Source: Phoronis australis (taxonomy: Eukaryota; Animalia; Phoronida). From it: DNA of 64,000 nucleotides. The stretch spans positions 111,758 through 175,757 of the forward strand of contig NMRA01000090.1 in NCBI GenBank assembly GCA_002633005.1, given 5' to 3'. Shown here piece by piece: positions 1 to 64,000 of this stretch (its first letter is position 1; each line of letters begins with the position of its first letter). The notes below the pieces were generated by a model. That model searched no databases, was not told the DNA's origin, and saw only the letters and a program-made list of their open reading frames with translations. Position numbers and translations under genes: made by a program.

Positions 1-360
1 GGGTGATTTGCCCTTTAATTTCAATTGGATTACGGGAGCATGATTATTAATTACTCTAATGAAACTTTGTTTGAAAATCGTCCAAGCGGCATCGGGGTCA
101 ACAGCGGTGGTAACGGCGCCCCAATCAATCGCCTGTAGATTTCTGAGAAAGTCTTCGTTATCGAAGGTGCGATATGAACGCTTGGTAATGATACGTGGCG
201 GAAACCTAGGGCGACAAGTCTTATACGATGTGAATACAAGATTATGATCACTAATCCCAATGGGTATACTATCAAATGTAAAAACAAGAATAAGATCAAG
301 GCATGTGGAAGTTTTGTCGGTAACCCTTGTGGGCACGTTAATAATATAATTTACACGACA
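1..360 (-). mobile_element. CR1/L2-group LINE ORF2 fragment (end of APE endonuclease plus linker), runs off the window edge
   Basis: Open minus frame 360->1 reads NYIINVPTRVTDKTSTCLDLILV...GISDHNLVF...RSYRTFDNEDFLRNLQAIDW...DAAWTIFKQSFIRVINNHAPVIQLKLKGKSP. PTRVT..T.LDL and GISDH are APE motifs; DW/AW..FK/HAP is the typical CR1/L2 linker. Confidence 0.85.
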
Positions 361-734
361 TTAGATCGCAAACTGGATCCGTATGAATAATTTTCATGAA
401 GGCTTTCTATGCATGCTCACATGAACAGTAGTGAATGTTTAAACCACTGAAGTGCCAGCGGATCCCCCCATCTGTACGCTATTTGTACAAGTGTAACAGA
501 GATGGTCATTTCTGTCTTGCCCCCTTGTTTGTGTCTGTAGTTGACACTGGAGCAGCTGATCGAGTTCAGCTTGCTCTACCCATCAAATTGGGACCAAAAA
601 TGGCTGCCATGTTGTCAACTTGTTCCGTGTCAGTCACATACTTTCACTTGATCAGCTGTTCAATGTCAGCTGCTCTGTGTCAACTGTGCCTCCTGTAAAT
701 GCAGCTCATATGTGTATCGTATTTCAATTTGTCT

Positions 735-1500
735 TAGATTAGTGGCATTGTGCACTTTGTAGATCCTTGACATTTTCACGAAATTTTGGCAAATAGGTTT
801 CTATGAAGGAGTTGACACCATTTTTCCATTTTGGGATGATTCAATGAACTTTTAGCTATTTTTTTTCGTCTACCTCTTTCTCTGCCAAGCTGATCAACGG
901 ATCATTAAGAAAATTGGCAGATGTGTTCCTACTGACAAAAACATGACTGATTTTTGTAGTGGCATTTGTTGTATCTGTGGCTGTATCTCCTAAACCTCAG
1001 AATGTTTGTGAAGTTAAGCACGCGTATTCCTATGAACTGGGGCCTGTTCCAAGAAACTGAGTTCATTTTTGTCTTAAGTTTAAGATTTGTCTTAAACTCC
1101 AACTTTGAAACTTCCACATTCTGTTAGTTAGTGAAATTTAAGACAAAACTTACGTCACGCAGTTAATTCAAACTTAATATCTCTTTCTTGAATTGGTTTT
1201 GAGACAAATTTAACTTTTATTTTAAAATTTACTAAAATTTAGGATTTGTCTTAGCTAAGTCAGTTTTGTTGGAACGGACCCCTGGACTGCAGATAGGTAG
1301 ATCTGACTACCACTGTTGTGCCCCCTAGTGGCAATTTGATTTCTCCATGCTTGCCCATGTCTTTAGAGTTCCTTGACAAATTTGGAAATAGTTTTCTGTA
1401 GGAGAGAGGACGGCCATTTTCTCAGTTTTGGACAGGTGCAAGGTGTTTTGCGTCATGTGGTGTCCATTTTTGCATTGCTATTGAACACATCTAAAAGTAT
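735..1500 (+). mobile_element. Truncated, diverged copy of HINE family A, interrupted by a MITE
   Basis: Shares monomer motifs with 6023-6892 (GCTGTATCTCCTAAACC, GATCTGACTAC, GTGCCCCCTAGTGGCA at 1318-1333). Termini not seen; boundaries approximate. Confidence 0.65.
1040..1281. mobile_element. PIF/Harbinger-type MITE with CTG target-site duplication
   Basis: Imperfect TIRs GGGCCTGTTCCAAGAAACTGA / TCAGTTTTGTTGGAACGGACCC; CTG at 1037-1039 and 1282-1284; internal TTTGTCTTAA/TTAAGACAAA repeats; host repeat resumes across the insertion. Confidence 0.75.
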
Positions 1501-2023
1501 TCTGTTTGCGTTGCAGTCATGGGTGGCTGCAATAGAATGCTTTGCGTAGCTCTTTTGGCGTATAGATATATAATTGTATGGCAAGAACTAAACGTAAAAT
1601 ATGCAGAAAGGTTAGATTGAAGCTGTTGTATATCTTAAAGGAGAAAACATCCCCACCAATTCTGATCTCATTTCTACTGGGTGTGGCGAAGAACCGGAAC
1701 ATTTTAAATAGCCATAACCTCATAACAAGTAAATGTGGCACACTGATAAGGGTATCATTCTGCAGCTAATATTATGTTAAAGTTTATTTCTGTTGTCATC
1801 TTGCCTTTGAGGCGTTCTATGAATTGTTTGAGGTTTGTCAGTGTTACTGTGTTCTCTGATAACGGATGACCATGTTTCATATGATCTCGAGAGTGTTTTG
1901 TTGCCGTAATAAGTTTTGGCTACTTTGATTAGCTGGATTCTGTTTGGACCACTCGTTTGCTAACTCATGGTCTTAATTAGAGTTAAAAGTCATCTGCTTA
2001 TAAGAACATGTTATCATTTCTAG

Positions 2024-2173
2024 CTATTTGACTTGGAAGAGCGCCGTCGAGACAAGATGCCTGATGTCGCTGTACTCATTCAGAAGGTGTATAAGGGCTG
2101 GCATCAACTGATGCTGTTCCGATCTATGAAGGCCAGCCAGATAGTGATAGCATCATACATCAGATGTTATCTG
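2024..2173 (+). CDS. MYO1B: Myosin-I exon: end of motor, IQ1, most of IQ2
   Basis: ttctag|CTA...CTG|gtatgt; LFDLEERRRDKMPDVAVLIQKVYKGWHQLMLFRSMKASQIVIASYIRCYL. Confidence 0.93.
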
Positions 2174-5100
2174 GTATGTGACTCTTAAATATGTTATGAA
2201 TCGGGCGCCCATTGTGTAACTGGGTTGCATTCTGTAGACATCAGAAACTTGTGAAAATTCAAGATCATGCAACTCTTCGGGAGATACAAAAATGCATTAG
2301 AAGTGATGCACTTGAAAACACTTATCTCATAAGTGCCTTACATCTACAAAATGTAGCCCTGTGCCCAGGGATTAACTTTGTCACTGTTACACATTGCTTT
2401 TTGCGAGTTGCCTGGTCAGTCATTGCCATACTTGCCCTTTGGCGAGTTGGGTACTTTTGCGTTCTTGACCCAATTAATCCTCAATCGTATTGGAGATATT
2501 ATCTACAGGTTAATGACATCAACAAATGACAGGAAGTCAGTTTTACAAACAACAGGAAGTCGTTTTTACCAAACCTTGAACAAAAGTCAAATACTTCTAT
2601 TTTTTCATAGTAAATAATGTATAGACGCTGAGATTGGCCAGTAGTGAAATTTTTTGCATTTTTAAAGATTTTGGTGTATCGCTTACATGTGGACTTGTGA
2701 TTGATGCAATGGTCTCCAAACTGCCCATTGTTGGCATTTAATTGACTTAAATTCAAAACAATTCTGATTCAGGAACATAGTATGTATTGGGACAAGTGGA
2801 CTATGAGTTTCAGGCAAAAACTTTTGTTGACTATTAATAAAGTATTTTTTTCATCTTCAATACTCTACCTGGTGAGTACCTGCCTCAACGTAATTTTGAA
2901 ATTTTATAAAACGTTGTGAGTGCAAATACAAAAAACAGTTATGGAGCATTGCACCATTTATTTGAAATTGGGAAATGCAGTTCTAAAAAAATTCAGCAGT
3001 GAAAGAGCTAATGTACGAACTCAACTCAAGACTCGACTCAATCAAAACATTGCTAATCATGTTGCATTATTTGAGTACAAAATTTGTAAACTATTGGAAG
3101 CGTAACATGCAATTCGTCAATTTTCAAGTCGAGTTTCAAGAACAGAGTTTAGACGCTGTGTGGTCTCATCTCAGTTGTTGAGACCAGCTGTGTTATGTAG
3201 TCTACTATGTGTTATGCCTCAATTCAGCTAATTTTGTTATGTTATCAAACATCTAATGGTCTCGAGACTAACTGCAAGTGAATTGAGTCACACTGTTGTG
3301 TGTGAAGTTCATTCTTTGCCCATGAAAATTCTGCAAAAATACAGATAAAGTTTCATCATGTCACATTGTGTCTGGTGTGCAGATGGCTTTAGTTAGGCTG
3401 CATTCTGTAGATACATGAAGCATGTCCAGCAAGAAGTTTTCACTGATGGAACTATTCTACAATTATTCTAATCCCACCTACCAATCATTTCTGCAATGGC
3501 CACCATTTTACTTACTACGTTGTCTTAAGCATTCTTGCAAAACACTTGCCTTTAACAGAACAGGTGATTTTGCGTGGACTTGTGGATCTTGTGTTTTTGC
3601 TTGTTTGTTTGGAGTACACCCCTGCATCCCTGCACCCCTGGTTGCGTCTTACCCGTAAAGTTACCAGGAACGTCTTTTTTAAATGTGAATCTGTGTTGGA
3701 AGCCACTTGACTCTGTTGACATGTACACTTTTGGAAGTCAGTGTAAAACAGATGAAAACTAGGAAGATACACTGACAGTGCATCTTAGTGTCCATCTTGT
3801 CTGATAAGTGAGCTAAATAGCACACAGATCACGGTTTATTCAACTTTTTCAGGAGTAATTTTTGCGAGCTTACGAAGATTACAGCATCCCATTCGTTCAT
3901 TGTCCCCTACCACGTGTTGGCGTGACGCAAGGGACATAGTACTCACAACGTACATCCTTGCATCCTATCTCAAGAACAAAGCTTTAGATTTTGTTCATAT
4001 TTTGTCTCGGGGTCTAGGTGGAGCAACTCCAGGTGCTGGTCAATATTGGTCACCTTGACATTATTTTCAAGGGCACAGCCAGAAAATGAAGTTGGACTTC
4101 AAAAAATGCTATGGGGGTGATGTCTCAAGAAGGAAACTTTGATGGCATATCACATGAACGTAGCTTTAGATTTTGGTGATTTCACATTTTTAACATGTGT
4201 GTATCCCAAGGCGGCTTGGGACAGTTGTCATCCTATATTACAAAATGCTTGTTGTATCCTGGTACTCATTGTCACCTGAGTTAACTGGATGCCAAAATTC
4301 ATATTCTGATCTTGTATTTAAGTGCTCAATCACTCTGCAAAATCAACAAGTGTGGTTCATTTTGTTATTCATTAGTAACAACTGTATTCATGACTACTCG
4401 TCTGTTTTATACATTTCAGTCCAGAAGAGCCTATCTCAAGCAGAAGAATGCAGCCATTTGTATAGCAGCCTTTGCCCGAGGATGGCTGGTATGTTATGAG
4501 CTTGAACATCTTTTGACAGTTGTATATTGAAGTAACATTACAAACGTGTTACAGTTGCAATCAGTATCTACACCAAAATTAATAAAAACAAATTGTTGTT
4601 GATAAATTTATAAATATTCACACTCGTCACAATTTTTAATCTAGTGACACCAGTATTTAATTGAAAATTTATTTGTAATGTTTGGATGATGTCTGTTTGA
4701 CCAAAACATGCTTTTAGTAAATTTGTACTTTGGTAAAAAAGTGCCGAACTCAGGTATTCAGGAATGAAATGAAATGAAATTAGTAAATAGGACAAGGCAT
4801 CAAGGTAATGACAGTGGCGGGTTGGGCTTGACACCTCCGGTAATTGCTGTATTGCAGGGCAACACACATCTGTGCACGTCTGCTCAATTTGGGCTGGTAT
4901 TGATAAACTAGTAGGAATGCTGTCGTGAAGGTGATGATGTATAATGATGATTATTTTTCCTAAAACTTCTGTACCTCCGAGTGACAAACATTTGTGTCAC
5001 TGCCTCAGTCGGGGAACTTCATAAAATGTGGCAGTATGTTTCTATTAAGGAGAGGGATGACTCTTATCCATTTTTGGATGGTTCTGATACGTGCTATGCC

Positions 5101-8100
5101 ACCTAGCGACAGTTTTAGAAATATGGTTCTGTTTTGGCATCTGTCTCTGTGTCTGCCAAACTGCTTGAAGGACAGTCATGAAATTTTGCCCGATGTGTAC
5201 TTATTAATCTGAGTAATTCTTATTCTGGAACTCATATGACTTTTGCTGTGCCTCTGGCACCAGTTCGCAATTTGCTTGTCAAAAGACATGTTCCGTCAAT
5301 GCTTCCCTGTGCCCAGTCACCACAAGCAACACCACTGTGTTAGCTTGCATTATTGTTCACAAAACTGTGCTACAAAGAGTGCTTGTCACCTTTCTTGTTA
5401 ACGATAATCCTCCGTGAATGCACTGACAGCCTATGCTGCTCATTTTGGGGGAAATTTTAATTATATGAATGTGATTTCAAGCAATTTGAAATAATTATCA
5501 CCCATTTTGTGAGACCATTGACCTCCAAACATCATTGTTAGTTTTTATGGCTGAACACCTGCAGAAACTCTAGAAATGACTACCTATGCCACTGAAAATA
5601 GGCTAGAGATTGGTGTAAATAGTTATTATAAAAATGATGACACGATCTTGTTATAATTGTATGGTTGCTATCCACAGGCCAGAAAGCTTGCTGCCCAGCT
5701 CCGTCATGAAAAGCGCTGCCTGTGGGCTGTAGGAGTGATTAAAGCTTATTTCATTGGTTGGCAGACGAGAAAAGAGTACCGGAAGTTACTGCCTTCCATA
5801 GCGAGTACCAAACTCGTTGGATTTGTACGCAATGGACTGGTGCGTGACGTAGATATCGCAGGTTGATGTATCTGACTGTGCAAATTCTGATAGATTCTTC
5901 GGATTTTAATTACTCTTTCATAACCACATTTAAAAATATTCATATATTTGAGACAAAACTGGCATCAAAACATAGACTGTTGAATTAGGCCACCTGCCAT
6001 TAAAAAATTGGTCTAAACTTGGTTTTTTATGCGCCCACTTATTTATATGTGGTCGCATATTGCCGTCATCTCTGTCTGTCCGGGCGGCCGCAGCTGTATC
6101 TCCTAAACCCCTCACAAGATCTTGATGAGATTTGGCAGTTGTCTTCCTATGAAGCTGACGACAGACGATGACGAATTTCAGACCTCTCCGACTACCGTTG
6201 TGCCCCCCTGGTGGCAATTTTAGTTTTTTACGCTTACCTCTGTATCTTCGGAAGTCCTCAACGTAGGTTCATAAAATTTGGAATATAGACATCTATTTGT
6301 GAGATGAAAGTATCCTCTCGTTTTCGGATGGATGCGACGTAGTTTGCGCCACCTAGTTGCCATTTTTACTGTTTTCGAGTCTGTTTTTTGGGGTCCACCC
6401 CTCTATCAACCAAAGCGCTCTAAGGATGATTGTAAAAATTGGCATGTATGTTCTTATCGTGAAGAGGATGGCTGATGACGATTTTCCAATGACTTCTAGT
6501 ACTATGGCGCCTCCTAGTGGCAGTTTTGTGTTTTTTTCGCCCATGGCTGTATCTCCTAAGTCCTCTGCAGAATGTTTATTAAATTTAGCAAGTGTATGTA
6601 ATGGTATATGACATTGACAACAAAAGACGACAACTTTCAGACGGATCCGATTAAGCTTTGTTTCCTAGTGGCAATTTTATTTTTTCCCTTTTGTTAAAGT
6701 TTCTTGATGGATTTTCATGAAATGTGGTAAATAGCCTTCTGTTAAAAAGCGGTGACATTTTCCAGTTTTTTGATGGATTCGAAATATTTTGCACTATGTA
6801 GTGGCCATTTTTATGATACAAATAATCACCCTAGAAGCACACTGTTTGTAGTGCATTCGTGGGCGCATTTCAACGCTTCGTGTTGCTCTTGTACATGGAT
6901 TAGAAGTGATGTTTGGACTTTGGAAGACCTGACAATTTGATTTAGTTGGCTTATCCCTGCAGTTATTAGGTTCATTGTGGATTTAGTTGGCTTATCCCTA
7001 CAGTTATTGGTGTTTGTTGATTTAGTAGGGTTATCCCTATAGTTCTTTGTTTATTGTTGGATGGGGTAGACTTCTCAGAATTATTAGCTTTCGCCAGAGC
7101 CAACTAAATCCGTTGTTTTTTGTGATTTTATTTTTGTACTTCAATCGCCAATTCTCGTTGTCTCCAGATTTTCACTGTAATCAAGGCTGGTGTCTTTACC
7201 TGTTAAAAAGTCTTAAAAATATTCTGCCATTTGTCAAGTGGAGTTTAGTAGGAGTTTGATTTCACAATGAAGCTGGCCTCGTAAAATCAATGTTTTCGAG
7301 GAAAATGTCCCTAATTTAGAGCGCAATATAGCTGACAAGTGAAATTATATTTTCAATAAAATGCTTTCCTTATTCAAGTTTTGTGTCACAGTTACCATCT
7401 AGCAAAGTTTTGAAGCCCTTGAAAAATGAAAAGGGCATTTTAGGCCATTATTTGTGTCTGAAATTTGTTAGATTTTATTGTTAAGTGGATGACTGGTTAC
7501 TGTTTTGCAGGAAAATCAAGTTGTCGAAATTCATGGATTTCCAACACCAGAACTGGTAGTCATATTAATTTATGGTACATCTTTACTTTCACTGCCTGGT
7601 GTGAAATCTTTTTGTCACCTGCTGAACTATTTGTTTGCTGGTTTTTGTGCTAATCCTGGAGACCCTAGAATTGCTTCTTCGTTTTTATGTTTGGAATCCA
7701 GTTGTAAATTGCTTCAATAGCTGATTTATGAAATAGCTGTCGCATGTTGAAATTCACAATCCTGCCAGACAGAGATTAGGTGTTTGGTGGACAGGGGTTT
7801 AGCGCCACCTACAGATCCCATGTAATAGGACAGGAGTTTCAATCTACTGGTATAAACAGTGTTTTAATACCTTTTCTATGGTCATACCACTCAAAATATC
7901 CATGGATGAAGGACATCATGTGCCATACACTTCACATTGCAAAAAGAATCCATGCCCTGTGAAGTCAGTGGCTGCAGCTGATGAAGGGATATCAAAAAGC
8001 TATAAATTAGTGAACTTTAGTAGCCCAATTAAACAATAGGAGGGGATGACACTGGGGTTTATTACTCTGTTTTTGGAATAATGAACCAATGTGTACAAAG

Positions 8101-11100
8101 TGAGTTTCTGTCCAGATCAAGGGAAAATCTATTTTGCGCTCTCATTACTCTACAGAGCGCCTATATGAAAAGTCCGCTATTGGTGTGCCAGAGTTTTGAC
8201 TCATTTTGCCTGAATATTGGGTTTACCCTAAGCCCTTAAAAATTATTCACTTTTCTACAGAAATGAACCAACAGTCTGTCATGATAGGCAGACACTGTAG
8301 TGAGTAGCCATGAGTTATTGTGACGTCAACTACAGGTTTTGGGAGTGTTTGATATTCGGCTTACAGGTTTTTTACCAAAATGGTATCTTGTCATCCAAAG
8401 TAATTTTAGGTTCTAACATGTGGATAGAGGCTAAAAAATTGTAGAAATTCCTCCTTTTAATGATTTATGATTTGAGAGAACATATCAGAATACAGAATTT
8501 ATCTAGACAGTCAAGTATGTTACTGTGACAATTGCAGTGTAATTCTGAAGTATGTTTAAAAGGCAACAACAATTTCAAAACTGCCAATATGCCTCTTTAA
8601 AATAGTTTTTTGAACTTTAAAGAAATTTGAAATTTAACAATTATGCTCTTTCATTTTTGTGAAAAAAATTATTTTGGTGAAACCTAATTGTTCAACAAAT
8701 TGGGCGTACATTTTTTGTTCATGCTAAATGAGGGTAACCTCGGCACTGTGTCATAGATTTTTGTATCCATAAACTGCCAGCGTTTATGCTAATGATGCAG
8801 TGTGTCAAATGTATTCTAACGAAATTTCAAAGTCTATATGTCCGGTATTAAACTAATTGATCCTGCTCTTTAATTAAGAAATTCATGTACACCAAGTTAA
8901 ATCTCACAACATACTTTCAGAAACGCCGTTACTTAATCAACCTATCCAAGACACTGCCTAGCACCTCACCTGTGGACAAAACCTGGCCGAACCCTCCTGC
9001 TAGGCTGATGGAGACGAGCGATGTCTTGAGAACACTTCACCACAAGTGGAGGGTATTATTTAAAGGCTAAAACAACCTTTTTTCATGTCATTTTTTGCAA
9101 AAATAAGGTTTGTTGATTATCCTAGACATATTTTTCACTTGATCACAGCTTTTCGTAATTTAATTATTCATTTTCTGCTCCAGAAGTGACGTTTTGGGAA
9201 GCAAAAATTTTACGCTAATTTCTTTTCATATAGTGTGACTGTGAGAGCAGTCGAGTCAGTCATTGTTCTATCTCGGTTGTGAAAAGTTCGGTCGTTGTTT
9301 GCTTTTGTTTACGAGTCATTCAACATGCCACACTGTTGCTGCATACCGGGATGTACTCATTATAGCCTAGAGCCTGTAAGCAGCCCTGCTGCAATGTTGA
9401 GTAGTGGGAGTTAATACAGGCCCAGTTCGACACCCAGTGAAGAGGATAGTTTGTCGTTCAATGAACAGATTGGTGAGCCGAGCTTTGATAAGTTTATTGT
9501 GGACTTGTCTAAAGTATTGGAGCTATTTAGAAGGTGCCAGGTGTGTGGCGTGGGAATCACATGGCGGGATGTAAGCAGTTTGTGTGCTCAGGTCAATATC
9601 CAGTGGGAGTGTGTTGCGGGACACTCGGGCAAGTTGTTCCTCTGTGCGTGAGACGATAATGAGAACATGGCGGTACGCAGCAGCAAAAGTGTGGCATGTT
9701 GACTAACTCATATTCAAACGCAAACGACGACCGAACTTGTCAAAATTGAGATAGAACAATAATTGACTCAGCAGCTCTCACAGTCAGGCTATAAGAAAAT
9801 ATATTGGTGTGAAATTCTGGCCTCCCAAAACATCACTTCCGGAGTAGAGGACGAGTAATTGTTTAAATTACTAAAAAGCTGTAATATGTCTGGGATAATC
9901 AACGAACTTTATTTTTGCTAAAAGTGACATGAGAAAGGGTTGCCTTCACCTTTAACCTGGGCACAGCAAGGCTTGCAGTTGAGACTGTTGCGAAAATGTT
10001 CTTTTTGTAACACTTGGCCTAATATGCATAATTAGTGTCTAGCATTTGATACGCTATTGTTGACATTTGTGAACCTATCCCTGGGGAAAAAACACTGGCC
10101 TGACACATATCCCATGTCAGCAAATTTTTACTACAGTTATCAAGGTTTTGTATACGTTCACCATTTGTTCTTTTTGAACATTGCTGTTGTCCTTTGGTTA
10201 TGTTGATCTAATTAGTACTTGTTACTGTGGCTTGTAAATGGAGAATTAACATCCACTATTTTTGTTAATGGCAGTGTGACAGACACCGGCAGAAGTTCAA
10301 CACACTTCAAAGGCAAGTGATGAGGGAAAAAGTAATGGCCAGTGAACTGTTCAAAGATAAAAAGTCAAGTTATCCACAGAGGTTTGTTAGATAACATTTA
10401 AAAGACATGTCTTTATGATCACCACCTCCCAAGTCTTCTTAATCACACTCTCATATTTATTTCATACCACAATAAATCCTTTTAGCAATGAAAACGTAAA
10501 TATAGTGGATCCTATTTTTGTCATGTTATACAAAGTCAGGTAGAATATCCTGGTTATTGTCATGAATTATCAAAAAAATGATCATTTCCCATTAAACCCA
10601 ATGTAAAATAACACGCAATGTCATGATTTCATGGTCATATTCCTAGATAGTAACGAAACTAAACTCGCTGTTTATTATCATGTGCAGTGATATAGGATAT
10701 CACAAGGGGGGCAACATTTTGTCTGTAAACATTTGCGCAAAGCACGAAGTAGATGTGCACAGAACCGAATGGGGGGAGGTGAGGAGGGGTGTTTGCCCCC
10801 CTCCCGCCAGGAAAATTTTTCTGTTTTTTCCTCTAAATATCAAGCATTTTCCTTGATTCCTGAAGTATTATCTAAGAAAAAAGGCAAAGAAAGAAACAAA
10901 AAACACTGAAAACGTATCAAACTTGAAAAACTGCAATTGTTACAGATTCCATTTTCTTTAAAAAATGCAGTAATTTTCTAAATTGCACAGTGAAGCAGAT
11001 GACGTAAACGGTGTCGTAGTGTCGCCACAGCCGGTCGTCTGGGATATCGCGGGAAAGCCTATACTTTGCCATAGTTCTGTTTCGATTGTGCCATGTTCCA

Positions 11101-14100
11101 AATTTGACACTTGAAATTGGATCTGAGCCCCCCAAACACACTAAAACTGCACACCATTTAAATCTTGTGCATGTGTATCATCGCTTCTCTTTCTAAAAAT
11201 CAACAATACAATTCATCTTCATTTCAAAACTCAGCTCTTGGAGTAAAAATCTGTTGTTTCCTGTTTAGTTGTTTGACTCGTGAAAAAATGGGATTTTGAA
11301 GTGCAGAGAACTGGGACAAGTGTGGGTTGGTCAAATAGCATGTTGTTGAAATTATGTTTGAACACGATAAAACATTCAAGTTCAATTATATATAGAACAT
11401 GAAGCAGTATACGACATTCAAGTGACTAAACACATGTCGAGAGAAAACTAAGGTATTTTAATACTGGAAGGTTGAAGTTAAACTAGTACCAGCTGACTAA
11501 TTTAAGGATTTGGGGAGTACCTTCGACTGTCATCATTTAAATAAAAAATTATTGCATTTAGTCTGGTAAACGTTGTATAAGTATCTTGTATTCTTAGTTC
11601 TTGTTCCAGAACTTTCTGAGTAGTGATTAACAATTTTGAAAATAGGGCGTTCCCTGAAGAAAAATTCAACCATTTCTTGTTTGGACCACTGTTGCAAGCA
11701 AAAGGCATGAAGCAGCATTCAGAGTTATGTTACTATTATTAATTTCATTTATCTTTCAGTGTCAGCCAACCATTCAAAGGTACCTATGTGGCCTTGGGTC
11801 AAAACCCCAAGTGGACGAAAATTGCATCAAGTACTGCAGAGAGCCATCTGCTCTTCTCTGACCATGTGAACAAAGTGAACCGCTCAGATGGAAAGGTATG
11901 ATCCAAAACAGACTCTTGTACCTGAAGAAATGAATACCAGTGATGGGCTGGTGATCAATAAAAAAATTGATTATGTTCAAGTACTCCTGCTTGATTCTCA
12001 CAATTGATTAATCAGGTGCATAATTTTACGGAAATAATGGACATTTTCTGTGTAAACAAAATCAATAAATCAGTAGAATTATCACTTTGAAGTGGAACTT
12101 GCAGGCTAATTCTTTATCTCCATGACTACTTGGCCAAATTAGTTTGAAACACAATACAAGGTAACAACATGAATATTGAAGTAGGTTGAAAATTGACAAA
12201 TGTTTTTAAGAACGAGTTTTGTGATGAAAATGATCCGCTGCAAATCACTGAACTGGGTCCAGGAAATATCGTGACATGGTGCTGGGGACGAACCCTGCAT
12301 GATGTGGGCCTATGTGAGGCCGTGAAATATGTCATTCATGGAAAGGTCATCTATTTGCAGATTGTTTTGGTTTTCACATTAAAATTTACAGTTGCCATTG
12401 AATACAACTGAACTTTGTTTAGCATAGATTATGTTGAAATAGCACTGTCGTTTGGTTTTTGTTATACATTAGCATAGTTAGGGGCATGCCTTTGTTATTG
12501 TCATAGCAAAGTAACCCCTAGCCGATTTTACGAAAACTTTATGAAAACTATGTTATGTCTCAAAAACGCTGTTAGGATTTTGCTTTAAAATGCCTAGTGT
12601 TCATGTACCGAGCAATATACGAATTAGGCCGCTGTTTTTTTTTTTTTGTACAAAAATGCCTTGTATTTTGCAACTAACTATTAGTAAGTGAATAATCAAA
12701 AATTTACAAACAGTGTTTTTGAGAAATAACGTAGTTATCCTTTTTGAAAAGGTAATACCAAAATCGGATGTGGTGGTTATTTTGCTGTGAATGTACCTTT
12801 TTGCTCATGAAAATTTGACTGAAAAACTTGGTCTCATGCCAATAGACACAGTAGTAAGAAGCATATTGTTAGAATCCCCAATCTTTCTCCTTTCAGAATA
12901 TACTTCTAATGGTTGACAAAGCATAGTTTTTCAATATTTGAGTTGAGGTCAATTATTATGGTCCTAGATAACCTTAAGACAGGATTTGATGATTGAGTGT
13001 TATGTTGATACCAACTGGAATTATTACTGAGTGATATTTCCTTTTTATGCGCCTACATATTTATGTGTGGACGCATTATGCCATGATCTCCGTCCGTCCG
13101 GGCAGCGTCTGTCCGGCGTCCATCCGTCCGACGTCCGCTGCTCTAACTTGAAAACCGTTTGACGTATGTTCTTAAGATTTTGCAGATGTGTTCCTTTCAT
13201 GGATGTTACAGCAGGAGCGAACTTTCAAACAGATTTGACTACCGGTCTGCCCCCTACTGGCAATTTTAGTGTTTTATGCTTACCTCTACATCTTCAAAGG
13301 TCTTCCGCATATTTACATAAAATTTGGATTGAGTGAGATGATGCTATCCACCCGTTTTCGGATAGATCCGACGTAATTTGCGCCACCTAGTGGCCATTTT
13401 ACTGTTTTCGAGTATGTTTTTAGTTGTCCACCCCTCTATCAACCAAACCACTCTAAGGATGATTGTGGAAATTGGCATGTATGTAGTACTACTTACTTCT
13501 TACTATGAAGAGGACGGCTGAGGATGGTTTTCCGACGATTTCAACGACTGTGGCGCCTCCTAGTGGCAGTTTTGTTTTTTGCGCCTATGGCTGTATCTCC
13601 TAAACTGTCTGCAGGATCTTTACTAAATTTAGTAAGTGCATTTATATGATGTTGACAAAGGACGACGACGACTTTCTGACAGATTTGATTACTGGTGTGC
13701 CCCCTGTGGCACTTTTATTTTTTTATGTTAACCTCTGTATTTTCAAAGGTTCTCAACGTATTTTCAAAAAATTTGGCGTACTGGCTTCTGTTAATGTGGT
13801 GACGCTATCTTTCCATTTTCAAATGGATTCGACTTAGTTTGCGCCACCTAGTGGCCATTTTTGGGTCTGTTTTTTGGCGTCCACCCCTCTATCAACCAAA
13901 TCACTTTCAGGATAATTGTGAGAATTGGCATGTACGTTTATGATATGAAGGAGACGGCTGACGATGACTTTCCGATGACTTTTGCTAATGTGGCGCCTCC
14001 TCCTAGTGGCATTTTCGGGTTTTTTTTGCGCTCATCGCTGTATCTCTTAAACCGTGTGCAGTATCTTTAGTAAATTTAATAATTGTATTTATATGATGTT

Positions 14101-17100
14101 GACAAAGAACAAAGAACGACTTTCGGACGGATCTGACTACTGGTGTGTCCCCTGGTGGCAATTTTAGATTTTACGTTTACCTCTGTATCTTCAAGGGTCC
14201 TCAACGGATTTTGATAAAATTTTGAATACAGGTATCTGTTTGTGAGATGACGCTATCCTCTTGTTTTTTGGATGAAATCAAGGTATTTTGTGTAACCTAG
14301 TGGCCATTTTTGCTGTTTTCGGGTCCACCCCACTATCAATCAAATCATTCTAAGGATGTTTTTGAAAATTGACGTTTATGTTCTCTGTGTGAAGAGGATG
14401 GTTGACAATGACAACTTTGACTACTGTGGCGCCTCCATTGGTAGTTTTGTTTTGTTTTGCGTCCATAGCTGTGTCTCCTAAACCCTCTGCTGGTTCTTTA
14501 TTAAATTTAGTTTATTTATATGAAGCTAACAACAGACAATGACAACTTTTACGCAGATCCAATGAACACTGTGCCTTCTAGTGGCAGTTTTCATTTTATT
14601 CTGTTTTCCTTCGTTTCTCTGAAGTTCCTTGACAGATTTCTATGAAATTTGGTGAATAGCTTTCTATTAAGGAAGCTATGACATTTTTCCCATTTTCGGA
14701 TGGATTGTACATTTTTATGTCCTCGAGTGGCCATTTTTATGACCAATAAGCAACCCTAAAGGCACACTGTTTGCGATGCATTCATGGGCGCATTTCAATG
14801 CTACGCGTTGCTCTTGTTTATCATTTAGAACATATAAACATTCATCAATAGAGAAAATAGGAACGTTTCTTAGGTTACAGTTTGCGGGTGTTTGCAGTTT
14901 TTACTGTCAATTCATGAAATGTGAAGTTCAATGGTGATCAGCTGTGGCTATCATTTTGTTGGTACACCACCAAAATTTCCAAAGTTATTTTGAAAATTCC
15001 ATATCAGTTATGTTTATTATGAAAAAGCATCAGTTTCAACTAGATTGGTTTGTGAGCAAATTCCTTTCTTGATATTTTAACTAAATAAGAAGTAGAAAGA
15101 GTATTTTTAATACTGGAATTGATAACTTGAGCACTATTTCAGAATGTTTGTTCCTGTCATTTGGTTTATTTTTTCTCATTGTTGCAGATGGCTCCTTGCA
15201 TTCTGGCTATGACTGACCAATCAGTGCTCATACTGGACAACAAGTCTTTATCGGTCAAGTATCGCACACCGTACAAGCAGGTTGACCATCTGTCTGTTAG
15301 TCCTTACAGTGATGGGCTACTAGTGATTCACTTAAAAAAGGTACTTTACAAAAGAAGTTCTCTGTACTCTGCTGAACAGTAGTTAAAAATTTACAAAATC
15401 CAGACAGTGAAATTATGTTTTTGTCACACCTATGGTGAAAATTTTATAGGAAATCGGAAAAATGTGTCATGGGCAAGGTCTTCACAAATTTGGGCATTGC
15501 TGGAACTTATCTTAGCTATGGAGTGGATCAGCTCAGTGAATTTTTGATGAGAAGAGATCTCAATATTTTGTTAAATATTTAAAAGACTGCAGACAAAATC
15601 AATTGCAGATATCTAAGGTACCTTGTAACAATGCTTACAATTTCTTTGGATGTGATTTCAGTCCCCTATTGATTGAAGATAACAACCGTCTCCCTAAACT
15701 TCAATCACCCCCACCAGCTTTTTCGGCAAACAGTCATTTTTGCACAGGTGTTAAACAAGCTCAAACATGTAAAATATCGCACCCTTCTCAGTTGTGGTGA
15801 CAGAAACCAATTTGACTTATGGTGATTGCAGCATTAGTTGACTGAATTAGAGGCCTTTGTAATAGAAAGCCAAATCACTTAATTTCAAAGTGTTCAAGTA
15901 AGAAGTCACTAGTGAATTTAACAAGAAAGTGTTAGTCAGATGTCATTTCATTTATTGACCTGTGGGTTGTCTTTAAAGCTTAGTTACAGTTAGGTATAGA
16001 TCAGTACATGCTTTAAGAGAAGATTTGTTTGAGGAATAGAAAATTTTGGGTAACCTTTGATACGTATGATTATCCAAAATGTTCTATTCTTAATAGCATT
16101 TGATTCAAAATTGGTACAGCTAAAACACAAAATCCCAACAGACATGCTTTTGTTGATTGAAAGGACTTTCATGCTTTCTTAAGTGCAAGCTTTGACAAGC
16201 ATATTGAATACTATGTCTAAGACATTGTTTCCCTGATGGTAACAGTGATCCTATGGGTTTTTTATGAATAGTCAGACAGTCTTCTTGTTCGGTTGAAGAT
16301 GCATTCGATGTACCAGCCTCACTTATCACACCCTATTAGAAACACAACCCCGGTACCTTGTACTTTGTCAGTAGATATGTACAAGAATCACCCGTTTTAC
16401 CTTGTCCATTATCAGGAACACTGATCTAAGATCCTTTGAAGTAGATCATCATGATTTCAGTTGAATTGTAAAATTTCACCTAAGGGCACAATATGGCAGA
16501 CAAGTGAAAATTTTATTTCTTATTTGTTCTTAAGTGATGAATAAGTAGCACCAAAGTACTTCTTTGTCATTTTCAAGTTCTACATAATAACTACAACCGT
16601 GCAACATTTTGATAATTTGGGGGTATTCACAAGAAGGTTAGAAGCCCTTGAAAAATGACAATTTGGGCAATTAATGTTGTCCGTAATTGGTAAGACTTTA
16701 TTGTATTTTTAAGCATCATATGTAATTGGCTTGTGTATCAATGTGTGTGTGTGTGCGTGTGCGTGTGCGTGTGTGCGTGATACTGGACAAAGGACTGTTG
16801 GGAATGCTTAACTATATATAGTATTGATCTGTCTTTAGAAACAGAAGTCTTCCCTCAATGGAAGATGTTTATAATATGTTTTTTAGTGCTATGCATGACA
16901 TCAAACCTGGTTTTTAACATTCACTAGCTTATAACATTCCATTCCACAACGTCTGAGCAATTGCATAGTGTTTGCAAGTTGGTTGTAGTTACAGCGAATT
17001 TTGATTACAACTAATGGAGTACCTGGAAAGTTTACTGTGAGGCAGTTGTACTAGCATAATTTGCCTTCCAGTATTATTACACACCCGTGCATCATTTGAA

Positions 17101-20100
17101 ACTACTGTCTTGATGTTTAAGATACTTGACATTGATGTGCATTCCTTTTACAATATTGTTCTATCCAAGGCTCAACATACTAGGTAATTTATATTTGGAC
17201 ATTCATGGAATAATTTATTCTATGAATGTCCATATATGTTTGCCATTAATTGTATCGTATATTTTCGTGTTTCTAAAAAAATAACTTTTCTCATTATTTT
17301 GTCAGATTGACAATGGTGTTAAGGGAGCTTCAACAAAAGGTGACATTGTGATAATGAGTCAGCGCATCATTGAAGTTGTCACCCGTATGCACATGGCAAC
17401 AACAACTTCAGAGAAGTCCTTAAATGTCCAGGTCAGCAACAAGTAAGTGCAGTTTCAAATCAGTTAAGTCGTCATAAGCTGTTGACTAAATGGTGTTTAA
17501 ATCATTTGCATTTAGCTAAAGATACGGTGAAATTTTAGAAAGAAATCTGAAGGATTAGGTTTTGTAGAGAATTTTAATTTGCTTGAAACACCCCTGATTT
17601 TCAACAAAAGGTTGTTTTGTGTCAATTTCTGTGCACCTCATTTCTAAATTCGGTATCTCCTTTGTTTTCCATTACTAACTTCAAACTGTGTTTTTAAGCT
17701 AGCATTTTCATGATTTTATTTCCATTGAATTTATGTCAAGTTATGAAGACCACTGCATTACCACCTAGTTGATGAATGTCAGTGTTTTGAGATGACTTAT
17801 CAAGCTTGACAGGTTTTCAAATTTTAGGAAAGTCTGTGAAAAGACTAGTATTAAAACATTAACAATATAGTGCTTTGTATATTTGGCTCTTGTGGAATCA
17901 GTTGTCAGGCTGTCGAGAATCCCTCATTCCTTTGTTCACATGTTCACTACACAATATAATGAGACGCTTTTTGTGAGACAGTTTTATGTACTTTTGTATA
18001 CCATACATTTTACCAACACATTGTCGCCTCACTCAGTAGCAATACATTTTTGAGAATTGTCAATTCAGTTTTCTACTATGACTTTCATGCATATATATAT
18101 AATTATGCACATATTTTGCATAGGCCCACACACCAGTGCCTGAAATAAGTTGTTAAAAATTTTTCAAAACTTTTTGAAAACTCTTAAAAATCTTGTCTAG
18201 TTTCAATTTCAATCAATTCAAACCCAATCAAAAATTGGTAAAAAACAAAGATTCACCATCTTGGAGCAATTTCTATGTGCATTTAAAAATACTTTGTGAT
18301 GCACAAACTGAATTAAGCAGTCCCAGTCACTTGCCCACAGAACCTGCTGGTCCATCAGTGTATTTATTAAGGCTATGCGCCTTTGTGTAAAGCTGTGCCT
18401 ATCTTTCTGGAATTAGACACATATGAAATATTTGAATAAAATTGAGGACCAGACTTTGAAATATGACATAAGTGAAACTTTTTATTCAATATAACAGGTA
18501 CGGTACAGATCACACAATTACATCGTCCTCACGACAATACACAAACTTTTTTTGTTTAGTCAAGGATTAGGTAAGGTCAACTTACAGGGCTGATAAAGGT
18601 AATTTAATATTAAAAACAAGTACAGGCTATGAGTCATTCATGTGTATGTATAATAAACTTAACGTACAATGCAACTTCTTTTTTAAGCTAGGCAGGGAAT
18701 TTTTGCACTTCAACATTTGTTTGTAAATATGGTACTTGCTGAGGCAAACAACCATACTTTGTATAACCGCATCCACCTGAACACTAAACAGAACTGATTG
18801 TAATGACAGTTCTAAACTATGTCCAACAGCATCTATGAGCCAGTTATTAACATTAGTCCAAATTAGTTGAATAACATTACAAGACCAGTTACACATGGGC
18901 AATAGATTCACTTTCATCTAAGCAAAATGTGCATAATAAGCTATCAATTAATATGCCAATGTTTCGTAAAAATTCAATTCTGTGAACCAGACAAAATTGG
19001 AACCATCTTAGAGAACCATCTTCAGTGAATGAATAGATGTAGGAAAAAACATTGTACTATCATTCTGTAGTATTTGGGAGATTTGATTTTTCACACTACT
19101 TCAACTGACACTTTGTTTTTCCACTATTTTTGAGAGACAATAATGTGAAAATTTTTATTTATTCCTTTGACACCTCCTAAAATTAACTTCAGTGTATCGT
19201 GGATAATGCGGTAAAATTACTCGATGCTTTCCCTCTCGGAGGTGACTCCGGTTAGTATATAATGAGCTTCGTAGACCATAAAATAAAGTTGCTTGAGGGG
19301 TTAAGTCACATTTCTGAATAATAAAGGAAACAACCGTCAGAATTTAGTAAGTGGTTTATATGAGTTATGCCTTTTTGAAACCACTGTTTATAGAAAACAG
19401 GATTGTTATCTATTGATACATTCAAATTAAACCATAGAAGCTAATGACTACTATCGTTTTCGGGAACTAACATTTTATATTCATTAAAAGTCATTTGGAA
19501 CATCTTCGTAAGATAGAAATCCCCGAACAATAAGTAATTATTTGAAACTCTCTATAACAGCATTTGCTGAGCTGCCCATGGACTTGTAGTACTTTGACAA
19601 AGTAGTCTATTAAACCAAGTTAATTTAATGGCTTTCATAAAAGAAGAGGCTTTAATCATTCTGGCTCCACCAACATTATACTCTTTAGCCATAGTCTTGG
19701 GTTTTTTTGTTTTACCATTTCATGCAGAACAGTACAACGTTTAGTTCAGTTGCTTCAGGAAGGCCTGTGAAGGGGACGCGACACTTGTAAAAAGATGTAT
19801 AAGTTTTGGCATAATTGTGGGTTTCACAACTCTTATTCTTCCAAAAAGTGTCGAGTTTCTTTTTCCCACATGTCTATAGCCTTCTTTATTTTGCCAAGCT
19901 TACTGTTAAAATTATCGTGAATTTTATTTAAACCACAGTGGAGAATTGAAAACACAGTAAAAGTGAATTATGATATTGCCTATTTAAGTTTTAGGTCACA
20001 ACACATTTTTGACAGCTATCCTTCATAGAACCTGTCCAAATACAAATTGTTTTTTTCCAGATTAGGCTTTAGACCAGAATATTTCGCTAATTGATTAAAA

Positions 20101-22167
20101 TGTGAAGTGTTTTCAGCAGACTGCTCTGAGCCATCTAAAGAATGTTGGTCATAATTGGACTATTTTCTTTCGATATGCAATTTTCAAGTCAGCAATAAAT
20201 GGCATTTTAAAAACTTTGACAAGAAACTATCAGAAAGTTTTTTAAAATCAAAGTAAAAGAAAATATTATTATCAAGTGGTCACTATTTTGGAGTTGGATT
20301 GCAAAACAATTACCAATGACAGAAGAATCCCTGAAAACTGAAATGTTGCTGGGTCACTTGTGTAAATATCAGTAACTTGTTGTTTAATTGGTGAATTTTT
20401 TTTACCATATGATTCCAGTATTTTATAAAACCCTAGCTAGTTTGCTATTCATTTTAACATCCAGTTTCTCTCGCAATGGCCTCAGAACATTCTACCTTTC
20501 AATCATTGCCTTGGTATTCTCTTTTCTCTGTACATTCACCTTAATGTCGACTCACTCGGTCAGTGCAGGTCTCCCTCCCTTTCACGATGACACAAATTGT
20601 CCAAAATCACTTTTTAGGTCATGAGCAGTGGTCTTGTTGAAAGGCCATGAATGAACGAACATACGCACATGCTCAGCAGAGTTCAAGTTGAGGTCATTAA
20701 CATTTGAGTGACAATTGTTTTAAATTTTTTCGAAGACTTCAAAAAAATTCTGTTTAATTTGAAGTTAAATGTCTTATTCATCAAATTCAGGTCCAGCAAC
20801 TTTGAGCATTATAATTAGGTTTTTCATTCACTCCCTTGCATCTATCCACGACAAACTGAGCTCATAGGGTTAAGAGGCATATTTGTGCAATGCTCAGTTT
20901 GCTTCCAGTTAGGCTAGGATATGAGCCTGGGTTTCTAAATTAAAAGTCTGAAACGCAAACCACTGACCTACAGTCTACCCAACCTAGGACCCCATAAACA
21001 CATTGGATCCAAGACCCAAGAAAGTAATAATAAGCACACACCAACTCCACAGTGGTTTATTTTATGCCATGCAGCGATTACACATCATCTTCAAAGGCTA
21101 GAATGGTCGAGTGAAATGGATAGGTGAAAAGGACACAACAGAATAGTAACTGTGACATGAATATTCATTTTCTGTCCCTGTTGTAATGATGTTGCATCTT
21201 ACAGTACTTAGTTGCCTTTACCTATCACCTGACTTAGCTTTGTTGAACAGCCACTGAGAGTAAACTCAAAGATTGGCTGCTCATTGAAACTAAGGCTGTT
21301 GCTACTGTAGGTAACAGCAATACAGGGTGTCTCAAAACTATGATGCTATTTTGATTAAGAATAACTCAAAGAGAGATCATGTTTAAAATGCCTCACTGAC
21401 AGCAGCATAGCCAAGGTGGGGGCGTTTTCGCTTATATGGCATTTGAAGTGTACATCCTATAACTTTCTTGATCTTGATGCCTGTGGCGCGTGAACATTCA
21501 TTTGCATTTATTAGCAAAATGAAACCATAATGTTTCGACATGTTGACATTCTTGTTAGTTATCGCAGCTTGATCTCAGACATATGAGGGTGTAGCAAGAT
21601 GATGCACCAAATAGAAAGTGTTAAACACTCCTTGCACGTTTTAGATAGGTCTGTTTCATGGCCCCCTCGCTCACCTGACCGGATTCCACTTGTTTACTTT
21701 CTCTTGGTGTATTTAATTGAATGTCTGTGGAAAACCTCCAAACAACATCAACTTGAAAAGGATAACATTCATAGAGAATGGCTAGCATACCAGTTAACGT
21801 GTTAAGTAATTAAAATGGCTACCATGGCAAATAGAGAAAAACAATTTTCATATGCTGGAGACATCCATTTTCAAACATGAAGTCAAAAAAATCGCATCTT
21901 GTCTGTGCTGCCAGTGAGAAGTATAATATATCTTCTCTTTTTTGAGGTACTCTTTTTTAAATGTGTACTATATGTTGAGACACCAAGATGTAACTTTTTC
22001 TCTTTTTCATCAAAAGTTTTGATTTATGATTGTTTGATTGTAGTTTTCCTGCAGAGTTCAGGGGGAAATGTGTCGACTTGTCATTCAAGACAGCAACAGC
22101 TGAAGCAAGCAGTGGAAATGTCCAAATTCTAAAACGAGGTCAATCGTTTGAAGTCATTGAAACATAA
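2024..22167 (+). CDS. MYO1B: Unconventional myosin-I (MYO1A/MYO1B-type), 3' part: end of motor, IQ neck, TH1 tail. join(2024..2173,4420..4488,5678..5839,8921..9052,10275..10381,11760..11895,15188..15340,17306..17442,22044..22167); 5' exons lie upstream of the window
   Basis: Nine GT-AG exons with matching phases (0,0,0,0,2,0,0,2) total 1170 nt = 389 aa + TAA. The translation is colinear with vertebrate MYO1B as recalled: LFDLEE..LIQKVYKGW, SPVDKTWP, EKVMASELFKDKK..YP, VNKVNRSDGK, KGDIVI. Confidence 0.93.
2223..2358. mobile_element. Small Harbinger-type MITE with CTG TSD
   Basis: TIRs GGTTGCATTCTGTAGA (2223-2238) / TCTACAAAATGTAGCC (2343-2358), 13/16 match; CTG at 2220-2222 and 2359-2361; a related left end GGCTGCATTCTGTAGA occurs near 3396. 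Confidence 0.65.
3897..4253 (+). mobile_element. Short HINE/DINE-1-like element (separate family)
   Basis: 5' TGTCCC (3901-3906) with nearby inverted GGGACA (3931-3936), two internal units (TCTCAAGAA..GCTTTAGATTTTG), 3' GGGACA (4218-4223), ending GCTTGTT. Confidence 0.45.
4420..4488 (+). CDS. MYO1B: Myosin-I exon: IQ3 (69 nt)
   Basis: tttcag|TCC...CTG|gtatgt; SRRAYLKQKNAAICIAAFARGWL. Confidence 0.92.
5678..5839 (+). CDS. MYO1B: Myosin-I exon: IQ4 and post-IQ helix
   Basis: ccacag|GCC...CTG|gtgcgt; ARKLAAQLRHEKRCLWAVGVIKAYFIGWQTRKEYRKLLPSIASTKLVGFVRNGL. Confidence 0.92.
6023..6892 (+). mobile_element. HINE family A, complete copy with 5 internal ~150-bp monomers
   Basis: T-run, subTIR ATGCGCCCAC (6029-6038), adjacent inverted copy GTGGTCGCAT (6049-6058), degenerate GTCC/GTCT microsatellite, tandem monomers, 3' subTIR GTGGGCGCAT (6859-6868), stem-loop CAACGC-TTC-GTGTTG (6871-6885), CTCTTGT end. 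Confidence 0.82.
6939..7060. repeat. Minisatellite, ~40-bp unit x3
   Basis: GATTTAGTTGGCTTATCCCT.CAGTT-like unit at 6939, 6980, 7019. Confidence 0.85.
7743..7870 (+). repeat. Dispersed repeat fragment homologous to ~53715-53836 (inverted)
   Basis: CATGTTGAAATTCAC (7743-7757) and CCACCTACAGATCCCA (7805-7820) occur as reverse complements at 53822-53836 and 53759-53774 with nearly the same spacing. Confidence 0.7.
8921..9052 (+). CDS. MYO1B: Myosin-I exon: post-IQ region
   Basis: tttcag|AAA...AGG|gtatta; KRRYLINLSKTLPSTSPVDKTWPNPPARLMETSDVLRTLHHKWR. Confidence 0.93.
9064..9951 (+). mobile_element. Kolobok-like non-autonomous DNA transposon with ~300-bp TIRs and transposase remnants
   Basis: TTAA|AGG...CCT|TTAA (TSD 9060-9063, 9952-9955); long imperfect TIRs; THAP-like start MPHCCCIPGC at 9325; internal KFIVDLSKVLELFRRCQVCG...WECVAGH Cys/His remnant (9451-9651). 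Confidence 0.75.
10275..10381 (+). CDS. MYO1B: Myosin-I exon: start of TH1
   Basis: tggcag|TGT...CAG AG|gtttgt; CDRHRQKFNTLQRQVMREKVMASELFKDKKSSYPQ(S). Confidence 0.94.
11760..11895 (+). CDS. MYO1B: Myosin-I exon: TH1/PH beta-1
   Basis: tttcag|T GTC...AAG|gtatga; VSQPFKGTYVALGQNPKWTKIASSTAESHLLFSDHVNKVNRSDGK. Confidence 0.94.
12495..12800. mobile_element. Palindromic MITE (possibly Kolobok-type)
   Basis: TCATAGCAAAGTAACC..CCGATTTT / AAAATCGG..GGTTATTTTGCTGTGA and inner TCTCAAAAACGCTGTT / AACAGTGTTTTTGAGA inverted arms; ends degenerate. Confidence 0.55.
13042..14818 (+). mobile_element. HINE family A, complete copy with 11 internal monomers
   Basis: subTIR ATGCGCCTAC (13047-13056), inverted GTGGACGCAT (13067-13076), (CCGT)n tract ~13090-13137, ~450-bp trimeric repeat, 3' ATGGGCGCAT (14784-14793), hairpin 14796-14810, CTCTTGTT end. 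Confidence 0.85.
15188..15340 (+). CDS. MYO1B: Myosin-I exon: TH1/PH
   Basis: ttgcag|ATG...AAG|gtactt; MAPCILAMTDQSVLILDNKSLSVKYRTPYKQVDHLSVSPYSDGLLVIHLKK. Confidence 0.94.
16742..16779. repeat. (TG)n/(TGCGTG)n microsatellite
   Basis: tgtgtgtgtgtgtgcgtgtgcgtgtgcgtgtgtgcgtg. Confidence 0.95.
17306..17442 (+). CDS. MYO1B: Myosin-I exon: TH1
   Basis: tgtcag|ATT...AAC AA|gtaagt; IDNGVKGASTKGDIVIMSQRIIEVVTRMHMATTTSEKSLNVQVSN. Confidence 0.93.
19171..19300. mobile_element. Possible ~130-bp piggyBac-type MITE
   Basis: Right end TTGAGGGG|TTAA (19293-19304); left end TTGA|CACCTC is a degenerate match. Confidence 0.35.
21323..21987 (+). mobile_element. Decayed, internally deleted Tc1/mariner-superfamily element
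   Basis: TA|CAGGGTGTCTCAAAA left TIR; TGTTGAGACACC right TIR; internal SWPPRSPDRIPLVYFLLVYL resembles the WPPRSPDLTPLDFFLWGYLK catalytic motif. Confidence 0.8.
22044..22167 (+). CDS. MYO1B: Myosin-I last coding exon with stop
   Basis: ttgtag|T TTT CCT...ACA TAA; (N)FPAEFRGKCVDLSFKTATAEASSGNVQILKRGQSFEVIET*; phase 2 matches the previous exon. Confidence 0.9.
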
Positions 22168-22612
22168 AGTATGTTGAAGCTTGTTGCATGTAAAATGCGT
22201 CATAGTTTCTGTGATGCGAGGAATGACTTTAAACTTTAGGAACTTTGCCAAACAATCAACTTTTTAAACTGAGTATCCGCTTTCTAAACAGAAGTCGGCA
22301 TTTTTAAAGCAGACGTAAAGCACCCACACCACTGAATGAAAAGCTGAAAAATAAGGAAGATTTTATTGTTTTGAGCTATATTCATTGGTTATGGCACTTG
22401 TGTTTATCAAATGCATTGAGCAAATAGATTTGGTGTTTTGGAAAGTGAATTGGCATTCATTTTGGAAAGCTGGTTGTTTGTCATCTATTATTACACTAGA
22501 CATCATTGGTGCTTGCTCGTGATGCAGTTAAGCTAAAGAAGACACGTGGTGAGTTTATGAGTGTGTCACCTTGAACGATATTTTGATAAGTCGCATGTAA
22601 CAAATACAACAA

Positions 22613-22618
22613 AATAAA
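22613..22618 (+). promoter_or_regulatory. Candidate proximal poly(A) signal of myosin-I
   Basis: AATAAA ~445 nt after the stop, TGTA just upstream, GT/T-rich sequence downstream. Confidence 0.5.
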
Positions 22619-23676
22619 TGAAAATTACCAGTTTCTGCTGTGCAGCCTTGTAGTTTACATTTTGTGTGCTACTGTAATGATTTCTGAACTGTTTTTACCA
22701 ACTTCAAGAAATTGAAATAGACCACAATTTTTTTTTGGAAGAAATGTCCATTGGATCCCAGTGTTTGGAAGAAATGCCCAATGGATGCCAATGTTTGGGC
22801 GAACACTGAATCGTTATCGTTTAGTTGGCATCTTGGTCAGTGTACTTTAATTTGTGGTAAAAAATTCGACAAACCACTTTATAATCTCTATGTAATGAGA
22901 ATTGTTATTTCCTCTTAATCTTGTTAAGTTTATAGAAAGTAATTTCTGTTGTACAAGACTACTTCATGTTTTAAGTTAAGTGCCATAATTGTGACCATGA
23001 GATTGTTATGAAGGGCTCGCTTCATAAATAGTGTTCATGTACATGTTTATCCAAGTCAGGGTTTAGGTGTAATAGCACCTCCTGCTTTCGCAGTACGAGA
23101 CAAATCTAATCAGACAAAATATCATTTTCTGTCATGACAGCTACTTTTATTAACAGCAAAAATGAGTCACTGGTAATATCTATTAGGGCAGCAAATTCTT
23201 ATGGCAAAATGACTTAGTTACCTTAGAAACTTTGCTTTTAATTTCCTTTCATTCTTCTTTGAATGTGAATTCGGTTTCTGCCTAGCTGTCATAACGATTT
23301 TGTGTAAATATTTAACTGTAGGTACCATTGTTGTTGGTGCAGGCAAGTTGACAATTTGCCCTCGCTAATATGATTATGCAATTGATAGAATCACAAGATA
23401 TTATCACCAGCCTACCTAGGTTGTAAATTAACCCTTTAGGAAGAATTCACGAAAAAATGCAACCGTGTAGCTGAACTGTTTCTACAGGTTCACACGAAAG
23501 ATAGATTTAGACAAAATAATATACTAATACAGTAAACCATGGGCTTTGTGGGTTGTCCAGGGGATACAACACATGAAATTTTGCTGAACAACTTGACTGT
23601 GAATGGAGACCTCTAGTCAATCTGTATTAATTTAGTTGTAATGATTGATATCGCTTAATATGCTTTGCTGACGATG

Positions 23677-24878
23677 TTTTTATTATGCACCCACATACAT
23701 TTGTCTGTGCATATTGCCGCCATCTCTGTTTGTGTCTCTTCTGCTCGATGTCCAGTCACCATTGTGGTATCACCTAAACCCCTTGCAGGATCTTAATGAG
23801 ATCTGTTCTGATGGAGCTGACAACAGATGATGATGGGTTTTGGAACGATTCAACTACCACTGTGCCCCCTAGTGTGATTTTAGTTCTTTTACATTTTATA
23901 CTGTATCTTCAGAGTTGTTGTATGGGTTTTCATGAAATTAAGCGGATAGGTTTCTATTTAAGGCAGACTATGACACCTTTCAATTTTAGGATGTATCGTG
24001 CACCACCTATGTGGCCATTTTTATTTTAAAGTTCATTTTTGTTGTCCACCCTTTTATCTGCCAAATCACTCAAAGTATCATTATTGAAAATTTGTATTCC
24101 TCCTGAGAAAGCTATAGCTGACGTTTACGTTTGAACGGGTTCGACTTCTGTGCTGCCCCCCAATGACAATTTTGTTTTTGCATCAGTGACTGTATCCTTG
24201 CCGGATCTTTGCGAAATTTGGCGTTCTCCTACAAATGTGGCATAGGAACTGACATGACTACAGCTGTACCCCCTGGTGGTAATTGCAGATTTCTTTTCCA
24301 TTTGCCTTTGTATCTTAATTGATTCCTGATTGATTTCATGAAATTTGCAATTGGCTTTCTATTATGGAGACGGCAATGTCTCCTCATTTCTAGATGGATG
24401 CGACATATTCTGTGTCAGCTAGTGGCTTTTCTAATCATTTTGTCTGTCACCGGCATCTTTATATGCCAAACTGTATGACGGATCATTGTAAAAGTTGACA
24501 ATGTTTTTCTTCTGACGAGGAGCATGAGTAACATGGACTTTAGGATGAGTCTGACTGCTATAGTCTTCTTTAGTGACATATCTTTTGTATCTGCGTGAAA
24601 TTTGTAGCGTGAAATTTGGCAAACGTATTGCTGTCAACGTGATTACAGATGTCAACTTTTTTCGACTGATCCGACAACTGCTGTGCCTCCTGGTGGCAAC
24701 TATGTTTTTTACGATTGCCTTGAAAGATTCTCAGGAAGTTGAAGAAATAGTATTCTATTATGGGTTTCAACTTATTATGCACCATCTAATGGCCTTTTTA
24801 TGTTACTAATAAACATCCCTACAAGCAAATTATTTGTGGTGCAGTCGTGGGTGCATTCCAATGCTTTTCATTGCTCTT
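23677..24878 (+). mobile_element. HINE family A, older diverged complete copy (~8 monomers)
   Basis: subTIRs ATGCACCCAC (23685-23694) and GTGGGTGCAT (24847-24856), 3' hairpin CAATG..CATTG and CTCTT end, decayed monomer motifs. Confidence 0.75.
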
Positions 24879-26163
24879 ACTCTACTTCATTTCTAACATG
24901 TTTGGATGGTGTTATATATTGAAGTACCCAGCCTCCAGTGCAATGTAGTTGTAATTGACCTTGTTTATAGACCTTGTTTTGGATCATGTGCTTATTAACA
25001 AAAGTTGACATTTGATATTCAGTTTTGTCACTGACGTTAACCAAAATTGTTCTTTGTTCAAATTGCCACTGATTGTTAGTGTGCAAATGTTGTTAGACTT
25101 ACATCATATGGTGCAATAAATGGCTGGCTTATGAATTTGCTAAATAAATGTACAGTGCAATTAGTCAAAAGTAATCCGGTGAAATACCATTTCCCTGTCA
25201 TAATGGCTAATTCTTAGTTTTAACTGCAAAAATGGCTGGTAATGACTATTAGCTGAAAATTTTTGACTACAGAATGGCTTACCTACCTTGCCAACTTTCC
25301 TGTTATTTTGCCTTGATCATTTTTTGGTCTCTAAAAATGAATTTAACTTCCAATCAGTGATCATAACTGGGAATTCTCGGGTATTTTGTCAGACTACTTT
25401 TAGCATGTACTGTACATGTTACAAAATATTTGTTATATTTTAAACATTTTATTGGATGACTTGTTTTCTAGTGCATGTTTTGTGGGTTTAGTAATCATAC
25501 CATGTGTAGTAAAATTTCACCAATTTCAGAAAACATTGATGATTTAAAAGGCTTCGAACATTGTTCTGAGTGGCCATAATTTCTCACAACATGGTGTGGT
25601 GGTACTGTAGCTATGGTATAGATATTAAAAGTGATGCTTTGATGTGGTGCCATTATCTTTTATAAAAAATAAGACATAACTTGTCTGCCATATTGTGTCA
25701 TCAATTTGTGAGATTTTACTATATGCATGTATAGTTTGGTAAAACCACCTTTCAGAAAGGTTTTGTTAAATATGCCACTGATTTTAGCTTTTTGCACCTT
25801 TACGGCTAGCTTTTCATAGGTTCTCTGTGTTCTGTTAATGGACGACTATGTAATGTAGGTATTGTCCCAAGGACATCATATTTTTCCATTTACATGTATG
25901 TATTATGGTGTAATAACTTGGGAAAAGAACTACTTTAATTTGACAATCTAATGATTGTGACTTTGTTTGGTGTTGTATGAGAAAGGGGAACTGGGTGCGT
26001 CGTTTCACCGATCAATTTATCAGGTATGCATGTCCAGATTTGATTGTTGTTTTAGTCGTAGATTTGGTTGCATAGGAAATTGTTTTTGCAACTCTATCAT
26101 TGCCTAAGTTATAAGAAGTGTTTTACAATTACAAATTGGACAGTGTGTGAGGAATTATAATTG

Positions 26164-26340
26164 TTATGTGCCCACATACAAATATGTGGTCGCATACTGC
26201 TATGGTCTTTGTCTGGCATTGTCAGTCTACGACTGTACCTCATTAATTCCTTTCGAGATCTTTGTAAAATTTGGCGCATCTGAATGTGCCACTGAATTAC
26301 ATGGGCTTTGGGACAGATGTGACCAAACTATCTGACAAGC
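26164..26340 (+). mobile_element. HINE family A 5' fragment
   Basis: ATGTGCCCAC (26166-26175) / GTGGTCGCAT (26186-26195) hairpin followed by degenerate first monomer. Confidence 0.6.
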
Positions 26341-26717
26341 TGCTTGAAGGATCAAGATGAATGGTGAATGGATTTCTATGGAGAAGAGCATAGCTTACTT
26401 GCTCTGTGCCCCGTAGATGTTATTAAACTAATCGTCCCTTGTGTCTGTAGGTTGTATGCAATGAACGTAGTGGATGCATATCAACACTGTTGCTCTTGTT
26501 AAAAAAATAACTAATTGAGTTTTCTGCAATAAAAAATCTAGTCAGTGTCTTGCTGTTAGAGTTATCCCAAGGCTTTAAGTATTTATGAATTCTATGCAAA
26601 TTTTTCCATTGTGATTGAGTTGTCATTGTTAGAAGTGGCAACGTACAACAAATCGGAATAAATGAAAATCGGAAATAATCCATGTATGTGTACATTGTAT
26701 GTTTTATTTTATGAAAT

Positions 26718-26723
26718 AATAAA
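26718..26723 (+). promoter_or_regulatory. Candidate distal poly(A) signal of myosin-I
   Basis: AATAAA preceded by three TGTA motifs (26683, 26689, 26696) and a T-rich tract; + strand composition flips from G/T-rich to A/C-rich just after. Confidence 0.55.
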
Positions 26724-28603
26724 TGTTATTACAAACAATGCCAAAAAGCAGATTTGGCAGTCGAGATAAAACATTTCAGTGCCTCTCACTACAATCAACT
26801 GTCATGAGCCTCAACACATCTTCACTGTAAGAGAGCCAAACTCGCACATGTATTCAGCTAATGCATCTGTTAACAAGTTAAGATTTAAAAATGCCAGTGC
26901 CTGAAAAAACTTGAATAGTTGCCAAGAATCTTCACTAAGCTGCTAATCACCAAAGTTGCATTTCACAGATTTCCTTCAAAACAAACCAGAACATTTTCTA
27001 CAGTGAACCAAATCTTCCACCCACCCTGGCAACTGTAAATCTGGACTTGTGAATGAAATTTAAATTAAGAACATTGTATTTAACAGCAGTATTTGTACAT
27101 CCAGATTGTTGCATTTTTATCCTTAGTTGGAACTTACATTGTTGATAATGAATAGACCACTTGCAGATTTCCAAACTTTAAGAGTCTTGATATTTCCACT
27201 GTGGACCAACATGACCACAAGATATGTGGAACAAAGAAAACACCTTTCTCATCTTACGAGAGGTAGTGATTTGTCATCGTGGCTTGGGAACTACTATAAT
27301 TGTAGGCAATATCAAAGTAAGTAACACCAGTTAGGAAGTGATTTTTAAACTTTCGACTGAAAACTGCGGAAGATGGGTGAATTCAGGCTCATCAACTAAT
27401 GAGTACACATACGATGAATTTGGGCAGAGATGAGGCTTTGCGATTGTTCTAAAAAGATTGAACAGCATATAAAGTTAGTGACGTGATTTAAATTCAGATA
27501 CACCGTGCTCAAAGAGGCATTTTCTTCATACTCATTCAGTAAAACAAAAATTAAAAATATACAGGTTAACCAACAATACAAGATTTGCCTCAAACCTTTC
27601 CATACAATAAAAGATATCCCCACCTTCAAACAGATCATCCTGGTTATTGGCATGATGATCTCCATAAGTGACTTATTTTGACAGGATTGTACAAACCTTT
27701 CAAAATTTTATCGTTTTACATCAGTTGCTGGTGATTCCTCAATTCTCTTTGATGCTGGAGTTGAGGATATAGCAAAGAACCTTTTGAGACCACTTTGTTG
27801 AATTACCGTTAATCAGCCCATTTCACGATTTGCATCTTTAGGTCTTGAGTAGTGAAGAAAAAACCCTTTTAAACACAGAAAAATGGAAAACCAAATCAGT
27901 GGCAAGTAAATGATGACATGACCAGATCTAACCAGATGAAAGCATGTTGATGGTAACCTTGAAAACTGCAACAGAGTGCTTGCAATGGCTATAAATTACA
28001 AAATGAGGACCTGGACATTCGTACACAAAACTGCATCACTGTTTAGCCGCACAAAATGGCTAAAAGCACAAAATCTACAGGAATTCCAAGCCGTTTCCAC
28101 ATAGAAAGTTATGCAACATGTTGGACCAGAAAGTCTCATGACTTGTTGGACAGTTGCATTCACAAGAGTATGACCTGCACTTAACAAAAAACTTAAAGGA
28201 GGCTGTTATGCTTCACTGATGACTAAAATGAGCTTCATAGAAATAATGATGCAAAATCGTACATGCCCGACTTCTATACAACATGCTGGCCAACAAAACA
28301 ACACACAACTAAAAACCCTTTGCATGAGCAATTTAGGCCTCAGCCACGTTACGCAAAATTTCTGCTTAAAATCTGTTTGAAATGTGCTAACAAGTCCTGA
28401 CGAGATCTATTGTACTTCCATCACTACACACAACTTAGAAACACACCGTCATCTTCCAAACCATTCTTTTCCCCTAACCATTTTAATCTAATACCCTCCT
28501 AAGCCTGCACAAACCAACATGTTTGCGGAAGTGGCTTGCGTGTACAAAGAGCAGAAGAGAAGCTAACCCGTTGCAGTTTTCAATGATACTATTCAGACTT
28601 ACA

Positions 28604-28609
28604 TTTATT
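28604..28609 (-). promoter_or_regulatory. Candidate poly(A) signal of WAC
   Basis: TTTATT on + (AATAAA on -) ~1.46 kb past the WAC stop, with minus-strand TGTA motifs just upstream of it. Confidence 0.5.
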
Positions 28610-29024
28610 TCTAGTCTACTAACAAATTTCTACACAGGTATTTACATGACCATGGGCTCCGTAACCAACATGCCGCACACACTACAGTACACTAAAATCT
28701 CAGCAATTTTTAGGGACAAAAAGATCTTCCAAGATTGCATTTTTAAGGTCTATCATTGTTGTATATGTCCACGATTTCTCAAAATATTGTGTGATGGTAA
28801 AACCTTAACTAAGTATTAATTCCGTGCTATATATCTTTTATGAAGAAAACAAGAATAAAATTTCAGTTGTCAGCCATATTGTGTCCTAAATGGGCCAGAT
28901 TTTACTGTATTACAAAGAAACCAGAAGTTGATATGCTGAAATTGGTTTTAAACTGTTTATCAATCCTGTTAAAACCTCAGATCAGATCGAGAGTAAAGTA
29001 TCAGCGATCTACTGGTGGAAAAAG

Positions 29025-29560
29025 CTGAACAAAGCAGCCACAGAAAAATACATGTACATCCCATTGAAGTTTTACAGGTCTTGTGCACGGAAGAGCATTT
29101 ACCAGGGCGCAAGTAAATCAAGAACAGGCCAAAATTCAGGAAAATAAGGTAAAATTGCAAAATGCTGGCAATGTGTGCAGAGTACCTTTTTCAAAGTTTG
29201 GTTATGCACTTAAGAGCATTTCTGTAGACGGGTGGGTGAAAGTCAAGAACGGGCAAAAATAAAGGAAGCAAAGCCGAATAGAAAAATACTGCTGACGTGC
29301 TGACACTTCGTCAGCACCCTTTTAAAGTTATGTTGAAATAATACGATGAGAACTGTCAGAGTTGTGCACAGACGAGCATCTCCCAACATCCATGCATGTC
29401 ACCAATGGGGCAACATTAAGGAAAATTGGTCAAATTGCAAAATGCCAGCCATACTATAGCACTTCCTAAGAACACTTTTGAAGAGTTTGGTCAAAATCTG
29501 CCGACAAATGCAGGAGTTGTACGCATGAATGGAGTGACTCCTACATTACTATTTCCCATC
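29025..29560 (-). mobile_element. Diverged HINE-like element with ~140-bp internal units in the WAC 3' UTR
   Basis: Recurring GAGCAT (~29094, 29214, 29374) and AAATTGCAAAATGC-like (~29152, 29277, 29432) blocks; termini weak. Confidence 0.4.
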
Positions 29561-30069
29561 AGTCAGTAATAAATGAGACAACTGCAAGCAATTCCTATCC
29601 ACATCCATTAAATACAACTGATTGCACAGATACTGAAGATGCTCTTGTGTAGGCTTTTTCAAAGGTGACAAAAAGAAAGAACAAAAACCCATCAATTATA
29701 TCTATATTACAGCTCTCATTACTTGAAGTTCGAAAGACACCTTATGTTATGCGAGAAGAAACTTTTCGCCACTGTTATCACATATAATTTAATGACCAAT
29801 AGATATCCAAAACAAACATCGCATCAAGCATGTGCCTCTGTTTTGACTTCTGACTTTCAAAATGTGCCTTTAGGCAGAGCTTTGCTCATCCACCTGTTGA
29901 CCCTTGTCGATCCATAGTAAAGTTTGCATTAACTAGCTATTACTGGCACATTTAACATGAAGATCAGCGTATTGAAAAAATGTTCAAGCAGAATCTGTCC
30001 TCGATCCACATGCACAGTAAAAGCTTTTCAATAAAGCACAATTCGACAGGTAAGTCCCTTAAAACCACA

Positions 30070-30124
30070 TCAGTTCTTTGTTCCTCTCTCTAAATCTAAG
30101 ATTTGCTGCCTGATGAAAAGTATC
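30070..30124 (-). CDS. WAC: WAC exon 13 (last coding)
   Basis: cttcag|G ATA CTT...AAC TGA; (R)[17 protein letters not shown]. Confidence 0.95.
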
Positions 30125-33100
30125 CTGAAGCAAGAAGACAATACATTATCACAATACATTATCACAATACATTGAGTTTATTACATTGCAATTTGATAAG
30201 CAAGCAAGTCCTAACCACACCCACTCCTATATCACTTAGGTTATCACTCAAAATCTTTGAAATAACTTGTCAGTCCTAGTTTTATCAGTATTTACCACAA
30301 GTAAAAACCAATATTAGTCATATTTAGCTGAATCACATCAATCCTTTCTCATGAAACTACATATGTTTTACTAATGTATTGTAATTTGCCATTTCATTAT
30401 TTTAGTAACAACGCTTACACACAGCATGTGGAATAAGCATATGCCTATCAGAGTGCGCATGCTATTTAAAGTGTCACTTAAGTGAAGACATATACAAAAG
30501 GAGAGCAAATAAATATTCCTAAATAAAAATATGACTGACCACTCATTTTCAATGTAAAAATGCCGGTGAAATAAAGAACAAAAATAATAATCAGGAATTA
30601 CCAATGCAGTAGGAAAATGGTCCGAGCCGATAAAGGGCTTAATTATTGACATTAAATAGTGAACTTCTATAGTTATGTACATAGTTGGCTACAAACACGG
30701 ACTTATCGATAAGGCCACACACAACTTTCGCAAATAAACATTGGCCAACACATATATCAACCTCATTTGTATTTTCAGGGGGAGGGTTGTGAAAAGTGTA
30801 TGTTTTGTACACTCGTATAAATGGTAATAGTGAATCTTTGTGGACTTTGTCCGTTTTGACCAAGCTCTAATATAGCTGTTGGCAAGTAACCTCGCTAACA
30901 TCTAATTCCAAGCTTGAATTACCAAGCATGTTTAACGATTGCTTAAAAAGATTGAATAATACTGGTCGAACTTGATAAGTATACTCAATTTTTTAACATA
31001 GTTGCCAGCAACCTTTAGTCACTCCAGTACAAAGCCAAAACAGAAAGAAAAATTTACCGTTGTTCCTGTAAAGTGGTGTTGATTTCACCTGCTCTGACCT
31101 CTGATCTTGCCCTCTTTAGGTCCACTGACAGCTGTGTACTCAAGCGACTTCCTACTGAATGTGCATCTACCCGATATCGATTGGCCTTGTACAAAGATCA
31201 GAATAACATTCTTTTATGCAACAACCAAAAACGATTCCTCTTAACTACTGAAGTAACACAGACTAAAACTTATGAATGTCCAAATATGAGTTCAAGGTTT
31301 ATGATGAGGAGTACACAAATCAACCTAACTTAAATCAAACACTTTTCAACATAGAGAATTCCTAAGTGTATCAAAAACAGCAATGATATATTAAAGGGTG
31401 TCCATTTTTCCAAATATTTCCACTACAGTGAGCAACACTAGATTTAGGCCCATCCACCAAACAATTAAGCTACGCCTATATTCAGAATAAGGGGCATGTG
31501 CCTACATGTGAAACACTTAAAGATATCTCAAACCTTATTCCCAAAAATTAGCTGTTTTTTACAGTATTTCACAGATTTGTAGCAAATACCTTATTTTCAT
31601 TCTCGAGACTTCAACTACGACACATATACCATGTAGTGAGAAAAAAAAGAGTGGGCAGAATCATCTTCAACCACGTGGAAATTTATTTACTACTTATTCG
31701 GGGTTAAAGGTTACAGGGCTGTCATTAGAACCGAATCTCCTGCCAGGTATGAAGCAGTTCCGTATGTACCCTAAGTCCTTTCATAACAATGAATCGCCAT
31801 AATAGTGCGTCAACAATTTGTACGTAGAATAGAAAGATGCTGCAAAAAGGAAGATTTTGAGGTAAATTGTGAAGTTTTCACTCAAATAAGGTTTTATCAA
31901 TACTAAAGTCATAGAAACTCATCATTGCTAAGAACTTCTAATGAGGAAACAATGAGATTTTAATAAAAAAATACCAGTTTAGTCACCAACCTGTTTCTCA
32001 GCATGATTCATCTGCCAACCCATCACGTGACTAGTTAGCTCCTCTCGGTAATAGTTAGCCAATGAGGGTGGTAGTTGTATGCAGGGTTGCTTTTGAGAGA
32101 CAGCTCCCAGGCTGGTGGAGACCACACCCTGTGAGCTATTTTGGCTTGGTGTTGGACTACTTCTATCGGGCCTAAGTCCAGAGAAGTGAAACTTAAAAGT
32201 GACCAAAGCACACACCATAAAGATGTCACAACAATATGTAATCAATAATAGTGTAGTAGCTTGACTAGTTGGAGTAAGAAGTAATTAATTGTGCTCTTAA
32301 GGTTTTTAACAAAAGAATGTTGGTGGAAATTACATGTTGGTAGAGGAAGGCTACTGAACTGCAAATCAAGGAGTTCGCAAGCATCTTCAATGGACAAGAC
32401 AGATACCTTGGTGTCCTTAACAATTTTCTTCCAACTTTCAGCAAGTGCCTTCACCCATGAACAGTCAAAAATTTCCTTTTAAAGCCATGCAGTCACAATT
32501 GTTACAAACATTGTCCAACCAATGCCAAAGTTCTATCCAAAATTTCAAGTATCTCTCCACTACCACAGGCAGACAACAGAAAGTCAAGGTGCATGTATTT
32601 CGTTGGTCACGGTACTACCTCACACGGGACAGCCAATAACAAGCCAGCTGCTAATTAGTATTCTATGTGTGGTGTTATCATTCACCAGTCTTATTTCAGT
32701 CTTCAAAATAGTGTTTTTTTTAACACTAAAGTTTCCAATATCTTAGACAGTACTCTTCATAAAAAGCACTCCCGACAGAACTACACTGCCAAAAGCATTA
32801 CGCCAATAACAAGCCGGGCGCTATTTATTATTCTATGTGTGGTGTCATCATTCACCAGTCTTATTTTAGTCTTCAAAACAGTGGTTTCTAACACTTAAGT
32901 ATCCAATATCTTAGGCAGTACTCTTCATAAAAAGTATTTCCGACAGAAGAACTACACTGCCAAAAGCACTACGCTTTGAATATGTTTGAAATTGTGGTCT
33001 ATCCTGAACTCAAAACAGTTACGAAGGATGACATACCTTGAAGACCTAGCACTGTGCTCAGAGGCTGGGCTACTGTGTCCAGGTGGTTCATCATCTACAG

Positions 33101-36100
33101 ACTGTTGTGACCTGTAGGTGTGCCCTGCACTGGTCGGCGTTGATACTGCCCGTTGGGGTGTGGTCTGACCCTGGGCTGGAGCTACGTATGGTCTCTCTGA
33201 CGTCAAAGGTGTAGTGTTGCCTTTCTGACTGCCACTGTCATGTTGAGGTGACGACTGGCTGTAAGGTGACTGTTGATGGGTGAGAGGCGTGGCACTCTGG
33301 CTTTGATTCGCACAGGATACTCTCGGCGACTGGGCGGAACCAGCTAGATGGAGTGAGCAACAGAGGCTAGGCAATTACCAACACACATTTGCAGGAAAAT
33401 TTTAAGTGAAGCGTAAACATTTCCATGCTGTATGAACAGTCAAATTCAGTGTCACTGCGATTATTGGCAGGTGTCACCATCAATGTCATGTGTTGTGGTT
33501 TTATTTGACATTTTTTAAACCTTCACCACCAAAATATATTGGCACTTTATGTTATTAGTTATCCAACCACAAATATGATACATCAAAATTCAAAAAATAC
33601 ATCCACACAAGGCTTTTAGATTGCCATCCTCTGAAATCTTCAATGAGTTGCATGTCAAACTGCGATAACTTCAGTGTCCACTAACCACATAAGCCAGTCT
33701 GAATTGTTTAACTTTGCAGTTAATACTGACACTCCTTGAGTAATGAATTTGGTACGAAAGCCCCAATGTCACCCTTAATCACTGGCAAATGGTTATACTA
33801 GAAGCATCCAGAAATGTACTCACCATTTTGTATAGACACCTTTCTACTGCTAATAGCCTGCTGAAGTTGCTGGAGAGTTTGTAATGCTGCAAACAACAAA
33901 AATGTATGAACAAATCAAAAACAACGTTGGAGTGCAACTAAATAATATATAGCATTGCATACAGTGCCCACCTCTAATGAAGATATAGTTGAGACTCCCA
34001 ATTGAATGAAACCAGCATAAAATTGTAGAAATTTTCTGAAGGATACCTCAAACCTTATTCATAAAAATTGGTCATTTTTACAATATTCACATGTCTAGCA
34101 AAATACCTTATCTTCTTTATTCTTGGGAACTTCACATACAAAATATACACCGCATAGCATGAGAAAAATAAGCAGAATCACTTTGGAAAACACAACCACA
34201 TAAAAATTTGTTGTCAAATGTTACAGGGCTGTCAATAAAATCGAATCTCCCAGCAGTTTCGTATGTACTCTCAGTCTGACCCAGGTAACACAAGGCTCAG
34301 GAAACCCCACGACCGTCTTCAAGGATAGCAGAAGGTATTGGGTCCAAGTTCCCGTCGGGGGCAGAAATGTTTGTTGACTTATGTTCAATAGGTCACATAA
34401 TACGTGATGTGGCTAATAAGTGGTGTGCAGAGCAGACTTAAAATGTTTGTGATCTACATTTCCAAACTGGCTTAAGATTTACATAGATATTGCGAGTGAA
34501 TGCTAAATTAGCGAATATGGTGTGGTAAAGGATTATTCGCACTGTCCACAGTAACTATTCTCTCTTCTTTAAAAGCATGGCACATACATGTAATTAGATG
34601 ACGATAGTCTTCGAACCTTTAAGCACGAGACCGTCAAGACGGTAGTTGTGATCAACAGCAAACCACCCACTGTTGAAAATGTGTCTGATGTAACAGTTCC
34701 TCTACCGATTACCCCCNCCCCCCCCCCCCCGCCATCATCTGCTAACAGGTAAGACTTCAGTCATAGTCTCTCCTCCAGGACTATTTCAGAAAGAGGATGT
34801 TTACACGCTACCAGTTCATCTCAAAATCGAAACATTGTTTCATAAACAATGTATTTCTGTTAAAGCTAGAAAATAATACAAATTGCTTACCTTGCTCCTG
34901 GAGTTTTTTACTATCAATGTTTTGCAAGAGCGACTGGTCTCCTAGTCTGGTCAGTACTGACGATAAGTTGCCGAGGGTGACGCCCGCACTGTTGCCCGGG
35001 AGACTGGCTAGACTTGTTGCTGTGGACACCGCTACGTGCGATGGATAATTAGTTACACTAGAGGATACAGTATTGGACAACTGCACACTGGTGGGAGGTG
35101 CAGTGTCCTGTAGAGGAGGGGTGCTGTCTGGCGAAATGTCCATGTCCACACTTCCACGAATATCTGCATCAGAATACAGAAATTGTGAACTAAAGTGAAC
35201 AGAATTAATAATACCCCCTTTACTTTTCTGAGTGATATATACAGGCACATTAATGACCACTGGTCCAACGGGATAGACCCATGTGGCCATGTGGATACAA
35301 ATGAATAAACTTCACCTTTGATGTTGGTGGAATAAGCACCCAGTTTTATAAATGAAATAACCTTTTGTAGACTGTGCAATACTTACATATAAATCTTTCT
35401 TAAAACTTTTGTCTGTCAAAGTATAATGGTAAAACAAATGCATTTGCCAATCATTTTTCTTCACAATAAAGCCAGATATCTGGCAAAGATATAAACTTGG
35501 CCTTATTATAAGTGTCTGACGGTAACTGCAAGGTCAATAAAAACAAGGAAAAACATGACGTACATCCACAGTAGTATTATTTGGGCATTTCCGTGAAAAG
35601 GTCAACCTCGACACAAAAAATTAAAATTGTGGCTACACTAACATTTCTGGTCCCATCTGAAAGCCAATTCTTTCTAGTTTCAAGACCCATATTTGATTGT
35701 CCTATAACTTTCAATTTTTTGCTTAAATGGACCCCTTTTTGGGGGTCGCTTGACCCTAAAAAATTAACTCGATTTTAATGGGTGTTGCTAATTATTGTCA
35801 TAAAAAAGCTAATTATGCGGTTTTCACTATACTTATTACTATCAATTTTGTGCAATCACATGAACCCCAAACTTTATAAAAATAACATTTCATCTTTGGC
35901 ACATTATTGACCTCTTGGGGTCAAAGGTCAACTCCTGGATATCATGGTGCCGTATGTCCATCACAATAAAGTGTTAAAAAGTTTAGTTGTGTTAAAAGTT
36001 TTTAATCAAAATTAAAATAATTTCAGATCCTCTTTTAACTTGTCACTCAACTCTATTGACCACAATTTTGGATCCCAGGGATTATTCGTTTAGTCAGAAA

Positions 36101-39100
36101 TTGTGTGACAGACGTACAGCAAATTTGTACGTCTGTCACGTACATCTGTCACACCCATGTAATTGCAATTTTTCAGCCAATAAAAATAATCTTAGGTCAT
36201 ACTTTTACTTTCTAAACTAGCATGATAAAATGTATCTCACACCTAAGAACCTTAAAACGATAAAATATTACAAAGGCATCCTCGAAATTAAGTGAAGAAG
36301 TTGTTGCGGATTATAACTAAATGCATTGATTTTTTTCATTTTCAAAAGTACTTGCAGAAAAGTTATAGTTAACAATGTCATCTAGCTATTCTTAGTAGAA
36401 TTCAACTTATTAAAATCTAACAGTTGTACCACATTATAACGTAGAAAATAAATCTGAAACTAAATAAGGCGATCCAGATCCTCCCAAGGATACTATTGTT
36501 TCACGAAATGTAGAATATGAATAGGTAAATAAAACAGCAAGAATGTAAGTAAAACAAAATGTTAATTTAATGAACATATTGTTTTTCTGGTGGTACCCCA
36601 TGTTAGTAAAGAAATGCTTAGCTTTTAGGAATTTCAAGATGCAAAAATATTCATACAAACGAAATCCTAAGGTGCTCTAGAGTATAGCAAACAACAAGAG
36701 ACCTAAAGGAACTCATCAGTCATGCCAAGTTGCTATTGCACTGGAATCTAGATGTTATTTCTGCTCCGATCTGCTATGCTGTGTTTTGTGTTGAAAAAGC
36801 CAATACCGGAAATTTTCAGGAATCTGTCACCTACTTTATTGAGCATTTTTGTCACACCCTCACTGGCTGTAGGCACTCTTTCTGTGTTTTTCAGTGTATT
36901 GGGTCATTGGGTGGCTTGTATGAAATTATTTCATAGCAAATTATTGTATTGTCTCATCTTACATATTTTGAATCCTTCAATCTTTTTAAGAATTAGTCAA
37001 CTAAATTTTTTTCTGCTGAGCTTCGAGGAGATTAAACCGCATTTAGAAAGGATAGAGCAAATTGTTGGAGACTACGGGAAGAACAGACACAACTGTGAGA
37101 AGAATGAATATCTGCTTGAATATTTTCTGAAACTCAAAAAAATGCCATCGTGGATCAAGAAATTCATAATTGTACTTGCGTGTACTGTGATGTGGCAATA
37201 TTTAAGGCCTCTAGTTAAATTTGAAATGAAAGCGCTCCGAGGAGTGAAACTTGGCGAAATTAACAGATAAGATGAAGACAGAGATTATGACGAAGATGAT
37301 GGACAATACAAGTAATGATAACATTCATATGACAAATGCAGCTGTCAGAAATCAGTAAGAAATAGACTACAGTCTTGAGCGACACTTGGCAAACTGAAAA
37401 GACGTCGACGGAGATGATGACGAAAATGACGAATATGATGATGGTGGTGGCGATGATGAACAACATCATAACATTCATACGATGAACTTAGATGTCATAA
37501 ATCAGTAAGAAATAAGCTACAGTTCAAAAGAAGCTAAACCAACATCAAGGCAGTAAGAGTGCTCAACAAAGGAACAATGCTATCAGAAAATCTCGAATAA
37601 TCCGAAAAGTAGACGTCCTAGCGAAAAATGGAAAACATCTTCTGAAAGAACATACAGGAAGGAAAAACAAAAGGGGTGAGAGCAAGAGGTAGACAACGCT
37701 GAATGTGGCTGGACGACATCAAAGACTGGAGGAATCTATCACTGGAAGAATGTATCAGAAAGGCAAAGAGCAGAACAGAATGGCGGGTCATTTCAAGTCG
37801 ACCTCTAAGGAGATGACACCACGTGAATAAAGGAATACAACACCACTTGTTGATTGCAACTAAGTAAGTTTCCCTGGCCAAATCTTCAGAAAACATCTAT
37901 AATAGTGTAATGTCTTCTACCCCCACATTCCACACAGGTGCTCTTGAGTTTCAGGTAGAGGTCCTCCTGGTTCCAGGCCACCTGTTTGGAATTTGCTACC
38001 AAATGGTATCAAGTGTGCCAAGACCCATATTTTTGGTAGGATGCTTGCAAACTGGCATGGGTCTGTGCAGATCAGCATTTTCGTTTACCAATACTTTACC
38101 AGACCTTTATAAGTCAGAGAATGCTTTATCTGTGCCGGCGCAATATTTGATTGAAACTAATCGGTAAACAAAAACCAATTAAATGTTGCAAATTTTGAGC
38201 ATTTGGTTCTCTTAAAACAATTGAGAGTAAACCACACCCTGGAAATTGAACGTCGGCATTTTAGACACGAGATAGTGGAGTTCGATTGTACAACGGCAGG
38301 ACATTCGTTTAAATGTTTCACTATTTGTTCGTTATAAAAAGCTTCAGCAAAATCCATCCAACAGCATGTGTTTAGGCAATCTCGCAACCAGCACCAGCTA
38401 TGCTATAGCAGACAAGTATTTTAACAACCAACATGTGGCACTGTATGATGTCCCCATTTTTGTTCAGTGAATATCTAATTGAATATATAAGCGTTCATAA
38501 ATGTTCATTTTTTCATTTAACTCTGATAGTTTTCAGCTACGTTTGCATAACTCGCATCCACCGTAACCAAGTTGACAAAACAGTAACAAGTGAACGAATT
38601 AACTATGACCTCCCGAGGGCTCTCGTTTTAATGTGTACCACCCGAATCAGGTGAAACGTTCTTGCCTCAATTTCCACACGAGAAAGTCAACTTGGGAGTT
38701 AAATGACAAGCGAATTTCTTCAAGGACTGGAATTTAGTCAACCAGCCGGTGCTCCACACTGGTATTTTAAAAACCCAGCAGAATGACTGCAGATGATCGA
38801 TGTGTGAATCCTGAGCACGTAAGTTCACTGTTAACACCTGTTTTATTGCTTTGAAGGATTTGAGTGCTTAAATAAATTTGAATATCAAATTTATTTTATT
38901 TATATTGTTGATGAAAAAGTTCTCCTGAGTTTATTTTTGTTACATAGTTTTCAAAAATTGACGATATTGAATTTTTAAAACAAGGTCATCATTAAAGGCA
39001 GACCTTTCTCACTAACATTATTTTCTTGAAAACTGCAACCATGACTTGTGAACAATTTGGTTTTTGCCTACCACTCAAGACGTCGTACCTGTCTTCGTAG

Positions 39101-42100
39101 TATTTAGTGAATTAGCACATAACCCAATTAGGTGAACATCTCAGGCAAACTTACATTTCAATAAAATAAAGTATGGACAAGAAAATATCAATGTTGTGCA
39201 CCATTCACAAGTCTGCCAAAATGAAAACTCACCTCTGTTCTCATTTTCTCTGCTGTTCTCATCCTTAGCGTCACTGGTGCTTCTAGTATATCTGTCTGCA
39301 TTCCAGAGTGCATCATTCCGCCTCTCCTGCGAAATGCTATTATAGTTTGTGACGGGTTTAAGTGCCGTCTGACTCAACTTTTGAGTGTCCACAGGTGCAG
39401 CATCATGACTCTTGTGCCTGTCACGCCTATCACCTTGTCTGGAGTCCCTTCGACTTGGGGACGACTCCCGCGAACGCTGTCTCTTGTCTGAGTGACGACG
39501 CGAGGAATGTCGAGCACCACCTGCAAGATGTGACACATGAAATTTATTAGACATGTGCACAACAGGGGAATCTTAGGCCATAGGTTTTAACAAAAACATC
39601 AATGTGTTGAATGCATGTTGAACCTCCTGTTCATTCTTTAAGGCAGTTTCCATGGAAAGACGAAAAAAATGTCATGATCTCCACCAAACTTTCAGAATAT
39701 CGAGGTGACTATATATCATGGAATCCTGTTGATTTCTGGTGAAATTGGCACTCATTTTTGTTGTGAAATATATTAAGCCTGGTGTCACTTTTAACCTTTT
39801 GGGCTTTGCTCAATGATAAACATGCAGTAATTACCATATTCTATGTAGGGACACCTCATTACCATGTTCCAAATAAGAATGTCTAAATGAGATGTTGCCC
39901 CAACTCTGATTGGACTACTAAAAACCTTATTGTTAGCATTCCATACTTAGAGCAAGAAAATGCTACACCCTCAAAAACGATTACATCCTGATCCAATCTA
40001 CCCAGTCTGATGTCATTAAAGCGGTAAATGCCCCCCCCCCACCCCCGAGAAAGGCAAATGACAAGCCATAGAAACATTTTGTAACTGCAGGCTCTGATAG
40101 GTATGTGACACAGGAAACATCTTATTTCTCAGGGGTGAACCCACATGTTTTGAGTGAAATCCTTTCCAGTTTAGCATTCCACAAAAATCACCAGTTTCAA
40201 ATTTTTGTTAGAAAGTCAAATTTATTTAAACCAGGAAGGCATTACCAATAGTAACTTAGCAACATCTATTGGCCGTGTCAACCATATCAATTTCTAATCA
40301 AATCCATTTGATTTGACTATAAATAAATGTACCAAGCCAAACCATAAAACAATTCTAAGGTATCAAAAAGCAAAGCAAAAGCAACAACTTAAAGAATCAA
40401 GGACATTGTAAAATATACAAGTATATATATTCTTGGTCCTCAAAGTGGTGAATAATGTGTTCAGAAGACTACTCACCAGAGCTAGATGAGTTTGAGTGTC
40501 GGTCACGGTCCCTGTCTTTCCTGGACTTGGAGGGCCTGTTGAAGTAAAGCATGTATATTATACTACAAAGACCTGTTATCACCAAGTTAAAAGAGAACTG
40601 ACCACAAAGACCATTCTTGAATAATTAGTGACTCTGCATGCTGCTCTCGTTGGGAGCCAGAGTGTTGAAACCAACACTTTCATATCAAGAAGACAAAAAA
40701 ATAGAAAAAACACCAGTCACCAGCTGTCAGATTAGAACACCCATAAACACTATTTGACGATATGCGTATTAACTGATCTTGAGGTTTTTGCGGTTGTGAC
40801 AACTCAGTATTTGAGCACGTTGTGGCCCTTTTAACTTTACTGTGAGAAGTATGGCACAAGTGTGTTGCTGGATATGACACACTGGCACTGGGTACAACCA
40901 TACTTCAGTTGTGTTGCCTTCTATTTTCTCGGTTTCTGGATATTGAATTCACAGGTGTGATATGCCGTGCCATGAAGACGTGACATGTAGAACAAGCAAT
41001 AATAATGCAGGTCTCTTTGGTCACAGGTTGAGGATATAATTATAACAAGTAAATGCAGAGTAGACATCTTCCTTTACAATACATTAGGCATTCTCCTATT
41101 TTTGTGGTATTGCAGATTTGTCCAAACAGGTGTCAACTAAGTCCTTAAACAAGGTGGAAGTTGTATGAAAAAGTACCTCTTCTTCAGTAATAACAAGAAT
41201 TTAACAAAAAGTTTACTCTCAGTATGTATCAGAGTCAAAACTTGATGTAGCAATGGAGACAAAATAGCAGAGGTAGTGATAATCAGTGTTTGCACAAAGT
41301 CCACAAATTTACGGAACATAATTGTGTCCTTATTAGGACTATTTCTGGCAACAGGCTACTCATAGCTATCCAGAGATAACAGTATAAGCAAGCAAATATG
41401 TGCATAACGACAATATACAGTTCTAAGATTCAAGTAACAAGGCCAGAAATAAGTGGGCAGCATCACAAAAGCTTATGTGATTACTCACGTGTCCAATGTC
41501 CACTCCTTAGGCTTCTCCCACTTGGACACCTCTGTCTTACAGTTGTAGTAGTAACGTTTACCTGAACCACTTATGTGCTCTGACCAGTCACCACACACTC
41601 TCAATGCAGTCTTCTGTACCTGATGAGCAAGAATAGCAAAAATCGAATTATACTTAATACATGGTGAATATTGACATTATTTCAACATAGACAAAAAAGA
41701 TACTAGAACACATTAGCTTAAGTACCTCCTAATATCATTGGCTTCAGACACGATATAATCTCAGAAAGGAGAAAATTGTTTGATTTAGAACTAACAAACT
41801 TGACCAAGGTCTTTCAGTAGTTGCCTCATGAATGTTTTTTTATTGTTTTGAGCACTGTACTATGCTAAACACGTTGTTACTGCACATGCCCACCGTTCGA
41901 GCCTGATGAATGATGCACAACATACTGAGATGGTGAACTGTTGAAGATCCCCAATAACAGTACTGTAACCATACTCAGGGTGCAGTGGGTGTTCCCCTTT
42001 CGAACAAGGATGCTGAAATATCCTTGAAAAGGTGAGCCATATTTAGCCATGCTCAAAAAGGTCTGACCTAAGTCCAAAAAGCATGATTGATGTTTACATA

Positions 42101-45100
42101 GAAAGAGCTTATTCTAATTTCCAAAATTTAATTTCACAGAGTACTTATTCATATTTTTGCCTAAAAAATAACAGTGAAAATAATGTGCACTAAAGTTGTT
42201 TCAATGAATCAGGATAAAGATCAGGGCTCGATTTGGAGACCTGCAGTTTGCCAGTACGACCTCAGATTTTTTGGAAACCTGATAATAATCCCAAGTTGCC
42301 ACGAAGTCGCCGAACTTTTGCGAGTTACAACCAAGAAAGAAGTCAAAACAGTAAGAACTTCCCCAAATATAATACCCTTGGTTAACAATTGTTCTATTCA
42401 GTTTGTGGAACGAGTACATCTGCCATTCTCAGCACAAATTCGAGCACACGTTCAAAAATGAACAGGAAGCCAACAACCAACAGCTGTGAGTTGGGAGTAG
42501 TGTGGCAAAACCATCAGGGCACAACCACGACACATGAACAAACAACATGTTATGATCGACTGATTTGCTTCTCCCTTAATGAGAAATCCACCATTGGTCA
42601 TCATCCCGCACACCTTTTATTCTTATTTTTCCACTTGGTGATGCGCTTAGGCTTAGTTCCAGATATACTGCCTTTTCAATTCAGAAGCCAAGTATTTTTA
42701 TTCAAATGTTTGTGGAGGCCAGGACTTTCGTACCGCCGCATATTATGGAATGTCGTCGTTTTGGTGAGCTTATTTCCCATTTGGCTTCCTGGGAATTTTC
42801 CCAGGTCCCAATTGGTGAGCTGATTTTATGTTAATCATCACGCCCTTAACACAGGTACATTAAAAAATGACACGAGATTTGAGCCATGTTTGTATTCTTG
42901 CCCAGCACCTATTATATAAAATGCATAGTTCACACGAACTCCGACCCCCCTCTCCACTACCGACCTTTGTTGCGCCCGTTTCAGCACTGCCTTCATCCCA
43001 GGTAGTGCACCAGGCCTCTATTTAGATTTGAGGTGTTCTATTTTTCTCTCACGGGCCATTCTTTAGCGGACGCAGAGGAAGGGTGGCCAGTTTCATACTG
43101 GCCATACTGACGTCAATTTCAGTGTCACAATTTCAAGATGACAATAGTCTACATACAGCTAGCTGACTTTCTACCTTAGAACGTACGTTTATAATGCGAC
43201 TTTTGTAAATACACTATATACTTTATGTACGATGGCAGTATTTTTAAATGCTTCCTTAGTTTTCAGTCTAAAAAATAGCTGATTACTGTACACTATGTTA
43301 CAGCAGGGTTAAATGTTCGTTCACTTGAAGATGTAGCTATTTCCCCTCGACATTTCCTATATACTAGCTGCTACTCGTGCTTAAGCAGAGTTGCATATAT
43401 ATATGGAGTCCTGGGAGTGATGTGCAATAACCCCTACATGTGAGCAGAAGGGCACACAAACTTAAACACACTAACACGGTAATAACACTTAAATGATAGG
43501 AATGACAGACCTCATTTCTCTGTTCCTGTTCCTTTTCTCTCGACTGACTACCATTGGAGGAATCCCGTACACTGTTGTCACGGTAGCAGTCACCATCATG
43601 AGCTGACTTGTCCCCATTTTTACTGCTATTAATATCGTTCTTACTGCTACGGTAGCCAGATGGTGATATTCGGGATCCTAGAAAACGAAAGTAAAACATT
43701 ATTTTGCCAAGAAAGGAAACAGAATGTTACTTTGAACTAGTCTCATACAGTGCAATAAACCATTCACACTAGTCTAAAACAGTTTCTCACTCATACATTT
43801 AATTTGTACTCGCTGCTGCCAATGCTTTGAAGGTTGTACTGGTTAGAAAATCGGATACAACGAACTAAGTAGCTAAAGCAAACATTATATATGAAAACAG
43901 GATAACAAGGAATCATTACTCCTGCTGTAGCGTAATTCTTAAGTTTATCGAACTGCCAGGAATTAAGAGTTTCTTATTTTTGGAGTAATTCGAGGCAACA
44001 ATACTGTGGTAAAAATTTTAATGGAGAGGAAAGGGGGATGACAATTTAAGACAAGTAAATTTTGTATCTACTCGTCTAACAGGACAAGATGTTTTACCTT
44101 GCACAATCATCAAGCAGTTCATAATCACACCAAGTTACCAACACCCAACTCATTGGCTGGAAAGCTATTCAAGAACACTGCACCTAACTTTCATCAATGT
44201 GTAACGCTTGCATTAAACAGAAACAGCCAATCTCTTAATACCAGCTCATCTCAGTGTACCCATTTGAAGGCAAGTAAAAATTTCCCTTTTGTGCAGTTGG
44301 TAATACAATAAGTGTTCACTCCTGTCAATGTAGACGTACACAGTGATGTACGCCCAATAAAAAGTTGCTTTGTGTTTTGAATTTCTATTGTGGAGAACAC
44401 TACAAACATGGTAATTCTTCACTTAAGTCGCACAACAGTAACTGCTATTATTCCATTTTCCAAAGGCTGGTTACCTTGAGCAAATATTATACCCGTTAGT
44501 GAATGATGTTTTTTGACATCTACACACTGAAACACAAGTTCACAATTTTTTCGAGAATTTGACAACATGAAATTCACTTGCCCAGTGTTGTGTGCTACAT
44601 AGGGGAAGAATTACATTATTGCAGTAACACTCATTATAACATTGTTCTTTGAATCTTTTTTGACACATGTATAATGTCTGTCTAACAATGAACAACCATA
44701 TGTAACTTGGTGCCAGTCAATGCAGATTGTTGTAATCCCACTTACTTTGCCACCTCAAGGTGGTACCGCCCAAAATGTTTGAATAATTGCTTCCACTTGC
44801 AGTAAAACTGTAGTCAAGTCCAGTAGTTTAAATAGTGAAGCATGACCATCTGCAGGTTTCACTGGGGTACCTTCTTATGAAGAAGTGATGTCATCTCCTT
44901 AGTAGAAGGATGTTTTGTGATTGAAGAGACCAGAACCTACCCTTGTCATATCTCTCCTTATTTCTATCAATATAGGAAAGTTTGTTGCTGTATCTAATTG
45001 GCCTGGAGGGACTGGGGTCCCTGCTGTGTCTGTAGTCAGGAGATGACCGCTGTCTATCATTCCGCCCCTTTTCACCGCCATAGCTTGATACTCCCTTCGT

Positions 45101-47162
45101 TACATGGCGATCAGTGTTCTGGTGGATAGAAAAAAATGATCTATATAGTACTAAAAGTAAGGCTGAATAAAACATGATTTTTAAAACTGAGACAATGGCA
45201 TGAGATGTCAAAGTATTTTTCAGAGGGGAATAAAGCCTATGTTCAGCCAAACAATCGAGGCACTGGAGGCCTCCCTCTTACAGTACTTTAAAAGCCCACT
45301 GATGAACGAGGTTGCTGAAAACACCCACTACCTCTTTTTGAAACAGCCTTCTTGGGAAAAAATTTGGGAAATCCTAGGTATGCAATACCTAAGGCATCCT
45401 ATTACAGGGCGGCCAACATAATTTCAGTTAAGTCACACTCAAACAAAAAGTGACATTAAAAGCTGCTCAACTTTTCATGTATTGCAGTCTGCAGGCAATC
45501 TTTGTATTTTGTTGATTTTCGACTTAATCCGCTGTTGCAGGTGTTACTATACAAGTGACACATGGTGGATTGCATTCCCCATTTTCTAAAAGTAACCTAA
45601 TTCTTTTGAGCATTTGTCTCCAACATTTTGCAACCTCAATATCTTGATAGATTTTTCACAAAGCAGAAGATATCTCACAACGCAAAATCAAGAAAAATGT
45701 GTTTTTAATTGTCAGTCATTCAGAGAATAACATCAACTGACTAATCAGAAGGGAAGCACAACATACATGCAAATAGCAATACGCAACTCCACATAACTCA
45801 ACAGTTGAACTTTGCAACAGAGATTACAACAAACACATCAGGCGTCACATGAATCCTCTCATCATGGTTAATCCAAAAATGTATTACTTTTACCAAGTGG
45901 TCCCTTCTTATTCATAAATTCAGTTTTTCCAAGGCGTTCTTTGCAATGCAGATTTAGGGAGGCAGCCATCTTTAAAACTGTGACGCTTCTCAGCAGGAAA
46001 AATGACTAATTGTTAACTCTGACTGAAGTAGGTTCGATGCAGAATGCGTTTCTGTATTTTACTTTTTGTCCCTGAGACGACACATGTCCACCATAACACG
46101 AGCTGAAATATGTCCCCGAAGAGTCAAGTGTTTAAGAAGACAACATTCGTTCACGAGAACACGCACTCTCTCACCATAAATCCAGTGTTTTTCAGGACGA
46201 CATTTGCCCTTGAGAACACGCACTCTTTTTTCTAACGGAGAAGTTTTAAAGAGGCACCCCTTTAAGTGACTATTATTCTTTTCTACTCAGAGATTCCCTT
46301 ATATACCACCCATGATCTTCAATACACTAGACAATTTTTGGGTCGTCAAACACACATGTGATCGGTGTAGTTACCATTCCTGCAAAGAGGTGTCGCACTT
46401 TTATAATGGCTGTCACCTGAGATCAGCTTACAAGCAAATGAACACCTCAGAGAAACATTAAATGTATGAATAAGAAGATACCAATAGGTAGGACAAGAGG
46501 ATTCAGAAAAGAGTAATACCAAGGATGTATGTTAATGGAGTTGGATTGTAAACAATAACCTCAAAATGAGAACAGTCACGTTTTGGAAAGGGTGACCAAT
46601 ATCTTCAGTTATAGCACTTCCTTATTTGGTTTCTACCCGAGATGAGTTCCGCAGTGCAAGTTCTTCGTGGTCACATACCATCACACACTTGTTTCGAGAG
46701 TTGTAATCGTCAACATGTAATACAACACTCGCATACACTAGCAAACTGACAGCCATAAAAATAATCAGTCAGTGAGGCTGGAACCTTAAATGATGGAACG
46801 GAATTCACTATTTCCGTTCCATGAGTTAAGAATTCTCGCCACAAATGCTTCGCAAAGTTTCCTCTTTCAGCCCAACATGTGTGCAGTTCATTACAATTAC
46901 ATCACAGGTATCAACCCTGTCAAGAGCAGACTGACCTTGAATTGATGGGACGAGTTTCTGTCATAATACCTGAAAATATCAAAAATAACAACAATGTTAT
47001 CCAGTAAAATTGATGACGTGGAGAGATTTTTTCAAAATAAAAGCTTTTCCAATTATTGGCAAAAATGGCGGATTTATCAAATAGATTTTCATGCTACAGA
47101 GACGTTTGCAAAGACATTCACCCATCGTTGAGTCGTGGTTGTTTCCATGGATACATCACCAT
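30070..47162 (-). CDS. WAC: WW domain-containing adapter protein with coiled-coil, complete, 634 aa. complement(join(30070..30124,31058..31185,31991..32171,33037..33343,33824..33886,34891..35163,39233..39520,40477..40535,41489..41619,43511..43677,44941..45118,46936..46969,47122..47162))
   Basis: 13 GT-AG exons with matching phases total 1905 nt. N-terminus [14 protein letters not shown] (human recalled as MVMYARKQQRLSDG); WW domain [30 protein letters not shown]; C-terminal [13 protein letters not shown]...[17 protein letters not shown] coiled coil. Confidence 0.95.
30138..30173. repeat. 13-bp tandem repeat x~2.8 in the branch-point region of the last WAC intron
   Basis: ACAATACATTATC ACAATACATTATC ACAATACATT. 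Confidence 0.9.
31058..31185 (-). CDS. WAC: WAC exon 12 (coiled coil, 128 nt)
   Basis: tacaag|GCC...CAA CG|gtaaat; [42 protein letters not shown](R). Confidence 0.94.
31521..31771. repeat. ~240-bp repeat, direct homologue of 34041-34270
   Basis: Shared blocks CTCAAACCTTATTC, AAATACCTTAT, GCAGAATCA, GTTACAGGGCTGTCA, CGAATCTCC, CGTATGTAC in the same order. Confidence 0.8.
31991..32171 (-). CDS. WAC: WAC exon 11
   Basis: acttag|G CCC...CAG|gttggt; [10 protein letters not shown]...[28 protein letters not shown]; an alternative in-frame acceptor would start the exon at 32162. Confidence 0.9.
32632..32974. repeat. Tandem duplication, 170-bp unit x2, WAC intron 10
   Basis: GCCAATAACAAGCC...CTACACTGCCAAAAGCA.TACGC starts at 32632 and 32802. 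Confidence 0.92.
33037..33343 (-). CDS. WAC: WAC exon 10 (S/P/Q/T-rich)
   Basis: atctag|CT GGT...TCA AG|gtatgt; GSAQSPRVS...[11 protein letters not shown]. Confidence 0.9.
33824..33886 (-). CDS. WAC: WAC exon 9 (63 nt)
   Basis: ttgcag|CA TTA...AAT G|gtgagt; (A)[20 protein letters not shown]. Confidence 0.88.
34041..34270. repeat. ~230-bp repeat, direct homologue of 31521-31771
   Basis: Same ordered shared blocks as listed for 31521-31771. Confidence 0.8.
34712..34730. repeat. Poly(C) tract containing an ambiguous base
   Basis: cccccnccccccccccccc; n at 34717; poly(G) on the WAC sense strand. Confidence 0.9.
34891..35163 (-). CDS. WAC: WAC exon 8
   Basis: atgcag|AT ATT...CAA G|gtaagc; [16 protein letters not shown]...[16 protein letters not shown]. 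Confidence 0.92.
36438..36514 (-). repeat. 77-bp element identical (inverted) to 55012-55088
   Basis: Base-by-base comparison gives 77/77 reverse-complement identity; flanks unrelated. Confidence 0.92.
37218..37648 (-). mobile_element. HINE family B, 3' fragment (inverted)
   Basis: Reverse complement of ~52150-52617, including subTIR CTTGGCGAAATT (37250-37261), CTCC-GA-GGAG hairpin and (GAT/GAC)n tracts. Confidence 0.8.
37652..37836 (+). mobile_element. 5'-truncated RTE-clade LINE 3' end
   Basis: [44 protein letters not shown] matches the RTE C-terminal GK.EG.R.RGRQR..W.D.IK.W motif; in-frame TGA at 37700-37702; short GAAT-like tail. Confidence 0.85.
39233..39520 (-). CDS. WAC: WAC exon 7 (R/S/D-rich)
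   Basis: ttgcag|GT GGT...AGA G|gtgagt; [27 protein letters not shown]...ENENR. Confidence 0.9.
40477..40535 (-). CDS. WAC: WAC exon 6 (59 nt)
   Basis: caacag|G CCC...TCT G|gtgagt; [19 protein letters not shown]; required to convert phase 2 to phase 1. Confidence 0.9.
41489..41619 (-). CDS. WAC: WAC exon 5 (WW domain)
   Basis: catcag|GTA...GAC AC|gtgagt; [43 protein letters not shown]. Confidence 0.96.
42450..43110 (-). mobile_element. Decayed retroposon: Deu/Nin-like or RTE 5'-UTR-like segment followed by APE-like remnants
   Basis: Minus strand AAACTGGCCACCC..GAATGGCCCGTGAGA..TAGAGG..GGGATGAAGGCA, then frameshifted fragments LASELKR, ITKW, GGFLIK in the order expected for an RTE endonuclease N-terminus. 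Confidence 0.4.
43511..43677 (-). CDS. WAC: WAC exon 4
   Basis: ttctag|GA TCC...GAG|gtctgt; [14 protein letters not shown]...[10 protein letters not shown]. Confidence 0.88.
44941..45118 (-). CDS. WAC: WAC exon 3
   Basis: caccag|AAC...AAG G|gtaggt; NTDRHVTKG...[11 protein letters not shown]...RNKERYDK (DPSP as in vertebrate WAC). Confidence 0.9.
46936..46969 (-). CDS. WAC: WAC exon 2 (34-nt mini-exon)
   Basis: tttcag|G TAT TAT GAC AGA...TTC AAG|gtcagt; (G)[11 protein letters not shown]; restores phase 2 to phase 0. Confidence 0.88.
47122..47162 (-). CDS. WAC: WAC exon 1 coding part (41 nt)
   Basis: ATG GTG ATG TAT CCA TGG AAA CAA CCA CGA CTC AAC GAT GG|gtgaat. Confidence 0.93.
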
Positions 47163-47530
47163 GAATGCATGTATTGAGGGAAAGGGATCTGAGACAATCA
47201 GACAAAATGTAAGTGCAAAATTTTGCGAATTTTGCCTGAATTTGAGCCAGCCTATCCTTGAACCGCAGCCATGACACATACGGGTTATTGACCTTTCCGG
47301 AAATATCCGAATAAATTTTTAAGAAAAACTTCCATACGTTATTAGAATTTTAAGTCATTTATTCTACTCAACGTGGAATTTTGTTGCTAAATGACGATAA
47401 ATGAAGTTTTGTTTCTAGAATACAATGATTTACTAAAAATAATGCATGTCACGAAACTGCGCTGCTGTTTGTTTAAGTCACGTGACCAAAACAGGCAAAA
47501 CAATGTGCACGCACGAAGTTCTCTCGCGTT
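47163..47530 (-). promoter_or_regulatory. Putative WAC 5' UTR and promoter
   Basis: Relatively CpG-retaining; TTTCCGGAAA palindrome (47294-47303), GTCACGTGAC (47477-47486); YY1-like AAAATGGCGG in intron 1 (47062-47071). TSS not determinable. Confidence 0.55.
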
Positions 47531-47911
47531 CTGCAAGTTGAAGTGAAGAAATGTCATAGCGGAAATTTTTGTTCATAGAAGGTATTTAACTGTATGGCTG
47601 ACGTTGTTACATGAAATAGTTCCTGGTACTTAACAATCTAATTCAAATAAGACAAAGTTTAAACTTCGATCGCATACCTAGTCTACTCTCGTGCCGACTG
47701 GCTGTGAGCGGCTCACAGTGTGAGCCGGTCCGCCAGGCAGTAAGCAGTAAGTAAGGCAGTATTAAACCATCCGGAGGATAAAACTGGTATTATATATAGT
47801 GTATTGGGGACGATCAGAAGCTCAGGACGCCTATGGCTAGGTCCAACAACAAGTAATGAAACACAGACACAGTCAGTTACAACAAGGAGTGTTGTATACT
47901 AGGACTAGGAG

Positions 47912-49384
47912 TAGGGAGGACAACGTTTTTTAAATTTTTTTTACAATACCCATGTGTCATACATTTTTGAAAAGCCCTTGGTGTAAGAAATGAAATGGTG
48001 CAAAAATCAGAAAAATTGGATGAGCGGTTGACGAGAAAATGGCCGTTGAAGTGCGACGTTTATGCGCAAAATATCTGCCTTTTTACATAATTTCGTAAAA
48101 AATAAAAGAATACACATGTGCTGCATATAAAAAGATTCGACTCATTGAGACAAACATGGTGGTGTGTATTATATAAAATTTGGATCGATTTCTACAGAGA
48201 TATTGCTGTTTAAGTGTGTTGTTATAGCATATAGAACAGGCTCATCGTGTTTGATGAAAACAATGGATTACACAGCTTAAAAGGTAAAGAGCAAAGACAC
48301 CACATCAGCTCAGAAATAAATACATCTGAGCTAGGAGGAAATTTCACATCAAATCACAAGATCACATTGGTGGATTTGGGGGGGGCAAGGGGGCCTAGCT
48401 GGCCCGTGGCCCTCCTAAAACTTCATTTGGCAGTTTGAGGCTGCAAATATCTTACGGGTAAAATCCTGCATAATATTCTGCCCTGCCCCCCCCCTCCTAT
48501 CTAAAAATCCTAGATCTGCCCCTGAATACTACTACATGGGCAACACATCATTGCCTGACAGTGACAGGGGGTTGGGGGAGGCTATAGCTCCCCCACTTCA
48601 GTGCTGGATGCTACCCATGTACTATTAGATCGTATCATGGCAAAAAACATCAAAAAGTAGACAAAAGACCATTTGGGAAAACAAATCACTCTTAACATGA
48701 AGGATTTCATCATTTACGCAACAAAAACTTTGTAACAACTTTATTTCGAACGGTGAAGTTGCTATGCCATTGAACTTCAACGTAGCCGCTGGTGGCGCTG
48801 ACATGCGGCGACTTAGTGAACTAACGACTGCTGTTTGAAAAGTGCCAATGCGCAGCAGTTTGACAGAATTTCTGAAAATGAAATAATTACCAATTAAAAG
48901 AGTGATAAATTCCTCATCTAAAAATCGGGGGGGCATATTGCGCAACTGGAAAAACATCAATCTCCCGATCGACCAAAATTAGGCCTTCCGGACGATCGAA
49001 AACTCGGCATGAAAACTTGGCCTTGACTTCGAGAAAACAACTTGAGGAGATGCGCACGCATCTAAACTACATCCTGTCCAAATTTCATGTTTGTATTTGA
49101 GAGTATAGTGCTCTTTTGGATAGGAGGAACAAGAGGTACTTTTTCGAAAGTTGATCGCATGGCGGAAAATCGTGCGCTAAAAAAAGCTTACAAAAAATGA
49201 TTTATCAGCGATAATTTGAGACAAAAAGATTACAAACTTACAAATAAAGACTAAGGTAACGATTTATAACACAAAATTGTCTTATAGTTAACTTTGAAGT
49301 CTGAAATCGGGTAATTTACCGACGTGGGTTTTACACGGAGGCAGATATGGAGCACCGTGACCTACTTTTTGATTGTCCTCCCTA
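47912..49384. mobile_element. Non-autonomous TIR DNA transposon (TAGGG termini, hAT-like) with nested small MITE remnants at ~48370-48620
   Basis: Perfect TIRs TAGGGAGGACAA (47912-47923) / TTGTCCTCCCTA (49373-49384); direct repeat CTAGGAG at 47905-47911 and 49385-49391. Confidence 0.8.
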
Positions 49385-49460
49385 CTAGGAGAGTTTGTCA
49401 GTTCACTGTTTTTGCTACTACTAGCGCCGCCAAGTGGTGAATAGGCAACGGTCAAGTAGG

Positions 49461-49552
49461 AAGCGCATATTTTGCAGTGTCATAAATGGCACTGTTACAT
49501 CCACGAAAACCCCAGACGTGTCATGTTTTACGTTTCCTAAAGATCCAGAAAG
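49461..49552 (+). pseudogene. Degenerate THAP-domain first exon (transposase-derived or THAP gene remnant)
   Basis: KRIFCSVINGTVTSTKTPDVSCFTFPKDPE(R)|gtaagg fits THAP C.{4}C...F.FP.D..R with a phase-2 donor; second Cys position is GGC, no ATG, no second exon found. Confidence 0.65.
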
Positions 49553-49562
49553 GTAAGGCAAT

Positions 49563-49714
49563 TGTTGTAGATGTGCTTCCGGTGAGTTATATGAGCCCCT
49601 GTTAGCTACTCGCTAACGGGCAATTGCCTATTAGCTGAATGGTTAGCACGCTTGCCGGTTTTATGGGGGTCGCGGGTTCGATCCCCGAGTCGGGTAATCT
49701 CGGCTATTACTACA
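49563..49714 (+). mobile_element. 152-bp TG..CA element (solo LTR or Ginger-like) with 4-bp TSD and tRNA-like Pol III promoter
   Basis: CAAT|TGTTGTAG...TTACTACA|CAAT (TSD 49559-49562, 49715-49718); A box TAGCTGAATGG (49632-49642), B box GGTTCGATCCC (49675-49685). Confidence 0.7.
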
Positions 49715-50659
49715 CAATTAAAGTCTTTATTTATGAAAAGAGCATGTGCATTAATTGAAAAATAAAAAGTTCGGTCAGTGTGACTGGGTTGGGAAAAAAG
49801 AAAGTATTTGGCTAATAACTTGAAAATGGCTAAAAGTTTTCAGATGCTTTAGCCATTTTGGCAAATAGAATATGATACATTGTCTTTCATTTTGTGTGTT
49901 CTGTTCATGGTTGGAAGACAAGTCGCAGTCCTGGTGCCGCTGTCGTCTGCAGTGTAGGCTACTGCTCAGGCTACGCTCTGTCTTCTGCAGATACTTTGTC
50001 GTCAATGTACGTGTACTAAAATTATATATGAGCGAGCATCAGAATGGAATACATTGTTGTGGTAGTGATAAACTGTCGTCGGCATTTTTTCACTCAGGGT
50101 GCAAATTTAGATTTTTTTATGTTATGCAATCATATTGACAGAATTCCTTCACCTTTGGCATATATTTGTATGATGATCTTGTTTTAGCACTGGTACTTAT
50201 GACATTTACGCATTTTAAAGTATGAAAAAATGTTAATTATGGCCAGAGTAATCCTTGATATAGCTGAAAATAGCCAGAAATCCATTGTTATTTTGTTTCA
50301 CTGAAACATTACATGTTTTTAATACACATGGCATTTAATTAAATCACACATTTAATTGAAATTTAATATTTTTCATGATTCTAACATGTATTTCTTGTTT
50401 GTATTTAGAAAATTGCAGGGATCTGAAAAGTCAAACACAATTTTCAGACACACATGCAAAATGATGTCAGTGTTATGCAAAACAAGTAAATTTGCATGTG
50501 TTCCTTCTCTTACAGCCATGGCTGAAAAAGAAAACCATTACTAGTGTTTTAAACTGTGTTTTTTAATGGAAATTTGAGCTAGAAACCACATATTTGAACA
50601 AGATGTCCTAGTGATTGGATTCCTCAACCAAATAATATCAGTCACCTAAGAAAAACTGT

Positions 50660-51502
50660 GTATTCTCCGTAGCCATGTCTAAATTCCATTAAATTCTTCC
50701 ATTAATAAAAGATTTTTGATACAGCACATTGAGAATCTTGAAGCTATTTTTGGCCCACAAAAAATATTAGACCAAGCCCTGGATTTGAATTGATCATAAG
50801 CAAAAATAATGTCTTTCGTATTCTCCATAGCAGCCTGTATTCTCCGTAGCCCCCAACTTTGAATTGTTGGTACATGGTTTGAAAAAAACTTGTATGTAGG
50901 TACATGTACTGAGGAAATGGGAACGAATAATCTCTCCAAGACAAGAACAATTGAAAAAATATTTTTGAGTGGGATTTGAGGCAAGTGTAGCTAAAATTAC
51001 TTTTTCAGTTTAAACTCATTATTAATAAAACATGGATGTTCTTTGGTCTTTCAGAAGTGTTGGTATTAACAAGCAAATGAATTCTATTGCATTGCCCAAG
51101 TGTTCATCCACTTATAAACAGGTATCTGCATATTTCGTATTCTCCGTAGACCCCTCCATGACCTCTGTGTTGTGTGAGATTTATGCATTCAATGTTTTCC
51201 TGATGATGAAAAGTATTTCTGTATTTCTTTGAGGGTAGTTGATGGAAGTAGGCATCCCATTGATGGTGATGTGACTCTGATGATAGTTAAGAGCTGAGTA
51301 TGTCCTAATTTCCATTATGTTATATTTTTGTATTTACACAAATGTGAAGAAAATTAAGACCGTATTATCTCCCTTTTTCTAAACACAACTGTTTTTGTAA
51401 TTCAGAAGTAGTAGTATTGACAAGTAAATGAATTCCACTGAATTGCTCCAGTATTTTTCTTCCCACAAATAGTTATCGTAGCATTTTGTGTTCTCCATAG
51501 CC
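50660..51502 (+). repeat. Dispersed 15-bp motif array GTATTCTCCGTAGCC
   Basis: Copies at 50660, 50818, 50837, 51137, 51488, same orientation, AT-rich spacers. Confidence 0.75.
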
Positions 51503-51516
51503 CCTCACTGACATCC

Positions 51517-52617
51517 ACAAAATTTACATGTAGCCTCTAAGTTCCGGAAGTCCTGGAAGGCCATTGTATTTCGTCATGATCGGATCCAAGATGGCCGACT
51601 TGGCCGCCATTTTGTTTTCAATTTCTGATTCAGATGCTCATAGAGTCCGTACGTTTGTATGCACATGGCTAAAAATCGGCACATTTATTTTATTACGCGT
51701 CTGCTACAGATGTGCTGAATTTTTTTACTTCCAACCAAAGATGGCGGAAATATCGGCACCTTGATTTCAGGCTAATAACGTTTTCTCTTGTAGAGGAGGC
51801 ATTATAACACCAATGGCTCCGAAATTTTCCGGTATCAGTTTTCTATGACAGGCTGTTATTTAGTGCTGAAGAACCGAAAGTTGCTTTCAAGATGGCGGAT
51901 TTGGCGCATGTTGACCTATTTTCAGTCGTGCTGGGGTGCCATTTTAAATGGAAAAGGAAAATGACGTGATTTTTTTTTCACGTGGATTCTCTGAGGTATA
52001 CTCTTTCAAATGTTTAGAGGCAATTTTTTTCAGACTTGCTGTTTTTGAGTTAATTGATATTGAATTTCAAAAAAAACACTAAATTTCTTTTTTTCGAAGA
52101 GTATATGGAAATTTGCTAAACTATCTAATTGGATAGAACTTTGGACGGGCTTTCAGAAGATATTTTCCATTTTTCGCTAGGATGTCTACTTTTCGAATTA
52201 TTCGAGATTTTCTGATAGCGCTGTTCCTTTGTTGAGTGCTTTTGCTGCATTGATGTTGGTTTAGCTTCTATTGAACAAGATTGTAGCTTATTTGTTACTG
52301 ATTTATGACATTTAAGTTCGTCTTATGAATGTTATGATGTTGTTCATCATCGCCACCATCATCATAATATTCGTCATCTTTGTCGTCATCTTCGTCGTCC
52401 TCTCCGTCTTCGTCTTTTCAATTAATTTTGCCAAGAGTCGCTCGGGACTGTAGCCTATTACTGATTTCTGACCTCTACGTTCGTCACATGAATGTTATCA
52501 TTACTTGTATTGTTCATCGTCGCCACCATCGTTGTCATATTCATCATCATCTCTATCGTAGTCATTTCTGTTAATTTCGCTAAGTTTCACTCCTCGGAGG
52601 GCTTTCAGTTGAATTTT
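51517..52617 (+). mobile_element. HINE family B, 5'-truncated copy
   Basis: Colinear with 59790-60560; ends AATTTCGCTAAG (52573-52584), CTCC-TC-GGAG hairpin (52590-52599), then T-rich end. Confidence 0.8.
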
Positions 52618-55011
52618 GCTGGTTTGTTCAGTAAGTTGGTGTAAGTTTAATGGGCCACTGCCATATGGTTTGTCTCCAGTTTGGAGTAGTTGCTAGGGCC
52701 GTGTCAGAACCACCCGGCCACCCCTATTCAAAATTTATATTTAATATCCCAGACTTCTACCAGGTGTCTTTTTTCATTGTTCTTATATACCACTGGATGT
52801 CAGGCAAAAAGGTACCCTATACACAAGTGCTTTACCTATAAAAAGTGGCAGTTTAGACTGGAGTGACTTGTGCAGATAAACCATAAGGTATGAGTGCTTA
52901 ATGTCTGTGAATGTGAAGTTATCATAGAAAATGTCTGAAGCGTTTTTGTGATGTAAGCCGATAATGATTCATTGAAGATGCCAACCCCAAATGTAAGTGG
53001 GAAGATGCACATTTTATGTGGCACAGTTCCCAAAGAATGGAAGGATTGTTTTCAAATACATTTAAACTTCGCTATGCTGGTGGTGTGAAAATTAATTTTT
53101 GCCTAGTAAGCAATATGTTGTCAAGGTTAGCAGTCACAATTTTTAACCAATTGTTTGAAGCTAATGTCATGACAATCGTTTCAATGGGCTAAATACCATA
53201 GCACAGGAATGTTACACTTGACAAGTTACCGGTGACTGAGTTAACAACCGCATGTAATAATCAGCAACTGTAATTTAGCTAAGATTTTTTGTAATATCCA
53301 ACCACAAGCTGTTGCAGGGACTTTTCATATTGGTGCTCTTTTGGAGTAATGAAAGCATGAAAGTGGCTTCCGATTGATTCCGACTCAGATTTGGTGGACA
53401 GAACTTCAGTTTATGCAGCAGCCGAGGAATAACTTCTACTGTCAGTCTCTGCCATTGTTTAATTAGTTAAAGTTCAATAATTTATTTTAGCGTTTTGACA
53501 CTGCCTGCATGGGATTGAAATTCTGCCACTTTATTGGCAGTAGCCACTGGCTTAGTGTTGCAGATACATCTTTGCAGAAGCAAATGTGTGGAACAGGGCG
53601 TCCTTGCTCATCAGTTGATATTTGAAAAGGTTTGCCTTTTTTCGCAAGATACTCGGTACATCCCAATGCACAGCAGTGGAAATTTACTGGCGTTTGCAAT
53701 AGCTGTAAAGGTGTTACCAGGTAAAACCCTGTTGATGCGAGTAGGTTGAAAACTCCCGTGGGATCTGTAGGTGGTACTAAACACTTGTATACAAAAGACC
53801 TGATTGCCATCTTGCAGGTTAGTGAATTTCAACATGGCATGACTATTTCGAAAGTCAGCTATTTAACATCACCGAGAAAAAGTAAATTCTGAAATTTTTG
53901 CCGTATTGTTTTCCAAACTTGTTTCATTATTCTCTGAATAAAAAGTGGTCCAATCATTTCCTCACTGAGTCAATTCTGGAGTACTATAATGAGCAGTAGA
54001 ACACAACTGTGTCTTGTGATTACATTCCACGCCACCAGTTGGCTGTAACACCTTGGTGAAATCGGCGATGCATGACAGGCTGGGATCTAAACTTTTTTGT
54101 GGTGTTTCTAAGAACCATGTACTTATGTAGTTTAGCAAATTCTTTTAATAGCCCCTGACTGACATGTTGAGAACCAGTTTTCTACACTGAGTCTGGCATC
54201 AAATTGGTTCTCAAATTCTGCACCCCGTGTATTATGTTAGTGACTAAAGCCATTAGTTCTAGCTTTTTAAAGGACACCTTTGGGTATGAGTCAGTTTTGT
54301 TGTAATTTTCCTCAAACCACTTAAGTGTCTGCACATGCTCACATAAACAATTGCCAATGTTCAAACCACATGGAATGCCAGCTGATCACCAGAATATGCC
54401 CTATTGCAAAAGCGCATTGAAAGATGAATAAGTTGTGTTTAGATGTGTTGTTGACACTGGAACACCTGATCAAGTGTAACTCCTCTACCTAAACCAGTGT
54501 CAAAACTGGCTGCGCCAGCAGGTCAACTGTCTTCGTGTAAATGCGGCTCATGACCTAAGCACTTAGTACACAAGTGCGGATTTGGATTTTTGGTTAAACA
54601 GGCTGTGAGAGTATGTGACAACTCTACCGTTTTTTATTGGGTGCAGAGGATGCTAACTATACAATGTCCTTGGCGACCACTGGGAATATCCATCGCTCAT
54701 AGCGGCTCTCGCCCTCCGTACTGTCACTTAGTCATTCTTAGTATTTGCAGTGCTCACCATCTAAATTTTTAAGACAAAACTGGAAACCAGTGTGCAAACT
54801 CTCTATGCACGGCTAAATCACAATCAAGGTCCATATTGGAGAATTGACTGTGTTACGGTCTAAAATAAAATTTTTTGGTCACTTACCATAAGCCAACTGA
54901 ATCTCATATGCAAAGAGTTATTTAGTTGTGCAAATTAAAACAAGAATCATCAAAATTGGACAATGTTTGAGAAATTGATCCCTTCTTGTTGTTTTATTTA
55001 CTTATTTATAC

Positions 55012-55088
55012 TCTACATTTCGTGAAACAATAGTATCCTTGGGAGGATCTGGATCGCCTTATTTAGTTTCAGATTTATTTTCTACGTT
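55012..55088 (+). repeat. 77-bp element identical (inverted) to 36438-36514
   Basis: TCTACATTTCGTGAAACAATAGTATCCTTGGGAGGATCTGGATCGCCTTATTTAGTTTCAGATTTATTTTCTACGTT. Confidence 0.92.
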
Positions 55089-56197
55089 TTTCATTTTTTT
55101 CTTTACGAGTGGCCATTTTAAAAATAACAATTTTCAAATGTCAACAGTAGAAAAGAATTTTATTTTATTAAGTAAGCAATTGATTTGATATGACTGGGAA
55201 TAACTTGAGTCACTTTCAGAATCACTTAGATGAAGTTGTGCTTAATCATTGAGAAATGATAGGGTTCATCGTAAAACAGCCACTCGTTATGAAATTTGTA
55301 AAGTCTGTGTTTCTAACCCTCATCTAATGTAGAGAAGGTTAAAAACTGAAGTTCACACTCTGTAATAAAAAGAACTGCAGAATATGTTAGCCAAGGCAAC
55401 ACAGCAAATTATTCAATATCTAAACAAGCCAAAAGTTTGGATATTGACTGGATTCTGCTATGTTGAAAATGGGCCAAAAAGGCTAACAAAATGTAGTGTA
55501 CGTACCCCCATGTGGAATTCAGTAACACAAAATGGTCATTGCAAATGAAATTATTGCCTTTTAAATAACAACATGGTGCTTATTATCACCAAAGAAAAAT
55601 AAATGGCCATACAACATTCTGTTACCATGTAATGCAGAAATAGTGGTGTAGTGTACGTACTCCCTTTCGTAGTGTACCTAACCCCATGTTTACAAATGCC
55701 ATCAAATTAAAAAATCACATGGTAAGTGAGCAACATTGGTCATAGACAGTTTCCTTCCCTAAAAAGGTTAGGTTAAAAGGGTGTTTATTGCAAATACATT
55801 TGTTTTGAGTGAAATATTAGCATTTGTGTAGTGTACGTACCCTAAAAAATTTTAATTTGTGCCTATTTTCAAAGTATGGCAGATATGCACATGAATGCTG
55901 TGCTTTTTATTTTTTCTCTTTGCATTGATTTAGTAATTCAATTAACTCTCAGTAGATTCTTAGTATTTAGTTAGAAACCTGACATGTCATTGAAATGTAG
56001 TGTACGTACCCCTGTGTACTGTACGTACCCCGTACCCCGATGTGAACCAATACCATGAAACAAAAATATTACACAATAAGTATGCAACACTTGTCACAGG
56101 CAGTTTCCTGCTTTAAAAATGCTGTTAAAAGGGTGTTAATTACCGTTACACATGCATTTGTTTTGAGTGAAATATTAGCATTTGTGTAGTGTACTTA

Positions 56198-57606
56198 CCG
56201 TATTCGCCGTAATAACCGCCCAGGGCGCTTAGAAAAGTTCGGTTCTGGGGGACGCTTATTATAACCCAAGGCTGTTGAAACCCGGTAAAATCAGAAGCTA
56301 AGATTCATCAAATTTACGCTCTATGACATATCTGTAATCTATGAAAGACTTCCAACAAAACTGTGGTGCATTGCTATCAAACTTTGCTGCTAAATTACGA
56401 TCATTTTATGGAAAATTGTGCTGAAATCCCTAGGCGAAAACTCGCCGACTGACTGCCTCGAAATCGCCGTCTTTGATATGGCGACTTCAGTGCTTGAATA
56501 GAATAGTTTCGACTCTAGCAAATTACCTGAAATCCTCATTAAGTTCATTAAGTTTTCTAAGTAGCGTCCCTAAGATTTTTTTTAAGTTCCCGTGGAGTCT
56601 GGATTAATGGCAGGTTTAAGTAAAAATCTGTGCAACATCGTGCCATCTACATGTATGATCGGCAACACGGCGAGAAAAATGTCTGGATGAACACGCATGT
56701 TGTTGTCACGTGACGTTTGTTTTGAAGTTCGTCGCGAGTAAGCGAGCGCGTGCGTGTCACCAGAGTTCATTTGCCAAAGCAGAGACCGTCTTTTGGCCAG
56801 AGCCACGCAGTCTAACGAGATAGGTGTGCATTGTGTCTAAAGAAATTTGCACAAGCAGTAGGCCTAAACCAGAGCGTGTCATTCAGCACTTGCCGGTCTC
56901 GTGCTAAAAATGTTCGACATTTGTTTCGGTAAGGCCCATATTAGTCGCCATGTAGCTGGATGCGTACGTAACTATCTGACAGATATTTTTCGGTGTAAGG
57001 GTGTGTAAGCATTCACTGTCAGTTGTCATTTTATCGGATATTCGGCTTAAAAACACCAATTATGGTTAATCAAACAATCCATCTAAAAAATAACGCAAAC
57101 ATGTTTTATAGTTTTAGAAATTGTCGGAAATTAGTGCCAATATTCATTTCTTACCGATGCTATGCTACCCGTTTCATGAATTGATAGTTCCCGACTAATG
57201 TCTTTGATGACAGGTTCATATATGTAGCACGCGCTTCCTGGCCACGTGCGTTTAACACCGAGTTATTTTTATTCATGAGACAGTCGGTGTGTCTACTGAA
57301 AGGTCAGACCATAGTGGGACACAGTCGTCGCAAGAGTAGCAATGCTGTTGCATTCTTTTTGAAGCGCTGCGTTACTTTGAAGTGTATAGTCACGGCTAAA
57401 TACAAACGTAGCAGTGCCGCTGGTGGTCTAGAAGACCCGTGCAAAACTTTTTTTGATAAACTGAAGATGTTACTGTAGCCGAGTTTTAGGACTGTAGGTA
57501 TGTCATTGTTCGCATGTACGCGTTCATGGACTGGGTGCTTATTTCAGCAAAGTCTGAAAACGCGTGGGGGGCGCTTATAGGGCATGGGCGGTTATTACGG
57601 CGAATA
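56198..57606. mobile_element. pogo/Tc2-like (CCGTA-terminus) non-autonomous transposon nested in the 54815-57794 element
   Basis: TA|CCG then TATTCGCCGTAATAACCGCCCA (56201-56222), with perfect inverted copy at 57585-57606; right tip deleted; the host ~360-bp unit resumes at 57607. Confidence 0.82.
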
Positions 57607-58567
57607 TGCGCCTGTTTTCAAAGAATGACAGACAGATATACACATTTATGCTGTACTTTTTATTTTTTTCTTTGATTTAGTGAATCATCTACTGTAACTC
57701 TCAGTAGATTCTAAGTAATTTTTATAACCCAGCTTTCACACTTATATGACAACCTTCATTTTTCACCTACGAATATGGACCTTGATTGTGATTTGCCCAA
57801 GTATTAGTTTGTCATTTAACAAATGTACTTTTCATCGATCAGGTGAGTCAAAAGGCGTTGATTTGCTCTTTATCTGAGCACTGGGCACTTAATGCAAAAT
57901 CTTTAAATTTAGTCTGGGATAGGCACTTATCCGTGAAGTGGCCACTTACTCGTAAGCCTTCAAAAGTTGTGAATGGCTGCTTAGCTGAGCTATGACCGCT
58001 TGTATCGAAAATTCACCCAAAGTGGTAGATTGGCATTTATTTGAGCTTGGGCATTAACCCAATTGTTTATGGTATATGCACAATCTTCATTCATAAAAGT
58101 AATTGTGAATCATTGTTATCTTGCTAGTGTTATCTCAAATGCATTTAACTAGAGCATTGAGCATTTCAGCAAAACTCCTTTTAAGCACCTAATAACCTTG
58201 ACTTTTCAAACCTACTTGAGGTTATGTAGGACCCTATTAACTTGGGAAAAGGATATGTTTTATGAAAGCAGAAAGCCTGTAGAATTTATTTTTTGACTTC
58301 AAAACCAATATGTCATTGGTGGAGTCTTTTAGTAAAATTAGCAAAAAAGGCACAATCATAGTAAGACAATTGTATCAATAGCATGATTAAATTTTGTGTA
58401 TTTCACACAGTGTTGCTTACTCACACCTGTTTTATAGTTGAGTTGTTCAAACCGAGCCACTTTTCTTTGATTTTCTTCTCATGTCAAAGTGACACCTTTG
58501 ATGGATTTTCATCTGATGTACACACTGTAAATTTGACTCAATATCTCTCCATTGATGGGTAGTCTAA

Positions 58568-61500
58568 TTTTTACCACATATAAATATGTGGGCGCATTAT
58601 GCCGTCATCTCCGTCCGTCCGGCCAGCCAGATGTCCGTCCGGCGTCCGCTGCTCTATCTCCAAAATGCCTTAACGTATGTTCATGAAATTGTGCACAGGT
58701 GTTCCTTCCATGGATGGGATGGCATGAGCGAACTTTCGTACGGATCGGACTACCGGTGTTCTCCCCAGTGGCAATTTTAGTTTTTTACGTTAACTTTACC
58801 GATGTATCTTTAAAAGTCCTGAAGGGATTTTTATAAAATTTGGTATATAGGCACCTATTAGTGAGATGACGCTATCCTCCCATTTTCGGATGGATTCCAC
58901 ATAGTTTGCACCACCTAGTGGCCATTTTTACTGTTTTCGAGTTTTTTTTGCGTGCACCCCTCTATCACGCAAACCGCTCAAAGGATGATTGTGAAAATTG
59001 GCACATATATTTTTACTGTTAAGTGGACAGCTGACGATGATTTTCCTTCAAGTTCGACTACTGTGGCGCCTCCTAGTGGTAGTTCTGTTTTTTTTTTTGC
59101 AATCACGGCTGTATCTATTAAACCGTTTGCAGGATCTTTACTTAATTTAGCAAGTGTATTTATATGATGTTGACAATAGATGACGACGACTTTCGGATGG
59201 ATCTGACTACTGGTGTGCTCCGTTAAGTGGCAGCTTTAGTTTTTCACGTTTACCAGTCTGTATCTTCAAAGGTCTTCAACAGAGTTTCATAAAATTTTTA
59301 ATATAGGCATCTATTGGTGAGGTGACGCTATCATCCTGTTTTTGGATGGAATCAAGTTATTTTGCGCCACCTGGTGGCCATTTTTGCTGTTTTCTAATGT
59401 TGTTTTTGGCTTCAACCCCTCGATCAACAAAACCTTAAGAGATGGTTTTGAAAATTGGCATATATGTTTTCAGTGTGAAGAGGACGTTTGATGATGGTGA
59501 CTGACTACTGTGGCGCCTCCTATTGTTAGTTTTGTTTTGTTTTGTGCCCTTAGCTGTATCTCCAAAACCCACTTCAGGATCTTTATTAAATTTAGGAAGT
59601 GAACATATATGAAGATAACAGATGACAACTTTCAGGCGGATGGAACGGACGCTGTGTCCACAAATCGCATTATTCATTACTTTGTGAAATTAAAATTCCG
59701 CCGAGTATCTTGGTCTGACAGCAAGTTTTTTTGTTTTTTTTTTGTTTGTTCGCTCTCTACAGGTTGCAATTTTCGTCCGATTCTCACAAAATTTGCACAC
59801 ATGTAGATCGGAAAGTCCTGGAAGCCTATTGTTTTTGGTCATGATCAGATTCAAGATGGCGGACGTGGCGGCCATTTTGTTTCTGATTTCACATTCAAAT
59901 GCTCATAGAGGCCGCATTTTTTGACGTACAGAGCTGAAACTTGGTACGATTATTATAGAACACGTGCTACACGTTTGTCAAAAAACATTCACTTCCATTT
60001 AAAGATGGCAGAAATATTGACGATGGCGCATGCGCACCTCGATATCTGGCCAAAAACGTTTTCTCCTGTAAAGGGCGCATTGGCGAACCAATCACTTTCA
60101 AACTGGTCACGTGTATGTTGCTATTGATCAGCTTTTACAAAATTTTGTTTAACCAGAAGTCACTTTCAAGATGGCGGCTCTGGCACACTTTCACCCATTT
60201 TCAATCGTTCTGCTGTCGCCTTTTTAATGGGAAGAGCAAATGACATGAATTTTTGCATGTGGATTCCTTGAAGTATGCTCTTTCAAAAGTTTTGTGATAA
60301 CGGTTTTCTCAGACTTACTGTTTTCGACTTATTTGACTTTGAATTTCAAAAAAAACGCAAAATTTCAATTTTTTCGAAAAATTTATGGAATGTTGTGAAA
60401 TTATCAATTTAGATAGGATTTTGGATGGGCTTTCAGAAGATATTTCCATTTTTCACTACCACGTATACTTTTTGAATTATTCGAGATTTTCTGCTGGCGT
60501 TGTTCCTTTGTTGACAGCTCTTGCTGCACTGATGTTGGTTTAGCTTCTATTGAACAAGACCATGAAGACATTGCTCATAGAGGCCGCACCTTTCGACGTG
60601 CAGGGCTGAACATTGGTACGATTATTATAGCAAACAAGCACTACAACTGCGCATTAAATCTTTAACTTCCGGTCAAAGATGGCGGAAATATCGGCAATGG
60701 CGCATGCGCACCTCGATAACTGGGCGAAAACGTTTTTTCCTGTAAAGGGCGCATTGGCGAACCAATCACTTTCAAACTGGTCACGTGTATGTTGCTATTG
60801 ATCAGCTTTTACAAAATTTTGTTTAACCAGAAGTCACTTTCAAGATGGCGGCTCTGGTGCACTTTCACCCATTTTCAATCGTTCTGCTGTCGCCTTTTTA
60901 ATGGGAAGAGCAAATGACATGAACTTTTGCATGTGGATTCCTTGAAGTATGCTCTTTCAAATGTTTTGTGATAACGGTTTTCTCAGACTTACCGTTTTCA
61001 AGTTATTTGAAAAAGAACTCAAAATTTCAATTTTTTCGAAAAAATTATGGAATGTTGCGAAACTATCAATTTAGATAGAGTTTGGAACGGGCTTTGAGAT
61101 AAAGTTTTTTATTTTTCGCTAGGACTTCTACTTTTTGAATTATTTGAGATTGTCTAATAGCGTTGTTCCTTTGTTGAGCACTCTTCCTGCATTGATGTTG
61201 GTTTAGTTTATTTGAACAAGACTGTAGCTTATTTCTTACTAATTTATGACATCTAAGTTCGTCGTATGAATGTTATGATGTTGTTCATCATTGCCACTTT
61301 CATCATCACAATCATCGTCGTCGTTAATTTTGCCTATTGTCGCTCAAGACTGTAGGTAGCACTGAACAGTCAGGACGCAGCCACGGAGCATTTTCTAGTC
61401 CCTAGAATTTATGTTAAGGGCGTGTGTCAGGTTTGGGGGTGGTTTGAGGAAATTGTTAACAACAATTGCCAGGAAACTTATTTACTTGTGTTTTTGAATG

Positions 61501-62170
61501 ATAAAAGCCAAGTTTGACCTACTATTGATGCAAACTGGTGGCTGTCATTTGCTATCAACCCCAGTCGTCTGCTGTCTGAAAAACCGGGTGCGATTTCAGG
61601 TGGCTGTCAGACAGAACAAATTTGCCAAAAATTAGCTTGTAAGAGGTTTACTAAGACTACATAGTTAGAATCTAGTGAGGATGAGCATTCTGAATCTGTA
61701 GTCAGACTTTTTCTAGCACTTGCAGGAAAGTGGTTATGTCGGGGAGAATATTGTCAAATATGGTGTTTTTTTGCAAATAGTTTTGTGTGCCGGGATTTTC
61801 TTGCCATGTGTATTAACCGATCAGAAATCTGTACAGTTCGATAGAGTTTTAAACGGGCTTTCATAAGATATTTTTCATTTCTCGCTAGTCGTCATGATCG
61901 TCGTCGTCATCGTCCTCCCCATCGTCCTGTTTTCGCGTAATTTTGCCAAGTGTCGCTCCTCCGAGTGCTCTCATTTTGTTCTGTTTTCCTTTGTTTCTCT
62001 GAAGTTCCCTGACAGATTTTTATGAAATATGGCATGTTCCTGTTTTTGGATAGATTGTACGTCTTTGCGCCATCGTGTGGCCATTTTTGTGATACAAATG
62101 AATAACCCTAAAATCACACCATTTGTGATGCATTCGTGGGCGCATTTCAGCGCTCTGCTTTGCCCTTGTT
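58568..62170 (+). mobile_element. HINE family A copy with 8 monomers, split by a family B insertion (A parts 58568-~59660 and ~61971-62170)
   Basis: 5' GTGGGCGCAT (58588-58597) plus (CCGT)n, monomers colinear with 13042-14818, 3' GTGGGCGCAT (62136-62145); sequence resumes at TCATTTTGTTCTGTTTTCCT, matching 14591-14610. Confidence 0.82.
59681..61973 (+). mobile_element. HINE family B, near full length, with a 674-bp internal tandem duplication and a ~480-bp unrelated insert (~61355-61835)
   Basis: 5' TTTGTGAAATT (59681-59691) plus adjacent inverted AATTCCGCCGA (59694-59704), (GTTT)n-like tract, duplicated block (GCGCATGCGC at 60026 and 60700), 3' AATTTTGCCAA (61939-61949) plus hairpin remnant. 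Confidence 0.78.
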
Positions 62171-63418
62171 ACAGATGCTGATACTGTATTATCAAAGCAA
62201 AAAGCATTTGCATTAGTAACCTTGATTTGCAATAACATTTGAATTTAATTTTTTGTGAAATCTTATATGCAGTCTTGTCATTTGGCAGTAGAACTGATAT
62301 GTGCACAAGCAAGATTCAGTTTGCAAGAATATGTGTACGTAAGGGTCGTCATCTTAAAGCTTAAGATAAATTTCATCAGAAAGATAATCATTAAATGTTA
62401 AAAATCATTTGCTTTCTTATGCATGCAGTAATATTAAGAGTGTCCTAATGAACATGTCTAAAATAATGCGATTAAGATTTATGTGCCATCTAGATTATTG
62501 ATCGCGGTGTTATGAAGTCATCTCATTGATTGTCTGCTCTCTCTCTCTGACTCCCTCTCTCACTGGGTCATTCCTTGTTGCGTTTGAGGAAAACAACAGA
62601 ATTTTGTCATCAGGTTTGTCATCAGCGTTTCAATGGTTAGGTTCATCTACTGCACCCAGTGTGACCGGTGTGTAGCGAATGTGTAGTATTAGACTTTCAC
62701 ATAGGTGCTGGTTTTTCTATGGGGATATTGTTTTAGGTCAGGTTGAGAAACACTGGCAGATCTAGAATACGGTTCGGGGCACCCAAGTACATTTGTTCAA
62801 AAAATTTTGCATTTGTCTTAAAAATGACAGACCAACAGCATTTTTGGATGTGTAGGTACATGGGCCAATGTCAAGTTCTTATTTTGTCTTCATCACATTA
62901 ACAAGCTAAACTTGAAGCAGATAGTGACTCCATCAGTATGACATGCTGTAATTCATGTAGTTGAACTGATAAATTATGTATAATATGCTTTTAAAGCACA
63001 CATATATAGGTGGCGTTTGATATGGATTTGCCCCAATTTCGCCAAACTATGTGGAAATGCACAAATTATCGACGATTTGTAAGATAGTGTTTCCAAAAAA
63101 GTTTGGGTGAAACAAAGAAGCATCCAAAACAAGTTGCAATTAGTAATAACTTATATTTCATATGAAAGCTCTTTAGCTTTAGTTCAATTGTAAACATTGA
63201 CTAACAACAAATTTATTGTAGTAACATAAGAAATTTAAGGAGACATGATACGAAATCCGATCAATTGAGAAACTACAAGAAAAATTATTGATTTTCAGTA
63301 AGTAATGCATAACGTTTTTGTTATGAACACTGACAAAGACAACTAATACAGGAAGTACATGGTGCAATTCAGTAAATATTAGAGGTAATGGAGATAATAG
63401 TGTGATTTATTTTGATAC

Positions 63419-63481
63419 ACATATACTGACTGAATGACCAGTTTGTTGAAGCCAACTGTCATTCAGTCAGTACATATATGT
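63419..63481. repeat. Long inverted repeat / hairpin
   Basis: TACTGACTGAATGAC (63424-63438) / GTCATTCAGTCAGTA (63458-63472) perfect 15 bp, extended inward by CAGTT/AACTG and outward by ACATA/TATGT. Confidence 0.85.
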
Positions 63482-64000
63482 CATATATGATACGAAACTG
63501 ACATTTCTTCTTCTAGTGAAACTTAAAAAGATGTTCAGGCAACGTAAAGTATCTAATGGATAAATTCTTGTGTGAAGATATCTGTGGGTGGTATTTCTTA
63601 ACTGTAAAGTTTTCCTGTAATATCAAACTTATATAGATTTTACTTACATGATTAAATTTTTCTGTTCAGGCAAATCATAGAACTCAAGCCCTGCAATGCC
63701 AACTTTGAACTCGGACCACTGAGGATGCATCACGAATAGGTGGAATTTGTTTGCATTCTTTGTTTCCTCCTTGTTTCTTGCTATGAAATTTACTGTCACT
63801 AAAACCTTTCAAAACTTGGCCATTTTTCAACCGAATAGCATGAGTCATATCATTAAAAAGCAACTTATTAGTTCTTGATAGCATATGATTTTTCCAGAAT
63901 CAAAATGTAAATAATTTTATTGATAAATAATTATCATTTCGCATACCTGACGGGTCTAAAAATATTCTTTAAATCAAAAAACAAGATTGTTACCAAAATT

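Follow-up and report, generated by a model that had tools for sequence, protein, structure and literature searches.

The closest described relatives of the element analysed here are the non-autonomous Helentrons of the HINE/DINE-1 type (PMC4067079) and the oyster Cg_HINE elements (PMC7492417), whose reference anatomy comprises subterminal inverted repeats (subTIRs), a 5′ inverted repeat, a GTCC-type microsatellite, a short central array of 140–180 bp monomers and a 3′ stem-loop, with T-rich flanks and no coding capacity. The spread of ready-made CTCF motifs by mobile families is known from mammalian SINE B2, MER20 and HERV, which belong to other element classes and for which ChIP has shown binding (PMC7786948). 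The VNTR of SVA is likewise an internal tandem repeat with clustered CTCF-family sites and probable germ-line relevance; SVA, however, is a retrotransposon, and it is the CTCF paralogue BORIS/CTCFL, with demonstrated binding, that represses it (PMC5007689). Rolling-circle elements also distribute copies of host-factor motifs, as do the Helitrons with HSF-1 elements in C. elegans (PMC8896005) and the ISX dosage-compensation sites of Drosophila miranda (PMC6598467), and these cases involve other factors and host co-option. The Helitron-derived PATC barriers of C. elegans are intronic Helitron tandem repeats, proposed as chromatin barriers and possibly kept for the element's own persistence, but these rely on a 10-bp periodicity acting mechanically rather than on a protein-binding motif, and C. 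elegans lacks CTCF (bioRxiv 10.64898/2026.08.08.743475). In summary, CTCF sites carried by transposons and motif arrays carried by Helitrons are each known already. No paper combining both was found, nor any publication on CTCF motifs in HINE/Helentron central repeats, in a search with most subscription journals and the Repbase/Dfam entries outside its scope, and CTCF-core strings were absent from 10 supplement files of PMC4067079, in which full sequences are possibly not included.

The family described here (family A) shares much of the anatomy of HINE/DINE-1 and Cg_HINE but differs from what is described for them in that three diverged types of monomer make up its array, and a near-optimal predicted CTCF match is present in every type; compared with the mammalian cases, it is rolling-circle-type, invertebrate, and carries 5–11 predicted sites per copy. 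Its copy C2, at positions 13042–14817 (+ strand) of the window (the whole stretch of Phoronis australis DNA analysed, 64 kb), is an old non-autonomous Helentron/HINE-type element that sits in a myosin-I intron, between exons 11758–11895 and 15188–15340. The profile-library relatives of this myosin I are 30–53% identical, those with an organism name (4 of 20 clusters) being annelid, gastropod, crinoid and springtail, all bilaterian invertebrates, which places the host only roughly, and a protein search using one exon gave no scoring match. The right edge of C2 is sharp in read depth, which is 2,000–44,000 within the element against about 1–6 in the unique right flank and falls sharply past the bin containing 14817. 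The 5′ end, aligned over four copies, carries a subTIR at 13047–13056 and its inverted partner at 13067–13076, a pair that forms a hairpin following a T-run (DNA fold z −2.2 in C2 and −3.4 in copy C1), and is followed by a GTCC/CCGT-type microsatellite, read from the sequence at 13090–13137 (+), whose length differs among copies. The central array (13138–14760, +, ends approximate), delimited by self-alignment, trimer alignment and profile matches, holds 11 monomers of ~150 bp in the order (a-b-c)x3+a+b, with a higher-order trimer unit of about 452 bp (self-alignment offsets of about 450 and 900 bp) and a consensus monomer spacing in the family of 145/161/146 bp; Tandem Repeats Finder did not report it, because the monomers are too diverged. 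At the 3′ end (14784–14817, +), alignment of the copies resolves a subTIR at 14784–14793, a decayed 6-bp hairpin at 14796–14810 and a terminal CTCTTGT before TT.

The 10-bp repeat at 13047–13056 is the reverse complement of that at 14784–14793, as in HINE subTIRs, and is exact at both ends of C1 and at the 3′ end of C4, although its length is slightly below the published 11–15 bp. Stop-to-stop frames of at least 90 aa are absent from 13042–14817, in agreement with the non-coding nature of HINEs. HINEs insert into T-rich DNA and do not duplicate the target site; family-A copies have T-runs at the 5′ end and TT after the 3′ end, with no flanking sequence in common, and no empty insertion site appeared among the read joints listed for C2. 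The HINE layout assigned to this locus by the first-pass annotation stands for the subTIRs, the inverted repeat, the microsatellite and the central tandem repeats, whereas the 3′ hairpin (6-bp stem, 3-base loop) is recovered only as the majority form of five aligned family-A ends and folds no better than shuffles in two single copies (z −0.38 and 0.40). Five further copies, all on the + strand, bring the window to six, covering about 6.2 of the 64 kb, and three of the six lie in introns of one gene: C1 (6024–6892; a-b-c-a-b, near the family consensus), the older C3 (23678–24878; 8 monomers), C4 (58565–62170; 58565–59660 plus about 61965–62170, interrupted by an inserted repeat of another family), the decayed C0 (724–1556, start approximate; internal insertion at about 1026–1286) and the strongly decayed remnant C5 (5025–5390). 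Hi-C reads, the source of the genome-level depth and variant figures, indicate a copy number in the thousands. Of five sequencing runs listed, one is Hi-C, four carry no library type and none is labelled ChIP or ATAC.

Every family-A monomer type carries a near-optimal predicted match, at 23.7–25.9 bits, to the CTCF matrix JASPAR MA0139.1, a vertebrate matrix that may differ from the specificity of a host CTCF. The type consensus motifs, built from only 7 trimers out of 4 copies, score 23.8 bits for a, 25.9 for b, 23.7 for c and 24.4 for the terminal b. In C2 the matches, all on the − strand, are at 13245–13263 (type a, 22.5 bits), 13378–13396 and 13839–13857 (type b, 25.9 bits each), 13551–13569 (type c, 23.7) and 14143–14161 (type a, 20.5), together with a type-c motif with a 3-base insertion at 13994–14012 (17.3) and the penultimate a-type motif at 14569–14587 (19.0). 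These seven, at 17–26 bits, are among the 11 positions listed in the first-pass annotation, whose five quoted motifs are also where it placed them; the remaining positions have weakened to 13.3 bits (14289; a partly decayed type-b motif, 14288–14306), 10.5 (14717; the terminal b-type, 14715–14733) and 7.6 (13696; a decayed type-a motif with a 1-base deletion, 13695–13713), and 14427 is no longer a match at −1.5 bits (a lost type-c motif, 14427–14445). All 16 sites of the window at p<1e-6 fall within family A, where 16 of the 34 monomers retain such a score. The proposed enrichment over shuffled sequence was found in C2, which has 7 sites at p<=1e-6 (mean of 1000 shuffles 0.005) and 8 at p<=1e-5 (mean 0.087), and the earlier consensus, at no more than one mismatch, matches the window 15 times, always on the − strand and inside family A, against 0.30 expected (0/100 shuffles reach 15). 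As the sites all derive from a single ancestral motif, these excesses make the evidence look stronger than it is. None of 5000 column-shuffled matrices reached the real three-type minimum of 23.7 (best 11.6). By eye, no vertebrate-type upstream (U) motif was noticed. The YY1-like AAAATGGCC previously pointed out is present in type b and absent from the other monomer types; it overlaps the CTCF match, and YY1 was rejected as a distinct feature.

Similarity among types a, b and c is only about 55% outside the motif, yet all three retain the motif itself. Alignment confirms the earlier impression that this is the most recognisable shared block, the motif and adjoining T-run being the best kept between types, and the motif is better conserved than its flanks, with three-way identity at 13 of 19 columns against 49 of 129 elsewhere (Fisher p=0.012), although one 19-column window outside it reaches 12/19. 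The types differ at 4–5 motif positions, confined to tolerant, low-information ones: the 7 variable columns have a mean information of 0.48 against 1.11 bits (permutation p=0.006). In a neutral simulation at flank-rate divergence, even when started from an optimal ancestor, all three types stayed at or above 23.7 bits in at most 2.1e-4 of runs, a figure to be read with the column test as non-independent and with the motif as chosen for its CTCF match. Counted against a CTCF reading, type c carries the third-ranked base at matrix position 12, and the penultimate a-type is the one exception to changes falling at tolerant positions, since in its read consensus matrix position 11 is occupied by T, which the matrix disfavours (18.0 vs 24.3 bits), although the contig consensus has the favoured base there.

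Inserted copies behave differently and lose the motif at close to the flank rate, that is, by near-neutral decay. Among 39,625 reads over one b monomer, variants at a frequency of at least 5% affect 6/19 positions in the motif and 23/70 in the flanks (p=0.57), and CpG decay stands at 21% in the motif against 25–31% at three flank CpGs. Variants in at least 13% of reads, which likely reflect subfamily changes, are found at 0/19 motif versus 14/70 flank positions (p=0.025). The window copies show 0.10 substitutions per site in the motif against 0.17 outside, and a motif score loss of 169, where simulations gave 201 or 221 (p=0.063 or 0.008; 21 of 34 monomers), a mild excess of conservation that may reflect some selection after insertion. 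Since the motif decays nearly neutrally in copies and is nevertheless kept between types, the constraint likely acted on the source lineage of the element rather than on host insertions, a further difference from the HSF-1 and ISX cases. The reading favoured here, to which we give slightly better than even chances, is that of an old, high-copy HINE element whose monomer CTCF-matrix matches would have been kept by selection on source copies and then decayed after insertion.

The same pattern could arise without selection for binding if a single CTCF site had been captured once, multiplied by tandem duplication and left intact by local gene conversion or low mutability. This is unlikely, even though co-orientation and spacing require no selection and genomic copies decay nearly neutrally, because conversion would erase differences and the types differ at several motif positions; random placement of the 4–5 changes, moreover, keeps the score in only 0.1–0.9% of trials. 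A G/C-rich motif is not expected to be kept by default either, because in family A, outside the motif, G/C sites mutate faster than A/T (0.21 vs 0.12). CTCF-like motifs in short tandem repeats of four unrelated metagenome contigs might seem to favour such a passenger, but these 4 loci (0 were viral), recovered in a paired-motif pattern search, resemble family A only over the motif and T-run, were found by construction and do not count as support. A third monomer at one of them (L001), not required by the pattern, keeps a 30.5-bit motif. Rather doubtful, too, is the idea that the block serves the machinery of the element itself, for instance as a small hairpin or a CTAG-bearing target of the Helentron Rep/helicase, or as a recombination site at which repeats form, its likeness to CTCF sites then reflecting only the near-palindromic form of the CTCF core. 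The b motif can indeed form a hairpin of 5-bp stem and 3-base loop (−4.4 kcal/mol), in reads the penultimate a variant is a perfect 10-base palindrome gained at a cost in matrix score, the adjoining T-run is also kept between types, and oyster HINE monomers share conserved segments too (PMC7492417). In types a and c, however, the stem is disrupted and no compensating change restores it (−2.9 and −1.8 kcal/mol), while their matrix scores stay near 24, and five window monomers have CTAG changed to CTGG, a substitution that costs little under the matrix. Six CTCF-core strings run against the oyster satellite consensus file (rows compared up to 400 characters) gave a single hit, which did not match, and the closest look-alike observed scored 6.7 bits; within the limits of this comparison, the block is no general feature of HINE monomers.

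Selection by the host, with copies kept as an insulator cassette in the form of directional boundaries or nucleosome-phasing arrays, is improbable, although the intact share of window monomers and the mild excess conservation would fit it. The phased, co-oriented array, previously offered as evidence, proves nothing, because any tandem duplication gives both properties and oyster HINE monomers are also mostly 140–180 bp (PMC7492417). Two CTCF molecules bound 145–161 bp apart leave too little room for a 147-bp nucleosome, which by our own reasoning makes nucleosome phasing between every site geometrically unlikely. Six copies per 64 kb, three of them within one gene's introns, are in our judgement too dense for boundaries, and score-lowering variants at matrix positions 9, 14 and 15 are present in 7–12% of reads. 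A nucleosome signal at 147 bp was rejected as well. The domain boundaries of amphioxus (PMC10013865) and echinoderms (PMC13317027) show an enrichment of CTCF motifs, which favours a host role, but according to the latter report motif orientation follows no pattern at echinoderm boundaries and is irrelevant in flies, and direct evidence is described as lacking in spiralians (PMC10658181). The directional insulation suggested in the first-pass annotation is unsupported, given these comparisons and the loss of the motif in copies at near the flank rate.

Under selection on the source copies, an early monomer would have acquired or evolved a CTCF site, and tandem duplication would then have placed one in each monomer. 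As to the benefit for the element, it is pure inference that CTCF, or a zinc-finger protein of the same specificity, would bind donor copies, that donors bound in this way would remain accessible or escape the spread of silencing in the germ line, and that those whose sites are intact would then more often be chosen for copying in trans by a putative autonomous Helentron Rep/helicase. The earlier suggestion that the element exploits CTCF for its own benefit gains support from the between-type retention of the predicted sites. For the host, the by-product would be CTCF-like sites in their many thousands, strong but in slow decay, and a small number of these may be co-opted. A bolder version, in which a rolling-circle lineage was selected to keep a CTCF site per monomer, thereby protecting its own donors, and seeded tens of thousands of strong sites as their main source in the genome, is held only tentatively, at clearly less than even chances.

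Whether CTCF acts in insulation or loop anchoring in marine invertebrates is treated as an open question in published reports (PMC10658181, PMC13317027). Every top-scoring CTCF motif of the window comes from one transposon family, so scans of such genomes by motif alone may register mainly copies of a repeat. Should CTCF binding be confirmed, the family would show that transposons can carry CTCF sites for selfish reasons, distinct from host co-option, and CTCF function could be tested on thousands of matched arrays, some intact, others decayed and some possibly polymorphic. If the bolder version is true, insertion polymorphisms of arrays of 5–11 sites would constitute a natural test of CTCF insulation and orientation outside vertebrates.

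The array of CTCF-like motifs in family A, an old, high-copy, non-autonomous Helentron-type (HINE) repeat family, is a real feature. The five motifs quoted in the first-pass annotation were all found where it had placed them, and its CTCF consensus, at no more than one mismatch, has 15 matches in the 64 kb against 0.30 expected, 15 of 15 on the − strand and all within family A. With an approximate version of the vertebrate JASPAR MA0139.1 matrix, 16 sites at p<1e-6 occur in the window, every one in the ~6.2 kb of family-A sequence, and 16 of the 34 window monomers still hold a site at this level. In copy C2 (13042–14817, + strand), this matrix finds seven sites at p≤1e-6, where 1000 shuffled versions average 0.005, an excess that is inflated because the sites descend from a common ancestor. 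Eleven motif positions had been listed for this copy; seven score 17–26 bits, three reach 7.6–13.3, and the one at 14427 is lost.

This element is limited by a T-run at 13042 and CTCTTGT at 14817, and carries a 5′ subterminal inverted repeat with its inverted partner (13047–13076; folding gives z −2.2 here and −3.4 for copy C1), a GTCC-type microsatellite (13090–13137), a central array of the form (a-b-c)x3+a+b, and a 3′ subterminal repeat (14784–14793) followed by a decayed hairpin, visible in the majority of five aligned ends and absent from single-copy folds. The assignment to HINE/DINE-1 elements agrees with the layout described in PMC4067079 and PMC7492417. The diverged ~150-bp monomer types a, b and c form a consensus trimer of 452 bp with motif-to-motif distances of 145, 161 and 146 bp. 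The window has five other copies, some of them remnants; each is in + orientation, and long alignments, where obtained, show 66–76% identity to the element.

The element is located in an intron of a + strand myosin-I gene, with exons near 2024–2173, 4420–4489 (by eye), 5678–5839, 8927–9055, 10275–10376, 11758–11895, 15188–15340 and 22051–22164 that encode IQ and TH1 regions; four of the 20 clusters of relatives examined name their organism (annelid, gastropod, crinoid and springtail), which makes a bilaterian invertebrate the probable host. All six family-A copies (724–62170) are on the + strand, in regions where that strand is mostly T-rich, and a second repeat family (59717–61960, 51540–52550 and 37217–37650; internal units of about 670 bp) changes to − orientation at 37 kb, together with a reversal of the skew; a T-rich target preference may align insertions with host transcription. 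The units of this second family contain AAGATGGCRG words resembling YY1 sites (seven in the window) and the NRF1-like GCGCATGCGC (60026 and 60700). In family-A copy C4, the penultimate motif seems to be split by a copy of this family. Several Ser/Arg-rich reading frames at 32952–45277 (− strand) suggest a second gene; a Pfam search of three of them gave no match.

Among 12.8 million Hi-C reads labelled as the same species, 223,557 have at least 80% likeness to 12600–15400, nearly all on the element, with depths of 2,000–44,000 within it versus about 1–6 in the unique right flank. With single-copy depth set at 2.8 (five bins, range 1.2–6), roughly 1,400 5′ ends, 3,200 3′ ends and 11,000 b-type monomers are estimated, with ~twofold uncertainty either way and older copies invisible; Hi-C reads are unevenly distributed, and a box common to other repeats may be included in the c-type bin. 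Directly against the 5′ end lies another, less abundant repeat (12788–13040; depth about 190–340). A 1,998-base contig of sequencing run X1, for which the match listed spans 14773–15400 and the other 1,370 bases are unlisted, could be another allele of the insertion.

Between monomer types (consensus of seven trimers out of four copies), identity is 74–79% within the motif versus 50–58% outside, and three-way identity covers 13 of 19 motif columns versus 49 of 129 elsewhere (Fisher p=0.012), with 12 of 19 in one 19-column window outside the motif. The motifs of a, b, c and the terminal b consensus score 23.7–25.9 bits with the approximate vertebrate matrix and vary at its columns 1, 2, 11, 12, 16, 18 and 19; mean information is 0.48 bits at variable columns versus 1.11 at fixed ones (permutation p=0.006). 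In neutral simulations at the flank rate, an optimal ancestor leaves all three types at 23.7 bits or above in a fraction of 2.1e-4 of 200,000 runs, and the observed types as starting point do so in at most 5e-6; none of 5000 column-shuffled matrices came near the real score (best 11.6). The read consensus of the penultimate a-type monomer counts against constraint, since its base at column 11 is a disfavoured one (18.0 versus 24.3 bits); the contig consensus has the favoured base. These tests are mutually dependent, and the motif was selected for testing because of its match; together they are good sequence evidence for constraint between monomer types. Under one rival reading, the element's own enzyme would recognise the motif as a hairpin or other signal; type b does fold at −4.4 kcal/mol, but the stem is broken in types a and c, without compensating changes. 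Another would make it a passenger maintained by conversion.

The predicted better conservation of motif than flanks holds between types; after insertion, constraint is weak at most. In 39,625 reads aligned to a single b monomer close to the consensus (6296–6412; 40 of 48 variant rows), variants present in ≥5% of reads affect 6 of the 19 positions in the motif and 23 of the 70 in the flanks (p=0.57); for those at ≥13%, read as subfamily changes, the counts are 0 and 14 (p=0.025). In the rows listed, 21% of reads carry a mutated motif CpG versus 25–31% at three flank CpGs, leaving aside two (45% and 56%) taken as probable subfamily sites, and columns 9, 14 and 15 have score-lowering changes in 7–12%. 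Among window copies the substitution rate is 0.10 in motifs and 0.17 elsewhere. Score loss in 21 window monomers, omitting four perfect ones and nine with more than five mismatches, is 169 bits versus a simulated 201 or 221 (p=0.063 or 0.008); this lower loss is compatible with mild selection on a part of the inserted copies.

A further rival, a host-selected insulator, touches the earlier proposal of a directional insulator or nucleosome-phasing array. Common orientation and even spacing lose their value as evidence because both already follow from tandem duplication. Nucleosome phasing between all sites is unlikely, since a 147-bp nucleosome does not fit between two bound sites 145–161 bp apart. 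Orientation-dependent CTCF action, which had been treated as general, is a vertebrate finding. Echinoderm boundaries are enriched in CTCF motifs without an orientation pattern (PMC13317027), just over 52% of pairs in amphioxus are convergent (PMC10013865), spiralian CTCF evidence is fragmentary (PMC10658181), and oyster HINE monomers are mostly 140–180 bp, with one family of 147 bp (PMC7492417).

When an oyster satellite consensus file (PMC8268682 supplement; long rows to 400 characters) was searched for six CTCF-core strings, the one hit listed did not match, and 10 supplement files of PMC4067079 gave none, so that the motif is not an obvious general HINE feature; a literature search, with most subscription journals outside its coverage, found no report of CTCF motifs in HINE central repeats. 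Tandem repeats of unrelated sequence whose units each include a CTCF-like motif occur in four metagenome loci, as follows from the construction of the paired-motif search: L001 (1–310) has three 125-bp monomers, each with a 27–30 bit match and then a T-run, like family A in this local context and unalignable in the remainder, and L003 (1195–1830) and L004 (670–890) have 38-bp and 33-bp repeats with the motif in most units (14 and seven matches >12 bits). As family A spreads CTCF-like motifs, so mammalian transposons spread CTCF sites (PMC7786948), Helitrons spread HSF-1 (PMC8896005) and dosage-compensation sites (PMC6598467), the internal tandem repeat of SVA is bound by BORIS (PMC5007689), and Helitron minisatellites are proposed as barriers without CTCF (bioRxiv 10.64898/2026.08.08.743475).

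The simplest reading is that selection in the source lineage may have favoured binding by CTCF, or by a protein of the same specificity, with near-neutral decay of the copies once inserted. In the germ line, such binding would hold donor copies in an open state or protect them against silencing, and an autonomous Helentron would then copy them more often.
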